Origin: an uncultured delta proteobacterium
GTDB taxonomy: Bacteria > Myxococcota > Myxococcia > SLRQ01
Assembly: GCA_963727485.1 (NCBI GenBank)
Contig: CAVSGM010000002.1
Span: forward strand, 1,600,001-1,664,000
DNA length: 64,000 nt
Direction: 5' to 3'
In this document: piece by piece, positions 1 through 64,000 of the stretch
Layout: each line of letters begins with the position of its first letter
How positions within the stretch are numbered: the stretch's first letter is position 1
Position numbers and translations under genes: made by a program
The notes under the pieces: generated by a model
What the model saw: only the letters and a program-made list of their open reading frames with translations
Database searches by the model: none
What the model was told of the DNA's origin: nothing

Positions 1-20
1 CGACCCGGGCGCCCTTCCAG

Positions 21-3000
21 GTGACCGCCGCCGGCTGCCTCCCGGGCGCGGGGGATCCCGGCGACCGCCTGGTCCCCGGCCTGCTCCCGGTGACCCTCGC
101 CGGCACCCGCTACGCCGACGACCAGGCGGTGGCCGGGGGCGCGGGCGCGGCGCGCTTCGTCCTGCGCTTCTCGGCGCCGCCGGTGGATCTCGATCTGGCC
201 CAGGTGAAGCAGCTGGTGCGCTTCGACCCGGCGGTGTCGCACCTGGGCTTCGAGGTCGACGGGCACCTATTGCGGGTGAAGGGCGACTTCGTCCGGGGCC
301 GCCGGTACCTGGCCACCGTGGGCCCGGCGCCGATCCACGACCGCGCCGGCCGGCCGCTCGCCCAGCGCGGGCGCACCGAGGTCCCCTTCTTCTTCCCGGT
401 GCGGGTGAGCTACCTGCGCCTGGGCCAGGGCCACGGGGTGGTGGAGCGCTTCGGGCCCAAGATGTTCCCGGTCGCCGGCCGGGGCGACACCCGGGTGGAC
501 CTGCGCATCCAGCAGGTGGACCCCCTGGACCGGCGCTTCTGGCCCTTCCCCGATCGCCCGGTGAGGGTCGACGAGGCGAAGCGGCCCCCGGGCCCCGGGG
601 AGGCGCCCCCGGCCCCGGCGTCCCAGCGCCCCAATCCCCCGCCGGCGCGCATCGGCAAGTGGATCCGCCTCCTGGGCTCGCCGCCGGTCTCCCGGATCGC
701 GACCCTCCCGACCACCGCCGCCACCGGCGAGTCCACCTTCGGCCTCGACCTGGCCCCGGACCTGGCGAGCCTCTCCGGGCGCCAGGCGCCGGGGACCTAT
801 CTCGTGGGGGTGCGGCGCCTGGACGCCGGGACCCGCCGGGCCTGGGTGAGGCTCACGGTCACCGACCTGGCCCTGACCACCGTGACCCGGGGCCACCAGC
901 TCGCCTTCCGGGTGACCTCGCTTTCCACCGGCAAGCCCGTCGCCGGCGCCACCGTGTCGGTCCAGGGGATCCCGAGCCACGCCACCGGCTACGCCTTCCA
1001 GACCCTCCTCCAGGGTCGCACCGACGCCCAGGGCCTCTTCGTCCACGAGGTGAAGGCCCAGCGTCACGCGCAGCTGCGCCGGGTGGTGGTGACGAAGGGC
1101 CGCGACGTCCTGGTGCGCGCCATCTCCGATCCGCCCCTGACCTTCGCCCAGGGCCGGTGGACCGGGCACCCTGGGGGGTGGCTGTCGGCCCTCACCCGGT
1201 CCTTCACCGGCGCCGGGAAGCGGCTGGCGCTGGCCCACCTCATCCCCGAGCGGCCGGTGTACCGCCCCGACGACACCGTCCACCTCCTGGGCTGGGTCCG
1301 CGACCGGGTCAAGGGCCACCTCCGCGTCCCCGCCGCCCGAGCCTACCGGGTGCGCATCACCGCCCCCGACGGGAAGACCACCCTCCTCGAGGCCGAGGCC
1401 GACGATCACGGGGTGGTGGCGGTGGACTTCTCGGGCAAGGGCCGGCCCACCGGCGGCTACGAGGCCGACCTCACCAACGGCGACGGCGAGACCCTGGCGT
1501 CGGCGCGCTTCCGCCTCGAGGCCTACCGCATCCCCCGGTTTCACGTGGACCTCCACGCCCCGCGGCGAGTGCCCATGGACCGGCCGTTCACCATGGCCCT
1601 CTCGGCGGCCTACTACGCCGGGGGGCGGGTGGCCGGGCGGCCCGTGAGCTGGCGGGTGACCCAGTTCCCCTACACCTGGGTCCCCCAGGGCCGCCCGGGC
1701 TACCTCTTCGCCACCGACCAGCGCTTCTCCCGGGCCACCCGGTTCGCGCCCCCGGGCGCCATCGAGCGCCGCGACCAGACCGGCCCCGACGGCTCGGCGG
1801 CGATGAAGGTCGACCCGGGCCTCGAGCTCGACGCCAGGCCCCGGCGCTACGTCTTCGAGGCCACGGTCACCGGCGCCGACGATCAGACCGTCACCGCCCA
1901 GCGCACGGTGGTGGCCCTGCCGCCCTTCGTCCTGGGGATGAAGACCGCGCGCCTGGTCCACGGGGCCAGGGTGCTCACCCCGAAGCTCCTCGCGGTGGGG
2001 CCGGAGGGCAAGCCGGTGCCCGGCAAGCGCCTCACCGTGCGCCTGCTCTCCCGCAGGTGGCACGCCCACCTCGCCGAGACCGACGTCGCCTCGGGGACGC
2101 CCCGGTACGTGACCGACGTGGTGGACAGGAAGGTCTACGAGACCCACCTGCGCTCGGGGAAGCGCCCGGCGACGGTGCGGCTCCCGGTGCACCGGGCCGG
2201 GGTCTACGTCATCGAGGTCTCGGCGCGCGATCGCCTCGGGCGCACCCAGGTGCTCTCGGTGGACCTCTACGTCGCCGGGAAGGGCGCGGTGCCCTGGCGC
2301 CGGCCCCGGGGGAAGGTCTTCGACACCGCCACCGACAAGCCCAGCTACGCGCCGGGTCAGACGGCGCACCTGCTCCTCGAGAGCCCGTTCCAGTCGGCCC
2401 GGGGGCTGATGGTGGTGGAGGCGCCGGCGGGCAACCGCTACGTGCCCTTCGTGGTCCGCGGGGGCAAGGCGACGGTGGCCCTGCCCATCGACGCCAGCTT
2501 CGTCCCCGAGGTGCCGGTGCACTTCGTCCTCGAGCGCGGGCGGATCGCGGCGCCGGCGAAGCGCGTCGACGGCCTCGACCTGGGCAAGCCCCGGACGGTG
2601 GCCGCGACCCGGTGGGTGAAGGTGCGGCCGGTGGCAAACGAGCTCTCGGTGAAGGTGGATCACCCGAGGTCGGCGCTCCCCGGCCACACGGTGCCCCTGA
2701 CGATCCACCTGGAGACCCCCGCGGGGAAGCCGGCGGCCGGCGAGGTGTCGTTGTGGCTGGTGGACCAGGCGGTGCTCTCGCTCGGGCGCGAGGCGCGCCT
2801 CGATCCGCTGCCCAGCCTCCTGCGCAAGCCCGCGTCGGTGGTGCAGATCCGCGACACCCGGGACGCGGTGCTCGGGCGCATCCCGCTTCTCGAGCGCGCC
2901 GGGGGCGGCGGCGAGGACGAGGCGGCGGCGCCCTTTGCCCACGTGACGGTGCGCAAGGTGTTCAAGACCGTGCCCTACTTCCGGGCGCGGGTGCCGGTGG

Positions 3001-5108
3001 GGCCCTCGGGGACCGCCACGGTCAAGGTCCACCTCGCCGGCGATCTCACGGTCTTCGCCATCCGGGCGGTGGCGGTGAGCGGGCCCGAGCGCTTCGGGAC
3101 CTACAAGGGCTCGCTCCCGGTGCGCCTCCCGGTGATCGTCCAGCCGGCGCTCCCGCGCTTCGTCCGGGTGGGCGACCGCTTCGACGCCGGGGCGGTGGCG
3201 AGGGTGGTCGAGGGGCCGGACGGACCCGGGCGCTGCCGGGTCACGGTGAAGGGCGGCACGGCCGGCGCCGAGGCCCGGGGGTGCACGGTGACGCTCGCCC
3301 GGGGGACGCCGGCGCGCCTCGAGGTGCCGGTGACGGTGACCCCGCCGGCGGCCGAGGACACCGGGCCCGGGGTGGTGCCGACGCTCTCGCTGAAGGTGGC
3401 GGTGCGCCGGGACGCGGACGGGGCCGCCGACGCCTTCCAGGTGGGGATCCCGGTGCGCCCGGATCGCCGCCCCGAGACGAAGACGGTGTTCCAGGCCCTG
3501 GCGCCGGGGAAGACCTACGCGGTGCCCGGGCCGGACGCCGCGGCGCGCCCCGGCTCGGTGAAGCGCACGGTGCTCGCCACGACGAGGCCGGCGGTCCTGC
3601 GCTTCGCCAGCGGCCTCGACACCCTGCTCGCCTACCAGGACAGCTGCACCGAGCAGCGGGTGAGCATGGCGATGCCGGTGCTGGCCCTGAAGCCGCTCCT
3701 CGACCGCTTCCACCTCCCCTACGACGCGCGGGTGCTCCACCACACGGTGGCCGGGACCCTGGCGTGGCTGGAGCTCACCCGCGGGGACGACGGGCTCTAC
3801 GCCTTCTGGCCCGGGGGCACCGGCCGGGTGGGGCTGACGGCGTACGTGGTGCGGTTCCTGGTGGCGGCGAAGGCCGCGGGGATCGCGGTGCCGCCGAAGC
3901 TCCTGGACCCGGCGCTCGCGGCCCTGGCCCGGGCGCTTCGCTCCGATGACCGCAACCTGGTCGACGGGGGCGCGTTCACCGAGCGCGCCGACGCCCTTCA
4001 GGCCCTGGCCGCCGCCGGGCGCTTCGACGTGAGCTACGCCGGCCAGCTCGCCCATGTGGCCGAGGATGCCGACCTCGCCGGCGGCGCCCGGGTGCTGCTG
4101 GCCCTCAACGACGGGCAGATGGGCGACTCCCCGCTGGCGCGCCGGGTGGCGGCGAGCCTCTTCGCCGGGACGGTGTTCGTGCGCCGCCACGGGCACCTGG
4201 CCTTCGACGGCCTCCAGCGCCCCCGGACCTTCGCCAGCCCCCTGGTGCTCTTCAGCCGGACCTCGACCCAGGCGCAGCTGATCCGGGCCCTGTGGCCGCA
4301 CCACGCCGCCGACCCGCGCCTGGGGCTCATGGTCGAAGACCTCCTGCGCCAGGGCACCGGCGACGGCTGGGGCGACACCTTCCGCAACGCCCAGGTGCTC
4401 CTCGCCCTGGGCCAGGTGCTGGGCGGCGGCACCGGGCCTTCGCCCTCGACGCGGCTCACCTTCCGCCACGACGGCCACGCCCAGGACCTGTCGCTCGGCA
4501 ACCGCCGGCCCACCGCCTACGCGGTCACCGGAGGCGCCGGGAAGGCGAGCCTCTCGGTGCCGAGCTCGGCGTCGGGGACGCTGGCGGCGCGGCTGACCCT
4601 CTCCTTCGTGCCGCAGGCCACCGGCGACCAGGTACACGCCGAGAGCCACGGCTTCGTGGTGCGCCGGGAGGTGCGGCGGGTGCCGGCCAAAGGCGACGGG
4701 CCGATGCGGCGCACCTGGCTCGACCGCCCGGGGCGCCGCCTCGCCTTCCAGGTGGGCGACGTGGAGGAGACCCACGTGCAGGTGGTGAGCCCCGAGCAGC
4801 GCCACTACGTGGTCATCGAGGTGCCGCTGGCGGCGGGGATGGAGCCGATGAACCCGGCGCTGGCCACCGCCCCCGCCGCGGCGAAGCCCAGCGAGCCGCC
4901 GACCCTGAAGCCCACCTACGTGCAGTACCTCGACGACGTGGTGCGCTTCTACTTCGAGACCCTCCCCGCGGGCACCTTCGACTTCTACTACCGGGTGCGG
5001 GCGGCGACCGCCGGCGACTTCGCCCAGCCGCCGGCCCGGGCGGCGATGATGTACCACCCCGAGGTGCGCGGCCGGTCCAACGGGGCGCGGGTGGTGGTGA
5101 CCCGGTGA
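21..5108 (+). CDS. Bacterial alpha-2-macroglobulin family protein (probably 5' truncated by the window edge)
   Basis: MG2 motif ERPVYRPDDTV; TDKPSYAPGQ; bait-like region before VRKVFKTVPYF; thioester motif CTEQ (3645-3656); C-terminal PPARAAMMYHPE; directly upstream of pbpC, the usual pairing. Confidence 0.93.
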   Translation: MTAAGCLPGAGDPGDRLVPGLLPVTLAGTRYADDQAVAGGAGAARFVLRFSAPPVDLDLAQVKQLVRFDPAVSHLGFEVDGHLLRVKGDFVRGRRYLATVGPAPIHDRAGRPLAQRGRTEVPFFFPVRVSYLRLGQGHGVVERFGPKMFPVAGRGDTRVDLRIQQVDPLDRRFWPFPDRPVRVDEAKRPPGPGEAPPAPASQRPNPPPARIGKWIRLLGSPPVSRIATLPTTAATGESTFGLDLAPDLASLSGRQAPGTYLVGVRRLDAGTRRAWVRLTVTDLALTTVTRGHQLAFRVTSLSTGKPVAGATVSVQGIPSHATGYAFQTLLQGRTDAQGLFVHEVKAQRHAQLRRVVVTKGRDVLVRAISDPPLTFAQGRWTGHPGGWLSALTRSFTGAGKRLALAHLIPERPVYRPDDTVHLLGWVRDRVKGHLRVPAARAYRVRITAPDGKTTLLEAEADDHGVVAVDFSGKGRPTGGYEADLTNGDGETLASARFRLEAYRIPRFHVDLHAPRRVPMDRPFTMALSAAYYAGGRVAGRPVSWRVTQFPYTWVPQGRPGYLFATDQRFSRATRFAPPGAIERRDQTGPDGSAAMKVDPGLELDARPRRYVFEATVTGADDQTVTAQRTVVALPPFVLGMKTARLVHGARVLTPKLLAVGPEGKPVPGKRLTVRLLSRRWHAHLAETDVASGTPRYVTDVVDRKVYETHLRSGKRPATVRLPVHRAGVYVIEVSARDRLGRTQVLSVDLYVAGKGAVPWRRPRGKVFDTATDKPSYAPGQTAHLLLESPFQSARGLMVVEAPAGNRYVPFVVRGGKATVALPIDASFVPEVPVHFVLERGRIAAPAKRVDGLDLGKPRTVAATRWVKVRPVANELSVKVDHPRSALPGHTVPLTIHLETPAGKPAAGEVSLWLVDQAVLSLGREARLDPLPSLLRKPASVVQIRDTRDAVLGRIPLLERAGGGGEDEAAAPFAHVTVRKVFKTVPYFRARVPVGPSGTATVKVHLAGDLTVFAIRAVAVSGPERFGTYKGSLPVRLPVIVQPALPRFVRVGDRFDAGAVARVVEGPDGPGRCRVTVKGGTAGAEARGCTVTLARGTPARLEVPVTVTPPAAEDTGPGVVPTLSLKVAVRRDADGAADAFQVGIPVRPDRRPETKTVFQALAPGKTYAVPGPDAAARPGSVKRTVLATTRPAVLRFASGLDTLLAYQDSCTEQRVSMAMPVLALKPLLDRFHLPYDARVLHHTVAGTLAWLELTRGDDGLYAFWPGGTGRVGLTAYVVRFLVAAKAAGIAVPPKLLDPALAALARALRSDDRNLVDGGAFTERADALQALAAAGRFDVSYAGQLAHVAEDADLAGGARVLLALNDGQMGDSPLARRVAASLFAGTVFVRRHGHLAFDGLQRPRTFASPLVLFSRTSTQAQLIRALWPHHAADPRLGLMVEDLLRQGTGDGWGDTFRNAQVLLALGQVLGGGTGPSPSTRLTFRHDGHAQDLSLGNRRPTAYAVTGGAGKASLSVPSSASGTLAARLTLSFVPQATGDQVHAESHGFVVRREVRRVPAKGDGPMRRTWLDRPGRRLAFQVGDVEETHVQVVSPEQRHYVVIEVPLAAGMEPMNPALATAPAAAKPSEPPTLKPTYVQYLDDVVRFYFETLPAGTFDFYYRVRAATAGDFAQPPARAAMMYHPEVRGRSNGARVVVTR

Positions 5109-7522
5109 CGCGAAGAGGGCGCCAGCTCGCGGTGACGGTCGCCCTTCGGGTCGGCCGGGGGCGGCGCCTGGCGGCGCTGGTGGCCGCGGCCCTCGTCGGA
5201 CTCGCGGGCGGCTCGGGCTACGCCTGGCAGCGCCTCGGCCACCAGGTGCGCCTCCTCACCCCGGTGCCCACGCGCCTCTTCGTCGACACCCAGGGGCGCT
5301 TCCTCGCCGAGGTGAGCCAAAGCCAGCGGCGCCTGGGGTACTGGCAGCTTCCACCGCGGATCCCGCCCCGGGTGGAGGCGGCGACCCTCGCCGCCGAGGA
5401 CGCGCGCTTCTACCGCCACCCCGGGGTCGACTGGCGCTCGGTGCTCCGGGCGGCGTGGCAGGATCTTCGCGCCGGCCACGTGGTCTCCGGGGCCTCGACC
5501 CTGGCGATGCAGGTGGCGAAGATGCAGCACCCGCGGCCCCGGACCCTCTTGCGCAAGGCCGCCGAGGCGGTGGTGGCCCTGCGCCTCACCCACCGCTTCG
5601 GCCACCGGGCGGTCCTGCGCCAGTACCTGACCCTCGCCCCCTACGGGAACCGGGCCCGGGGCATCGTCTACGCGGCCAGGCGGTACTTCGACAAGCCGGT
5701 GGCCGATCTCTCCTGGGCCGAGGCGGCGTTCCTCGCGGGGCTGCCCAAGATGCCCGGGCGCCTCAACGTCCACCACCGGGCGGGGCGGGCCCGGGCCGAG
5801 GTGCGGGCGCGCTACGTCCTCGGGCGCCTGGAGGCCCTGGGGTGGATGTCGAAGGAGGCGTACGCCGAGGCGGAGGCGGCGCTGCCGCGGCTGCTCCTCG
5901 CGCCCCACCAGGTGCGGCCGGTGTCCGCGATCCACGCGGTCCTGGCCATGGACCGGCAGCTCGATCGCCGGGGCGCCCCCGCCGGGCACCGGGTACGCAC
6001 CACCCTCGACCTCGACGTCCAGCGCACGGTGGCCCGGGCGGTGGCGGCGCAGGTGAAGACCCTGCGGAACCGGGGCGCCGGCAACCTGGCGGTGGTGGTC
6101 GCCGACGCGCGCACCGGGGCCATCCGCGCCTACCTGGGCTCGGCGGACTACCTCGACCGGTGGCACCACGGCGCCATCGACTACGCCCGGGTGGCCCGGT
6201 CCTCGGGGTCGAGCCTCAAGCCCTTCATCTACGCGCTGGGGATGTCGCGCGCCGGGTTCACCGCGGCGACGGTCCTCGACGACGTGGGCCTCGCCCCCGA
6301 CGCCAGCACCGGCAGCTACACGGTGCGCAACTACGACGGCACCTTCCTGGGCCCGGTGCTCTACCGCAACGCGCTCGCCAACAGCCGGAACATCCCCGCG
6401 GTGGAGGTGCTCCGGGCCGTGGGCGTCGATCCCGCCTACCGCACCTTCTACGAGCTGGGGCTGGTGCGCCGGTGGCGGGATCCCAGCCGCTACGGCCTGG
6501 GGATGGCCATCGGGGCGATGCCGGTGCGCCTCGTCGATCTGGTGGGCGCCTACGGGGCGCTGGCGAACGGCGGGCGGCGGACGCGCCTCTCGTTCTTCCC
6601 CGGGTCGCGGCCCGGCCGCCGGGTGCTCCCCGAGGACGTCTCCCGCGCGATCACCGGCTTCCTCTCGGACCCCATGGCGCGCCTGCCGAGCTTCCGCCGG
6701 GGCGACGCGTTGGACCTGCCGTTCCCGGTGGCGGTGAAGACCGGGACCTCCCAGGGCTTCCGCGACGCCTGGTGCGTGGGCTTCTCCCGGCGGTGGCTGG
6801 TGGGCGTGTGGGTGGGCCGCGCGGACGACGGGCCCATGGCCCACGTGAGCGGGGCCAGCGGGGCGGGCAAGGTGTTCCACGCGGTGATGGCGGCGCTCCA
6901 GCCGGCGGCGATGCAGGGCCTCTCGGACACGGGCTTCCCGCCGCCGCGGGGCTGGGTGTCGCGCCGGGTGGACATGCTCACCGGCAAGCTCGCCGGGCCG
7001 CTGGCCCCGTACGTCGCCGTGGCCTGGTTCAAGCCCGGCACCGAGCCGGTCACGGTGACCGACGCCTACCGGCAGATCGTGGTCGACCGCCGCACCGGCC
7101 GGCCCGCGGCGCCGGGGACGCCCAGGCGCTGGCGGCGCCGGCGGACCTTCGTGGACCTGGGCCCGCGCTTCGCCGCCTGGGCCAAGGCCGCGGGCCTTCG
7201 GCTCCCGCCGCTGCCGGCGCTCCCCGGGGATCCGCGCCACCCCGACGTCGACCCGCGCATCGTCCTCGACGCCCCGGCCCGGGGCGCCCGGGTCCTGGCC
7301 GATCCCGATCTCCCGGCGGCGGACGCCACGCTGCGCCTCTCGGCGCGGGTGACCCCGCCGGTGCCCCAGGTGGTGTGGTGGGTCGACGGCCGGCCCTACA
7401 AGGTCGTCGACTACCCCTACGAGACGCGGTGGCCGCTGACCCCGGGCCGGCACGTGTTCCAGGTGCGGCTGCCCTACGCGCCGGTCCGCAGCGCCACGGT
7501 GGCGGTGCGGGTGGACGGGTAG
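5105..7522 (+). CDS. pbpC: Penicillin-binding protein 1C (transglycosylase, transpeptidase, C-terminal domain)
   Basis: AEDARFYRHPGVD, GASTLAMQVAK, SxxK (GSSLKPF), SRN, KTGT motifs; GTG start overlaps the A2M stop (GTGA 5105-5108). Confidence 0.93.
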   Translation: MTRRGRQLAVTVALRVGRGRRLAALVAAALVGLAGGSGYAWQRLGHQVRLLTPVPTRLFVDTQGRFLAEVSQSQRRLGYWQLPPRIPPRVEAATLAAEDARFYRHPGVDWRSVLRAAWQDLRAGHVVSGASTLAMQVAKMQHPRPRTLLRKAAEAVVALRLTHRFGHRAVLRQYLTLAPYGNRARGIVYAARRYFDKPVADLSWAEAAFLAGLPKMPGRLNVHHRAGRARAEVRARYVLGRLEALGWMSKEAYAEAEAALPRLLLAPHQVRPVSAIHAVLAMDRQLDRRGAPAGHRVRTTLDLDVQRTVARAVAAQVKTLRNRGAGNLAVVVADARTGAIRAYLGSADYLDRWHHGAIDYARVARSSGSSLKPFIYALGMSRAGFTAATVLDDVGLAPDASTGSYTVRNYDGTFLGPVLYRNALANSRNIPAVEVLRAVGVDPAYRTFYELGLVRRWRDPSRYGLGMAIGAMPVRLVDLVGAYGALANGGRRTRLSFFPGSRPGRRVLPEDVSRAITGFLSDPMARLPSFRRGDALDLPFPVAVKTGTSQGFRDAWCVGFSRRWLVGVWVGRADDGPMAHVSGASGAGKVFHAVMAALQPAAMQGLSDTGFPPPRGWVSRRVDMLTGKLAGPLAPYVAVAWFKPGTEPVTVTDAYRQIVVDRRTGRPAAPGTPRRWRRRRTFVDLGPRFAAWAKAAGLRLPPLPALPGDPRHPDVDPRIVLDAPARGARVLADPDLPAADATLRLSARVTPPVPQVVWWVDGRPYKVVDYPYETRWPLTPGRHVFQVRLPYAPVRSATVAVRVDG

Positions 7523-8410
7523 TCAGGCCGCCGGCGCCGCCGCCGCCGCCTCGAGGACCTCGCGCATCCGCCGCCGGGGGATGAAGTGCCCCTGGCCGGC
7601 GATGAGCCGGAGCGTCGCGCCGGGGATCGCGTCGGCGAGGCGCCGGGCGTGGCTCGGGGGGAGGAGCCCGTCGCGTTCGCCCTGCCACAGGTGGGTCTCC
7701 ACGCGCACCGCGCCGAGGTCGAAGCCCCAGGGCGAGGCGAGGAGGCGGTAGTCCTCGGCGGTGCCCCGGCCCCCGGGCGCCAGCGCGTCGAAGAAGGGCC
7801 CGCTGACCACGTGGCCCGGCAGGTCCCGGAGCAGCGCCGCGTCGGGATCGCCGGTGTCCTCGAGGCCCTTCACCAGGGTGCGCTCGATCATCGCCGCGGT
7901 GGCGAGGCGGGTGGCGCCGAGGACGGCGCCGGCCAGCCGCGGGGCGCGCCTCGCCAGGGGGAAGAGCAGGCGGTCGCCGAGGAGGCCGAGCTCGGCGACG
8001 TCCCCGGGGCGGTCGATGGGCGCCATCCCCGCCAGCGTCATCACCCGGGTCACCCGGTCGCCGAGGCGCGCGGCGCAGGCCAGGGCGTAGGGCCCGCCGG
8101 CGGACCAGCCGACCACGGCGAAGCGGTCGAGGCCCAGGTGGTCGGCCAGCGCCGCCACGTCGCCGGCGAGGTCCGGGAGGGTGCGGCCCGGCTGGCGATC
8201 TCCCGCCTGGAGATCCGAGGTGCCGATCCCCGGCCGGTCCACGGCGAGGAGGCGGACCTCGAGGGCGTCGCAGAGCCCGGCGGCGAAGGCGACCTCGGTG
8301 CGGCAGGACAGCCCCCCGTGGTGCCAGATCACCGGCCGGCCGCCCGCGGGCCCGAGGGCGAGGTAGCCGAGGCGCCGGCCGCCTTCGAGGGTGAGGACCT
8401 GGTCTGCCAT
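7523..8410 (-). CDS. Alpha/beta hydrolase
   Basis: HHGG oxyanion region, DRPGIG, GWSAGG nucleophile elbow, GERD and GQGH acid/His motifs. Confidence 0.9.
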   Translation of the reverse strand: MADQVLTLEGGRRLGYLALGPAGGRPVIWHHGGLSCRTEVAFAAGLCDALEVRLLAVDRPGIGTSDLQAGDRQPGRTLPDLAGDVAALADHLGLDRFAVVGWSAGGPYALACAARLGDRVTRVMTLAGMAPIDRPGDVAELGLLGDRLLFPLARRAPRLAGAVLGATRLATAAMIERTLVKGLEDTGDPDAALLRDLPGHVVSGPFFDALAPGGRGTAEDYRLLASPWGFDLGAVRVETHLWQGERDGLLPPSHARRLADAIPGATLRLIAGQGHFIPRRRMREVLEAAAAAPAA

Positions 8411-8474
8411 GGCGCGGGCATCCTACCCGCGGCGCGTCACCCGCGCAGCCTCGGCGGGGGCAGGGTCCGGGACG

Positions 8475-8495
8475 AATTCAGCACTGCTGTATTAT
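8475..8495. promoter_or_regulatory. Imperfect palindrome (putative operator) next to a TATTAT -10-like hexamer
   Basis: AATTCAGCA-C-TGCTGTATT (8475-8493), an AT-rich patch in the divergent hydrolase/GT2 intergenic region. Confidence 0.4.
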
Positions 8496-8604
8496 CGGCC
8501 CAGAGGGGCGCCGGCAGGGCGCGAGGGCAGGGGGCGACTCGGCCGCGGGCCGGGGAGTCCGCCCGAGTGACCGGCCGTGCCGCACGTGCTTTCCTGGGGG
8601 CTGC

Positions 8605-9834
8605 ATGATCTGGATCGTCGCCGCCTTCGAGCTCGCCTTCCTCGTCACCGTGGTGGCGATGCTGGTGAACCTCGGGCGCATGCGGCGCCTGGCCGACCTC
8701 CCGCTCCCCGACCGCGCGGAGTGGCCCACGGTCTCGGTGGTGATCCCGGCGCGCAACGAGGGCACCCACCTGGGGCCGGCGATGCAGCGGCGCATGGCCA
8801 CCGACTACCCGGGCCTCGAGGTGATCCTCGTCGACGACCGGTCCGAGGACGACACCGGCGCCATCGCCGACCGCCTCGCCGCCGCCGACCCGCGGATCCG
8901 GGTGATCCACAACACCGGGCTCCCGGACGGCTGGCTGGGGAAGGTCCACGCCCTGGACCTCGGCGCCCGCGGGGCCACCGGCGAGTGGATCCTCTTCAGC
9001 GACGGCGACGTGGAGGTGGCCCCGGGGACCCTGCGCCGCTCGGTGGCGTTCTGCGAGGCGCAGGGCTTCGATCTCTTGGCGGCGATCCCCATGCCCGACC
9101 CCGCCGGCCCCTGGGTCGGCGCGCTCCACGCGATCATGGCGCGGCTGCTCTTCGGCGCGGCCTTCGTCGGCGCCATCGAGGACCCGCGGCGCGACTGGAT
9201 CATCGGCGTCGGCGCCTACACCCTGGTGCGCCGGGAGGCCCTCGAGCGCTCGGCGGGCTTCGCCGCCTTCCGCCTCGACGTCGCCGACGACCTGCGCCTC
9301 GCCCAGGTGGTCAAGCGCGCCGGGGGCCGGTGCACCCTGGTCAACGGGGTCGACGCGGTGGGCGTCGACTTCTACCCCACGGTGCGCGACTTTTTCGGGG
9401 GCATCGAGAAGAGCAGCTGGTCGGTCCTCGCCGGCTTCCGGCTCCTCCAGGGCCTCGGCCTCTCGGCGCTCTTCCTCGCCATGGAGCTCTCGCCGCTCGC
9501 CTTCCCCGTGGTGGCGCCGACCGCGACGCTGCGTCTCGTCGGTGGCGCGCTCCTCGCCTTTGCCCTCGGCGCCTCGGCCTACGCGCTCCAGAGGGGCAAC
9601 GGTCGCCCGCTCCCGGGCCTCCTCTACCCGGTGGGCTCGGTGCTCTTCGCCTGCGGCGCTGCCCGGGGCACGGTCCTCGGGTGGTGGCGCGGGGGCCTGA
9701 AGTGGCGCGGGACCTTCTACGACACCGAGACCCTCAGGGCCGCAGCGAAGGAGGCGGCGATTTCCCGTCGTGCTCCCGCAGGAGCCAGCTCGGCCGCCGC
9801 GGGGTTGGCAGCGCCACCCGGAAGTGATCGCTGA
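8605..9834 (+). CDS. Membrane glycosyltransferase family 2 (HpnB/CrtQ-like)
   Basis: VIPARNEG, VDDRSEDDT, GWLGKVHAL, FSDGD (DxD), ADDLRL; N- and C-terminal TM helices. Confidence 0.88.
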   Translation: MIWIVAAFELAFLVTVVAMLVNLGRMRRLADLPLPDRAEWPTVSVVIPARNEGTHLGPAMQRRMATDYPGLEVILVDDRSEDDTGAIADRLAAADPRIRVIHNTGLPDGWLGKVHALDLGARGATGEWILFSDGDVEVAPGTLRRSVAFCEAQGFDLLAAIPMPDPAGPWVGALHAIMARLLFGAAFVGAIEDPRRDWIIGVGAYTLVRREALERSAGFAAFRLDVADDLRLAQVVKRAGGRCTLVNGVDAVGVDFYPTVRDFFGGIEKSSWSVLAGFRLLQGLGLSALFLAMELSPLAFPVVAPTATLRLVGGALLAFALGASAYALQRGNGRPLPGLLYPVGSVLFACGAARGTVLGWWRGGLKWRGTFYDTETLRAAAKEAAISRRAPAGASSAAAGLAAPPGSDR

Positions 9835-10489
9835 CCACCTCGCGGATGTGCGCCACCGCCTCCACCGGGTCGTCGGTGACGTGGTAGCGCGCCAGGTCCG
9901 AGGCGCCGATGGTCCCCTCGTCGACCATCTCGTGCTCCACGAACTCGAGGAGCCCCGACCAGTACTCCGAGCCCATGACCACCACCGGGAACCCCTTGAG
10001 CTTCCCGGTCTGGATCAGCGTCATCACCTCGAAGCTCTCGTCGAGGGTGCCGAAGCCCCCGGGGAGCACCACGAAGGCGTAGGAGTACTTCACCAGCATC
10101 ACCTTGCGCACGAAGAAGTGCTCGAAGGTGAGGTGGCGCTGCACGTAGGGGTTGGGCTGCTGCTCCTTGGGGAGCACGATGTTGCAGCCGATGGACCGGC
10201 CCCCGGCCTCGTTCGCCCCGCGGTTGGCCGCCTCCATGATCCCCGGGCCCCCGCCGGTCATCACCGTGAACCCGGCTCGGGCCAGCTCCCCGCCGAGCTG
10301 GCGCGCCAGGTCGTAGTAGGGGTGCTCGGCGTCGAAGCGCGCCGAGCCGAAGACGGTCACGCAGGGCCCCACGAAGTGCAGGGTGCGGAAGCCCCGGAGG
10401 AACTCGGCGGCGATGTGCCCCACGCGCGCGAGCTCCGAGAGCCTCGACCTCGGGCCCTCGAGGAACTCGCGCTCGTGGTTGCGCGCCAC
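9734..10489 (-). CDS. LOG family nucleotide phosphoribohydrolase (TIGR00730-like)
   Basis: VFGSAR, TGGGPGIMEAANRGA, FFVRKVML, PGGFGTLDE. Confidence 0.92.
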   Translation of the reverse strand: MARNHEREFLEGPRSRLSELARVGHIAAEFLRGFRTLHFVGPCVTVFGSARFDAEHPYYDLARQLGGELARAGFTVMTGGGPGIMEAANRGANEAGGRSIGCNIVLPKEQQPNPYVQRHLTFEHFFVRKVMLVKYSYAFVVLPGGFGTLDESFEVMTLIQTGKLKGFPVVVMGSEYWSGLLEFVEHEMVDEGTIGASDLARYHVTDDPVEAVAHIREVVSDHFRVALPTPRRPSWLLREHDGKSPPPSLRP

Positions 10490-10493
10490 GCGC

Positions 10494-11153
10494 CTACTCG
10501 CAGACCAGGGTGAAGAAGTTCGGGTAGAGGTCGTGGCGCGTGACCTTCACGAAGCCGGCGGCCTTCAGCTCGGCGGTGGCCACGTCCACCGGCACCCGGA
10601 TCTCCAGCGGCGGGCCGTGCTCCGGGTCGCCCTCCGGGTCCCAGTCGCAGATCACGAAGTGGCCCCCGGCCTTCACCGTCCGGCGGACCCCGGCGAGGTA
10701 GCCAGGCCGGTCCTCGAGCTCGTGGAGGAAGTTGACCATGATGGCCGCGTCGAAGGCGTCCTCGGGGGTGGGGAGGCGCTCGGCGTCGTCCCGGGGGACC
10801 TCGAAGGTGTCCACCCGGCCGAAGACCCCGCGCTCGAGGGCCCGGCCCACCAGCACCCCGAGCATCCGCGGCTCCACGTCGAGGCCGGTGACCTTCGCCT
10901 CGGGCAGGGCGTCGAGGAGCGGCAGGGCGAAGTAGCCGGTCCCGACGCCGATGTCGAGGATGGCTCCCGGCTTCGCCTCGGCCACCAGCGCCACCAGCTT
11001 GTCCGCGGGCTGGCGGGCCTGGCGCTCGGGGGAGTCGAGGCGGTCCATCTTGTGGAAGGGGAAGCGCTTGCCGGCGCCGGGGCCGTGGCCGAGGTCGGCT
11101 CCCTCGCCGTGGTCGTGGTGGTGTCCGTGGGGGTGGTCGTGCCCGTGGGCCAT
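10494..11153 (-). CDS. Class I SAM-dependent methyltransferase with His-rich N-terminus
   Basis: ILDIGVGTG motif [21 protein letters not shown]; start moved to ATG 11153, which has a GGAG RBS. Confidence 0.85.
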
Positions 11154-11245
11154 GGTGGGTCTCCCGTTGGGGGTTTTCCTTCGAATAGGCCCGGGGCGTC
11201 CCGGGCGCCACACGATCGTCACCGGGCCGTGCCTAGGCTCCGGCC

Positions 11246-12331
11246 ATGCCCTCTTCGCGCCTGCCGGTCCGCGACCGGCTGCTCACCCTCTGGATCTTCC
11301 TCGCCATGGGCGTCGGCATCGCCCTGGGCCACCTGGCCCCGGCGGTGCCCCGCGCCATCGAGCGCCTCCAGGTCGGCACCACCTCGCTGCCCATCGCCGT
11401 GGGCCTGGTGCTGATGATGTTCCCGCCCCTGGCCAAGGTCCGCTACGGGGCGCTGGGCCGGGTGTTCCGCGACGTCAAGGTCCTCACCCTGTCGCTGGTC
11501 CAGAACTGGATCGTGGGGCCGTGGCTGATGTTCGGGCTGGCCATCCTCTTCCTCCGCGACAAGCCCCAGTACATGGTCGGCCTCATCCTCATCGGCCTGG
11601 CGCGGTGCATCGCCATGGTCGTGGTCTGGAACGACCTCGCCAAGGGCGATCGGGACTACGCCGCGGGCCTGGTGGCCTTCAACGCCGTGTTCCAGGTGCT
11701 CTTCTTCTCGGTCTACGCGTACTTCTTCGCCAAGGTGCTGCCCGGGTGGCTGGGGCTCGCCACCGCCGAGGTCCACGTGACCATGGGCGAGATCGCGAAG
11801 AGCGTGGCCATCTACCTGGGCATCCCCTTCGCCGCGGGCCTTCTGGCGAGCACGGTGCTCCGCCGCCTCAAGGGCGACGACTGGTACCAGACCCGCTTCG
11901 TGCCGCGGGTCTCGCCTGTCACCCTCTGGGCGCTCCTGTTCACCATCGTGGTGATGTTCGCCCTCAAGGGCGACGCCCTCCTCGCCCTGCCCCTCGACGT
12001 GCTGCGGGTGGCGGCGCCGCTCACCCTCTACTTCGTGGTGATGTTCTTCGTCTCGTTCTGGATGAGCCACCGGCTGCGCGCCGGCTACGCCCGGTCGGCG
12101 ACCCTCTCGTTCACCGCGGCGTCGAACAACTTCGAGCTGGCGCTGGCGGTGGCCATCGGCACCTTCGGCATCCACAGCGGCGTCGCCTTCGCCGCGATCA
12201 TCGGGCCGTTGGTGGAGGTGCCGGTGCTCATCAGCCTGGTCAACGTCTCGCTGTGGATCGGCCGGCGCTACTTCCCGGACACCAAGGTGGACTACGTGGC
12301 GCCGCCCTGCGCCGACGAGGTGCGCCCGTGA
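11246..12331 (+). CDS. acr3: ACR3 family arsenite efflux transporter
   Basis: [52 protein letters not shown]. Confidence 0.95.
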
Positions 12332-12743
12332 CCGGGCGCCGCCCCGGGATCCTCTTCCTCTGCGTCGCCAACTCGGCCCGCAGCCAGATGGCCGAGGGCC
12401 TCGCCCGGGCCCGCTTCGGCCAGAAGGTCCGGGCGATGAGCGCCGGCTCCAAGCCCGCCCGGGTGCGCCCGGAGGCGGTGCAGGTGATGATGGAGCTGGG
12501 CCTCGACATCTCGACCCAGCGGCCCAAGTCCGTGGACGCCATCGACCCCAAGGACGTGGACGTGGTGATCACCCTGTGCGCCGAGGAGGTGTGCCCCACC
12601 TGGCTCGCGCGACGGCGCGGCGGATCCACTGGCCCATCGACGATCCCGCCGGGGACACCGAGGCGCCGGTGGCCGAGCGCCTCGAGCGGTTCCGCGCCGC
12701 CCGGGACGCCATCGCCCAGCGGCTGGCGGAGCTCGCCCTCTAG
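12328..12743 (+). CDS. arsC: Thioredoxin-type (LMW-PTP fold) arsenate reductase; one frameshift near 12610
   Basis: [16 protein letters not shown]-loop, ITLC..CP; continues as [16 protein letters not shown] in the shifted frame to TAG 12741-12743; GTGA overlap with acr3. Confidence 0.88.
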
Positions 12744-12746
12744 CCC

Positions 12747-13775
12747 TCAGTGCCCGTGCCCGGCGCCCCCGGCCTGCGCCCCGCACACGCTGCCGCCGAT
12801 CTGGTGGAGCTCGTCCGCCGCCCGGTGGTCCACCTGGAGGGTGGTGTGGTCGATGCCGAAGCGCTCGTGGAGCATCTGGGCGACGGCCTGGCGCACCGCG
12901 TGGCAGTCGGCCTCGGGGGAGACCAGCACGTGGGCGGTGAGCGCCGGGAAGCCGCTGGTGATCTCCCACACGTGGAGGTCGTGGACCTCGGCGACCCCCG
13001 GGACCGCGACGCTGGCGGTCCCGATGGCCTCCACCTCGAGGCCCGCCGGCGCCGCCTCCAGGAGCACCCGCCCCGACTCGCGCAGGAGGCCGAGGCCCGA
13101 GCGGAACATCAGCCCCGCCACCACCAGGGAGACGATGGGGTCGGCGGCGTTGAACCCGGTGAGGAGGATGATCCCGGCGGCGAGGGCGGTGCCGATGAAG
13201 GCGTAGAGGTCGGTGAGGATGTGCTGGAAGCTCCCCTCGACGTTGAGCGACTGCCGCGAGGCCTTGGCCAGCTGCCAGGTGGCGAGGAGGTTGACCCCGA
13301 CGCCCACCAGGGCCACCACCAGCATCGGCCAGGCGTGGACCGATGGCGGGTGGAGCAACCGGTCGACGGCCTCCCACACCACCAGGAGCGCGATGGCGAA
13401 GAGGGTGGCGCCGTTGAGCTGGGCGGAGAGGATCTCGGCGCGCTTGAAGCCGAAGGTCAGCCGGCCCTTTGGGGGGCGCGCGGCGAGGCGCAGGGCGACC
13501 AGCGAGAGCCCGATGGCCGCGGCGTCGGTGAGCATGTGCCCGGCGTCGGCGAGCAGCGCCAGGGAGTGGCTGAGGATCCCGGCGACCACCTCGCCGGCCA
13601 TGTAGGCGAGGATGAGCGCGAGCGCGATGGCCAGGCGCTTGCGGTCGGTGTTGGCGTCGATGGGCGGGTGGGCGTGCCCATGGTCGTGGTCGTGACCCGC
13701 GTGGTCGTGGGCGTGACCGGCGGGGCCGGGGTCGTCGCCGGGGCCGCGGGGGGGTGCGTGGGTCGCCGAGGGCAT
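12747..13775 (-). CDS. czcD: Cation diffusion facilitator (Zn/Co/Cd efflux)
   Basis: His-rich N-terminus, [45 protein letters not shown]. Confidence 0.92.
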
Positions 13776-13792
13776 CGGGGGTTCCGGCTGGA

Positions 13793-14128
13793 TCAGGCGG
13801 TGTGGGCCACGTGCTCGAGGGCGAAGTCGAAGAGGCGTCGCACGTGGCTGTCGTCGAGGGCGTAGTAGACGTGGCGCCCGTCCTTGCGGAAGCGCACCAG
13901 GCGCAGGTGCCGCAGGGTGCGCAGCTGGTGGGAGACCGCGGACTGCTGCATCTCCAGGTGCTCGGTGAGCTCGTGGACGCAGCGCTCGCCGTCGAGGAGC
14001 GCGGCGATGAGCCGCAGCCGCGTGGGGTCGGCCAGCGCCTTGAACACCGCCGCCAGCTCCCCGGCGGTCTTCGGGTCGAGGCCGGCGTCGTCCCCGGCGC
14101 CGTGGGTGCGTCTGCGTGCCACCGCCAT
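13793..14128 (-). CDS. ArsR/SmtB-family metal-sensing repressor (CzrA/SmtB alpha5 type)
   Basis: FKALADPTRL, ERCVHEL, SAVSHQL HTH; alpha5 ligands D-x-H-x10-H-x2-H (DSHVRRLFDFALEHVAH). Confidence 0.92.
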   Translation of the reverse strand: MAVARRRTHGAGDDAGLDPKTAGELAAVFKALADPTRLRLIAALLDGERCVHELTEHLEMQQSAVSHQLRTLRHLRLVRFRKDGRHVYYALDDSHVRRLFDFALEHVAHTA

Positions 14129-14136
14129 GGCCCAGG

Positions 14137-14164
14137 ATCATATGAACATGCGCTCATGAGTCAA
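14137..14164 (-). promoter_or_regulatory. Sigma70-type promoter with an overlapping SmtB/CzrA-type operator
   Basis: Minus strand TTGACT-N16-TATGAT, 8 nt before the ATG; ATATGAACATGCGCTCATGA (14140-14159) resembles the TGAACA-..-TCA operator core. Confidence 0.75.
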
Positions 14165-14280
14165 GCCCCGCCCGCGCGGTCGCGGCGCGAGGTGGTGGGT
14201 CCGTCCCGGCGCCGCCGCCGGGGCCGTGACCGGCCCGTCCCCCTGTGCTCTACTCGCCCGCCCCCGCCGGAGGATCGACC

Positions 14281-14967
14281 ATGACCAAGCCCGCCGCCGT
14301 CCTCGCCGCCTGCGCCCTCGCCCTCGCCGGCTGCACCCACGCGGTGCCCCGGAAGGCCAGCGCCAAGGGCATCCCGGTGCCCACCACGCCCCCGGCCGCG
14401 GCGCTCCTCCACCCGGCCCAGGCGACGGCCACCGCCCCGGCCACCTACCGGGTCCGCTTCGAGACCAGCCGCGGGCCCTTCGTGGTCAAGGTCACCCGGG
14501 CCTGGGCCCCGCGGGGCGCCGACCGCCTCTACCAGCTGGTGAAGCTGGGCTTCTTCACCGACGTGGTCTTCTTCCGGGTCCTCGACGGGTTCATGGCCCA
14601 GTTCGGCTTCTCGCCCTACCCCTCGGTGAACCGGGCCTGGGACCAGGCCCAGCTCCAGGACGATCCGGTGACCCAGTCGAACACCCGGGGCCGGGTCACC
14701 TTCGCCACCGCCGGCCCCGACACCCGCACCACCCAGCTCTTCGTGAACACCGCCGACAACGCCCGCCTCGACAAGCGCGGCTTCGCCCCGGTGGGCCAGG
14801 TGGTCACCGGGATGAAGGTCGTCGACTCCCTCTACTCGGGCTACGGCGAGGGGGCGCCCCAGGGCAACGGCCCGGCCCAGCCCCTCATCGAGGCCCAGGG
14901 CAACAGCTACCTCGCCCGGCGCTTCCCCAAGCTCGACTGGATCGAGAAGGCGACGATCGTCCCCTAG
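14281..14967 (+). CDS. Cyclophilin-type peptidyl-prolyl isomerase, lipoprotein
   Basis: LAGC lipobox; FFRVLDGFMAQFG, TFATAGPDTRTTQLFVN, FAPVGQVVTGM; GGAGG RBS. Confidence 0.92.
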   Translation: MTKPAAVLAACALALAGCTHAVPRKASAKGIPVPTTPPAAALLHPAQATATAPATYRVRFETSRGPFVVKVTRAWAPRGADRLYQLVKLGFFTDVVFFRVLDGFMAQFGFSPYPSVNRAWDQAQLQDDPVTQSNTRGRVTFATAGPDTRTTQLFVNTADNARLDKRGFAPVGQVVTGMKVVDSLYSGYGEGAPQGNGPAQPLIEAQGNSYLARRFPKLDWIEKATIVP

Positions 14968-14985
14968 GTCGGCGCGGGGAGGGTG

Positions 14986-15459
14986 TCAGCGCCCCTCGGG
15001 GAGGGTGTCGAGGTCGTCGAGGAGCATCTGGCGCTCCTCGGGATCGGCGAGGCTCCGGGCGACGCGCTCGGCCTCCCGGCGCTGGGCCGCGGCACCCTCG
15101 GCGTTGCCCGCGACCGCCTCGGCCCGGGCCAGGGCCTCGTGGGCGGCGCCGGCGTAGTAGGGCGGCACCCCGTCAGCGCCGGCGGCGTCGAGGGCGAGGG
15201 CGCCGTAGCGCAGGGCCTCGGGCGCCCGGCCGAGGAGGGCGTAGACCCGCGAGGCCTGCCAGTGGGCGACGGACGCCTGCTGGGGGCCGTAGTCGGGGCG
15301 GCGGGTCCAGTGGAAGTGGGACGCCAGGGCGAGGCGGACCATCTCCTCGTCCTCGGCGAGGGTCCGGTCGGTCTTGTCGATGAGCGCCCAGCACCGGTTG
15401 AAGCAGTCGGCGGAGAGGAACCGGTGGGCGGCGGTGAGGTCGAGGGCGTTCTTGGGCAT
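14986..15459 (-). CDS. Conserved-looking helical hypothetical protein
   Basis: MPKNALDL..CFNRCWALI..ASHFHW..WQASRVYA..HEALARA; GC3-biased frame, GGAGG RBS. Confidence 0.7.
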   Translation of the reverse strand: MPKNALDLTAAHRFLSADCFNRCWALIDKTDRTLAEDEEMVRLALASHFHWTRRPDYGPQQASVAHWQASRVYALLGRAPEALRYGALALDAAGADGVPPYYAGAAHEALARAEAVAGNAEGAAAQRREAERVARSLADPEERQMLLDDLDTLPEGR

Positions 15460-15493
15460 GGCGTGGGCCTCCGGAGGGGGGCGGGCGGCGAGG

Positions 15494-16663
15494 TCAGTGC
15501 CCCTGGAGCCGGGCCCGGGCGCGGGCGGCGGCCTGGGCGGGATTGCACTTGAGCCCGAGGATCCCCCCGAGGCCCGAGGCCTTCTGGGCCTTGGCGTCGG
15601 CGAGGTCGTCGAGGAGGCTCTCGCCGGCCGGGTCGCCGATCTCGCCCACCGCCCGGGCCACCTGGACCTTGGTGCCGCAGCTCCCGTGCTCGGCGAGGTC
15701 CCGGAGGGCGTCGAGGGCGTCGCCGGCCCGGCCTGGATTGCGCGCGGCGGCATCGACGTAGTCGGCCACCGCGTCGCCGTCGCGGCCCCGGGCGGCCATG
15801 AGCCGGCCCATCTCCAGGCTCCGCTCGGCGCCGTCGGGCAGGGCGCCGATGACCTTGGCCGCCTGGTCGAGCTTCCCGTCCTCGATGAGGCGGACGCCCT
15901 GGGGGGCCCGGAGGTGGAAGAAGAGGGCGGCGACCCCGGAGACCAGCGCCGCGCCCACCAGGATGGGCCCCAGGCGCCGAAGGTCGGGGAGCGATCGGCG
16001 CTTGGGGAGGAGCTCGGTGAACCGGGCGGTGCCCGAGGGGGCGTCGAGGTCGGCGAGGCTCGCAGGCGGCAGGGCGACCCGGCCGAGCGCCAGGCCCCCG
16101 AAGGGGAGGTCGCCCACCTCGGCGTCCGGCGCCTCCGCCCGCACCCGGTAGGGCGCATGCGGCACCCGGTAGAGGTTCACCGCCTCGGCGACGCCCTTGA
16201 GGGTCACCGGCCCCAGCGCCTCCACCGGCACCTCGGCCCGGTTCATCACCAGGTACACCGCCTCCGAGAAGGTCACCTCCCCGGCGTCGGCGACCCCCTC
16301 GATGCGCGAGGCCACGTTCACCGGCTCGCCGAAGACGTCGTGGCGCTCCACCCGCACCTCGCCGAGGTGGACCACCACCCGCACCCGCAGCCGGTCGGCC
16401 TCGGGGGCCGAGGCGTTGAAGGCGTGGAGGCGATCCTGGATGGCGGTGCCGCAGAGCACCGCCTGGGTCGGCGCGGTGAAGGTCACCAGGTAGGCGTCGC
16501 CGATGCTCTTGCGCACCACGCCGCCAAAGGCCCGGAACACCGGCACCAGCAGCCGCTCGTGGAGGTGGAGCAGGCGCTCGTTCTCCGCGTGGGTCTGGTG
16601 GCTGGTGCGCTCGGTGAAGCCCTGGATGTCGGTGAAGACGATGGCGAGGTTTTCGGTGCGCAC
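15494..16663 (-). CDS. Class III adenylate cyclase with TM helix and C-terminal helical-repeat domain
   Basis: FTDIQGFT, KSIGDAY, DVFGEPVNVASRIE: metal-binding Asp pair, ATP-specifying K/D and N/R all present. Confidence 0.88.
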   Translation of the reverse strand: MRTENLAIVFTDIQGFTERTSHQTHAENERLLHLHERLLVPVFRAFGGVVRKSIGDAYLVTFTAPTQAVLCGTAIQDRLHAFNASAPEADRLRVRVVVHLGEVRVERHDVFGEPVNVASRIEGVADAGEVTFSEAVYLVMNRAEVPVEALGPVTLKGVAEAVNLYRVPHAPYRVRAEAPDAEVGDLPFGGLALGRVALPPASLADLDAPSGTARFTELLPKRRSLPDLRRLGPILVGAALVSGVAALFFHLRAPQGVRLIEDGKLDQAAKVIGALPDGAERSLEMGRLMAARGRDGDAVADYVDAAARNPGRAGDALDALRDLAEHGSCGTKVQVARAVGEIGDPAGESLLDDLADAKAQKASGLGGILGLKCNPAQAAARARARLQGH

Positions 16664-16732
16664 GGCGCGGCGGAGTCTACCACCGCGTCCACTGGCGTTG
16701 CGTGGCCCCGGGGCCCTTGCTACACAGCGGCC

Positions 16733-17710
16733 ATGAAGGTCCTGGTCACCGGCGCCACCGGCTTCCTCGGTTCCCACGTCGTCGAGATCCTCCGCGAGGC
16801 GGGCCACGACGCCCGGGCGCTGGTCCGCCGCACCAGCGACACCCGGCACCTCGACGCGCTGGGGGTGGAGAAGGTCGTCGCCTCCCTGGAGACCGGCGCC
16901 GGTCTCGACGAGGCGGTCGCCGGCGCCGACGCGGTGGTCCACTCCGCGGGCCTGGTCAAGGCCCGCAGCCCCGCCGAGTTCCACGAGGTCAACGCCACCG
17001 GCACCAAGAACCTGGTCGACGCGGCCCGGCGCGCCGGGGGGATGAAGCGCTTCGTCTACATCTCCAGCCTCGAGGCCCACGGCCCCAGCCCCGACGGCAA
17101 GCCCCGCCCCGCCGACGCCGAGGCGCGGCCGGTGACCCACTACGGCAAGAGCAAGCTCGCCGGCGAGGACGCGGTCCGCGCCGCCGCGGACGCGCTCCCG
17201 GTGACCATCCTCCGGCCCACGGGCATCTACGGCCCCCGCGACCGGGAGATGCTGGCGTTCTTCAAGAGCGTCAAGCGCGGGCTGGCGCCGATGGTGGGCA
17301 CCGCCGAGAGCCGGGTGACCCTGGTCTACGGCCCCGACGCCGCCCAGGCGGTCTACCGGGCGCTCACCGAGGACCACGAGAGCGGGCGCACCTACTTCGT
17401 CGAGGACGGGCGGGTCTACAGCCTCGCGGACATGGGGCAGATGGCCATGGACGCCCTCGGGTCCCGGGCGCTCGCGGTGCCCCTGCCGAAGGCGGTGCTG
17501 AAGGCGGCGGCGGTGGCCACCGAGCTCTACGGCCGGGCCACCGGCCAGGCGGTGATGCTCACCCGCGACAAGCTCAACATGCTCACCGCGCCCTACCTGG
17601 TGTGCTCCGCCGAGGACCTCCGCGACGAGCTCGGCTGGCAGCCCGAGGTCGACTTCGCCGAGGGGGCGCGGCGCACCGTGGCGTGGTACCGCGGCCACGG
17701 CTGGCTCTAG
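16733..17710 (+). CDS. NAD-dependent epimerase/dehydratase (extended SDR)
   Basis: TGATGFLG, YISS, YGKSK, RPTGIYGP. Confidence 0.92.
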   Translation: MKVLVTGATGFLGSHVVEILREAGHDARALVRRTSDTRHLDALGVEKVVASLETGAGLDEAVAGADAVVHSAGLVKARSPAEFHEVNATGTKNLVDAARRAGGMKRFVYISSLEAHGPSPDGKPRPADAEARPVTHYGKSKLAGEDAVRAAADALPVTILRPTGIYGPRDREMLAFFKSVKRGLAPMVGTAESRVTLVYGPDAAQAVYRALTEDHESGRTYFVEDGRVYSLADMGQMAMDALGSRALAVPLPKAVLKAAAVATELYGRATGQAVMLTRDKLNMLTAPYLVCSAEDLRDELGWQPEVDFAEGARRTVAWYRGHGWL

Positions 17711-17747
17711 CCCGCGCGCCGCGCGCGGCGACAGCGAGGATCCATAG

Positions 17748-18834
17748 ATGAGCGAGCGCGTCACCTTCGAAGGCGCGGACGGCACCGAGCGCGTCGCCCG
17801 CATCGACCGGCCCCCGAGCCAGCCCGCCGCCTGGGCGATCTTCGCCCACTGCCTCGCCGGCGGCGCCGACCTCGAGGCCGCGGCCTGGGTGAGCGAGGCC
17901 CTCAAGGAGCGCGGCATCGCGGTGCTCCGCTTCGACTACACCGGCGCCGGCGAGAGCGCCGCCGAGGCCACCGATGCCTGCCGCCCCGGCGATCTCCTCG
18001 CCGCCGCCGGGTGGCTCCGGACCAACGAGACCGCGCCGCGGCTCCTGGTCGGTCACGGCAACGGCGGGGCGGCGGTCCTCGCCCGGGCCGCCGAGCTCCC
18101 GGAGGTCGAGGCGGTGGCCACCCTCGGGGCGCCGGCCACCGAGGACGGCGCTCGCCGGCGCCGCGAAGCTCGGCCGCCGGGCCCTGGTGCTGATGCACGC
18201 GCCCCTCGACGAGGTGGTCGCCGTCGACGACGCCCGGAGGCTCTACGAGGCGGCGCGCCACCCCAAGAGCTTCGTCTCCCTCGACGGCGCCGACCACCGC
18301 CTCACCGGCGAGGGCGACGCCCGCTACGCCGCCGAGCTCATCGCCACCTGGGCCGCCCGCTACCTCTCGGTCCCCTTGGGCGAGCCCTTGCCCGAGCCCG
18401 GCCGCGGCGAGGTCATCGTCGAGGGCGGCGAGGCCGGCTACGCCAACCGGGTGCGCACCCCCGACCACCAGCTCCTCTCCGACGAGCCGAGGCACGTCGC
18501 CGGGGGCACCGGCACCGGCCCCAACCCCTACGACCTCCTGCTCGCGGGCCTGGGGAGCTGCACCTCCATGACCCTCAAGATGTACGCCGACCGCAAGGGC
18601 TGGCCCCTGGAGCGGGTGCGGGTGCGCCTCTCGCACCAGAAGATCCACGCCGCCGACTGCGCCGACTGCGAGACCGAGAACGGCAAGATCGACGAGATCC
18701 AGCGGGAGATCACCGTGTGGGGCGACCTCGACGAGGCCCAGCGGGCGCGGCTCCTGGAGATCGCCGACCGGTGCCCGGTGCACCGGACCCTCTCGGGCGA
18801 GATCAAGATCCGGTCGAGGCTCGCCGCGCCCTGA
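17748..18834 (+). CDS. Alpha/beta-hydrolase-like domain fused to OsmC; frameshift near 18148
   Basis: AIFAHC, LRFDYTG; after the shift HPKSFVSLDGADH, GPNPYDLLLAGLGSCTSMT, ADRCPVHRTL. Confidence 0.85.
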
Positions 18835-18922
18835 TCCCGGGCCCCGATCGGGCCCGCGGCGGACCCTGGGGCGCGCAGGATTTCCCGTGACGCCACAGCG
18901 ATATTCTCGCTATGGTGCCACC

Positions 18923-19684
18923 ATGCGTCCCTTGTCCTCGATTGGACCCCGGAGCCCCGTGGCCCCTGCCGGGTGGCTGGTGTCCCTGGCCCTGGCGGCC
19001 CTCCTCGGCCTCGCCGGATGCTCCTCCACGGCGGCGGCCGGTGACCACGACGGCGGAGGCGCGGGTGACGCGGGGCAGGTGACCGGCACCGACGGCGGCA
19101 CCAGCGACGGCGGCGTGACCGATGGCGGCAGCCCCGACGGCGGCGCCAGCGACGGCGGTCTGGCCTGCAACCCGGGCGATCCGCCGGCGGCCTGCGGGGT
19201 CACGGGGAGCACCTGCACCCAGAGCTGCCTCGCCGACGGCACCCTCGGCCCCTGCCAGCCGGCGAGCGGGCCCATCGACACAAAGACCGATGCCGACAAC
19301 TGCGGCCAGTGTGGCAACGCCTGCCCCCAGATGATCCACGCGCCGCCGGCCTGCCACGCCGGCGTCTGCGGCCGCGGGCCCTGCATCCCCGGCTGGTACG
19401 ACCTCAACGGCACCGGCTGTGTGTGGCAGTGCGATGGCCAGTCCTGCACCTCCACCACCGGCCAGCGGGTGCCGGTGAACACCAACCCCCTCCCCGAGTC
19501 GGGCCTGGTCTTCGAGGGCGCGGTCAGCAGCAGCAGCTGGGGCGCGGCCGTGGAGACCAGCGCCAACTACACCAACATCGGCGCCCTGGGCGAGCCCACC
19601 CCTCCCGGGGCCGGCAGCTCCACCCGGCAGACCAGCGCCAGCTACGTCAACATCGGAGGCCTCGATGCGATCGATCCCCCCTAG
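18923..19684 (+). CDS. Cys-rich lipoprotein of myxobacterial type
   Basis: LAGC lipobox, DGG repeats, TDADNCGQCGNAC Cys-repeat, C-terminal duplicated S-x-x-Y-x-NIG motif. Confidence 0.75.
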   Translation: MRPLSSIGPRSPVAPAGWLVSLALAALLGLAGCSSTAAAGDHDGGGAGDAGQVTGTDGGTSDGGVTDGGSPDGGASDGGLACNPGDPPAACGVTGSTCTQSCLADGTLGPCQPASGPIDTKTDADNCGQCGNACPQMIHAPPACHAGVCGRGPCIPGWYDLNGTGCVWQCDGQSCTSTTGQRVPVNTNPLPESGLVFEGAVSSSSWGAAVETSANYTNIGALGEPTPPGAGSSTRQTSASYVNIGGLDAIDPP

Positions 19685-20861
19685 CGCGGCGGTCCGCCGC
19701 CTCGTCCCCACCCTCGTGGCCCTCGCCCTGGCCGGGATGCCCGCCTTTGCAAAGGCCCAGGTCCCCTCCGAGCTCGGCTACCAGGGGCGGCTGCTGAAGG
19801 CCGACGGGACGCCGGTGACCGGGGTCCAGCAGCTCACCTTCAGCCTCTACGACGCCACCACCGGGGGCACTGCCCTGTGGACCGAGACCGACGGGGTCCC
19901 GCTCACCCGGGGCTTCTACTCGGTGCTGCTGGGCAAGACCACGGCCTTCCCGGCCGGGCTCTTCGACGGGCGGGTGCTCTACCTCGAGGTGGCGGTGGGC
20001 AGCGAGACGCTCACCCCGCGCCAGGAGGTGGGCTCGGTCGCCTACGCGATGATGGCGAACACCGCCCGCAACGTCGCCGGGGGCAGCGTCGACGCCTCGT
20101 CGATCTCGGTGAACGGGAGCACGGTCATCGACGGCAGCGGCAAGCTCGCCGGGAGCGCGGCGCTGACCGCGGGCCCGGGGATCGACATCTCCGGGGGCCA
20201 GGTGGGCCTGGTCGGGACCTGCGCGGCGGGGCAGGTGCTCAAGTGGGACGGCACCACCTGGGGCTGCGCCGCCGACGACAACAACCTCGGGGGGCTCTCG
20301 TGCGCCAGCGGCCAGGTGGCCAAGTACGACGGCGCCAACTGGATCTGCGCCACCGACCAGGTCAACACCTACACCGCCGGGGACGGGCTGGCGCTGACCG
20401 GGACCACCTTCTCGCTCCTGCCCGGGTGCGCCGCCGGGCAGGTGGCCAAGTACGACGGCACCGCCTGGGCCTGCGGGGCGGACACCAACACCACGTACAC
20501 CGCCGGGGACGGGCTGGCGCTGACCGGGACCACCTTCTCGCTGCTCCCCGGCTGCGCCGCCGGGCAGGTGCCCAAGTGGAACGGCACCAAGTGGGCCTGC
20601 GCCGCCGACGCCAACACCACCTACGCCGCGGGCACCGACCTCACGATCTCGGGGACCACGTTCAACGTGACCGCCGGCAGGCTGATCTACCTGCAGGACG
20701 TGGCCTGCACCAACCCAGGGGTCCTCACCACCACGGCGACCTGCCTCACGCTTCGCTGCGGCACCACGACCCCGGTGAGATACCGCCCCTGTGGCGGCGG
20801 CACTTGCGCCTACACCCACCCGACCTGCAACAACAAGGCCCTCGGTCACCTGCTCCCCTAG
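19665..20861 (+). CDS. Secreted tail-fibre-like protein
   Basis: Signal peptide, YQGRL..FSLYD..LWTE..LYLEVAV..PRQ..SVAYA domain, 42-aa Cys repeats, Cys-rich C-terminal tip. Confidence 0.72.
   Translation: MRSIPPSAAVRRLVPTLVALALAGMPAFAKAQVPSELGYQGRLLKADGTPVTGVQQLTFSLYDATTGGTALWTETDGVPLTRGFYSVLLGKTTAFPAGLFDGRVLYLEVAVGSETLTPRQEVGSVAYAMMANTARNVAGGSVDASSISVNGSTVIDGSGKLAGSAALTAGPGIDISGGQVGLVGTCAAGQVLKWDGTTWGCAADDNNLGGLSCASGQVAKYDGANWICATDQVNTYTAGDGLALTGTTFSLLPGCAAGQVAKYDGTAWACGADTNTTYTAGDGLALTGTTFSLLPGCAAGQVPKWNGTKWACAADANTTYAAGTDLTISGTTFNVTAGRLIYLQDVACTNPGVLTTTATCLTLRCGTTTPVRYRPCGGGTCAYTHPTCNNKALGHLLP
20220..20670 (+). repeat. Intragenic 126-bp (42-aa) tandem repeat, three copies plus one partial
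   Basis: Units start at 20301, 20427 and 20553 (C-x-x-GQV-x-K-[YW]-x-G-x-x-W-x-C..TY-x-AG..); partial unit at 20220. Confidence 0.9.
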
Positions 20862-20878
20862 GCCAGGCGGCCTGCAGC

Positions 20879-21181
20879 TCAGTTCGGCCAGCGGGCGGCC
20901 TCGCGGGCGCCCCGGCCGATGTCGCGCCGGTCCCGCAGGGGGTCGCGCCCTGCCCTCGGCCAGGAGCCGAAGCGGCGCTCCGCCTCGCCGAGGTCCCGGA
21001 GCACCTGGGTCTTGCTCTCGTAGACCGGCAGCGGCAGGCAGGCGAGGACGTTGATCACCTCCGGGGGGGCGTCGCCCTCCTCGGCGGCGAGGACGAGCTC
21101 GCTGCGGGCTACGGGGTACTCCACGCCATCGAGGTGGGGCCCGATGGCGAGGCCTGGTCTCTCGTGGATTCCGAACGCCAT
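20879..21181 (-). CDS. DUF2795-like small protein
   Basis: HLDGVEYPVARSELV..A..EVINVLACLP..YES; GGAGG RBS. Confidence 0.7.
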   Translation of the reverse strand: MAFGIHERPGLAIGPHLDGVEYPVARSELVLAAEEGDAPPEVINVLACLPLPVYESKTQVLRDLGEAERRFGSWPRAGRDPLRDRRDIGRGAREAARWPN

Positions 21182-21315
21182 GGATGGCCTCCGTGGTCTG
21201 GCCCTCGGGGAAAGGGTGGGGAGTCCGGCGCCGGGCCGCAAGGGCGGCGGGTGCCCCGGCTTGACACTCGTTCACGCGCCGGGCTATCGGACCTTAGGGG
21301 CATCGGGGGAGGTCG

Positions 21316-22461
21316 ATGTCGGGGGACCGATGGGTGAGGAGTGCGCTGGCGGGGATCGTCTGCCTGGCGCTCGGTGTTGGATGTGAGCAGTCGTCCCACC
21401 GGGCGGTGCCGCCGGCTCCGCCACCGCGGCCCACGGCGCCCGAGACCGGGCCCGTGGCCACGGTGGATGGGCGGGCCGTGTCCCTGGCGCGGTTCAACCT
21501 GGTCTTCCAGGCGCGTTTCCCCAGGGGTGGCGCCCGGGGTCCCGTCGCCGGCGCCGCGGCGATGCGGCTCAAGGTCGCCATCGCCCGAGAGCTCGTCGAC
21601 GACCTGCTCGTGGACCAGGCGGCGCGCCGCCGCAGCATCCGCGTCGACGCCAAGGCCGTCGATGCCGAGGTCGCGCGGCTCGCGCACACCTTCCCCAGCC
21701 CCGTCGCCTACCGGGCGTACGTGGCGGGCTACCCGGAGCAGGCGGCCGGGGTGCGGCGGAGCGCCCGCCAGCGTCTCCTCCGCGACCGGCTCGCCGGGGT
21801 GTCACGGAAGGCGAGGGTGTCCCTCGCCGACGCGCGCGCCTACTACGAAGCCCACAAGTCGCGCTACGTCCACCCGGCGTACCTCGACGCGGCCGACCTC
21901 CTCCTCCCCGTGGTGAAGGGGGACGCCGCCGGCCTGGCCGCGGCCCGGGCCCAGGCGTTGCGCCTGGTGACGACCGCGCGGTCGCCCGACGTCGCGTTCT
22001 CCGACCTGGTGCGGGCCCACTCGAAGGGCCCAACGGCGCAGGTGGGAGGCGCCCTGCCGGGGGTCACCCCCAAGAACGCCGACCCGGCCATCTATGGGGC
22101 GCTCTCGCACCTTCGGCCGGGGCAGATCGCGGGCCCGGTGGTCGCCGCCGACGGGGTGCACGTCCTCAAGCTGCTCCGTAGACGGCCGGCGGCCGACACC
22201 TCCTTCGAGCAGGCCCGACCCGGCATCGAGGCCTCGCTGCGTCTGCGTCGTCGCTCGGACGAGGTGGCGGCGCTGCTGGTGTCCCTCCGCGCGCACGCCA
22301 AGATTGAGGATCACCTGGCAGAGCGCTACGCTGGCCTGCTGACGCCGCCGAAGCAGCTCCGGGCGACGCCGCAGGGTCTCTCCAGCTCGCCGACGGAGGC
22401 GCCCGCTCACGTCCACCCCGGCGGCACCGGGGCCGCGGCCGGGTCGAGCCATGGGCGCTGA
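21316..22461 (+). CDS. SurA/PrsA-like parvulin PPIase lipoprotein
   Basis: GVGC lipobox-like, VATVDG, FSDLVRAHS..GGAL, GQIAGPV..GVHVLKL; GGAGG RBS; TTGACA at 21261. Confidence 0.82.
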   Translation: MSGDRWVRSALAGIVCLALGVGCEQSSHRAVPPAPPPRPTAPETGPVATVDGRAVSLARFNLVFQARFPRGGARGPVAGAAAMRLKVAIARELVDDLLVDQAARRRSIRVDAKAVDAEVARLAHTFPSPVAYRAYVAGYPEQAAGVRRSARQRLLRDRLAGVSRKARVSLADARAYYEAHKSRYVHPAYLDAADLLLPVVKGDAAGLAAARAQALRLVTTARSPDVAFSDLVRAHSKGPTAQVGGALPGVTPKNADPAIYGALSHLRPGQIAGPVVAADGVHVLKLLRRRPAADTSFEQARPGIEASLRLRRRSDEVAALLVSLRAHAKIEDHLAERYAGLLTPPKQLRATPQGLSSSPTEAPAHVHPGGTGAAAGSSHGR

Positions 22462-25400
22462 CAGGCCCGGGCTCCATTCCCTGTCGATCGTGGTGGCGCT
22501 AGCGACGGCCCTCCTGATGCCGGTACGGGCACGAGCCGCGTGGGGTGCGACGGTCGAGCAGAAGGTCAAAGGTGGTCCCCAGTTGCTGCAGCTGATCATG
22601 GAGGACGACTACGACTGGGTAGCCGCCTGGACCTGCAACGTCACGGGCTTCACGCCCCGCTCCCCGGCCCCCGTCATCTCTCCCCTGGCCAGCGATCCGA
22701 GAATGGTCACGCCGGTCTCCCAGATCATGCATGCCGATGCATGCTGGGCGTACTGGGATGGTTCGGCGCTCGGGATGCAGTTCACCACCCAGTTCCTGTC
22801 GCTCGCGGACGTGGGTACCTGGACCATCGTGTGCGACGGCTACGAGGCGTCGCCGACCTACTGCTACGCCAGCAATCCGCCGTGTATCCCGACCTGCGAA
22901 ACCAGCGCGCTCGCCACTTGGGCCAACCCCTTCACCTTCACCATCGACGTCTACAACAACACGCCGAACATCACCGTCACCCACTCGCCCGCCCCCGCCT
23001 GGAACGCCACGGTCACCCTCGACGCCGTGGGCAGCGACCCCGATGGCGACGCGCTCTCCTACCACTGGCAGATCCTCCACCATCCGCCCACCTCGACCAC
23101 CCATCTCTCGAGCACCACGGCGAAGAGTCCGACCATCCACTTCACCAGCGATCACGACATCGGGCACTGGGAGTTCCAGGTCGACGTTGACGACGCCACC
23201 GGTGAGCGGCGCACCTTCACCCACTCCTTCGACGTCCCCAACGTCCCGCCGAGCATCACCATCAATGGGGCGACCGAGATCAACGCCCTCGACACCATCG
23301 CCCTGAACGCCACGCCCACGACCGATGTCGACGGGGGCAACCTCGGCATCGTCTGGGACATCGTCTCCAGCCCCCCCACCTCCACCCATGGGCCCCAGAG
23401 CCACTTCGGCACCGGGCCCACCTTCCCCGCCATCGTCACCACCGAGCAGGACATCGGCACCTGGACCATCCGGGCCACCGCCACCGACAACGAAGGCGCC
23501 ACGGATACCAAGGAAGCCACGGTCACCGTGAAGAACGTCCCCCCGGAGATCAACTTGGTGGGGGCGTCCCAGATCGAGGTGGGGGACACGATCCACGCGG
23601 AGACCACCATCCTCGACGACCAGGACGGCGGGTCGCTGACCTTCAGCTGGGACCTCATCCAGGTGCCCCAGTCTGCGGGCATCCCCATCCAGGACGGGCT
23701 GTTCACCGGCTCGTCCATCGATATCCCCACGACCTACGACGACGCCGGGACCTGGGTCTTCGAGCTCACCGCCACCGACAACGAGGGCGCCAGCGTCACC
23801 CAGGACTACACGGTCCTGGTCGATGCCCCGCCGGAGGCCGACATCCAGGTCAGCTCGGCCACGGCGACGCCGGGCGCCGACCCCCCGGTGGTCGGCATCG
23901 GCGACTTCCCCCTCGTCCTCGACGCCAGCGGCTCGGTGGATCCCGACTCGCCATGCCCCTCCGACCCGGACCGCTGCCACGACACCGCCGGCCAGCCGGT
24001 CGTGATCTCGCCGGGAATCTCGGGCTACCAGTGGTCCCTGGTCGACGAGCCCCTCGAAGAGGTCGGGATCCTACCGCTGGGGCGGGTGGATGAGGTCTTC
24101 GGGATCGACGGCTCGAGCCCGACCGTGACCTTCGATCACTGGCTCGATCTCGCGCCGGGCCAGTACACCTTCCAGGTGGAGGTGTGGGACGGGGAGGGCA
24201 ACAGCGACACCGCCTTGCAGCGGGTGGTGGTGCTGGACGTCAACAGCAACCCCATCGCGGTGGTGAGCCCGCCGGCGCGTTACACCACCACGCCCTCGGG
24301 GACCGCGCCCACCGACATCACCCTCTCGGCAGCGAGTAGCTTCGACCTCGACAACGTCCTGGCGGGCGACACTCCGGGACCCGGCGTGGGGATCGTCGAC
24401 TACCAGTGGGCGGTCGAGGCACCGCCCGGGTGCGCGCCGCCGGCCCTCCCCTCGGGGGCGGGTGCGGCAGAGGTCACCCTCTACTCGGCCGGTGACCCCA
24501 TCGATCCCACCTGCCAGGGGCGCTGGACCTTCACCGCGACCGTGGGGGACGACGACACGCCCCAGAAGCACGGGTCGGCCGAGACCACCGTGGTCATCGG
24601 GAACTGCCCCCAGCCCCTGTGCATCGACGCCCCCACCACCGCGCTGCCCGACGTGGTCGACTTCTCCGACCAGACGGACGTCTCGATCTACTACCACCTG
24701 GACTCGGCCATCTACACCGACCCCTCCCTGGCCTACGGCCTCTTCGCCGAGCTGGACATCTACGACGAGCACGACCTCTCGACGCCCTTCCACACCGACT
24801 TCGATCCCAACGTCCTGGCCTCCGACCGCGGCAGCTTCCTGGTGTTCAACTGGAACGGCTACGGGGACACCTTCCTCCGGCCCGAGAGCGGGCCCTACGA
24901 CGTGGCGATCACCGTGCTCGACTACGGTTTCAGCACCACGCCGTTCACCGCGACCCAGCCGGCGAGCATCGAGATCGCCGTCGCCGATCCCCAGGTCCTG
25001 CCCACGAGCGACCGCTACGCGCGTTTCGGCGATCTCGACGACGGCTCGACGCAGCTGCACTTCAACTACCAGATCAACGGCGGGGTCACCGTCGACACCC
25101 TTCACTTCAAGATCTTCGATGCCGCCCACACCGAGCTGCTCGACCAGGCGGTGCCCGGGGCGGTGACCCCCGCGGGTACCGTGACCTGGGACGGCAAGAT
25201 CGCCGGGGTCACCCTGGCGCCGGGCGACTACACCTTCCAGCTCGACGCCCGGCGGGGCTCGGCCTCGCTTGGCACCAGCCCCCCCTACACCTTCACCGTC
25301 TACAAGCTGGGGGTGAAGCCGCACGCGGGGGCGGTGCCGGCCCAGGGGCTGGCGGTGTTCGTGAATGACGACGACGATGACCAGAACGGCAGCCCCGACG

Positions 25401-27034
25401 TGGGGCAGAACCCGGCACCGGCCGCCGAGAACGACCTGGTGCAGCTGGACCTGGTCTTCGAGCCGGCCACCCTGGCGGGCACCCTGAGGGTCAGCGCCGA
25501 CAGCGCCACCCCCGGCTTCAAGGTCTGGCCGGCGGCCACCAAGGGCGCCGAGATCTCCCTGCCCAAGAGCTACGACACCCAGGCGAGCCCGCCGCCGGCC
25601 TCGATCTGGGTCGAGGGGACCGCCGCTCGCTCCGCGGAGATCCGCGTCGACCTGACGCCCACCGGCTCGGCGGCGCTGCCCCAGCAGAAGCTCAAGCTCG
25701 ACCTGGTCGATCTCCAGGTGATGGTCGACAGCAACAACGATCACTCCGTCGATGCCGGGGACACGGCGGCCTCCTTCCTGGACCTCGCCCGGTGGGACAA
25801 CGCCTATGGGGCGGCGCCCGGCTTTGCGGTGGCCAACGGGGCGGATCCCGCCAACCTCGTGGAGCAGGATCCGGCGCGCTTCTACCTCCGGGTCGCGGAT
25901 CCCGCCGCCAACGCCGACCCCACCCACGCCGAGACCATCCACGTGGACGTCGCCACCCGCGACGGCGCGGGCAACCCGAACGACGACCCGACCGCCGAGG
26001 ACCTGGTGGAGACTGGCGCCAACACCGGGGTCTTCGTCACCCGATCTCAGCTGCTGACCACCAACGACCTCCCCAACTCCGACGACGACTTCGCGGTGCA
26101 CGCCGGGGCGGGGGTGGTGGCCGACGACGCGACGAACGACCGCACCCACCGCGCCGACATGGACGGATCGGTGTGGCTCGGCTACCAGCCGCCGGGCGCC
26201 GCGGTGAAGAAGCTGGTGTCCCTCCCCGTCTGTCAGCGCGTGCCGGAGCAGCGACGCAAGGCCAAGATCCGCGTGATCCTCTTCAACGAGCCCTACCAGG
26301 ACACGGGCTACGACGACGACGGCAATCCCGCGACGCCGATGGTCGGGGCGGGCAACGGCACCTTCGACTACACCGACCTGAACCACAACGGGAAGCACGA
26401 CGCCGGCGAGCCCAGTGAGCCGTTCTGGGACCTGAGCAACGGGGCGGCGGGCTATGGCCATGCCGGCGCGCGAGGCACCATCGTCGACGCGGCCTACGTC
26501 CAGGCCCAGGTGGCGCGTGCCAACCTGGCGTGGGGGCCAGCGTGCATCCGCTTCGAGGTGGTGACGACGGTCACGGCCGATGCCCCGAAGAACGCGGGCA
26601 TTGGAATCCTCAACGACGGGCAATACGACCCCGCGACCGACGAGCCCACCCTGATCGCAGCCTACGCGCCCGGGACCACGGTCGACACCATCGATCTGTT
26701 CTTCTTCCCCCTCGCTCCGGCGCTCCACGCCAACGCCCTCACCCGGGGGCCCTACGACCAGCTCCCCGGCCTCGGGGAGAAGACCTTCGTCTACGTGGCG
26801 CCCCGGCTGCCGATCGACTTCCGCACCCTCGCCCACGAGCTCGGCCATGCCCTCGACAACGGGCCGGACAACAACAACCCCATGCCCATCTTCTACCCGG
26901 CGAACAACACCTTCCACGACAACGCGGTGAACAGCTACCGGCGGTTTACCCAGGCCACCCAGACCCGGGCGCGCACCACCCGCCCCGCGGGAAGCATGTT
27001 GGCCCCGGGCAACCGGATCCTGGTCCTTCCATGA
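22451..27034 (+). CDS. Large secreted multidomain zinc metalloprotease-like protein (about 5 PKD-like, 2 FlgD-Ig-like, Asp-rich Ca-binding segments, C-terminal HExxH)
   Basis: Signal peptide; repeated NxPP..D-x-DG..W..G-x-W-x-F..D modules; WNG/WDG FlgD motifs; RTLAHELGH (HELGH at 26834-26848). Confidence 0.75.
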   Translation: MGADRPGLHSLSIVVALATALLMPVRARAAWGATVEQKVKGGPQLLQLIMEDDYDWVAAWTCNVTGFTPRSPAPVISPLASDPRMVTPVSQIMHADACWAYWDGSALGMQFTTQFLSLADVGTWTIVCDGYEASPTYCYASNPPCIPTCETSALATWANPFTFTIDVYNNTPNITVTHSPAPAWNATVTLDAVGSDPDGDALSYHWQILHHPPTSTTHLSSTTAKSPTIHFTSDHDIGHWEFQVDVDDATGERRTFTHSFDVPNVPPSITINGATEINALDTIALNATPTTDVDGGNLGIVWDIVSSPPTSTHGPQSHFGTGPTFPAIVTTEQDIGTWTIRATATDNEGATDTKEATVTVKNVPPEINLVGASQIEVGDTIHAETTILDDQDGGSLTFSWDLIQVPQSAGIPIQDGLFTGSSIDIPTTYDDAGTWVFELTATDNEGASVTQDYTVLVDAPPEADIQVSSATATPGADPPVVGIGDFPLVLDASGSVDPDSPCPSDPDRCHDTAGQPVVISPGISGYQWSLVDEPLEEVGILPLGRVDEVFGIDGSSPTVTFDHWLDLAPGQYTFQVEVWDGEGNSDTALQRVVVLDVNSNPIAVVSPPARYTTTPSGTAPTDITLSAASSFDLDNVLAGDTPGPGVGIVDYQWAVEAPPGCAPPALPSGAGAAEVTLYSAGDPIDPTCQGRWTFTATVGDDDTPQKHGSAETTVVIGNCPQPLCIDAPTTALPDVVDFSDQTDVSIYYHLDSAIYTDPSLAYGLFAELDIYDEHDLSTPFHTDFDPNVLASDRGSFLVFNWNGYGDTFLRPESGPYDVAITVLDYGFSTTPFTATQPASIEIAVADPQVLPTSDRYARFGDLDDGSTQLHFNYQINGGVTVDTLHFKIFDAAHTELLDQAVPGAVTPAGTVTWDGKIAGVTLAPGDYTFQLDARRGSASLGTSPPYTFTVYKLGVKPHAGAVPAQGLAVFVNDDDDDQNGSPDVGQNPAPAAENDLVQLDLVFEPATLAGTLRVSADSATPGFKVWPAATKGAEISLPKSYDTQASPPPASIWVEGTAARSAEIRVDLTPTGSAALPQQKLKLDLVDLQVMVDSNNDHSVDAGDTAASFLDLARWDNAYGAAPGFAVANGADPANLVEQDPARFYLRVADPAANADPTHAETIHVDVATRDGAGNPNDDPTAEDLVETGANTGVFVTRSQLLTTNDLPNSDDDFAVHAGAGVVADDATNDRTHRADMDGSVWLGYQPPGAAVKKLVSLPVCQRVPEQRRKAKIRVILFNEPYQDTGYDDDGNPATPMVGAGNGTFDYTDLNHNGKHDAGEPSEPFWDLSNGAAGYGHAGARGTIVDAAYVQAQVARANLAWGPACIRFEVVTTVTADAPKNAGIGILNDGQYDPATDEPTLIAAYAPGTTVDTIDLFFFPLAPALHANALTRGPYDQLPGLGEKTFVYVAPRLPIDFRTLAHELGHALDNGPDNNNPMPIFYPANNTFHDNAVNSYRRFTQATQTRARTTRPAGSMLAPGNRILVLP

Positions 27035-27048
27035 GAAGAGGCGTTCCC

Positions 27049-27705
27049 ATGAGAGCCATCGCCCTGCCCCTCGCCGCCGTCGCGTGCGTTGCCGTCACCG
27101 TGAACCTGGCCCGCGCCCAGGCCGCCAAGCCCCCACCCCAGGAGACGGTGCGCCACTTCCTCTCCCTGGCGCACGGTCTCTACCGACTCGCACCCGAGGA
27201 CCGGAAGACGCTCGCGGCGATGAAGGCGGACCCGGCGCCCTACGTCGCCGCGGTGCGCCACGAGATGCCCACCGTGCAGGCCGCCGTCGCCTCCGACCGC
27301 CAGCTGTCCCGGTTGGCGTTCGGGGGCGCCATCCTCGGGGCACTCGGGACGAGCGAGGCGACCGATCTCCTCGCCCAGTGGTACATCTCGGCCGATCGGA
27401 TCACAGCCAAGGCGAAGACCCGGGCCGTACGGCGCCGAGCCATGAGCCTGGCGACCAGCCTGCTCGCCTCCCTCGGTACCACCCGGAAGCCGGCGTTGGT
27501 CACGTATCTGCTGGGGCGGCTGGAGAAGATGAATGCGGCCCCTCGCGGGAGCGCACTGGAGTACCTCCTGCGCTCCAGCGCCGACGACCCGGCGGTGCGG
27601 GCGAAGCTTCGCAGCCTCTCCGAGAAGAAGGGCGCGCCCCTCCACGGGGACCCGACCACCAATGCCGTTCTCAAGGAGATGCTCCGGAGGCACCCGGAGA
27701 AATGA
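27049..27705 (+). CDS. Secreted basic helical hypothetical protein
   Basis: Signal peptide ending ARA|Q; alternative ATG 27031 overlaps the upstream stop; ATGA overlap with the next gene. Confidence 0.7.
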   Translation: MRAIALPLAAVACVAVTVNLARAQAAKPPPQETVRHFLSLAHGLYRLAPEDRKTLAAMKADPAPYVAAVRHEMPTVQAAVASDRQLSRLAFGGAILGALGTSEATDLLAQWYISADRITAKAKTRAVRRRAMSLATSLLASLGTTRKPALVTYLLGRLEKMNAAPRGSALEYLLRSSADDPAVRAKLRSLSEKKGAPLHGDPTTNAVLKEMLRRHPEK

Positions 27706-30700
27706 GCCACGCCCGCCTACCCTGCGCCGCGGCGCTGGCGCTCCTCCTGACGGCGGTGGCCTCCCCGGCGCGCGCCCAGACCGTGGAGTACGGCACCGGC
27801 ATCGTGGTCTCCGGCGGCTTCCACGTGCCCGCGGGCCTGGCCATCGACGGCGCCGATGACCGGGTGCTGGTGGCGGACACCGGCCACCACCGGATCGCCT
27901 ACACTCCCATCTCCTCCCTCGCGGCCTCCCCGACCTGGTCGACCTTCGGCTACGTCGCCTCCCGCAGCGCGCCCGAAGCCCTCAACGAGCCCCAGGGCGT
28001 GGCGGCCGATGGCGCCGGCAACGTCTACGTGGTCGACACCTTCGACAACGAGGTCCAGCACTACGCCTGGGACCCGGCGTCGAGCACCTACGTCTATGAC
28101 CTCGCCTTCGCCGGCACCACCCGCCACAGCGTGGGCGGCGTCGCCATCGCGCTGCCCCGGGACATCGCCGTCGGGCCCGGCGGCAAGGTCTATCTCCTCG
28201 ACTCGGGGAACAAGCGGATCCTGGTGGCCGACGGCCCCGCCGACGACAGCTGGTCGGTGGCCGCCAGCGATCCCGGCTGGGGCAACCCCTACGGCCTGGC
28301 CGTGGCGCCGGACGGGACGCTCTACGTCGCAGACACCGACCACGCGCGGATCGTGAAGATCCCTCCGTCGGGCCCCAGCGTCAGCTTCGGCGGCTACGGT
28401 ACCGGCGACGGGCTCTTTCGTGGCCCCCGGGACGTGGCCGTGGCCCCGGACGGCAAGCTCTTCGTCGCCGACACCGAGAACCACCGGGTGGTGGTGCTCC
28501 GGCCCGACGGCACCCAGTACGCGGTGCTGGGGGTGGCGCCGCTCTTCGGGGATCCGCAGAAGGTGGCCGTGGACGCGGCGGGGCACGTTTTCGTCATCGA
28601 CTCCGAGTACGATCGCCTCGTCGCCTTCCTCGGCCCCGCCGCCACCCAGCCCTTCAATCTCTACCTGCGCGACTACGTCGGGGACGACGGGACCCAGCCC
28701 TCGCCAGACACCTTCGTCCTCTCGTCCCCCGACATCCTGGTGCGCCACGCGCCGGACGTGGACCTGGCGACCGCGGGGTCGAGCGGCCTGGAGGCCTACG
28801 CCTTCCAGCAGCCCCGCTACGGCGAGAACAGCTACGTGTACCTGGCGGTGCACAATCGCGGCGCCCACGTGGGGACCGGCACCGTGGCTCGGATCTACTG
28901 GGCGGATCCCGGTGGGGCGCTCCACTTCCCCGGAGACTTCCACGCGGACGGGCTCTACCAGAGCTACGTGGACAGCTCGATCAACACGTCCGGCAACACC
29001 CTGGCTGTCTCCTCGGTCGACGCCCGCTCGGGAAGCCCGGCGGCCGATGGGGTCACGGTCGTCGGCCCCATCGTCTGGCGGCCGCCGGCCCCCGAGTCGA
29101 CCTCGGCCGGCGACGGGAAGCTCGATTCTCGAGGTGAGACTGCTCAACCCTGCCGACCCCACGGCCCCCGCCACCGGGCTCGACGAGGTCCACGCCAGCA
29201 ACAACGTGGCCCTGCGCCGGGTGACGGTCGAGCGCGGCCCGTTCCCCATCGGCGACCAGGACACCCTGGTGGTACGCGTCGACTTTCCCGACGTCTCCGG
29301 AGACGCCGACCGGACCACGGTGGAGACGCGTATCACCGAGGCCGGCGCCTGGCTCACCGAGGTGAGCTACGGCCTGGCGCATCTCAAGCCCCTCTACCGG
29401 GGGCCCGTCATGCTCTCCCACCCCGAGAGCTACTACTCGACCGGTGACCAGACGGTGCTGATCGACATGACCACCGAGGTGCTCGAAACCCTGCTGGCTT
29501 CGGAGCCGGGGGTCCTCGACGGGCCCACGGCCGACCCCGCGGACGACATCGATCGGGTGGTCCTGGTGGTCAACGACCCGGCCTTCAGCAAGGACTTCGC
29601 CACCACCGGCCACTGGCCGTTCTCGCTCACCGGAGGCGTTCGCTACCTCTCGGTGTCGGTGCAGGGGCCAAACAACCCGACGCCCCAGTTCGCCCACGGC
29701 CTCTCGCACCAGCTCGGCCTCGAGGATCTCTACATCCACCCCAACGTCTCGTTCCCCAAGCCGCACGTGGTCGACGGTTGGGACAACATGGCGAAGCCGG
29801 AGAACGGGGTGCACCCACTCACCTGGTCCAAGGAGCTGGCGTCCTGGGTGACCTCGAGCGGGGCCCGAATCGTCTACATCCCGCGGCCGGATCCCGCGCA
29901 CCCGCGCGCTGGCCAGCCCGCGATCCAGCTCGCCTATCAGACCATCGCCACCAGCGGCCAGAACGCGGCGATCGCCATTGGGCTCACCGAGGGGGTGACC
30001 ACCTTCGAGGAGGAGACCCAGTTCTACTGGATCGAAGCGCGTAGCCCGTCGTTGGGGAACGCCGACGCCGTGGTACCCCAGGACGGCGTCATCATGTACT
30101 ACGCGAACAAGCGGATCCCCCAGGGGCAGGCGCCGGTCATCCTGAGGGACCACGTGCCCGGAACGCCCACCCTCGATGACGCCGCGATCCCCGTCGGTGG
30201 CTCGGAGAGCCCGGCAGGCACCGGCATCACCGCCACCGTGACCGGCAAGCTCCCGGCGAACGGCGGCTACCGGGTGACCGTCGACTACGCGCCCCCCGTG
30301 ACCGACTACGACGTCTACCTCCGGCAGGGGGCGCACCCGTGGCAGAGCCCCGACGTGTGGATCGACCATCAGCCCTACGCGGGCACGCCGACCCCGGGCA
30401 GCGAAGAGCCTACCGGGGGAGAGGAGAACCGGCTCTACGCCCGGGTACACAACGACGGGCCGGCGACCGCCTACCATGTCGAGGTGCGCTTCCTCCTGTC
30501 GGCGCCCTACCACACGGTCGGCGGCGCTGGGTCCTTCGACCTCTACAAGATCGTGTACATCGACGAGATCCCGCCAGGGGCCTATCGCGATGCCTACGTG
30601 GTGTGGACGCCGGCAGGCTCGGGCGATCCCCACAACTGCGCCAAGGTGGACCTGCCGAACCTGATCAACGACACCAACCCCGCCAACGACTCGGCGCAGC

Positions 30701-32025
30701 AGAACTTCACCGTCCAGTACTCGAACCACTCGAGCCCCTACGACCTCGTCGACTTCCACTTCCAGGTGCGCAACGCCACCAAGCGGCCGTCGCTCGTCTA
30801 CTTCCGGGCCGATGGCCTCCCCCGGGGTTGGGCGCACCAGGTGATCCCGGCCAAGAAGCTGCTCCAGCCCAACGAGACGGCGGTGGGGGAGCTGCGGATG
30901 CACCCACCGATCACGGCGCCGTCATGCACGGACCACGAGGTGGAGCTCACGGCCTGGACGCCGCGGGGAGACACGCTGGTCCGCCTCGGGGGCACCACGG
31001 TGGACGCGGCGCTTCGGGACCGGACGCTCCTGAGCCTGGGGACGCTCTTCGGGTCGTGCGGTGGCCTCGCCGGGGGCGGGAAGCAGCCCCCGCCCACCCG
31101 GGGGCCGACCGCGGGTCTGGCGGTGGCACCGGGTGATCCCGCGGACGGGCACGTCTTCGGCTGGGGCCAGGCGCAGACCACGCTGCCGCCGCCCGGCTAC
31201 ACTCGCCTGAGTCCCGAGGTCGTCGACGCGGCCGAGATCGAGCACCGGCGCAACGAGGCGGCGCTGCTTCCCACGGTGAGGGAGCGGCCGCGGCCCTGTG
31301 GGCTCATCGGAGCGGTCGGCTGCACCTCTCCACCACGTCCCCACCAGACGGTGCTGGTGCGCTATCGGGACCCCTCGGGCAACCCGGTGTACCACCAGGT
31401 GGAGACCGACAGCCTCGGCTGCTACCAGGACGCCTACATCGTCGTCGAGGGCGGGGCGTGGAAGGCGACCGCGTCCTTTCCAGGGGACCGCTGTGCCGGG
31501 CCGGTGCGCGGCACGGTGGGCCTGACCGTCCCCCTCGCGGTGACCGGCGACCAGGACCACGACGGGCTCCCCGACAAGGACGAGGTCCAGGGCGACGCCG
31601 ACGGTGACGGGGTCCCCAACGTCCTCGACCCGGACAGCGACAACGACGGGGTGCCCGATGGGGCGGAGGCGCCGGGCGACGCCGACCACGACGGAGTCTC
31701 CAACGTGGTGGACCCGGACAGCGACAACGACGGCGTCCCGGACGGATCCGATCCGAGCCCCTATCACTACTGTCAGCTCTCTCGGCCGGCACGGGCGCGC
31801 GCGCTCGCCGCCTGCCTGGCGCTGGTGCTCCTGGCGGGGCTCATGCTCGTGGCCTCGCTCTTCGGCAAGCGCTGGTGGCTCGCCCTGCTCGCGGCGGTGC
31901 TGCTGCTCGTCGCCCACCTCCTGGCCCAGGGGCGTTGCGTCGACGCCTTCGTGCGACCGGCGTTCTTCCTCATGCTCGTCGCCCTGGCGGTCGCCATCGT
32001 GCTCTGGCGACGCGCTCACCCCTGA
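27702..32025 (+). CDS. Secreted, membrane-anchored NHL-propeller / M6-like protease-domain / TSP3-repeat protein; frameshift near 29123
   Basis: Signal peptide, NHL repeats (P..LA..D..VADT..HR), two SPD[IV]..HN.G Ig-like modules, AHGLSHQLGLEDLY, DxDxDG repeats, C-terminal hydrophobic helices. Confidence 0.75.
31549..31752 (+). repeat. Thrombospondin type-3-like Ca-binding repeats (intragenic)
   Basis: DQDHDGLPD / DADGDGVPNVLDPDSDNDGVPDG / DADHDGVSNVVDPDSDNDGVPDG. Confidence 0.8.
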
Positions 32026-32783
32026 CCGGAGGCGAGGGTCCCCGGGTCGAGCCACTCCATCTCAGGAACGTGCGCCGTGCCGGCGTCCGCGCCGGGGCGG
32101 CGCCACGCCACCGCGAGCCGGTGCCGCGTGGTCGGGCTCGCCAGCTCGAAGCGCCACCCCGCGGGCACGTCCCCGGCGGCCTCGGTCATGGTGATCCCGA
32201 TGGGCCCGGACCCGGTGACGTCGAAGGCGAAGCTGCGCAGGGGGATCGCCAGCCCCAGGCCCCGCGCCTTGATGTAGCTCTCCTTGAGGCACCAGTAGTC
32301 GAAGAACCGCGCGCGCTGTGCCTCGGACGGAAGCGACCGCAGCTCGGCGACCTCGGCCGGTGCGAAGAACCGGCCGGCGATCTCGGTGGTCCGGCCCCGG
32401 CGCCAGGTGTCCTCGACGTCGAGTCCCACCTCCAGGCCGGTGGCCACCACGCAGGCGATGAGCCCGAAGGTGTGGGCGAGGTTGAAGCGCAGGTCGAGGT
32501 CGGTGAGGCCCGGGGCGAGCTCGGGGCGGCCCTTCTCGCCGAGGACGAAGCGCCACTCGGCGGGCCCAGGCACTTCGGACGCACCCGGCTCGGCGGCCGC
32601 TGCCGCCCGGGAGAGCAGGGTCCGGATCAGCGCTCGGCCGAGGAGGTACTCGTGCCGCCGGCGCGGGTGGCGCATCCGGTCGAGGCGCGCCGCCTCGTCG
32701 GGCGAGAGCAGGGGACGGAAGCGCTCGGCGTCGGCGACGTCGGCGGGGTCCAGCAGGGTGACTTGGAGGCGGGGTGGGCCCAC
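32016..32783 (-). CDS. Sfp-type 4'-phosphopantetheinyl transferase
   Basis: LLSPDE, KGRP, FNLAHT, VGLDVE, WCLKESYIKARGLGL. Confidence 0.93.
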   Translation of the reverse strand: MGPPRLQVTLLDPADVADAERFRPLLSPDEAARLDRMRHPRRRHEYLLGRALIRTLLSRAAAAAEPGASEVPGPAEWRFVLGEKGRPELAPGLTDLDLRFNLAHTFGLIACVVATGLEVGLDVEDTWRRGRTTEIAGRFFAPAEVAELRSLPSEAQRARFFDYWCLKESYIKARGLGLAIPLRSFAFDVTGSGPIGITMTEAAGDVPAGWRFELASPTTRHRLAVAWRRPGADAGTAHVPEMEWLDPGTLASGQG

Positions 32784-32833
32784 GGCCGAGAGTCTAGCGC
32801 GTGACCGGGGCGGGTTCCCGGTATGCTGGGGGG

Positions 32834-33982
32834 ATGAACCCCACTCACCTACCGTCCCGTCCGCTGGCCCTCCTCGGGGCCGCAGGTCTGCTCGCCCTCG
32901 GCGCGTGCACCGCCACTCCCAAGGCGACGCCGCCACCGAGCGGATCGGTGACCGCCGGCACCATCGCCGCGGGCGCGGTCACCGAGGCCAAGCTCGCCGA
33001 CGGGGCCGTGAGCACCGCCAAGCTCGCCGACGGCGCGGTCACCGAGGCCAAGCTCGCCGACGGCGCCGTGAGCACCGCCAAGCTCGCCGACGGCGCGGTC
33101 ACCGCCGCCAAGCTCGCCCCGGACGCGGCGGTCACCCATCTGGACGGCCTCACCGGCGACGTGTCCCTCGCCGGCAGCGGCGGGATCTCGGTCACCGACG
33201 GCAGCGGCCAGATCACCGTGGGCCTCACCCGCCCCCTCGACGCCGACAGCGTCGGGGGCGTGGCGCCTGCGAGCCTCGCCCGGCGCGACCCCCACGTGCT
33301 CACCGTCGCCACCACCGCCGGCGCCGCCCAGTTCACCTCGATCCAGGCGGCCCTCGACAGCATCACCGACAACGCCACCACGAGCTACCTCGTCCGGGTG
33401 GGCCCGGGCGTCTACGGCGAGCGGGTCACCATGAAGCAGAACGTGGACATCGTGGGGGCCGGCGAGGACGTCACCCTGATCACCGCCGGGGGCGCGAGCG
33501 CGGCGAGCGACGCCACGGTCACCGGCGCCCCGGACGCCGAGCTCCGGGACCTCACGGTGGAGAACACGGGCGGCGGCGGCAACCACGCCACCGCCTTCGC
33601 CGTGACCTCGACCGCCTCCCGCCTCCGCCACGTGCGGCTGCTCTCGGAGAACGCGCTGTTCAACGGCTACGGCATCTACGCCTCGGGCAACGGCGCGACC
33701 GTGGACGCCCGGGACGTCGACGTGACCATCTCCGCCGCGGGCAGCCGGGCCTACGGGCTCTACGCGGACGCCGGCGGCCGGATCACCTGCCGGGCCTGCC
33801 GCATCCACGCCCCCAGCGGCAGCGGCGCCACCTCCAACGACGCGGTCTTCGACGGCGGCGGCGGCACGCTCATGCTCGCCGGCTCCCTCGTCGACGGGCC
33901 CGCGTCGGGGACCTCGAGCTCGGTGGTCTGCGTCGGCAGCTACAACACGAGCTTCGCGGCGGTGGGCAGCAGCTGCAACTGA
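32834..33982 (+). CDS. Lipoprotein with fibre-like decapeptide repeats and a pectin-lyase-like beta-helix domain
   Basis: LGAC lipobox; (GAVxxAKLAD)n; FTSIQAALD..VRVGPGVYGERV..IVGAG cap typical of right-handed beta-helices. Confidence 0.75.
   Translation: MNPTHLPSRPLALLGAAGLLALGACTATPKATPPPSGSVTAGTIAAGAVTEAKLADGAVSTAKLADGAVTEAKLADGAVSTAKLADGAVTAAKLAPDAAVTHLDGLTGDVSLAGSGGISVTDGSGQITVGLTRPLDADSVGGVAPASLARRDPHVLTVATTAGAAQFTSIQAALDSITDNATTSYLVRVGPGVYGERVTMKQNVDIVGAGEDVTLITAGGASAASDATVTGAPDAELRDLTVENTGGGGNHATAFAVTSTASRLRHVRLLSENALFNGYGIYASGNGATVDARDVDVTISAAGSRAYGLYADAGGRITCRACRIHAPSGSGATSNDAVFDGGGGTLMLAGSLVDGPASGTSSSVVCVGSYNTSFAAVGSSCN
32972..33121 (+). repeat. Intragenic 30-bp tandem repeat, five copies (60-bp higher-order unit)
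   Basis: Alternating GAVTEAKLAD / GAVSTAKLAD units. Confidence 0.92.
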
Positions 33983-34045
33983 CCGGCGTCGCCTCGGGCG
34001 GCGCCTGGCGCGGCGGGCGGCGCCAGTTCCCCGGCGCCCGCCCCG

Positions 34046-37000
34046 CTACCCGGGCATCTCCTCGCGCACCTCGGCGAGGAGGCGCGCCGTCTTCTCTGCC
34101 GTCTCCACCAGCTGCTGCTCCGAGTGGGTCGAGGCCAGGAAGAAGCGCAGCCTGGCTGCGTGGTCCGCCACCGCCGGGTACATGATCGGCTGGACGTTCA
34201 CCCCCGCGGCGAGGAGGCGCTGGGAGAGCATCAGGGCGTGCATGGAGTTGCCGGTGATCGCCGGGACCACCCCGCTCTCGCCCCTGGCCGGCCCGGTGTC
34301 CACGCCCCGCTCGACGAGCGCCTGGTGGAACACCCGGGCGTTGTGCTGCAGCTTCGCCACCCGCTCGGGCTCGGCGAGCATGTACTTGAGCGCCGAGAGG
34401 GCGGCCTGGCCGTTGGCCGGGGTGATGCCCGCGGAGAAGATGAACCCCGGCGCCGAGTAGCGCAGGTACTGGATGAGCTGCTTGGAGCCCGCGAGCCACC
34501 CGCCGCAGGAGGCCAGGCTCTTGGACAGGGTGCCCATCCAGATGTCCACCTCGTCGCCGTTCAGCCCGAAGTGCTCGCGCACGCCCTGGCCGGTCTTCCC
34601 CACCACCCCGAAGGAGTGGGCCTCGTCGACCATCAGCAGGCAGCCCCACTTCTCCTTGAGGCGCACGTACTCCGGGAGCGCGCAGATGTCGCCGTCCATG
34701 GAGTACACGCCCTCGACCACGATCAGCACCTTCTGGTGGTGGCGCCGCAGGGCCTGGAGCTGGTGCTCGAGGTGGGCCGGGTCGTCGTGGCGGAAGCCGT
34801 GGCGCGCCGAGCCGGCGAGCTTCACCCCCTGGAGGATCGAGTCGTGGATCAGCTCGTCGTGGAGCACCAGGTCGTCGGGCCCGAACAGGTGCCCGATGGC
34901 GTTGACGTTGGTGGCGTGGCCGGCGGTGAACACCAGCGCGTCCCCGGCGCCCTGGGCCTTGGCCAGCCCCGCCTCCAGCTCGCCGTGGAAGGGCCGCTCG
35001 CCGCTGGCCAGGCGCGAGGCCGACACCGAGGTGCCGTAGCGCTCCAGGGCGCCGGTGACCTCCGCGAGGATCCGCGGGTCGCCGGAGAGGCCGAGGTAGT
35101 TGTAGCTGGAGAAGTTCACCAGCTCCCGGCCCTCGACCACCGAGGTGTCCCGGGCGGTCCCCTGGTGGACCGCGAAGTAGGGGTTCTCCACGCCGGCGGC
35201 CTTGGCCATCCCCAGGCGCAGCTCCAGGTCCTTGACGCCCTTCCACTGGCCGGGGTCGATCCACTCCTTCTTCACCTCGAAGGGCCCGTCGTCGACCTCG
35301 CCGGCCTCGACCTCCCGGAGCTGGGCGACCACGTCCTCGGCGACGGCCAGCAGCGTGCCCTCGGCGTCGCGGATCCACAGGGTGCCGGTGAACCGGTCGC
35401 CCTCGGCGGGGCCGAAGGTGACCTCGGCCAGAAGCTCGCCCGCGGGGAAGGCGGCGAGCTGGCGGTAGCGGCCGATGGCCACCGGGGTCCCGGCGCGCTT
35501 CCACCTCGTCCAGGCCACGTAGGCCGACAGCTGCATCGCCGAGTCGATGACCAGGGGGTCCACCGTCCACCGGTCGCGCGGGCTCCCGGGGATCCAGGCG
35601 CCGGGGGTGCTGGTGCGGACCCGGCCCCGGACGAAGTCGTCACCGACCCCGTCGATGGCCACGATGCCCTGGAGCCTCGGCCCGTGGAAGGTGACCCCAC
35701 CGTAGAACCGCGAGAGGGGCAGGGTGGGCGCGGCGCCGCCCTCCCGCGGCCCCGGATCCTCGGGGACGTCGGTGAGCGGCCGCACCTGGGCGCGGTAGGC
35801 GAGGCTCCGGTTGCGACCGAGCTTGAGCTCGGCGGTCTCGCCGTGGACCTCGGTCACCAGGCGCACCGGGCTGTTCACCGTCACGCCCTGGAAGAGGCGC
35901 AGGTCGTCGACCTCGAAGCGCTCCGTGGTGGCCGCCACCTCGGCGAGACGGTCGAGGGCCGCGGCCAGCGGCAGCACCGGGGTCCCCTCGATGGCGTGGT
36001 CCAGCAGGTAGGGGTGGGTCTCGGTGGAGAGGGTCTCCTCGAGCTGCAGGCCCCGGAGGATCGCCGGGACCCGCCGGGCATGGAGGCGCACCCCGGTGGC
36101 CGAGAGGTCGCCGAGGAGGGCCTCCATCGCCACGTCGGCCGTGGCGAAGGGCGCGCCCTCCGCGCGCATCGCCTGCTGCACCGCGCCGGGGATGGTGTCG
36201 ACCATGGCGGTGCCGGTGACCGGACCGAGCTCGGCGACCGCGGCGGCGATGGCCTCGGGGAAGGCGCCGACCACCGCCGACATCCCGGCGCTCCCGGCGG
36301 CGTAGTGGAACTGCTGGCGGTTGCCGAGGCGGCCGGCCACCGAGCCCAGGGCCAGCACCCGCCGCACCGTGGGGCCGGCGGCGGCGACGGCGTTGAGCAG
36401 GCCCGAGATCTTCACCTGGCGGGCGAGGCGGCCCCGCTCGGGGTCCACCTCGGCCACCTTGCCGTCGGCGAGGACGCCGGCGGCGTGGACCACCGTGGTC
36501 ACCGCCCGGTGGGTCTCGGGGAGCGTGGCCAGGGCCGCGGCGAGGGCGTCGCGACAGGTGACGTCGGCGGCGAGGGCGACCAGGCGCCCGTCGCTGCCGG
36601 CGATGGCCTCGGCGAGCCCGCCCTCCGGGGCCCCTCGGCCGAGCACCACCACCCGGGCGCCGGCCCCCTCGAGGCGCCGGGCGAGGGCGGCACCCAGGCC
36701 CCGGGTGCCCCCGGTGACCAGGACCACCTCGTCGTCGCCCGGGGCGAAGGCCGCGGCGTCGTCGGCCGTGCCCGCGGCATCGGCCGCGCCCAGGGCGGTC
36801 TCGAGGCCCATCACCTCGCGGCCGGCCGACGAGAGGCGCACGTCGGTGGAGACGTCGGCGCTGCGCCACTCGGCGAGCAGCGCCTCGACGCGGACCTCGG
36901 CGGCGGTCCCGGCGGGGAAGCGGACCGCCTTGGCCACGGCCACGTTCGGTTCGTGGGTGAGCGACCGGGCGGCGCCGGCGAGGGCCTCGGCCCAGGGGTC

Positions 37001-40000
37001 GCCGTCGGTGAGGGCCACCACCAGCTCGTAGGGGGCGTCGCCGAGGTCGCGGAGCGCCGGCACCAGGGCCTCGAGATCGTCGGGGGCCGCCTGCTCCCCG
37101 GCGAGGACCGCGCCCACGGTCGGGCGGGGGCCGGCGGCGGCGCAGAAGACCACCAGGTCCGCGGGCCTGTCCCCGGCGGGGCGGCCCCCCTCGGCCTCGA
37201 GGCGGGAGGCGACCGCGGCCACCAGCTCGGCGTCGGGGCCCAGGACCTGGTAGCGCGGCCGGCTCTTCACCGGCCGGGTGTCCCCGGAGAGCGGCAGGGC
37301 CCGCCACACCGGGCGGAACGCCGAGAGCGGCGCGTCGTCGTCGTCGGTGGCGGCGCCCTCGCCCGCGTGGTCCCGGACGTAGTCCACCAGGACCTGCACC
37401 GTGGGCTGGTCGACGAAGAGCTCCTGGGGGATCCCCGGGAGGCCGGGGACCGCGTCGGCGAGGGCCTCGACCAGGTCGTTGACCATCAGGGAGTCGAAGC
37501 CGAGATTGTCGACCAGGCGCATCTCCGGACGGATGGCGCTTGGGGGGTAGGCCGAGGCCTTGGCCACCGCGGCGATGACGATGCCGGTCGGGTCGTCGTC
37601 ACCGGCCTCGGTCGTCGCCTCGGACCCACCGCCGGTCGCCTCGGAAACGCCGGCGGTCGCCGGCGCGCCCGTGGCGGCCCCGGGGGACGCCGCTGCGTCC
37701 GCGGCTCCCGGGTCCACCCGCCGCCCCGCCCCGGCCCCGCCGAGGTCGAGGGCCGGCTGGGGCGTGTCCTTGATCGCCCAGTACACCTCCCGGGGCAGCA
37801 CCGTGGGCGGCAAGAGCGCCGCCCGCGCCGCCTCGGCGGTGACCGGGTCGAGGTCGAGGTCGACCCCGAGGACGAAGAGCTGGCCGAGGCCCTCGAGGAG
37901 GCTGCGGCCCCCGTCGCCGTCGTCGGTGCCTGCCAGCGGCACGATGGGCGTCCCCTTGGGCAGGGCGCCCCGGGCGAAGGCGGCCAGGGGCCCCCCGGCG
38001 CCCACCTGGACGAAGACCTCGGCGCCGGCCTCGCGGCAGGCCTCGAGGGCGCGGGTGAAGACCACCGGCGAGGTGGCGTGGCGCAGGAACACCGAGCGCG
38101 CGGCGTCGGCGGAGGCGTAGGGCGCAGGGTCGATCCCCGAGGCCACCGTCCGCTTCGGATCGTGGAAGCTCACCCCGGCGAGGAGCGCCTCGGCGTCGAG
38201 GGCCGCGAGGACCGGGGAGTGGAAGGCGTGGCTCACCTCGAGGCTCACCGCCTTCACGCCGGCGGCCTCGGCCCGGGCGATCACCTGGTCCACCGCCTCG
38301 GTGGTCCCGCTGACCACCACCTGCCGCGGGTGGTCGAAGTTGGCGATGACCGCCCCCGGGACCAGGAGCTCCCGGGCGGCGTCGGCGCCGGTCATCACCG
38401 CGCACATCGCCCCGTGGTCCCCGGGCAGCTCGGCCATGGCCCGGCCTCGCCGGGCGACGAAGCGCGCGGCGTCGGCGGGGCTCACCACCCCGCCCGCGGC
38501 GGCGGCGGTGAACTCGCCCAGGGAGTGGCCGGTGACCACCGCCGGCTCCACGCCCACCTCCTCGAGGAGGCGGGTGAGGGCGAGGCCCACCGAGAGCAGC
38601 GCCGGCTGGGCGTGCTCGGTGGCGGTGAGCTCCCGGCGGGCGGTGTCGGCGTCGACGGCCTGGGCCCGGCGCTCGGGGTAGAGGAGGTGGGTGAGGGGGA
38701 AGGCGAGCTCGCCGTCGAGGAGGCGCTCCATCTCCTCGAGGCTCCGGGCCACCACCGGGAACCGGTCGCGGATCCCGGCGACCATCCCCGGGCGCTGGCT
38801 GCCCTGCCCCGGGTAGAGGAAGGCGAGCTTCGGCGCGGTCTCGGGGGCGAGGCCGAGGCGGACCCCGGTGGGCAGCTCGCCCGCGCCGACCTCGGCCAGC
38901 CGGGTGACGAGGCCCTCGACGGTGGCGGCGACCACCGCCAGGCGCGCGGGCTGGCGGCGGCGCCGGTTGAGGGCGCGGGCCACCGCGGCGACGGACGCCG
39001 GGGGGCTCTGGCGCAGGGCCCGGGCCATCCGGGCGGCCAGGTCGCGGAGGGCCGCCTCGTCGGGGGCGGAGAGGAGCACCAGCTCGGGGGCGGGCCCGGC
39101 GGCGGGCGCCTCGGCCTCGGGGGCGGCGTCGGGGACCGGCGTCACCGGCGGCGCCTCGACCTCACCTCGCCCACCTCGGCGAGCCCAGCCGCCTCGCGCT
39201 CGCCCCGGGCCCGGGCCAGCACCTTGCGGGCCGCGCCGGTGACCGTGGCCACCGGGTTCTCGGTCATCGCCCGGGCGGTCTTCCGGGCCACCGCCCGCAG
39301 CTCGTCGAGGTCCCGGACGGGCATCTCGGGGGTGAGCCGCTGCCACAGGCGCGGTGCGCGGACGTCGTCGAGGCCGTGGCCGTGGGTCCCGTGGCCGTTG
39401 ACCGCGTGGCCGTTGGTCCCGGCCACCGTCCGCAGGCTCGGCCGCCGCCCCGGTCCCCTCGAGAGGACGAGGTGGGCGTTGGTGCCCCCGAAGCCAAACG
39501 AGCTCACCGCCGCCACCCGCTCGTCGGTCTCCCAGGCCTCGGCGACGGTGGGGAAGCGGAACGGCGTCTCGTCGAGGGCGAGGTCGTCCCGGGGCTTCTC
39601 GAAGCCGGCCATCGGCGGCAGGCGCCCCTGGTGGACCGCGAGCGCGGCGCGGATGAGGCCGGCGACCCCCGCGGCGGACATGGTGTGGCCGACGTTGGCC
39701 TTGGAGGAGCCGAGGACCACGTCGTTCACCGCCGGCCCGATGGAGCGCATCAGCCCCCGGATCTCGGTGGGGTCGCCCACGGAGGTGCCGGTGCCGTGGG
39801 TCTCCAGGTAGCCGAGCTTCCCCGGGTCGATCCCGGCGTCGCGCCAGGCGTCCTCGATGGCCCCGGCCTGGCCGGCCTCCAGCGGCGCCATGGGCCCGTC
39901 GCCCCGGCCGTCGTTGTTGGTGCCCACGCCCTCGATCACCGCGTAGATCCGGTCGCCGTCGCGGACGGCGTCGTCGTAGCGCTTGAGGAGCACGATGCCC

Positions 40001-40800
40001 GCGCCGTCGCCCTCGACGAAGCCGTCGGCCCGGTGGTCGAAGGGCCGGCAGTGCCCGGAGTGGCTCATGGCGCCGATGCGCGAGAACACGATGTGGTGCT
40101 CGGGGGTCAGCGAGAGGTAGACCCCGCCGGCGAGCGCCGCGTCGATGTTCCCGGCGCGCAGGTGCTGCACCGCCTCGTCCACCGCCACCAGGGCCGAGGC
40201 GCAGGCGGCGTCGACGGTGAACGCGGGCCCGTGGAGGTCGAGCTCCTGGGCCACCGCCGAGGCGACCATGTTCCCCAAGACGCCCGGCGCCGACAGCGGC
40301 CTGGGCGGCACCACCCGCTCCACCGCCCGGGCGATCACCGAGGGATCCGCCGGGGCCTCGCCGAAGGCCCCGGTGGCCATCATCGCCGCGATCACCCGGC
40401 TGGTGAGCAGGGACCGGTACTCGAGGCCGGTGACCCCCATGAACACCCCGGTGCGCCGCGGCGCCTTTGCGGCGGTGAGCCCCGCGTCCTCGAGGGCCTC
40501 GAGGGCCATCTCCAGGGCGAAGCGCTGCTGGGGGTCCATGACCTCCACCCGCCGCGGGGGGATCGAGAGGGCCAGGGCCGGGAACGAGCGGACGTCGGCG
40601 ATGAAGCCGCCGGCGGGGGCGTAGCTCTTGTCGGGGATCCGGGGGTTGGCGTCGAGGAAGGCCTCGGCGCGCCACCGGTCCTTCGGCACCGGTCCGAAGC
40701 CATCGCGGGCGGAGAGGGTCATCTCCCAGTAGGACGGAAGGTCCCGGGCGCCGGCGAAGCGGGCGCCCATCCCCACGATGGCGATGGCTCGGTTGGACAT
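34046..40800 (-). CDS. Type I PKS KS-AT-ACP-KR-DH fused to a PLP alpha-oxoamine synthase (SPT/BioF-like) domain; frame break near 39142-39165
   Basis: KS DAACAS/HGTGT/GHT; AT GHSLG/HAFH; ACP GFDSL; KR TGGTRGLG/YAA; DH HAIEGTPVLP/DSAMQ; AOS SYNYLGL, YSMDGD, DEAHS, GTLSKSL. Confidence 0.9.
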
Positions 40801-40807
40801 GGCGGGC

Positions 40808-42578
40808 TCAGCTCCGGGCGGCGGTCTTGGCGCGGGTCCACAGGGAGCGCGCCATGTGCTTGGCGAGGGTTACCCGGCTGCCCGCCGCGCCGGGGTTCCG
40901 GGAGCCCTCGGAGCCGAGGGAGCCGGTGAGGTACTGCTGCCGGGTCTTGCGCCGCTGCAGCTTTCCCGAGCTGGTCTTGGGCAGCGCCCCCGGCGAAAGA
41001 CAGACGACGTCGGCCACCACCACCGACAACGCCTCGTGGACCTTGCGCTTGACCGCCTCCACCAGGGCGTCGGTGTCCGTCTCCCGGGTCTCGAGGACCA
41101 CCACCAGCTCCTCGCTCTGCTCCCCGGGGCGGGAGCAGGCCACGACGTTGCCCTTGCGCACGCCGTCGACCTCGCCGACCTCCCACTCGATGCTCTGGGG
41201 GTGGAGGTTCTTGCCGTTGAGGATGATGAGGTCCTTGATCCGGCCGGTGACGTAGACCTCGCCGTCCTTCAGGTAGCCGAGGTCGCCGGTGTGGAGCCAC
41301 CCGTCCCGGAAGCTCTGGCGCGTGGCCTCCTCGTTCTCGAAGTAGCCCGGCGTCACCGACGGCCCCTTGAGGCACAGCTCGCCCTCGCGGCCCTCGGGGA
41401 GACGGTTGCCCTGCTCGTCGAAGACGGCGACCTCATGGCCCGGGAAGGTCGTCCCGCAGCTCACGTGCTCCAGCACGAAGGTGTCCTCGCCCTCGGGCTC
41501 GACCACCTCGCCCCGGTCCTGGAAGGCGTCGGCGTCGACCAGGCGGGTGCGCAGCTCCTGGTCGATGGGCTTGAGGCTGATGGCCAGCGTCGCCTCGGCC
41601 ATGCCATAGGCGGAGAGCACCGCGTTCTTGGGGAGCCCGCAGTGCTCGTGGAAGGTGCGGGTGAAGGTGCGGATGGTCTCGGGGTGGATGGGCTCGGCGC
41701 CGCAGCCGAGGATCTCGATGCAGGACAGGTCCCAGTCGGCGAGCTGCTTGTCGGTCGCCTTCCGGGCGGCGAGGGCGTAGGCGAAGTTCGGGGCGAAGGA
41801 GATCGTCCCCCGGACCTCGTGCATGGTCTGGAGCCAGCTGTTCGGCCGCTTGAGGAAGCGCAGGGTGGGGATGAAGGTGGTGTCCAGGCCGAAGAAGGTC
41901 GGGGCGATGACGAAGCCGATGAGCCCCATGTCGTGGTAGAGGGGCAGCCAGCCCACCGCCCGGGTGATCCTTGGCGTCGAGCTTCAGGCCGTCGTGGACG
42001 ATCCCGTAGGTGTTCGCGTAGAGCGAGGCGTGGGTGACCATCACGCCCTTGGGATCCGAGGTGGACCCGCTGGTGTACTGGAGGAAGACGAGGTCCTCGG
42101 GGCTGATCGCGGGGATCTTCGGCACGCCGCCTTCGCCGGCGAGGCGCTCGGCGACCACCAGCTTCTCCATCGACGGCACCCGGTCGACCAGGTTCCACAG
42201 GAGGTTCTGGACCCGCTCGGAGGCGACCAGGATCTTCGCCCCGGCGCTGGCGAGGATGCGGGCGGTGCGGCCGGCGTAGGCGTCGAGGCTCCCCAGGGAG
42301 AGCGGCGGGTAGAGGGGCACCGGGACGATGCCCACCCGCACCGCGGCGAGGAAGGTGAGCACGAAGTCCTCGGGCTCGACGATGATCAGGCCGACCCGGT
42401 CGCCCTTGCCGAGGCCCAGGTCCTGGAGGGCGGCGGCGCGGTGGTCCACGGCGTCCCGGACCCGGCCGAAGGGGTAGAAGGACGGCTTCCCCTGGAGGTC
42501 CTGGAAGGTGAAGCCGTTGTCCGGCCAGGCGTCGGCGGTGGCGACGATGGCCTCGGAGAGGGTGGGCGGGCGTGCCAT
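40808..42578 (-). CDS. Fatty acyl-AMP ligase (FAAL); frameshift near 41962
   Basis: FLQYTSGSTSDPKGV, WLPLYHDMGLIG, PNFAY, YGMAEATL, TGDLG, GRIKDLII, PKTSSGKLQR. Confidence 0.9.
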
Positions 42579-42657
42579 GGAGGGGTGCTCCTTGGGAGCC
42601 GCCGGGAGCGGTCGAGGGCGGCGCGGGGCGGCGTCGGCGATCCCGGGGTGAAATTGA

Positions 42658-42778
42658 AATTCGTCAGACCAATCGGGCCCTTCGGGGACTCGAGGGTCGC
42701 GCTTTGTACCATACGCACCGAGCGGTCGGGAAGCCTGCGGACACCTGCCGGGAGCGCCCGCGAGAGGTCAGACCACAG
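42658..42778. promoter_or_regulatory. Two FadR-subfamily (GntR)-like operator boxes
   Basis: AATTCGTCAGACCAATC (42658-42674) and a GGTCAGACC palindrome (42766-42774). Confidence 0.6.
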
Positions 42779-42818
42779 GCTCCCCGGAACCGGGGATCCC
42801 CGCGTCCTCCGTGCTCAG

Positions 42819-42846
42819 TTGACTTCGAGAATCTTTCGTCTAGCTT
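42819..42846 (+). promoter_or_regulatory. Sigma70-type promoter, probably near-leaderless
   Basis: TTGACT-N16-TAGCTT, 8 nt before ATG 42855; no SD. Confidence 0.6.
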
Positions 42847-42854
42847 GACCCGCC

Positions 42855-43988
42855 ATGGAGACCGCACTGCTCTTGCACAAGTCGGGGGGATCCACCGGTG
42901 GGTGGATGCAGAGTTGGCGATGGGACAGCGCCCTGCTCATCGGGAGCGCCGCCGTCGTCCCCATCGTGCTGTTCATGGTCTGGGCCGGGGTCCCGAACCT
43001 CACCCTGAACATCACGGTGACCGCCCTCATCGGCGGGCCCCACCTCTTCGCCACCGCGATGCCCACCTACCTGGACCGGGGCTTCCGCCGCAGCCACAAG
43101 GGGCTGCTCATCCTGGCGGCGATCGCGGTGCCGACGCTGGTCATCTGGGGCACCTTCACCAACTTCCAGGTGCTCCTCTCGATCTTCATCTTCGCCGCGT
43201 CGGTGCACGTGCTCCAGCAGAACGCCTACCTCACCGACATCTACCGGGCGCGCAAGGGCCTGCCCGAGGCGAAGTGGGCCCGGTTCGTGGACTACGGCCT
43301 GCTCTCGGTGTGCATCTATCCCATCGCCGCCTACAAGCTGGTCAACTCCGACTTCCGGCTGGGGAACGTGCAGATCCTCATCCCCAAGTTCCTCATGACC
43401 CCCGCCACCTACTGGGCGGTGTGGACGGTCTTCGGCACCTTCCTGCTGGTGTGGCTGGTGAAGACCTTCCTCGAGGTGCGTCGGCGCGAGCTCAACGTCC
43501 CCAAGACCCTGCTCATCAGCGCCACCACCGTCATCGCCTTCTTCATCCCCACGGCCGCGTCGGGGGCGCGCCTGGAGCTCGCCTTCCAGGCGGTGAACAC
43601 CTGGCACTCGGTGCAGTACCTGGGGATGATCTGGTACATCCAGAAGGTCCGCAAGGAGATGGGCCTCATCGAGTCGCCCTTCGTCCGCAAGCTCTCGGGG
43701 AGCGGCCGGCCCACCTGGTACTTCTGGGGCTTCTGCATCGCCCTGACCGGGATCATGTTCGGGGTGCTGATGGGCCTGTACTGGACCAACCCCTTCCACA
43801 TGCCCTTCATGCAGTACTACTACATGGGCATGCTCTCGGTGCTGCTGATCCACTACGTCCTCGACGGCTACGTGTTCCTGGTGGCCAACCGCGAGGGCAC
43901 CGACGTGCGCACCATGCCCTACGCGGCGCCGGCGTTCCGGCCGGCCCAAGCCCCGGCGGGCGCTCCGGTGCCGGCGGTGGCGGGCTGA
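42855..43988 (+). CDS. Polytopic membrane protein with four His motifs, function unknown
   Basis: About 9-10 hydrophobic segments; GGPHLFAT, HVLQQ, WHSVQY, HYVLDG; strong codon bias. Confidence 0.75.
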   Translation: METALLLHKSGGSTGGWMQSWRWDSALLIGSAAVVPIVLFMVWAGVPNLTLNITVTALIGGPHLFATAMPTYLDRGFRRSHKGLLILAAIAVPTLVIWGTFTNFQVLLSIFIFAASVHVLQQNAYLTDIYRARKGLPEAKWARFVDYGLLSVCIYPIAAYKLVNSDFRLGNVQILIPKFLMTPATYWAVWTVFGTFLLVWLVKTFLEVRRRELNVPKTLLISATTVIAFFIPTAASGARLELAFQAVNTWHSVQYLGMIWYIQKVRKEMGLIESPFVRKLSGSGRPTWYFWGFCIALTGIMFGVLMGLYWTNPFHMPFMQYYYMGMLSVLLIHYVLDGYVFLVANREGTDVRTMPYAAPAFRPAQAPAGAPVPAVAG

Positions 43989-44252
43989 TCCCGTCGCCGG
44001 CCGTGGTGGGCTGATCCCGTCGCCCGCGTCGACGCGGCGGCCATGACCCCAAGCGATCACGGGCCGCCGCCCTCGTGATCCGCGCCGCGCCGGGGCCTCC
44101 CCCGGCACCCCTCTGAACGCGTCACGTTGGGATACGTTGGGGCGGATTGCCCCAATGGGATACGTTGTACTGCGCTCGACGGGTCGGCCACCCCCCGCCG
44201 CCCGGGCACGCCCCGCGCATCGAGGGGCGAGGCGCTGTCCCCAACGCGCGCC

Positions 44253-45611
44253 TCAGCGCCGCGACCCGGTCGGGGGCGCGGGCGGCACCGCGGGCGCGGG
44301 CGGCGCCGCGGGGGCGGGCGGCGCGGGCAGGGCCTGGCGCAGCCCCTCGAGGAGGGCGGCCACCGCCCGGGGGCCGAAGTAGGCCTGCCGGCTCTCCCCG
44401 GTCCGGGCGGCGAGGGCCCCCGGGGTCTCGAGGTAGCCGAGGTAGCCCAGGGCCAGGCCCACCACCCGCACCGGGCCCCCGGCGCGTCGGGCGAGCCGCC
44501 GGGTCCAGCGGGCGGCGAGGGGCGAGACCGGCTCCCCGGGGACCATCGCCAGGGTCAGGTCCCCGACGCCGAGGGTCGCGACCTGGGCGCTGCGGGGGGC
44601 GAAGGGGACCAGGAGGTTGCCGGCGAGGTGCCGGAGGCCCAGGGGCGCCACCGTGTCCCCGGTGGGCGCCGGGAGGTCCACGGTGGCGCCGCCGAGGCGC
44701 ACCGCCCGGGGGGCGGCGGGGGTGAGGGGCAGGGCCCGGACCGCCGCCGCGACCGTCTCCCCCAGGGCGACCATCCGGGCGTCCTTGGAGCCCGCCCCGG
44801 GGATGGGCGCGCTGGTGACGTCGCCCACCGCCCCCTGGAGGAAGACGGTGGTGCCGTCGAGGTGCCGGGCGAGGACCCCGGGCCACCCGGCGGAGAGGCG
44901 GTGGTCGTGGGCCCCGAGGACGGTGGCGTGGCAGGCGAAGACCACCACCCGGCCCAGGGGCGGGCCCCCGGCGGCGGGGTCGACCTCGACCACGGTGAGG
45001 CGCCGGTCGGGGCGGCGGCCCGGGTCCCGGCTCCGGCAGATCGCGGGCCCGGGGCCGGTGCCCAGGCGCAGGCGCGCCGGCACCGCCTGCGCCGCCGCCC
45101 GGGTGAGCGCCGCCACCGTGTCCTTGACCACCCGGCGGGTGTAGCGGGCGTCGGAGCGGCCCAGGCCGATGAGCTCGGCGAGGGGATCGTCCCAGAGGCC
45201 GCCGGGGCCGTTGTGGGTGTGGGTGGCGGCGACCACCACCCGGTCGATCCCGGCGCCCTTCGCCCCGGCGGCGATGGCGGCGGCGAGCGGGGGCGGGACG
45301 AGGACCACGTCGAGGCTCACCAGGCCCACCCGGTGCCCGCCGCCGGCGAGGACCAGGACCCGGGCGTTCACCGGGTCCCGGACGGCGGTGAAGTGGGCGC
45401 CGTGGCGGCTCCCGAAGCCCCCCAGGGGCAGGGGGCGGGTCGGGGTGAGGTCGGCCTCGGCGAAGCCGGCGGCCAGCGGCGCCGGGAGGACCACCGGGGC
45501 CAGCGGGTGCACCGCCACCGTCCGGCGCGGGCGCAGGTCGAAGGACCCCACGGCCCACACGCCGAGGATCACCCCGAGGGCCAGAAGGCCCAGGCGCCGC
45601 GCCCGCTTCAT
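44253..45611 (-). CDS. Neutral/alkaline ceramidase-family amidohydrolase with N-terminal anchor or signal
   Basis: AGFAEADLTP..LGGFG..DPVNARVLVL..VSLD..ATHTHNGP..FACHAT..SAGWPG..FLQGAVGD..PGEP. Confidence 0.8.
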   Translation of the reverse strand: MKRARRLGLLALGVILGVWAVGSFDLRPRRTVAVHPLAPVVLPAPLAAGFAEADLTPTRPLPLGGFGSRHGAHFTAVRDPVNARVLVLAGGGHRVGLVSLDVVLVPPPLAAAIAAGAKGAGIDRVVVAATHTHNGPGGLWDDPLAELIGLGRSDARYTRRVVKDTVAALTRAAAQAVPARLRLGTGPGPAICRSRDPGRRPDRRLTVVEVDPAAGGPPLGRVVVFACHATVLGAHDHRLSAGWPGVLARHLDGTTVFLQGAVGDVTSAPIPGAGSKDARMVALGETVAAAVRALPLTPAAPRAVRLGGATVDLPAPTGDTVAPLGLRHLAGNLLVPFAPRSAQVATLGVGDLTLAMVPGEPVSPLAARWTRRLARRAGGPVRVVGLALGYLGYLETPGALAARTGESRQAYFGPRAVAALLEGLRQALPAPPAPAAPPAPAVPPAPPTGSRR

Positions 45612-45776
45612 CGGCGCCGAGGGTAGCCCGAAGCGGGCCGGCGCGCAGGCCCGGCGCCCCACGGGGATCGCGCGGTCCGGCCGGCGTCCCCTTGTCCGCG
45701 CCCCGGGGTTGCGCTCCGCCGTCCGCCCGCGCATCATCCCGGCCCGCGTTGGGCCTCGCGCCCCGGAGGGCTCGCC

Positions 45777-47199
45777 ATGTTCGACAAGCTCAAGGAGTAC
45801 TGCGGGGTCTTCGGGATCTACGGGCATCCCGAGGCCGCCAACCTCGCCTACCTCGGCCTCCACGCCCAGCAGCACCGGGGCCAGGAGTCGGCGGGCATCG
45901 TCTCGGCGAAGGACGGCCACCTCTACTCCCACCGGGCCATGGGCCTGGTCGCCGACATCTTCGGCGAGGAGGTCCTGGAGAAGCTCCCGGGGACGGCGGC
46001 CATCGGGCACGTGCGCTACTCCACCGCCGGCGACTCCCACGTGAAGAACGCCCAGCCGTTCACCGTGGAGTACGCCGACGGGCCCATGGCGGTGGCCCAC
46101 AACGGCAACCTCATCAACGCCCTCGAGCTCCGGGAGCGCCTGGAGCAGGCCGGGTCGATCTTCCAGTCCAACATGGACACCGAGGTGCTCATCCACCTCC
46201 TCGCCCGCAACCGCCACGGCACCTTCCTCGACCGGCTGGTCGAGACCCTCGCCGAGGTCCGCGGCGCCTGGTCCCTGGTGTTCCTCACGCCCAATGCGCT
46301 CATCGGCGCCCGGGACCCCCTGGGGTTCCGGCCCCTGGTCCTCGGCCGGCAGAAGGGCGCCTACGTCCTGGCCTCGGAGACCTGCGCCCTCGACCTCATC
46401 GAGGCCGAGTTCATCCGGGAGATCGAGCCTGGGGAGATCGTGGTCATCGACGGCGAGGGGCTCACCTCCCTGCGCCCCGAGTCCCTGAAGGCCGATCGCA
46501 CCGGCCACTGCATCTTCGAGCTGGTCTACTTCGCCCGCCCCGACTCCATGGTCTTCGGGCGCAGCGTCTGGGAGGCGCGCAAGGCCATGGGCCGGCGCCT
46601 GGCGAAGGAGCACCCGGTCGAGGCGGACCTGGTGATCCCCGTCCCCGACTCGGGGGTCCCGGCGGCGCTCGGGCTACGCCGAGGAGAGCGGCGTCCCCTT
46701 CGACCTGGGGCTGGTGCGCAGCCACTACGTGGGCCGCACCTTCATCGAGCCCAGCCAGTCCATCCGCCACTTCGGGGTCAAGCTCAAGCTCTCGCCGGTG
46801 CGCGCGGCGCTGAAGGACAAGCGGGTGGTGGTGGTCGACGACTCCATCGTCCGGGGCACCACCAGCCGCAAGATCGTCGCCCTGCTCCGGGGCGCCGGGG
46901 CCCGGGAGGTCCACCTGCGGATCTCCAGCCCCCCCACCACCGACCCCTGCTACTTCGGCATCGACACCCCCACCAAGCAGGAGCTCATCGCCGCCAGCCA
47001 CTCGGTGGAGGAGATCGCCCGGTACATCACCGCCGACACCCTGGGCTACCTCTCGGTGGAGGGCCTCCACGCCTCGGTGAAGGACCCCGGCGAGACCTTC
47101 TGCGACAGCTGCTTCACCAGCCGCTACCTCCTGAACCTCCCCGACGACGAGTCCCGGGCCCGGATGCGCCACCCGGGGGTGAGCTTCGCCAGCCGCTGA
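45777..47199 (+). CDS. purF: Amidophosphoribosyltransferase; extra G at 46671-46673
   Basis: [48 protein letters not shown]. Confidence 0.96.
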
Positions 47200-47221
47200 G
47201 GAACGTGGTAACGCTTGACCC

Positions 47222-47980
47222 ATGGCCGACCTGGCGGAGCTGCTCCTCACCCACAACGAGATCGACTGGAACCAGCTGGAGAGCGCCCGGGGCCAGCAGC
47301 AGTTCTCCGGGGCGCGCCTGGAGCACATCCTCGTCGACGCCCGGATGATCCCGGAGAAGCGGCTGGCCGACGCCATCGCCCGGGTCACCCACACCGAGCG
47401 GGTCCACCTCGACGCGCTCCCCCCGGACGGCGCCGCCCTGGCCAAGCTCCCCGCCGACTTCTGCTGGGCCGACGTGGTGTTCCCGGTGGCCCTCGAGGGC
47501 AGCGGCCGGGTGCTCAAGGTCGCCTTCACCGATCCCATGGACCTCGGCCTCACCGACAAGGTCGCCGGGCGCTCCGGGTGCCGGGTGGTGCCGGTGGTCG
47601 CCGGCCTCTACGAGATCCGCCGGGCCATCCGCCGCCACTACCACGGCGAGGACGTGGAGACCCCCGCGGAGGCCGCCGCCGAGACCGAGGAAGAGGCGTT
47701 CAAGATCACCGACATGGCCGGGCACACCATGGTCACCTCGAAGGACCAGGTGAAGGCACAGGCGCCCGCGGCCCGCCCCCAGGCGCCGCCCCCGCCGGTG
47801 GCCGACGACCCCGCCGACGTCCTCTTCGACGTGCGCACCCTCGGCCCCGAGGAGCTGGCGCGCCTCCGGAAGATCCAGGCGAACCAGCAGAAGAGCGCCC
47901 TGGTGCTCCGGGCGATCCTCGAGCTCCTCGAGGAGCGTGGGTACCTCACCCGCGCCGAGGTCGAGGCCCGGGGCAGGTAA
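47222..47980 (+). CDS. Stand-alone GspE/PilB N-terminal (MshEN-like) domain protein
   Basis: [35 protein letters not shown]; no ATPase domain. Confidence 0.78.
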
Positions 47981-48023
47981 CCACCCCCGCCCGGGGGGCG
48001 AAGCCCGTCGGAAGGGAGCGCCC

Positions 48024-51540
<3,517 letters not shown>

Positions 51541-51544
<4 letters not shown>

Positions 51545-52907
51545 CCGGCGTCCTCGGCGACCTCGACGGTCCTGGGGGCCTCGTCGTCACGGGGTCCGCG
51601 TCGTCACCGGGGTCCGCGTCGTCACCGGGGTCCGCGTCGTCCGCGTCCGCGGCCTCGGCGTCCCCGTCCCCGAGGCCGAGGTCCGGGGCCTCGGTGTAGA
51701 GCACCAGGTCGGCCTTCCCGGCCCGGGCGCCCTTGTCGAGGAGGGCGTAGACGTCGCCGAGGACCGCGTCGGCGTCGGGGTAGCGGTCGTGGGGATCGTC
51801 GCGGGTGAGGCGATCGAAGAGGGCGTCGACGCCCTTGGGGACCTCGGCCCCGGCCTCCGAGGGCAGCGGCGCCCGGCGCCCGGGGGCCTGGCCCACCAAG
51901 AGCTCGTAGAGGAGGATCCCGAGGCCGTAGAGGTCGGCGGTGGGCCCGATGTCGCCGCGGCTCACCTGCTCCGGGGCCAGGTAGGCCATGCCGGTGGTGG
52001 AGAGGAAGACGTTGGGCAGCGCGGTGACCCGGCTGGCGTCCACCTCGAGGACGCTGGAGAGGCCGAAGTCGCCAAGGCGCACGTTCCCCCAGGCGTCGAG
52101 GAGGAGGTTCTCGGGCTTGAGGTTCTTGTGGAGCACGCCGTCGGCGTGGGCCGCGCGCAGGGCGTGGAGGGCCTGGTGGAGGTAGCGCAGGACCACCGGC
52201 ACCGGCAGGCCGCCGCCCTTGCGCCGGAGCACCTCGCGCACCGAGCCCCCGGGCTGGTAGGCCATGACGAAGAAGGGGTGGGCCACGTCGGGGTCGAGGT
52301 CGAGGATCTCGACGATGCCCGGGTGGCGCAGGGCGGCCTGGGCGGTGACCGCCGTCTCCAGGCGCCTGGCCACCTCGCCCCGCTCGAGGAAGGCGAAGTG
52401 GCTGAACAGGTCCTTGATCTCCTTGATCGCCACCTCGGTCCCGAGGGTGGTGTGGCGACCGCGGTAGACGGTCCCGAGGCCCCCGGAGCCCACCGCGTCG
52501 TACTTCACCCAGTGGGTGTCGTGGACCGCGGCCCCCCGGCCGCTGCCGGCGTGGACGGTGGCGGGCTCGGGCTCGTCCTCGATCCGGGGCGCCGGCGCCT
52601 CCTCGAGGCGGTGGGCGAAGTAGTCGGTGAGCTCGAGGGTGAAGCGGTCGCCGTCGTAGCCCTCGACCACCCGGCCGCCGTCCTCGGTCAGCCCCAGGGT
52701 GTGGGTCTGGCGGTTGAGGGTGATGTAGTTGAACTTCTTGAGGAACTTCAGGTAGTCGGCGAAGTCCAGGGTCACCGCGCCCGCGAGGGCGTCGCGGACG
52801 TCGGCCATGTGGTTCGCCTTCCCCTCGGCCTCGCCGGTGGCGAGGTGCTGGAGGATGAACCTGGCCTCGCCCGTGATCACCTCCGGGGTCACCACAGTGT
52901 CTGACAT
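51541..52907 (-). CDS. Ser/Thr kinase-like protein, probable pseudokinase, with N-terminal extra domain
   Basis: GSGGLG, VAIK, HKNLKPEN, DFG, YLAPEQ, DLYGLG; restoring 1 nt near 51590 gives a stop at 51541 overlapping the PilZ ATG. Confidence 0.85.
51584..51636. repeat. 18-bp tandem repeat, three copies, one short by 1 nt
   Basis: TCGTCACCGGGGTCCGCG at 51601 and 51619; 17-bp variant at 51584. Confidence 0.9.
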
Positions 52908-52984
52908 CGGGGGCCTCCGTCCTTCAGGGTGCGAAGGGCGATTATTCGCCCGCGCGCCGCCCCGGATCAAGGATGGCCGGCCTT

Positions 52985-53293
52985 TCAGCCCTGGAGGAGC
53001 CCGAGGGTCGCCGCGTACCACATGAGGAAGAGGGCGGCGATGCACAGGAGCAGGGCGACGATGCTCACCGCCGGCGACCACTTGGACCACCAGGGCTGGG
53101 GCGGGAGCTCGGGCTCCTCGGGGGGCTGCTCGCCCTGGGCGCTGGCGTGGCGACGCAGGCGCCGCCGATGGCGTGCCAGCCGCCGGCTCTGACCCTTGTT
53201 CCCCCGGGTGAAGTGCCAGGCGTTGGCCAGGAGCACGAACACCGCGAAGAGGACGAAGATCAGCAGGTACTTGTAGAAGGCCTCCTTGTACAT
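52985..53293 (-). CDS. Small two-TM membrane protein
   Basis: MYKEAFYKYLLIFVLF.. basic/Pro linker ..VSIVALLLCIAALFLMWY; GGAG RBS. Confidence 0.65.
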   Translation of the reverse strand: MYKEAFYKYLLIFVLFAVFVLLANAWHFTRGNKGQSRRLARHRRRLRRHASAQGEQPPEEPELPPQPWWSKWSPAVSIVALLLCIAALFLMWYAATLGLLQG

Positions 53294-53390
53294 CGCGCGC
53301 TCCGTCGTCGGTGGAAGGCGTGGGCGTGCCCCCGGTGACCCGCCCCGTGCCGTCTTGCGACCCCCGGGCGGGGCCGCTAGCCTAGCCCAG

Positions 53391-53924
53391 GTGAGCCCTT
53401 CGCGCCGAGGCCTTCTCCCGCTGCTGGCCGTCCTCCTCCTCGCCCCGGCGTGCGCCCACGCGCCACAGGCCCCGCCCGCCGCGCCGGCGCCACCCCCCGT
53501 CGCCTGGAAGGTGATCCAGCTGCCGGGGACCGGGGTGGTCAAGGCCAAGGTCCGAAGCCCCCAGGCCCTGCGCCAGCGCCTCGGCGCCGCCCTGCGCCAG
53601 GGGCACGCCGCCGGGTGGCGGTTCACCGGGCCGCCGATGATCGTGGTGCCGCCGTCGGGCCCGCGGCTCCTCGCGATCCCCGTGGCCGGGCGCCCGTCGG
53701 TGTCGCCGCCGTTCTCCTTCACCCTGCGGCTGCCCACCCGGGCCGCGGTGGAGACGGCGACCGGGCCCCTGCCCGAGGTGGAGACCCGGGCCCGGGCGAT
53801 GCGCCGGCAGCTCGCGGCCCACGGCCTGAAGCCCGCCGGACCCCTGGTCCTGGAGCTGGTCGACGATCCGGGGGCTACTCCGCCGAGCCGGCGCCGGACC
53901 CGGATCGTGATCCCGCTGAAGTAG
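53391..53924 (+). CDS. Lipoprotein with GyrI-like small-molecule-binding domain
   Basis: APAC lipobox-like; GPP; GP....HGLKPAGP..E..DDP....TRIVIPL. Confidence 0.6.
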   Translation: MSPSRRGLLPLLAVLLLAPACAHAPQAPPAAPAPPPVAWKVIQLPGTGVVKAKVRSPQALRQRLGAALRQGHAAGWRFTGPPMIVVPPSGPRLLAIPVAGRPSVSPPFSFTLRLPTRAAVETATGPLPEVETRARAMRRQLAAHGLKPAGPLVLELVDDPGATPPSRRRTRIVIPLK

Positions 53925-54519
53925 CCCGGCGCGACACCCAGACCTCCACCGCGCCGGCCCGGGGGTAGAGGCCGACGCGCGCCGTGGCCCGGCGGCGGGT
54001 GAAACGGAGCACCTGGCCCTTGCCGTCGGCGCCGGCGTAGAGGAGCTTCCAGCCCTGGGCGTGCATCCCCCGGCGCGCCGCGCGGGTCAGCCGGGTGACG
54101 CTGCCGCCCGTCACTCGGACCACGGCGGTGGCGAGGCCGCCGGCCTGGGTGTCGTAGGCCGCGGGGCCGGTGGCGGCGGGGACCCAGAGGTCGTGGGGGA
54201 GGTCGCCGCGGCCGGTCTTCCCCGGCGACGCCGGGAGCTTGGGGGCGAGGGCGGCGGCGAGGTGGCTCGGGGCGGCGCCGCCGGACCCGGCCGTGTCGCC
54301 GTGCCCGTGGAGGAGCCCCGAGGGGACGTAGTGGGCCACCGCCTGCTCCTTCTTGGCGAGCCAGGGCCGGCCCCAGCGCCGCCACCCGAGCCAGCCGCCC
54401 ACCGCCAGCACCGCCACCAGGGCCAGGAGCCCCCCGCAGCCGACCAGGCACCCCTTGCGGCAGCCGCCGGTGGTCTTCGCCGGGGCGCCGCCGGGCGCGC
54501 CGCCCACCGGGGCGCTCAC
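53875..54519 (-). CDS. Single-TM hypothetical protein
   Basis: KGCLVGCGGLLALVAVLAVGGW anchor; GTGA overlap with the upstream gene. Confidence 0.6.
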   Translation of the reverse strand: MSAPVGGAPGGAPAKTTGGCRKGCLVGCGGLLALVAVLAVGGWLGWRRWGRPWLAKKEQAVAHYVPSGLLHGHGDTAGSGGAAPSHLAAALAPKLPASPGKTGRGDLPHDLWVPAATGPAAYDTQAGGLATAVVRVTGGSVTRLTRAARRGMHAQGWKLLYAGADGKGQVLRFTRRRATARVGLYPRAGAVEVWVSRRATSAGSRSGSGAGSAE

Positions 54520-55409
54520 GGCCCCACCGTGAGCCAGGTGACCACCTGGCCGCCGTCGAGGAGCGGCAGGGTCCGCACCGCGTGCACCGAGACCCCGATG
54601 GCGTCGCCCGCGAGGTGCACCGGCCACCGCCGCGGCTCGGGCGGCGGGATCACCTGGGGGTGGGTGGCGAGGCTGTCGGCCTGCTTCATCAGCGCCTTGA
54701 AGGGCCCGGCGCTCGCCGGCAGCTTGCCCGTGGAGAAGGGCAGCTCGCCGTGGATGGTGAGGTGGTCGCCGTGGCCGTCGAGGCGCACCCCGCCCATGGG
54801 GCTCTCGAGGGCCGACTGCCCCTCGACGCGCACCGGGTGGACCAGCTCGCCGTCGAGGTGGAAGTGGCCGGTGGCGTCGTAGCGCAGCGCCAGGCGGGGC
54901 CCGCCCTTCTCGTGCCACCCCGCCGGCGGGTCCTGCCACCGCCCGTGGGCGAAGCGGATCACCCCCTGGGCCCGCATGTGGTCCTTGAGCTTGGGCCCGC
55001 CCTCGCTGGCGACGTGGGTCTCGTCCCGGAGGTCGTAGTCGAGGGTGGCGTCGGTGAGGTGGTAGCCCCGGGCGTCCCGGGCGAGGGTGAAGTGCGCGGT
55101 GACCACGTAGCTGTTCTCGATGAACACGCCCTGGTCGGGGCCCGCGTCGGGCGCGGGGAGCCCGTGGATCACGGCGGCGAAGTGCGCCGGGAGCTCGATG
55201 CCCAGGAGCATGAGGCTGGCGATGCCCAGCGGCGCCGCGTCCAGGCCCCTCGCCTCGACGGTGAGGACCCCGTGGAGGGTCTGGCCACCCGGGGCCGCCC
55301 GGGCGCCGGTGGCCGGGGCGGCGAGGGCCCCGGCGACGAGGAGGACGAGGCCCGCGGCGAGGCGTCCCGGCCGCCGGCGGCGTGCGCGAGGATGATCGAC
55401 GGGGATCAT
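54516..55409 (-). CDS. Secreted hypothetical protein
   Basis: Basic N-region, hydrophobic core, ARA cleavage site; GC3-biased frame. Confidence 0.65.
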   Translation of the reverse strand: MIPVDHPRARRRRPGRLAAGLVLLVAGALAAPATGARAAPGGQTLHGVLTVEARGLDAAPLGIASLMLLGIELPAHFAAVIHGLPAPDAGPDQGVFIENSYVVTAHFTLARDARGYHLTDATLDYDLRDETHVASEGGPKLKDHMRAQGVIRFAHGRWQDPPAGWHEKGGPRLALRYDATGHFHLDGELVHPVRVEGQSALESPMGGVRLDGHGDHLTIHGELPFSTGKLPASAGPFKALMKQADSLATHPQVIPPPEPRRWPVHLAGDAIGVSVHAVRTLPLLDGGQVVTWLTVGP

Positions 55410-55435
55410 GGCCTACCGTTCTACTACCGCGCGCC

Positions 55436-56089
55436 TCAGAAGTCCGCGCCCAGGCTCACGCCCGGCACCACCAGCACCGAGGGAGCGCTGCCCCCGGAGA
55501 AGACGAGGCCCAGGGCGAGCTCGGGCCCGAGGCGCAGGGCCCCCAGGCGTCGGCTCCAGGCCAGGGTGAGGAGGAGCTGGTGGGCGCCGGTGACGCGGCC
55601 GGCGGTGTCGGTGGCGTAGGCGTAGCGCAGGGCCGCGGCGAAGGTGTCGGCGTCGTCGGGGTCGAGCTCCACCAGGGGTCCGCCGAAGACCGCGAGGCCG
55701 AGGTCGGTCCCCGAGGCGATGCAGGTCGTTCCCTGGCAGCTGCCCACCGAGAGGCTTCCCTCGACGCCGTGGAGGAGGCCCAGGCGCAGGTGGGGCCGGC
55801 GCAGGAGGAGGAGATCGCCCTCGGCGCCGACGACGAAGCTGCTCCCCTCGAGGGCCAGGGTGTAGCGGGGGGCGAGGCGCAGGGTGAGGCTCGCCGCCGT
55901 CCCCAGGGCGTAGAGCCAGGTGTTGCCGGTGGCGCCGTCGTGCTCGATCACCGGCGCCGCGGCGAGGGCGACCCGGCCGTGCCCCGTCGCCGGGGGCCGG
56001 ACGAAGGGCAGGGTGGACACCGGCGGGGGGGCGGTGACGCAGCTGGTGAGGAGGACCACCAGGATGAGGCCGGGACGCAGGGATCGCAT
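55436..56089 (-). CDS. Outer-membrane beta-barrel-like lipoprotein
   Basis: LTSC lipobox; alternating beta-strand pattern; C-terminal Phe (VSLGADF). Confidence 0.6.
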   Translation of the reverse strand: MRSLRPGLILVVLLTSCVTAPPPVSTLPFVRPPATGHGRVALAAAPVIEHDGATGNTWLYALGTAASLTLRLAPRYTLALEGSSFVVGAEGDLLLLRRPHLRLGLLHGVEGSLSVGSCQGTTCIASGTDLGLAVFGGPLVELDPDDADTFAAALRYAYATDTAGRVTGAHQLLLTLAWSRRLGALRLGPELALGLVFSGGSAPSVLVVPGVSLGADF

Positions 56090-56111
56090 GGGCGTGCTCC
56101 TCGGGGGCTGC

Positions 56112-56609
56112 CTAGAAGGTCTGGGCGCTGAAGCTGGTCTGCCCGCCGGCGGTGGCGGTGTCCAGGGCCTTGGCCTCGGCGGACGGAGCCGGGGCGAAGG
56201 CCTCGTAGCCTACCTGGAGGCGAGTCGTCTCGCAGCTCACGTCGAGGGTCACCGCGTTGCCGCCGGTGCCCACCACCACCTTCGAGGCGCCTTGGACCTG
56301 GTAGGGGTCCCACTCGCCGGCGCCCTCGCTGCTGACGGTGTGCGCCGCCTTGGAGACCGAGATCAGCCCCTGCCAGGCCGTGCCGCCGGCGGCGAACCCG
56401 TAGACCGCGAAGGCCTGGCAGTCGCTCTGCGCACACTCGGGCTGGCTGGGGCAGTCGCAGCCCTGGGCGCTCCCCAGCCACCAGCCGACGACGCACTGGG
56501 ACAGCGGTGGCGTGCTGCCGCCGTCCTGGCCGCCCCCGGTCCCGGGGCGCCCACAGCCCACCGCCAGCGCCCACACCAGGCCCAGCGTCCACAGCCGCGC
56601 GCGGGTCAT
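56112..56609 (-). CDS. Cys-containing lipoprotein
   Basis: AVGC lipobox-like; ATGA overlap with the upstream gene. Confidence 0.65.
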   Translation of the reverse strand: MTRARLWTLGLVWALAVGCGRPGTGGGQDGGSTPPLSQCVVGWWLGSAQGCDCPSQPECAQSDCQAFAVYGFAAGGTAWQGLISVSKAAHTVSSEGAGEWDPYQVQGASKVVVGTGGNAVTLDVSCETTRLQVGYEAFAPAPSAEAKALDTATAGGQTSFSAQTF

Positions 56610-58699
56610 CGCCGCCTCCAGCCCGCCAGGACCCCGAGGATCGCCAGGAGCCAGAGCCCCGGCCCCGCCGCGCCGCCCCCGGCCGCGACACACCCCCCGG
56701 TGCCAGGAGGCGGGGCGGGCCGGGACGCGGGGAGGCCGTGGGGCCCGATCCGGATGGCGCTCGCGTCGATCCCCACGCAGCGCGGGTCGTCGTCGGGCAC
56801 CAGCCGGGCGGTCCCGGCGTCGGCGCAGCGACCCGCCGACATCTCGCCCTGATCATGGGGCACCCGGATCTCCACCGTCCGGAGGGCCGAGCGGTTGCCC
56901 GAGGCGTCCTCGGCCTGGAGCACCACCGAGTAGATCCGGTCCTGGTGGAGGGTGGCGCTGCGCTCGGCGCGGACGCAGAAGGCGGTGGTGCCCTGCTCCA
57001 CGTCCACTGGGGTGTTCCCGGAGCCGCCCCCGTTCGCCGGCTGGTCGCTGGTGACCGAGACCACCCGGACCTGCGGGTGGGGGTCGCAGGCGTCGTCCAC
57101 CGTGACCCGGAGGTCCCGGCCGAGCTCGTAGAGCGCCATGGCGTGGTTCGGCGGCCAGAGGCAGGGGGGTGAGACCTGGACGTCGGTGATGACCGGCGCC
57201 GTGGTGTCCGTGACCGTGACCCGGGTGCGGCCCACGCTGGTGGCCAGGTGGGAGTCGGTGGCGGTGAACAGGTAGCCGGTGGTGCCCAGGGGCGCCAGGG
57301 TCTGCACGGTCGTTCCTCGGCCCACCAGGGTGTCGGGGGTGAGCGCCCCGTTGTGCCACCAGGCGGTGGACACCAGGTCGTCGTCGGGATCGGTGGAGCC
57401 GCTGGCGTCGAGGGTCACGTGGGCGCCCCCCGGCTCGGTGCACTCGAGGGTCTGGTCGGGGCCGGTGACCGCCTCGGGGGGCTGATTGGCGATGGTGCCC
57501 TGGAGGGTGAGGCTCCCGCGGCTTCCGTCCCCGAGGTCGAGGTTCAGGCCACCCGGGAGCGAGAAGGTCCGGTGGGCGTAGTCGAGGCGCAGGCGCACCG
57601 GCGACTGGTTGTGGGTCGTGACCTTGAACTGGTTCCCGTCGCGCTGGCCGTCGGCGACGATCTCCAGGCGGCCGGCGGGGATGAGCGCCGTCCCGTCCGG
57701 CTGCAGCCCGACCGTCCGCCCGTCGGTGCCGGCCACCACGGACATCGCCGTGAGCTTGGCGTTGCCGAGGCAGATCCCGGACAGACATCCGAAGTGGAAG
57801 GTGACGTCGTCCGGGTGGGCGACGAGGCCGAGGCGAACGGAGCAGGTGCCGCCGGGGCACGGCTTGCCATAGAGGGTGAGGGTGCCGTGGACCGCCGAGG
57901 TCTCGGTGTCGGAGAAGCCCACGCAGGCGGGACCCAGGCACCCCTGGACCTTCGCCTTCACCGTGACCTGGGAGTGGCCAGCGTCGACGCGCAGCCGCGT
58001 GGGGGTCGCCAGGGCAAAGGAGAGCAGCCCCGTGCGCACCGTGGGGGGATCGGAGACCACGTCCAGGGGCTGGCAGACGCCGGTGGTGGTCTGGCCGCAG
58101 CCGGTGGTGTCGGTGCAGGAGCAGGCGGTGGTGTCGACGCCACCATCGGATTCGATGAACTGGTCGAGGTGGCAGTTGACGGTCCCGGCGTCCGGATCGG
58201 TGACGCAGGGGATGTCGTCGCAGCGCTTGTCGCACTGTGGGTTCATGGCCACCGCGGCACCGCTGCTGTCGATGGCCACCGGCTCGCAGGTGAGGTCGAA
58301 GTGCCCGCAGGCGTTGTCGCCGGACACCTTGCCCAGGAACGCCTCGAGGGCCTGGGTCGCCCGCTGCTCGCAGAAGGTCTTGATGCCCTGCTCGAAGTCA
58401 TGCTGGCTGATGCCCGGGGCGTCGAGGGCGGTGTTGAGGTCCGCGGGGACGCACATGTCCAGGTTGAAGCTTCGGGGGTTGGGCGAGCACAGGTCCGGGG
58501 GGATCCCGTGGCTGCCGGCGAAGCTGCAGGAGAGGCTGTCCCAGGCGAGCTGGCACCCGCACCGGACCTCATGGTCGGCGGTGGTGCCCCCGGCGGGCAC
58601 GGGATCCACGCTGACACCCGGCGTCCCGCAACCGGAGCAGCCCGGCGCCGTCCAGAGCACGGTGAGCACCACCAGGCCTACGAGCCACAGATGTCTCAT
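56606..58699 (-). CDS. Cys-rich surface protein with PKD and LWPPNH domains and MYXO-CTERM sorting signal
   Basis: NQPPEA..LDASGSTDPD PKD; CLWPPNH..RAER; C-terminus GGCVAAGG..LWLLAILGVLAGWRRR. Confidence 0.82.
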   Translation of the reverse strand: MRHLWLVGLVVLTVLWTAPGCSGCGTPGVSVDPVPAGGTTADHEVRCGCQLAWDSLSCSFAGSHGIPPDLCSPNPRSFNLDMCVPADLNTALDAPGISQHDFEQGIKTFCEQRATQALEAFLGKVSGDNACGHFDLTCEPVAIDSSGAAVAMNPQCDKRCDDIPCVTDPDAGTVNCHLDQFIESDGGVDTTACSCTDTTGCGQTTTGVCQPLDVVSDPPTVRTGLLSFALATPTRLRVDAGHSQVTVKAKVQGCLGPACVGFSDTETSAVHGTLTLYGKPCPGGTCSVRLGLVAHPDDVTFHFGCLSGICLGNAKLTAMSVVAGTDGRTVGLQPDGTALIPAGRLEIVADGQRDGNQFKVTTHNQSPVRLRLDYAHRTFSLPGGLNLDLGDGSRGSLTLQGTIANQPPEAVTGPDQTLECTEPGGAHVTLDASGSTDPDDDLVSTAWWHNGALTPDTLVGRGTTVQTLAPLGTTGYLFTATDSHLATSVGRTRVTVTDTTAPVITDVQVSPPCLWPPNHAMALYELGRDLRVTVDDACDPHPQVRVVSVTSDQPANGGGSGNTPVDVEQGTTAFCVRAERSATLHQDRIYSVVLQAEDASGNRSALRTVEIRVPHDQGEMSAGRCADAGTARLVPDDDPRCVGIDASAIRIGPHGLPASRPAPPPGTGGCVAAGGGAAGPGLWLLAILGVLAGWRRR

Positions 58700-58713
58700 G
58701 GCCGGTCCCCCTT

Positions 58714-58747
58714 TAACCGGCCCCCCCAAGTAACCGGCCCCCCCAAG
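58714..58747. repeat. Perfect 17-bp tandem duplication containing C7 tracts
   Basis: TAACCGGCCCCCCCAAG twice, immediately upstream of the 58699 start. Confidence 0.9.
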
Positions 58748-58797
58748 CAAAGAAGCCTAGCATATCTACCCGAGGCTCCTCAACGGGCCCCAGGAGA

Positions 58798-59973
58798 TCA
58801 CCGCGGGCGGCGCCACCCGGCGTCGATGTGGTGCACCGTGGCCCCGCGCTCCGGCGTGCTCTCGGCGATGCAGTCGGCCACCCGGCCCCAGGCCTCGGCG
58901 AAGCGCGCCTCGGTGAGGTGCGCGCCCGAGGGGAGCCAGTCGGCGAGGGGATCCCCGAAGGCCTCGCCGAACTGCCCCACGATGTCGAGGTGGTCGGCGA
59001 CCACCTCGTCGAGGAGCTCGCCGTAGAGCTGGGAGAGGGTGGGCACCACCGCGTCGTTGGTGGCCTGGGTGATGGGGAAGGGCAGGCGCCCCTCGAGGCG
59101 GTCGGCCATCTGCGGCGCCGGGCTGGGGTAGGGGTAGTGGCGGTGCTCCCGGCCGGCGAGGGTGTGGAGCAGCGCGTAGATCGCCACCGACGCCGCCTTG
59201 CGCACCCCCAGCACCTCGCCCGCGCGGTGGGCGAAGAGGGGCGGCGCCGCGGTGACCACCGAGCCGTAGCGCACCCCCGGGCGATCGACGACCGCGGCGT
59301 TGTAGAGGTGCATCGACTCCTGGGTGAGCTGGATGATGGCGCCCTGGTCGGCGGCGATCTCCCGGAGGAACTCCCACACCGGGTCCTCGGCCCCGAGGCG
59401 CACCCGGGAGAGCAGGGCCCGGCTCAGGGCGTCGAGGAAGGTGTTGCGCCGGCCGAAGGCGTCGTCGTAGCGCGCCAGCAGCGCCAGCACCTGGCTCGCG
59501 GCCCAGAGGGTGTAGCGGCCCTCGGTGCTGGAGGCGACGATGGTGAGCAGGCGCAACAGGTGCCCGCCCTCCACGGTGGTGAAGAAGCCGGCGAGCGGGG
59601 TGCCGAAGTGGGGCGTGGACACGGTGACCACGCTGCGGGTGCGCGCGCCGATCTCCTCCTCGCGTCCGTCCTCGAGGAGGCGCACCCCGGGGGTGACGAG
59701 GAGCCGCACGTCGAGGCCGCCGGTGGAGTGGCCCACGAAGTGGAGGTGGTCGGCGTCGAGGCCGCCGGTGCCCAGCACCTGCCGGTAGAGGGACACCGCG
59801 CGGGAGCGGATGGAGGCGGTGGGGAGGGTGCGGCACTCCACCAGCTCGGCGTCGACGCCGCGTTGCTGGAGCGACTCGCGGAGGTGATCGGCGACGCCGC
59901 GGAAGTAGTTGAGGGCCCCCAGGGAGGTGAACCCGAAGAAGCCGGGGACGAGGTAGATGCGCGCGTGGGCCAT
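58798..59973 (-). CDS. Lipase/esterase (alpha/beta hydrolase)
   Basis: LVPGFFG, GHSTGG, STPHFGTP, NDAVVP, ADHLD. Confidence 0.88.
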   Translation of the reverse strand: MAHARIYLVPGFFGFTSLGALNYFRGVADHLRESLQQRGVDAELVECRTLPTASIRSRAVSLYRQVLGTGGLDADHLHFVGHSTGGLDVRLLVTPGVRLLEDGREEEIGARTRSVVTVSTPHFGTPLAGFFTTVEGGHLLRLLTIVASSTEGRYTLWAASQVLALLARYDDAFGRRNTFLDALSRALLSRVRLGAEDPVWEFLREIAADQGAIIQLTQESMHLYNAAVVDRPGVRYGSVVTAAPPLFAHRAGEVLGVRKAASVAIYALLHTLAGREHRHYPYPSPAPQMADRLEGRLPFPITQATNDAVVPTLSQLYGELLDEVVADHLDIVGQFGEAFGDPLADWLPSGAHLTEARFAEAWGRVADCIAESTPERGATVHHIDAGWRRPR

Positions 59974-60150
59974 GCCTTGCGATAGGACAGGGCCGCGCGC
60001 GAATCCAGGGGCGCGGGTTGAAACGCGACGCGATCATCCCTAGCCTCCCCCCACCGCGTACCTTCGAGGCGCTTCGGTGCCTCGGTCGCGCAACCCCTTG
60101 CCTGCGGCCGTGGCCCTCGCCCGAGCGCCCTCCTCAGGACAGGAGTGCCC

Positions 60151-61375
60151 GTGGCCAAGATCGAGAATCGAGCACCTCTACAAGATCTTCGGGAAGAACC
60201 CCGAGAAGGGCCTGGCCCTCGCCCGCGAGGGCAGGACCAAGGCCGAGATCCTCGAGCAGACCGGCTGCGCGGTGGGCGTCAGCGACGCCTCGCTCCAGAT
60301 CGAGGAGGGCGAGTTCGTGGTGGTCATGGGCCTCTCGGGCTCGGGCAAGTCCACCCTGCTGCGCTGCGTGAACCGCCTCATCGAGCCCACCGCGGGCACG
60401 GTGAAGATCGACGGCGTGGATGTCACCTCCCTCGACGACGAGGCGCTCCGGGAGCTGCGGCGCCAGCACTTCGGGATGGTGTTCCAGCGCTTCGCGCTGC
60501 TGCCCCACCGCACGGTGCTCGCCAACACCGAGTACGGCCTCGAGATCCAGGGCATGGAGAAGGCCGAGCGCGAGAAGAAGGCCCGCGAGGCCCTGTCGCT
60601 GGTGGGCCTCGAGGGCTGGGAGCAGAGCTACCCCGGCCAGCTCTCCGGCGGGATGCAGCAGCGCGTGGGCCTCGCCCGGGCGCTGGCGGTGGACCCGGAC
60701 ATCCTCCTCATGGACGAGGCCTTCAGCGCCCTCGACCCGCTCATCCGCCGGGACATGCAGGAGGAGCTGCTCGCCCTCCAGGCCCGGATGCACAAGACCA
60801 TCCTCTTCATCACCCACGACCTCGACGAGGCCCTGCGCCTCGGCGACCGCATCGTGATCATGAAGGACGCCAAGGTGGTGCAGGTCGGCGACCCCGAGGA
60901 GATCCTCACCTCGCCCGCCAACGCCTACGTCGAGCGCTTCGTCGAGGACGTCAACGTCTCCAAGGTGCTCACCGCCTCGGCGGTGATGCACAAGGCCTCC
61001 AACGTCACCTACCCCAAGGACGGTCCCAAGGCGGCGCTCCACACCATGTACGAGGTGGGCATCTCCAGCCTCCTGGTGGTCGACCGGGACCGCAAGCTCC
61101 TGGGCATCGTCACCGCCGAGGACTGCGCCCGCCTCGCCGAGGCCGGCAAGAAGGACCTGATGGAGATCCTCGACCGGGAGGTGCCCCGGGTGACCCCGGA
61201 GACCGGGCTGTCCGACCTCTTCGCCCAGCCCCGGTTCCCGGTGGCGGTGGTCAACGACGAGGGGCGGCTGGTGGGCATCGTCATCCGCGGGGCGCTGCTG
61301 GCGGCGCTGGCCGAGAAGCCGCACGAGCCCGGTGAGCCCCCCGCCCCCCAGGCCGACGAGAGGAGCGCCTCGTGA
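60151..61375 (+). CDS. proV: Glycine betaine/proline ABC transporter ATPase with CBS domains; extra base near 60166
   Basis: GLSGSGKS, LSGGMQQR, LLMDEAFSALDP, ITHD; AGGAG RBS before GTG 60151. Confidence 0.93.
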
Positions 61376-62220
61376 ACATGCCCCTGCCCGCCCTGCCGCT
61401 GGCCGAGTGGATCGACGCGGTCATCCACTTCCTCACCGTCCATCTCGCCTTCATCACCCGGGCGATCTCCTCGGGCCTGGGGACGGGGGTCAACGCCCTG
61501 GTGTCGGCGCTGACCTGGTTCCCGCCGTGGGTGCTCATCATCGCCCTCGCGGCGCTGGCGTGGTGGCTCGCCGGGAAGTGGATGGGCGTGTTCACGGTCC
61601 TGGGGCTCCTGCTCCTGTGGAACGTGGGCCTGTGGGACGCCACCGTGGCCACCTTGGCCCTGGTGGTGGTCGCCACCCTCATCGCGGTGGTCATCGGCCT
61701 GCCGCTGGGGGTGGCGGCGGCGCTCTTCCCCGGGGTGAAACGCGTGGTGGTCCCGGTCCTCGACTTCATGCAGACCATGCCGGCGTTCGTCTACCTCATC
61801 CCGGCGATCCCCTTCTTCGGCCTGGGGGCGGTCTCGGCGATCTTCTCCACCGTCATCTTCTCCATGCCCCCGGCCATCCGGCTCACCTACCTCGGGATCG
61901 AGCAGGTGCCCGAGGATCTCATCGAGGCGGCCGACGCCTTCGGCTCCTCCAGGCGGCAGAAGCTGTGGAAGATCCAGCTCCCGATCGCCACCCCCACCAT
62001 CATGGCGGGGATCAACCAGACGATCATGCTCTCCCTGTCCATGGTGGTCATCGCCGCCATGATCGGCGCCCGCGGCCTCGGTGAAGAGGTGTGGAAGGCC
62101 ATCCAGCGGGTGGAGGCGGGGAAGGGCTTCGTGGCCGGGCTCGGCGTCGTCATCGTCGCCATCATCCTCGACCGCATCACCCAGAGCATCGGGCGTCGGG
62201 GCCAGAAGGCCCGCGCCTGA
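61372..62220 (+). CDS. proW: Glycine betaine ABC transporter permease
   Basis: LDFMQTMPAFVYLIP, EAA loop, GINQTIMLSLSMVV. Confidence 0.95.
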   Translation: MNMPLPALPLAEWIDAVIHFLTVHLAFITRAISSGLGTGVNALVSALTWFPPWVLIIALAALAWWLAGKWMGVFTVLGLLLLWNVGLWDATVATLALVVVATLIAVVIGLPLGVAAALFPGVKRVVVPVLDFMQTMPAFVYLIPAIPFFGLGAVSAIFSTVIFSMPPAIRLTYLGIEQVPEDLIEAADAFGSSRRQKLWKIQLPIATPTIMAGINQTIMLSLSMVVIAAMIGARGLGEEVWKAIQRVEAGKGFVAGLGVVIVAIILDRITQSIGRRGQKARA

Positions 62221-62245
62221 CCTGACCTGAAGGGAGGCAGCACCG

Positions 62246-63241
62246 ATGAACCATCGCAGCATCCCCATGACCCTCGCCCTGGTGGCGGCCCTCGCCGTCG
62301 CCGGATGCCAGAAGAAGACCGACAACGGCGGTGCGGCGGGTACCACCGCCACCAAGGCGCCGGCGAAGATCGACAAGAGCCAGCCGGTGCGCATCGCCTA
62401 CGTCGAGTGGTCCTCGGCGGTGGCCAGCGCCAACGTGGTCAAGGACGTGCTGGAGTCGAAGCTCGGCTACAAGGTGCGGCTGATCCCGGTGAGCGCCGCC
62501 GCCATGTGGCAGGCGGTGGCCGTGGGCGACGCCGACGCCCTGCTCTCCGCCTGGCTGCCCACCACCCACGCCGCCTACTACAAGCGGTTCCATGACCCAG
62601 GTCGACGACCTGGGCCCGAACCTCACCGGTACCAAGATCGGCCTGGTGGTCCCCGACTACGTCACCATCGACTCCATCACCCAGCTCGAAGCCAACAAGG
62701 CGAAGTTCGACGGGAAGATCATCGGCATCGATCCCGGCGCCGGGATCATGGACAAGACCGAGAAGGCCCTGAAGGCCTACGACCTCAAGGGCTTCAACCT
62801 GGTCTCCGGGTCGGGCGCCACCATGGGCGCGGCCCTCGGCGACGCCATCCAGAACAAGAAGTGGATGGTGGTCACCGGGTGGACGCCCCACTGGATGTTC
62901 GCCCAGTGGAAGCTGAAGTTCCTCCAGGACCCCAAGAAGGTCTACGGCGGGGCCGAGACCATCCACACCGTGGTCAAGCAGGGGCTCGAGGGGACGCGCC
63001 CCGAGCTCTACCGCTTCCTCGACGCCTTCCACTGGACCGTCGACGAGATGAACTCGGTCATCGTCGCCAACCACAAGAAGGACGACCCGAAGGGCAACGC
63101 CAAGGCCTTCGTCGCCGCCCATCCGAAGCTGGTCGACGGCTGGGTCGCCGCCGCCGAGGGCAAGGCGCCCGCGAAGGACGCCGCCGCCGGGAGCACCGGC
63201 ACCCCCGCTGCGGCACCACCGCCGGGGCGGGCGGCAAGTGA
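62246..63241 (+). CDS. proX: Glycine betaine-binding lipoprotein (ProX/OpuAC type); compensating frameshifts near 62592 and 63208
   Basis: VAGC lipobox, YVEW, AWLPTTH, GLVVPDY, GIDPGAG, TGWTPHW. Confidence 0.88.
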   Translation: MNHRSIPMTLALVAALAVAGCQKKTDNGGAAGTTATKAPAKIDKSQPVRIAYVEWSSAVASANVVKDVLESKLGYKVRLIPVSAAAMWQAVAVGDADALLSAWLPTTHAAYYKRFHDPGRRPGPEPHRYQDRPGGPRLRHHRLHHPARSQQGEVRREDHRHRSRRRDHGQDREGPEGLRPQGLQPGLRVGRHHGRGPRRRHPEQEVDGGHRVDAPLDVRPVEAEVPPGPQEGLRRGRDHPHRGQAGARGDAPRALPLPRRLPLDRRRDELGHRRQPQEGRPEGQRQGLRRRPSEAGRRLGRRRRGQGAREGRRRREHRHPRCGTTAGAGGK

Positions 63242-64000
63242 TGGCCGCGGCACGGAGGGGTGCCGCGCTCATGCTCGTCCTCGCCTTCGCCGCCCCCGGG
63301 GCGGCGCGGGCGGACGAGGATGCCACCGCGACACCGGAGCCGGCCGCGGGCACCACGCCCGCGGCCAAGACCCCCACCGACACGGCGACGGTGAAGAAGG
63401 CGGACGCCAAGGCCACGCCCCAGGCCGCAAGCGACGCGACCGCCGGCAACGCGGCCGCGCCGGCACCGCCGCCGAAGGTGAAGCGGGTCGAGAAGGCCAA
63501 GAAGGCCGTCGAGGCCGACCACCCGGAGCACGGCAAGCACCACGCGTCGCACGTGAAGCACGCGGAGGAGCACGCCAAGAAGGCCAAGAAGGCCAAGAAG
63601 TGGGTCCCGCACCTCAAGGTCGGCGGGACCCTCCGGTGGAACTACTTCGTCAAGAGCTGGGCGGGCCAGGACGCCAACCGGATGAAGCTGGGCGACATCG
63701 CCCTCGACACCTTCCGGGTGAACGTCACCGGCGACTACGGGCCCCTGAAGCTCTCCGGCGAGTACCGGTTCTACGCCGGCTACTCCATGCTCCACCACGG
63801 GTGGATGGGCTACCAGGCGGGGCCGTGGATGTTCACCTTCGGCCTCCAGCGCCAGCCCTTCGGCCTTCTGCCCTACGCTAGCCACAGCTGGTTCTTCGAC
63901 CTCGGCTACTACCTCGGTCTCGAGGACACCTACGCCCTGGGGCTCTCGGCCCACTACCACCAGGGCCACCTCGACGCCTGGATTGGCCGGGTACAAGAAC
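63238..64000 (+). CDS. Outer-membrane porin-like protein (3' truncated; not in the ORF track)
   Basis: GTG/ATG overlapping the proX stop; signal peptide, low-complexity linker, then VGGTLRWNY..FRVNV..EYRFY..HHGWMGY..PFGLLPY..WFF..YYLGLED. Confidence 0.75.
   Translation, partial: MMAAARRGAALMLVLAFAAPGAARADEDATATPEPAAGTTPAAKTPTDTATVKKADAKATPQAASDATAGNAAAPAPPPKVKRVEKAKKAVEADHPEHGKHHASHVKHAEEHAKKAKKAKKWVPHLKVGGTLRWNYFVKSWAGQDANRMKLGDIALDTFRVNVTGDYGPLKLSGEYRFYAGYSMLHHGWMGYQAGPWMFTFGLQRQPFGLLPYASHSWFFDLGYYLGLEDTYALGLSAHYHQGHLDAWIGRVQE

Follow-up and report, generated by a model that had tools for sequence, protein, structure and literature searches.

Within the window, by which is meant the whole 64,000-nucleotide stretch of DNA that was analysed, from a genome that is 93% complete (G000), a FAAL gene lies 7 bp upstream of a co-oriented PKS gene, and Pfam places the domains of the PKS in the order KS, AT, ACP, KR, DH and AOS, the last being a PLP alpha-oxoamine synthase domain (Table 1). 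The earlier note, made from the sequence alone, had described this layout with an HAFH motif in the AT, which we take to indicate malonyl-type specificity, and with neither ER nor TE, and the description is confirmed: every catalytic motif of KS, AT, ACP, KR, DH and AOS was found in the window, and profile searches with Pfam and NCBIfam returned no match to ER or TE families in the PKS. No ER family was present among the 120 homologues listed either. The KS has its active-site triad of Cys/His/His (Cys 40212, His motifs at 39804 and 39702). An inactive DH, which that note had raised as an objection to its own proposal, is not what the sequence suggests; the DH His and DH Asp, like the KR Tyr, are conserved in 33/33 aligned orthologues, and the predicted DH model is confident, with two strand-helix-strand halves. 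PDB searches with the KS and with KR-DH gave no close characterised relative, and in a fold search of a 684-residue model the matches were all taken by the AOS part.

Both genes are interrupted, a point on which the earlier note was silent. Near 39160 the reading frame of the PKS breaks in two, and a one-base frameshift near 41970 divides the FAAL into ORFs at 41433-42578 and 40808-41956. As judged from sequence comparison these breaks are assembly errors, because the PKS orthologues are single intact ORFs of 2,134-2,492 aa, because the neighbouring purF is broken as well, and because the frame is recovered in public contigs: at the FAAL break near-identical contigs of X1 and X3 lack the extra base, at the purF break near-identical contigs of X2 and X3 do, and the PKS frame is restored in one X4 contig (depth 2.6). 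A programmed frameshift or a pseudogene is ruled out by the intact orthologues together with the similarly broken purF.

Table 1. Features of the locus and the ceramide synthase gene of the same genome; positions are those of the window unless a contig is named.
Feature	Position	Strand	Remarks
CerR candidate, NAD-dependent epimerase-family reductase	16733..17710	+	16 kb from PKS
PPTase, Sfp/HetI-type	32016..32783	-	PF01648, E 1e-17; NF042922 below cut-off
Repeat-bearing lipoprotein-like gene	32801..33982	+	PF01095, E 7e-10; between PKS and PPTase
PKS, whole gene	34046..40800	-	Domains in the following rows
AOS domain, PLP alpha-oxoamine synthase, C-terminal	34046..35260	-	His/Asp/His/Lys present; SgaB/RkpG/WcbT clade
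DH domain, PKS type	35336..36055	-	PF21089 in window, PF14765 in orthologues; His and Asp present
KR domain	36161..36727	-	PF08659; GGTRGLG and catalytic Tyr
ACP domain, single, in cis	37376..37579	-	PF00550; GFDSLM
AT domain	37976..38830	-	PF00698; motifs GHSLGE and HAFH
KS domain	39442..40800	-	PF00109/PF02801; ORF 39142-40800; 68% to KS of G003
FAAL, AasR-like	40808..42578	-	NF006624 top family for both halves; 62% to intact orthologue of G003
His-rich membrane protein	42855..43988	+	Divergent from FAAL; possibly accessory
Ceramidase-family-like gene	44253..45611	-	PF04734 at residues 84-186 only, E 2e-11; purF neighbour
Ceramide synthase (CerS/YghO family) of G000	C3:242454-243620		36% over 382 aa to YghO, E 3e-83

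Two of the neighbours that had been drawn into the proposed pathway fare differently on closer comparison. The Sfp PPTase is present downstream as claimed, but the lipoprotein-like gene on the opposite strand separates it from the PKS; in G002 and G003 a PPTase directly follows the PKS, and one lies within 8 kb of it in 8/36 loci. The lipoprotein-like gene, seen in 1/36 loci, was judged not to be part of the system. A ceramidase-family gene does lie nearby, but as a pathway member it is ruled out: it is near the PKS in 1/36 loci, it belongs to the purF neighbourhood (it stands beside purF in G002 also), and it is on other contigs in 5/5 fusion-bearing relatives. Its match spans 103 residues of a 509-position model, and it scores 30.8 bits against a cut-off of 1200 for the neutral ceramidase model NF041649. 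The His-rich membrane protein has no Pfam or NCBIfam match, its Atlas matches being unnamed; it occurs in 2/36 loci, with an orthologue (66%) in the G002 cluster between a desaturase and the GT21 glycosyltransferase gene that borders that cluster, and the GT21 gene too has an orthologue in G000.

Within 8 kb of the PKS at 36 loci there are genes for a FAAL in 31, a stand-alone ACP in 27, a methyltransferase in 17, a ceramide synthase in 12, a reductase in 9, an acyl-ACP desaturase in 8, a membrane desaturase in 3 and an ER in none, so that the comparison of synteny across Myxococcota proposed in the earlier note finds ceramide-cassette genes around the PKS. The related loci correspond to the ceramide cassette of E. 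coli and Caulobacter (cerS, aasR, ACP, reductase), except that the PKS takes the place of spt; an ACP-type methyltransferase or a desaturase is often added. The window has no linked ACP, methyltransferase or ceramide synthase. The best matches in its genome to the FAAL, reductase and SPT of the E. coli cassette are the window FAAL (36% identical to that of the E. coli BL21 cassette), the gene at 16733-17707 of the window and the AOS domain of the PKS. This candidate CerR, which lies outside the interval that the earlier note had assigned to the pathway, is 53-62% identical to reductases adjoining the PKS in G003 and G002, and its 33% identity to the E. coli cassette reductase (E 1.5e-39) is a one-way comparison in a broad family. 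A cluster-type ACP at C1:858579 is 72% identical to that of G003, although E. coli AcpR gave no match to the ACP at E 1e-3; the SDR found in clusters shows TSC10/KDSR similarity at rank 6 only.

The AOS domain is 49% identical to a Pseudomonas AOS syntenic with sgaB, 47% to an RkpG-like protein, 41% to a myxobacterial SPT and 34% to the BioF of its own genome. In a FastTree phylogeny of 102 sequences it is placed among enzymes of the SgaB/RkpG/WcbT type and away from both canonical SPT and BioF, grouping with the latter being what the earlier note had named as evidence against its proposal; support is 0.92-0.97 on the nodes enclosing the clade, and the inner nodes are weakly supported. A BioF role is ruled out by this tree, by a TIGR00858 score of 329.8 against a cut-off of 426.45 bits, and by a BioF-like gene elsewhere (C1:204636), the sole other AOS in the genome, which stands apart from the PKS AOS in identity as in the tree. 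The active-site motif blocks are nearly identical to those of SgaB-like proteins; with the published PfSgaB sequence, for which L112 was the stand-in, the comparison was by eye only and the motifs are the same. The best solved match by both sequence and fold is a Sphingobacterium SPT (Z 46.2, rmsd 2.4, 388 aligned). Because the same clade also serves Streptomyces KS-AT-ACP-AOS and AOS-SnoaL architectures, and its inner nodes are weak, membership does not by itself settle which amino acid is used. On sequence grounds the AOS is a likely serine-condensing release domain, and if the enzyme replaces SPT in making a sphingoid base, serine is very probably the amino acid used.

The distribution of the genes bears directly on such a replacement. 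The long fusion is present in 85/401 Myxococcota genomes, counting the frameshifted copy of the window's genome and one at a contig end (G002); the genomes are related, and the counts are therefore not independent tests. Stand-alone SPT occurs in only 2/85 of the long-fusion genomes, both copies being without the PLP Lys and Asp, and a ceramide-synthase-type GNAT occurs in 83/85. The GNAT is found in 160/161 genomes with strong SPT matches, a figure from which 18 weak matches (E 1e-100 to 1e-120) were excluded, and 94/118 GNAT genomes without SPT carry the AOS clade of the fusion, the other 24 having neither it nor canonical SPT. Set aside before the exclusion of SPT was counted were 23 genomes in which the AOS clade sits in ORFs of <1,750 aa or in another build; 7/23 have SPT, the five inspected (G008, G152, G174, G283, G289) being other architectures and the remaining two being G292 and G298. 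The window's own genome gave no match to stand-alone Spt at E 1e-100, and its ceramide synthase is of the family of YghO, which is the CerS orthologue in the five-gene ceramide cassette of E. coli; this GNAT family, which has no solved relative and no NCBIfam model, is found after spt in canonical myxobacteria. Among five additional fusion genomes whose AOS shares 63-65% identity with that of the window, ceramide synthase was found in 0/5 at E 1e-30, an E. coli ceramide synthase query giving only weak fragments of 22-29% in 2/5, and it is also absent from G090, G110 and G398. The fusion is single-copy and present throughout whole families (f6 and f14). A search with its KR-DH-AOS part at E 1e-100 matches 1,666 long proteins; those fusion loci and top homologues that were found with a name come from MAGs or metagenome contigs.

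The best explanation of these patterns is that the fused PKS-AOS stands in for SPT, and its role as a housekeeping sphingoid-base synthase is probable; the whole reading, with the extension, 4E and serine steps, is given a probability of about 0.6. The FAAL would load a fatty acid on the stand-alone ACP, relocated to contig C1 in the window's genome, and the ACP-bound chain may there be modified by a desaturase or by a short methyltransferase of mycolic type. The KS would extend the chain with malonyl-ACP, the KR and DH would convert it to 2E-enoyl-ACP, which no cis ER is able to reduce, and the AOS would condense this with L-serine and release 3-keto-4E-sphingenine, whereupon a bacterial ceramide synthase would N-acylate the base and a CerR-like or KDSR-like reductase would reduce the ketone. 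The sphingoid-base part of the earlier proposal is strengthened by the AOS clade, the co-occurrence with ceramide synthase, the exclusion of SPT and the synteny; the single-round, O2-independent origin of the 4E double bond stays conditional. Exactly one round of extension has at least an even chance, perhaps slightly better, and the odds that one KS/KR/DH round sets the 4E double bond are about even. The Des1-type desaturase motif, found in 12/85 fusion genomes vs 77/161 SPT genomes, is weakly supportive of an O2-independent step; it is absent also from half of the SPT genomes, and O2-type desaturase genes lie inside 11/36 loci. Somewhat short of even odds is the broader proposal of a third sphingolipid route in about a quarter of the sampled Myxococcota, which would yield 4E sphingosine and methyl-branched, fungal-like glycosylated ceramides with neither Delta-4 desaturase nor O2, the ancestral SPT being lost or decaying.

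PfaA-type and enediyne synthases work iteratively, and since the fusion shares their domain order, with a PfaA model among its top KS matches, several rounds are possible. It might thus replace SPT and still be iterative, in the manner of SgaA, giving a very-long-chain base with the help of a trans enoyl reductase, or a conjugated 4,6-diene or polyene base. The C24-C28 sphinganines reported for SgaAB (PMC12134224) would fit, as would an NMO-family reductase domain in a PUFA-type PKS elsewhere in the window's genome, a possible trans ER. Against this stand the FAAL and stand-alone ACP of most loci, which point to a preformed long starter, the missing ER at all 36, the failure to find the PfaD family in the 93% complete genome, and the occurrence of tandem GFDSLM-type ACP motifs in 0/120 of the homologues listed; the iterative alternative is on balance unlikely.

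The remaining alternatives concern what the AOS makes. Alanine, glycine or another amino acid would lead to 1-deoxy-sphingoid or other aminolipids, acylated by the GNAT, and in anoxic marine water 1-deoxysphingolipids are reported to be abundant (PMC11334938); the identity between the AOS and an SgaB-like protein is only about 49%, and the Val position of ThAOS is Ser in the AOS, but Ser also in the BioF of the same genome. The near-identity of the active-site blocks, the strong, almost exclusive preference for serine reported for PfSgaB, itself an SPT (PMC12134224), and the C1 hydroxyl that GT21 would need if ceramide is its substrate (it may be a hopanoid enzyme) make another amino acid quite improbable. 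Still less probable is a capsule lipid anchor of Rkp/Wcb type, or a secreted RedL-like amino-polyketide, with the ceramide link a by-product of shared ancestry. The nearest named AOS relatives do lie in rkp/wcb capsule loci, and some fusion genomes are without ceramide synthase, but a scan of 15 proteins of the window and 42 neighbours found no capsule family, the fusion is single-copy across whole families, SPT is excluded, and decayed where both occur, and ceramide synthase genes are adjacent in 12/36 loci.

Stand-alone Spt is what is sought in surveys of sphingolipid-producing bacteria (PMC11334938), and databases name the fusion 'aminotransferase' or '8-amino-7-oxononanoate synthase', so that it is easily missed, although at least 85 of the 401 Myxococcota genomes sampled carry it. 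No description of the ER-less fusion or of its exclusion of SPT was found in the literature searched; an entry is possible in the part of the PMC12134224 supplements that lay outside the search. Should SPT replacement by the proposed mechanism be true, ceramide synthase genes without an spt partner would be explained, a primary membrane pathway would have been taken over by a PKS, sediments would have a source of 4E-unsaturated bases that needs no oxygen and can be tested, and a single enzyme would be at hand for sphingosine production in engineered bacteria.

PfaA/HglE/enediyne-type iterative PKSs have the same KS-AT-ACP-KR-DH order, but the fusion has one ACP and a C-terminal AOS, its halves score 332 and 202 bits with the PfaA model (cut-off 1010), and PfaBC, PfaD or TE partners were found in none of its loci. 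RedL-type enzymes (FAAL-ACP-KS-AT-ACP-AOS, without KR or DH) condense glycine to form a pyrrole, and a RedL-like protein was seen in L088; as in the fusion system, a fatty acid primes the megasynthase, is extended on it and leaves through an AOS, whereas in the fusion system KR and DH are present and conserved and the FAAL is a separate gene. Bacterial sphingolipids made by a PKS are already published, for PfSgaAB(C) of Pseudomonas fluorescens MYb115 (PMC12134224), and in SgaAB, RkpA-RkpG and WcbR-WcbT likewise an AOS belonging to the fusion's clade (47-49% to plasmid-borne homologues) releases an acyl chain made by a PKS, with an SDR reductase beside some related loci. The SgaAB product is sphingoid in the case tested (PMC12134224). 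The order of the SgaA-type PKS is KS-AT-DH-(MT)-ER-KR-ACP, its AOS is a gene of its own among capsule genes, and the system shows neither the priming by FAAL and ACP nor the linkage to ceramide synthase; Myxococc-, Archangium and Sorangium are all absent from the genus table of PMC12134224, which lists three unclassified Deltaproteobacteria. With the ceramide cassette aasR-cerR-acpR-spt plus cerS of Caulobacter and E. coli BL21 (PMC9386255, PMC11324152, PMC11087976) the fusion loci share FAAL, stand-alone ACP, epimerase-type reductase and GNAT, and often, like its E. coli counterpart, cerS runs divergently from the FAAL; they differ in having methyltransferase and desaturase genes that are absent from the cassette, and in that stand-alone SPT is missing or dead and a PKS-AOS of 2,100-2,500 aa occupies its slot.

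The fusion system is real and is not an ordinary one. The earlier note had read a fatty acyl-AMP ligase (FAAL) beside a polyketide synthase (PKS) in the order KS-AT-ACP-KR-DH, ending in an alpha-oxoamine synthase (AOS) domain, without enoyl reductase (ER) or thioesterase (TE) and with a PPTase downstream. The Pfam domain order and the catalytic motifs, all of which were found, agree with this reading, as do the Pfam searches of the PKS for an ER and a TE, which returned neither, and the PPTase is in place. Codon-position GC locates a single frame change in each of the PKS and the FAAL; these are assembly errors, because relatives have single open reading frames of 2,134-2,492 aa, the adjoining purF is also broken, and in other public runs there are nearly identical contigs in which the extra bases are missing or the frame is intact again (at the PKS junction, on the evidence of one low-depth contig). 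Runs X1, X2 and X4 are salt-marsh runs from three studies, one of them possibly the window's source. More splits of this kind probably occur in the window, which has a GC content of 73.8% and belongs to a genome of 5.55 Mb in 14 contigs, 93% complete.

Features of the window and their coordinates
Feature	Position	Strand	Remarks
Reductase	16733		
Block of large secreted/surface proteins	21316-32025		PKD, NHL and CARDB domains; GC 69-71% vs 74-79% in surroundings
Likely further assembly split	between 27702-29447 and 29134-32025		
PPTase	32016-32783	-	
Lipoprotein-like gene	32801-33982		between PKS and PPTase; tandem 10-residue repeats and pectinesterase-like part
PKS (fusion)	34046-40800	-	KS, AT, ACP, KR, DH, class I/II PLP domain in order (Pfam); frame change near 39160
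FAAL	40808-42578	-	one frame change near 41970
His-rich multi-pass membrane protein	42855-43988		unnamed family; divergent from FAAL; possible lipid-modifying enzyme
purF	45777-47199		split by one-base assembly error near 46670

The best solved match of the window AOS, both by sequence and by fold, is the serine palmitoyltransferase (SPT) of Sphingobacterium; family models did not tell SPT, BioF and Kbl apart, none scoring above its cut-off. Its identity to a plasmid-borne Pseudomonas AOS, from a locus that reproduces the spacing published for sgaA-sgaB-sgaC, is 49%; the values are 47% for an RkpG-like protein of Sinorhizobium and 49% for a WcbT-like one of Caballeronia (these names being assigned from context), and lower for myxobacterial SPT (41%), Bacteroides SPT (38%) and the BioF-like gene of the window's own genome (34%). 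The phylogeny proposed earlier as a check sets the domain apart from BioF and canonical SPT: in a tree of 102 sequences with weak inner nodes it falls with SgaB/RkpG/WcbT-like enzymes and other ACP-tethered AOS domains, and the myxobacterial fusions are split, forming no single clade. PfSgaB, an SPT with near-exclusive preference for serine (PMC12134224), was compared with the window AOS by eye, using the sequence in that paper's supplement. The family is large: of 8,000 proteins scored against the KR-DH-AOS part of the fusion, at least 1,666 (1,173-3,735 aa) match at E 1e-100, some perhaps through the AOS alone, and the best 120 of the 1,666 are unnamed or named only aminotransferase or BioF.

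The distribution of the fusion was followed in 401 genomes of the phylum with three queries: the window AOS domain, a canonical myxobacterial SPT and the GNAT protein of the window's genome. The AOS occurs in a long PKS frame in 85 genomes and in shorter, truncated or other frames in 23; SPT matches occur in 179 (161 strong) and the GNAT in 280. The GNAT accompanies 83 of the 85 long fusions and 160 of the 161 strong SPTs, and SPT occurs with only 2 of the 85. Among the 118 GNAT genomes without SPT, 94 have the window's AOS clade and 24 have neither. The split between fusion and SPT is seen between genera of a single family (f2) as well as across several families, the counts being unadjusted for relatedness. 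The two genomes with both, G185 and G201, have SPT copies (L164:2701-3885 and L165:7705-8886) in which the PLP lysine and aspartate are gone, although both copies still lie upstream of ceramide synthase genes; we propose that they are either decaying or, by analogy with eukaryotic LCB1, a non-catalytic partner. SPT was absent from five further fusion genomes and from four of another five, the fifth (G421) having one partial 47% match. In family f12 (e.g. G042, G087), 13 of 17 genomes have the ceramide synthase and neither SPT type at the thresholds applied, with best AOS matches of 34-36%; a further divergent SPT may exist there.

The GNAT belongs to the ceramide synthase family, since it comes after spt in canonical genomes and matches E. 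coli YghO across its length, YghO being the CerS orthologue of a five-gene cassette according to PMC9386255. Its absence from all five fusion genomes searched near the window's subclade speaks against a universal link between fusion and ceramide synthase; at four loci in these genomes a divergent SDR takes its place, which suggests an SgaC/KDSR-like variant.

Within 8 kb of 36 fusion loci we found FAAL (31), stand-alone ACP (27), a mycolic-type methyltransferase of 282 aa (17), ceramide synthase (12), epimerase-type reductase (9), PPTase (8), acyl-ACP desaturase (8) and membrane desaturase (3), all counts being floors because some contigs are short; no ER was found within that distance of the PKS. 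The ceramidase-family gene, earlier counted as part of the pathway, is present at the window's locus only, and drops out. In the window's genome the set is scattered: the reductase lies in the window, a desaturase-methyltransferase-ACP group and a GT21 gene on contig C1, and the ceramide synthase on contig C3. In G002, of the same family, a GT21 gene, a counterpart of the window's His-rich membrane protein and a desaturase lie opposite FAAL-methyltransferase-ACP-PKS. GT21 may, by sequence, be a hopanoid enzyme, its match to the HpnI model being below cut-off. A fusion variant without an AT domain (L137:6960-12494, G045) adjoins FAAL, ACP, reductase and ceramide synthase, and a look-alike of the lipoprotein-like gene (L029:12617-13648) lies 5 kb from a ceramide synthase gene.

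A PKS with KR and DH and no ER leaves a 2E-enoyl thioester, and the KR Tyr, DH His, DH Asp and AOS Lys are each kept in 33 of 33 aligned orthologues. One round of extension by the fusion PKS and condensation with serine by the AOS would give 3-keto-4E-sphingenine; methylation or desaturation of the chain on the stand-alone ACP would give bases resembling fungal methyl-sphingadienine. Bacterial SPT receives acyl-ACP from FAAL-ACP pairs, according to PMC9386255 and PMC11324152, and N-acylation and then reduction would follow the condensation, the order proposed for Caulobacter in PMC11087976. An indirect test favours this mechanism: a 37-position model of the Des1 N-terminal motif, which half of the SPT genomes also lack, matches 77 of 161 SPT genomes versus 12 of 85 fusion genomes and is absent from the window's genome. 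The genome also encodes a separate PUFA-type PKS (L163:2308-13397, contig C2; frameshifted), whose NMO-family reductase domain at the N-terminus could possibly act as a trans ER, although no PfaD was found in this 93% complete genome.

Planctomycetota have, at many loci within L036-L111 (e.g. L062:7787-11290, L066), FAAL-ACP-AOS fusions of about 1,150-1,200 aa with an AOS of the window's clade, a ceramide synthase gene being close by in two; this is likely another single-protein SPT substitute. In actinomycetes, KS-AT-ACP-AOS proteins that measure 1,500-1,700 aa and have no reductive domains (L058, L061, L072, L076, L100, L101, L109, L110, L114) form their own well-supported clade in the AOS tree of 102 sequences. 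A fully reducing SgaA-type PKS, ER included, is joined directly to an AOS in Blastopirellula marina (L084:8654-16348) and at L051:8690-16393, amounting to a one-gene sgaAB.

RedL is a known PKS-AOS fusion. Embedded PLP domains are described in PMC3870968, and bacterial sphingolipids made through a PKS are already known from SgaAB (PMC12134224). None of the openly accessible papers and supplements searched describes an ER-less PKS of PfaA order that is fused to an SgaB-clade AOS, sits in a ceramide cassette and excludes SPT across a phylum. Where cerS diverges from FAAL-ACP-PKS at a fusion locus, the layout mirrors the E. coli cassette of yghO, aasR, cerR, acpR and spt.
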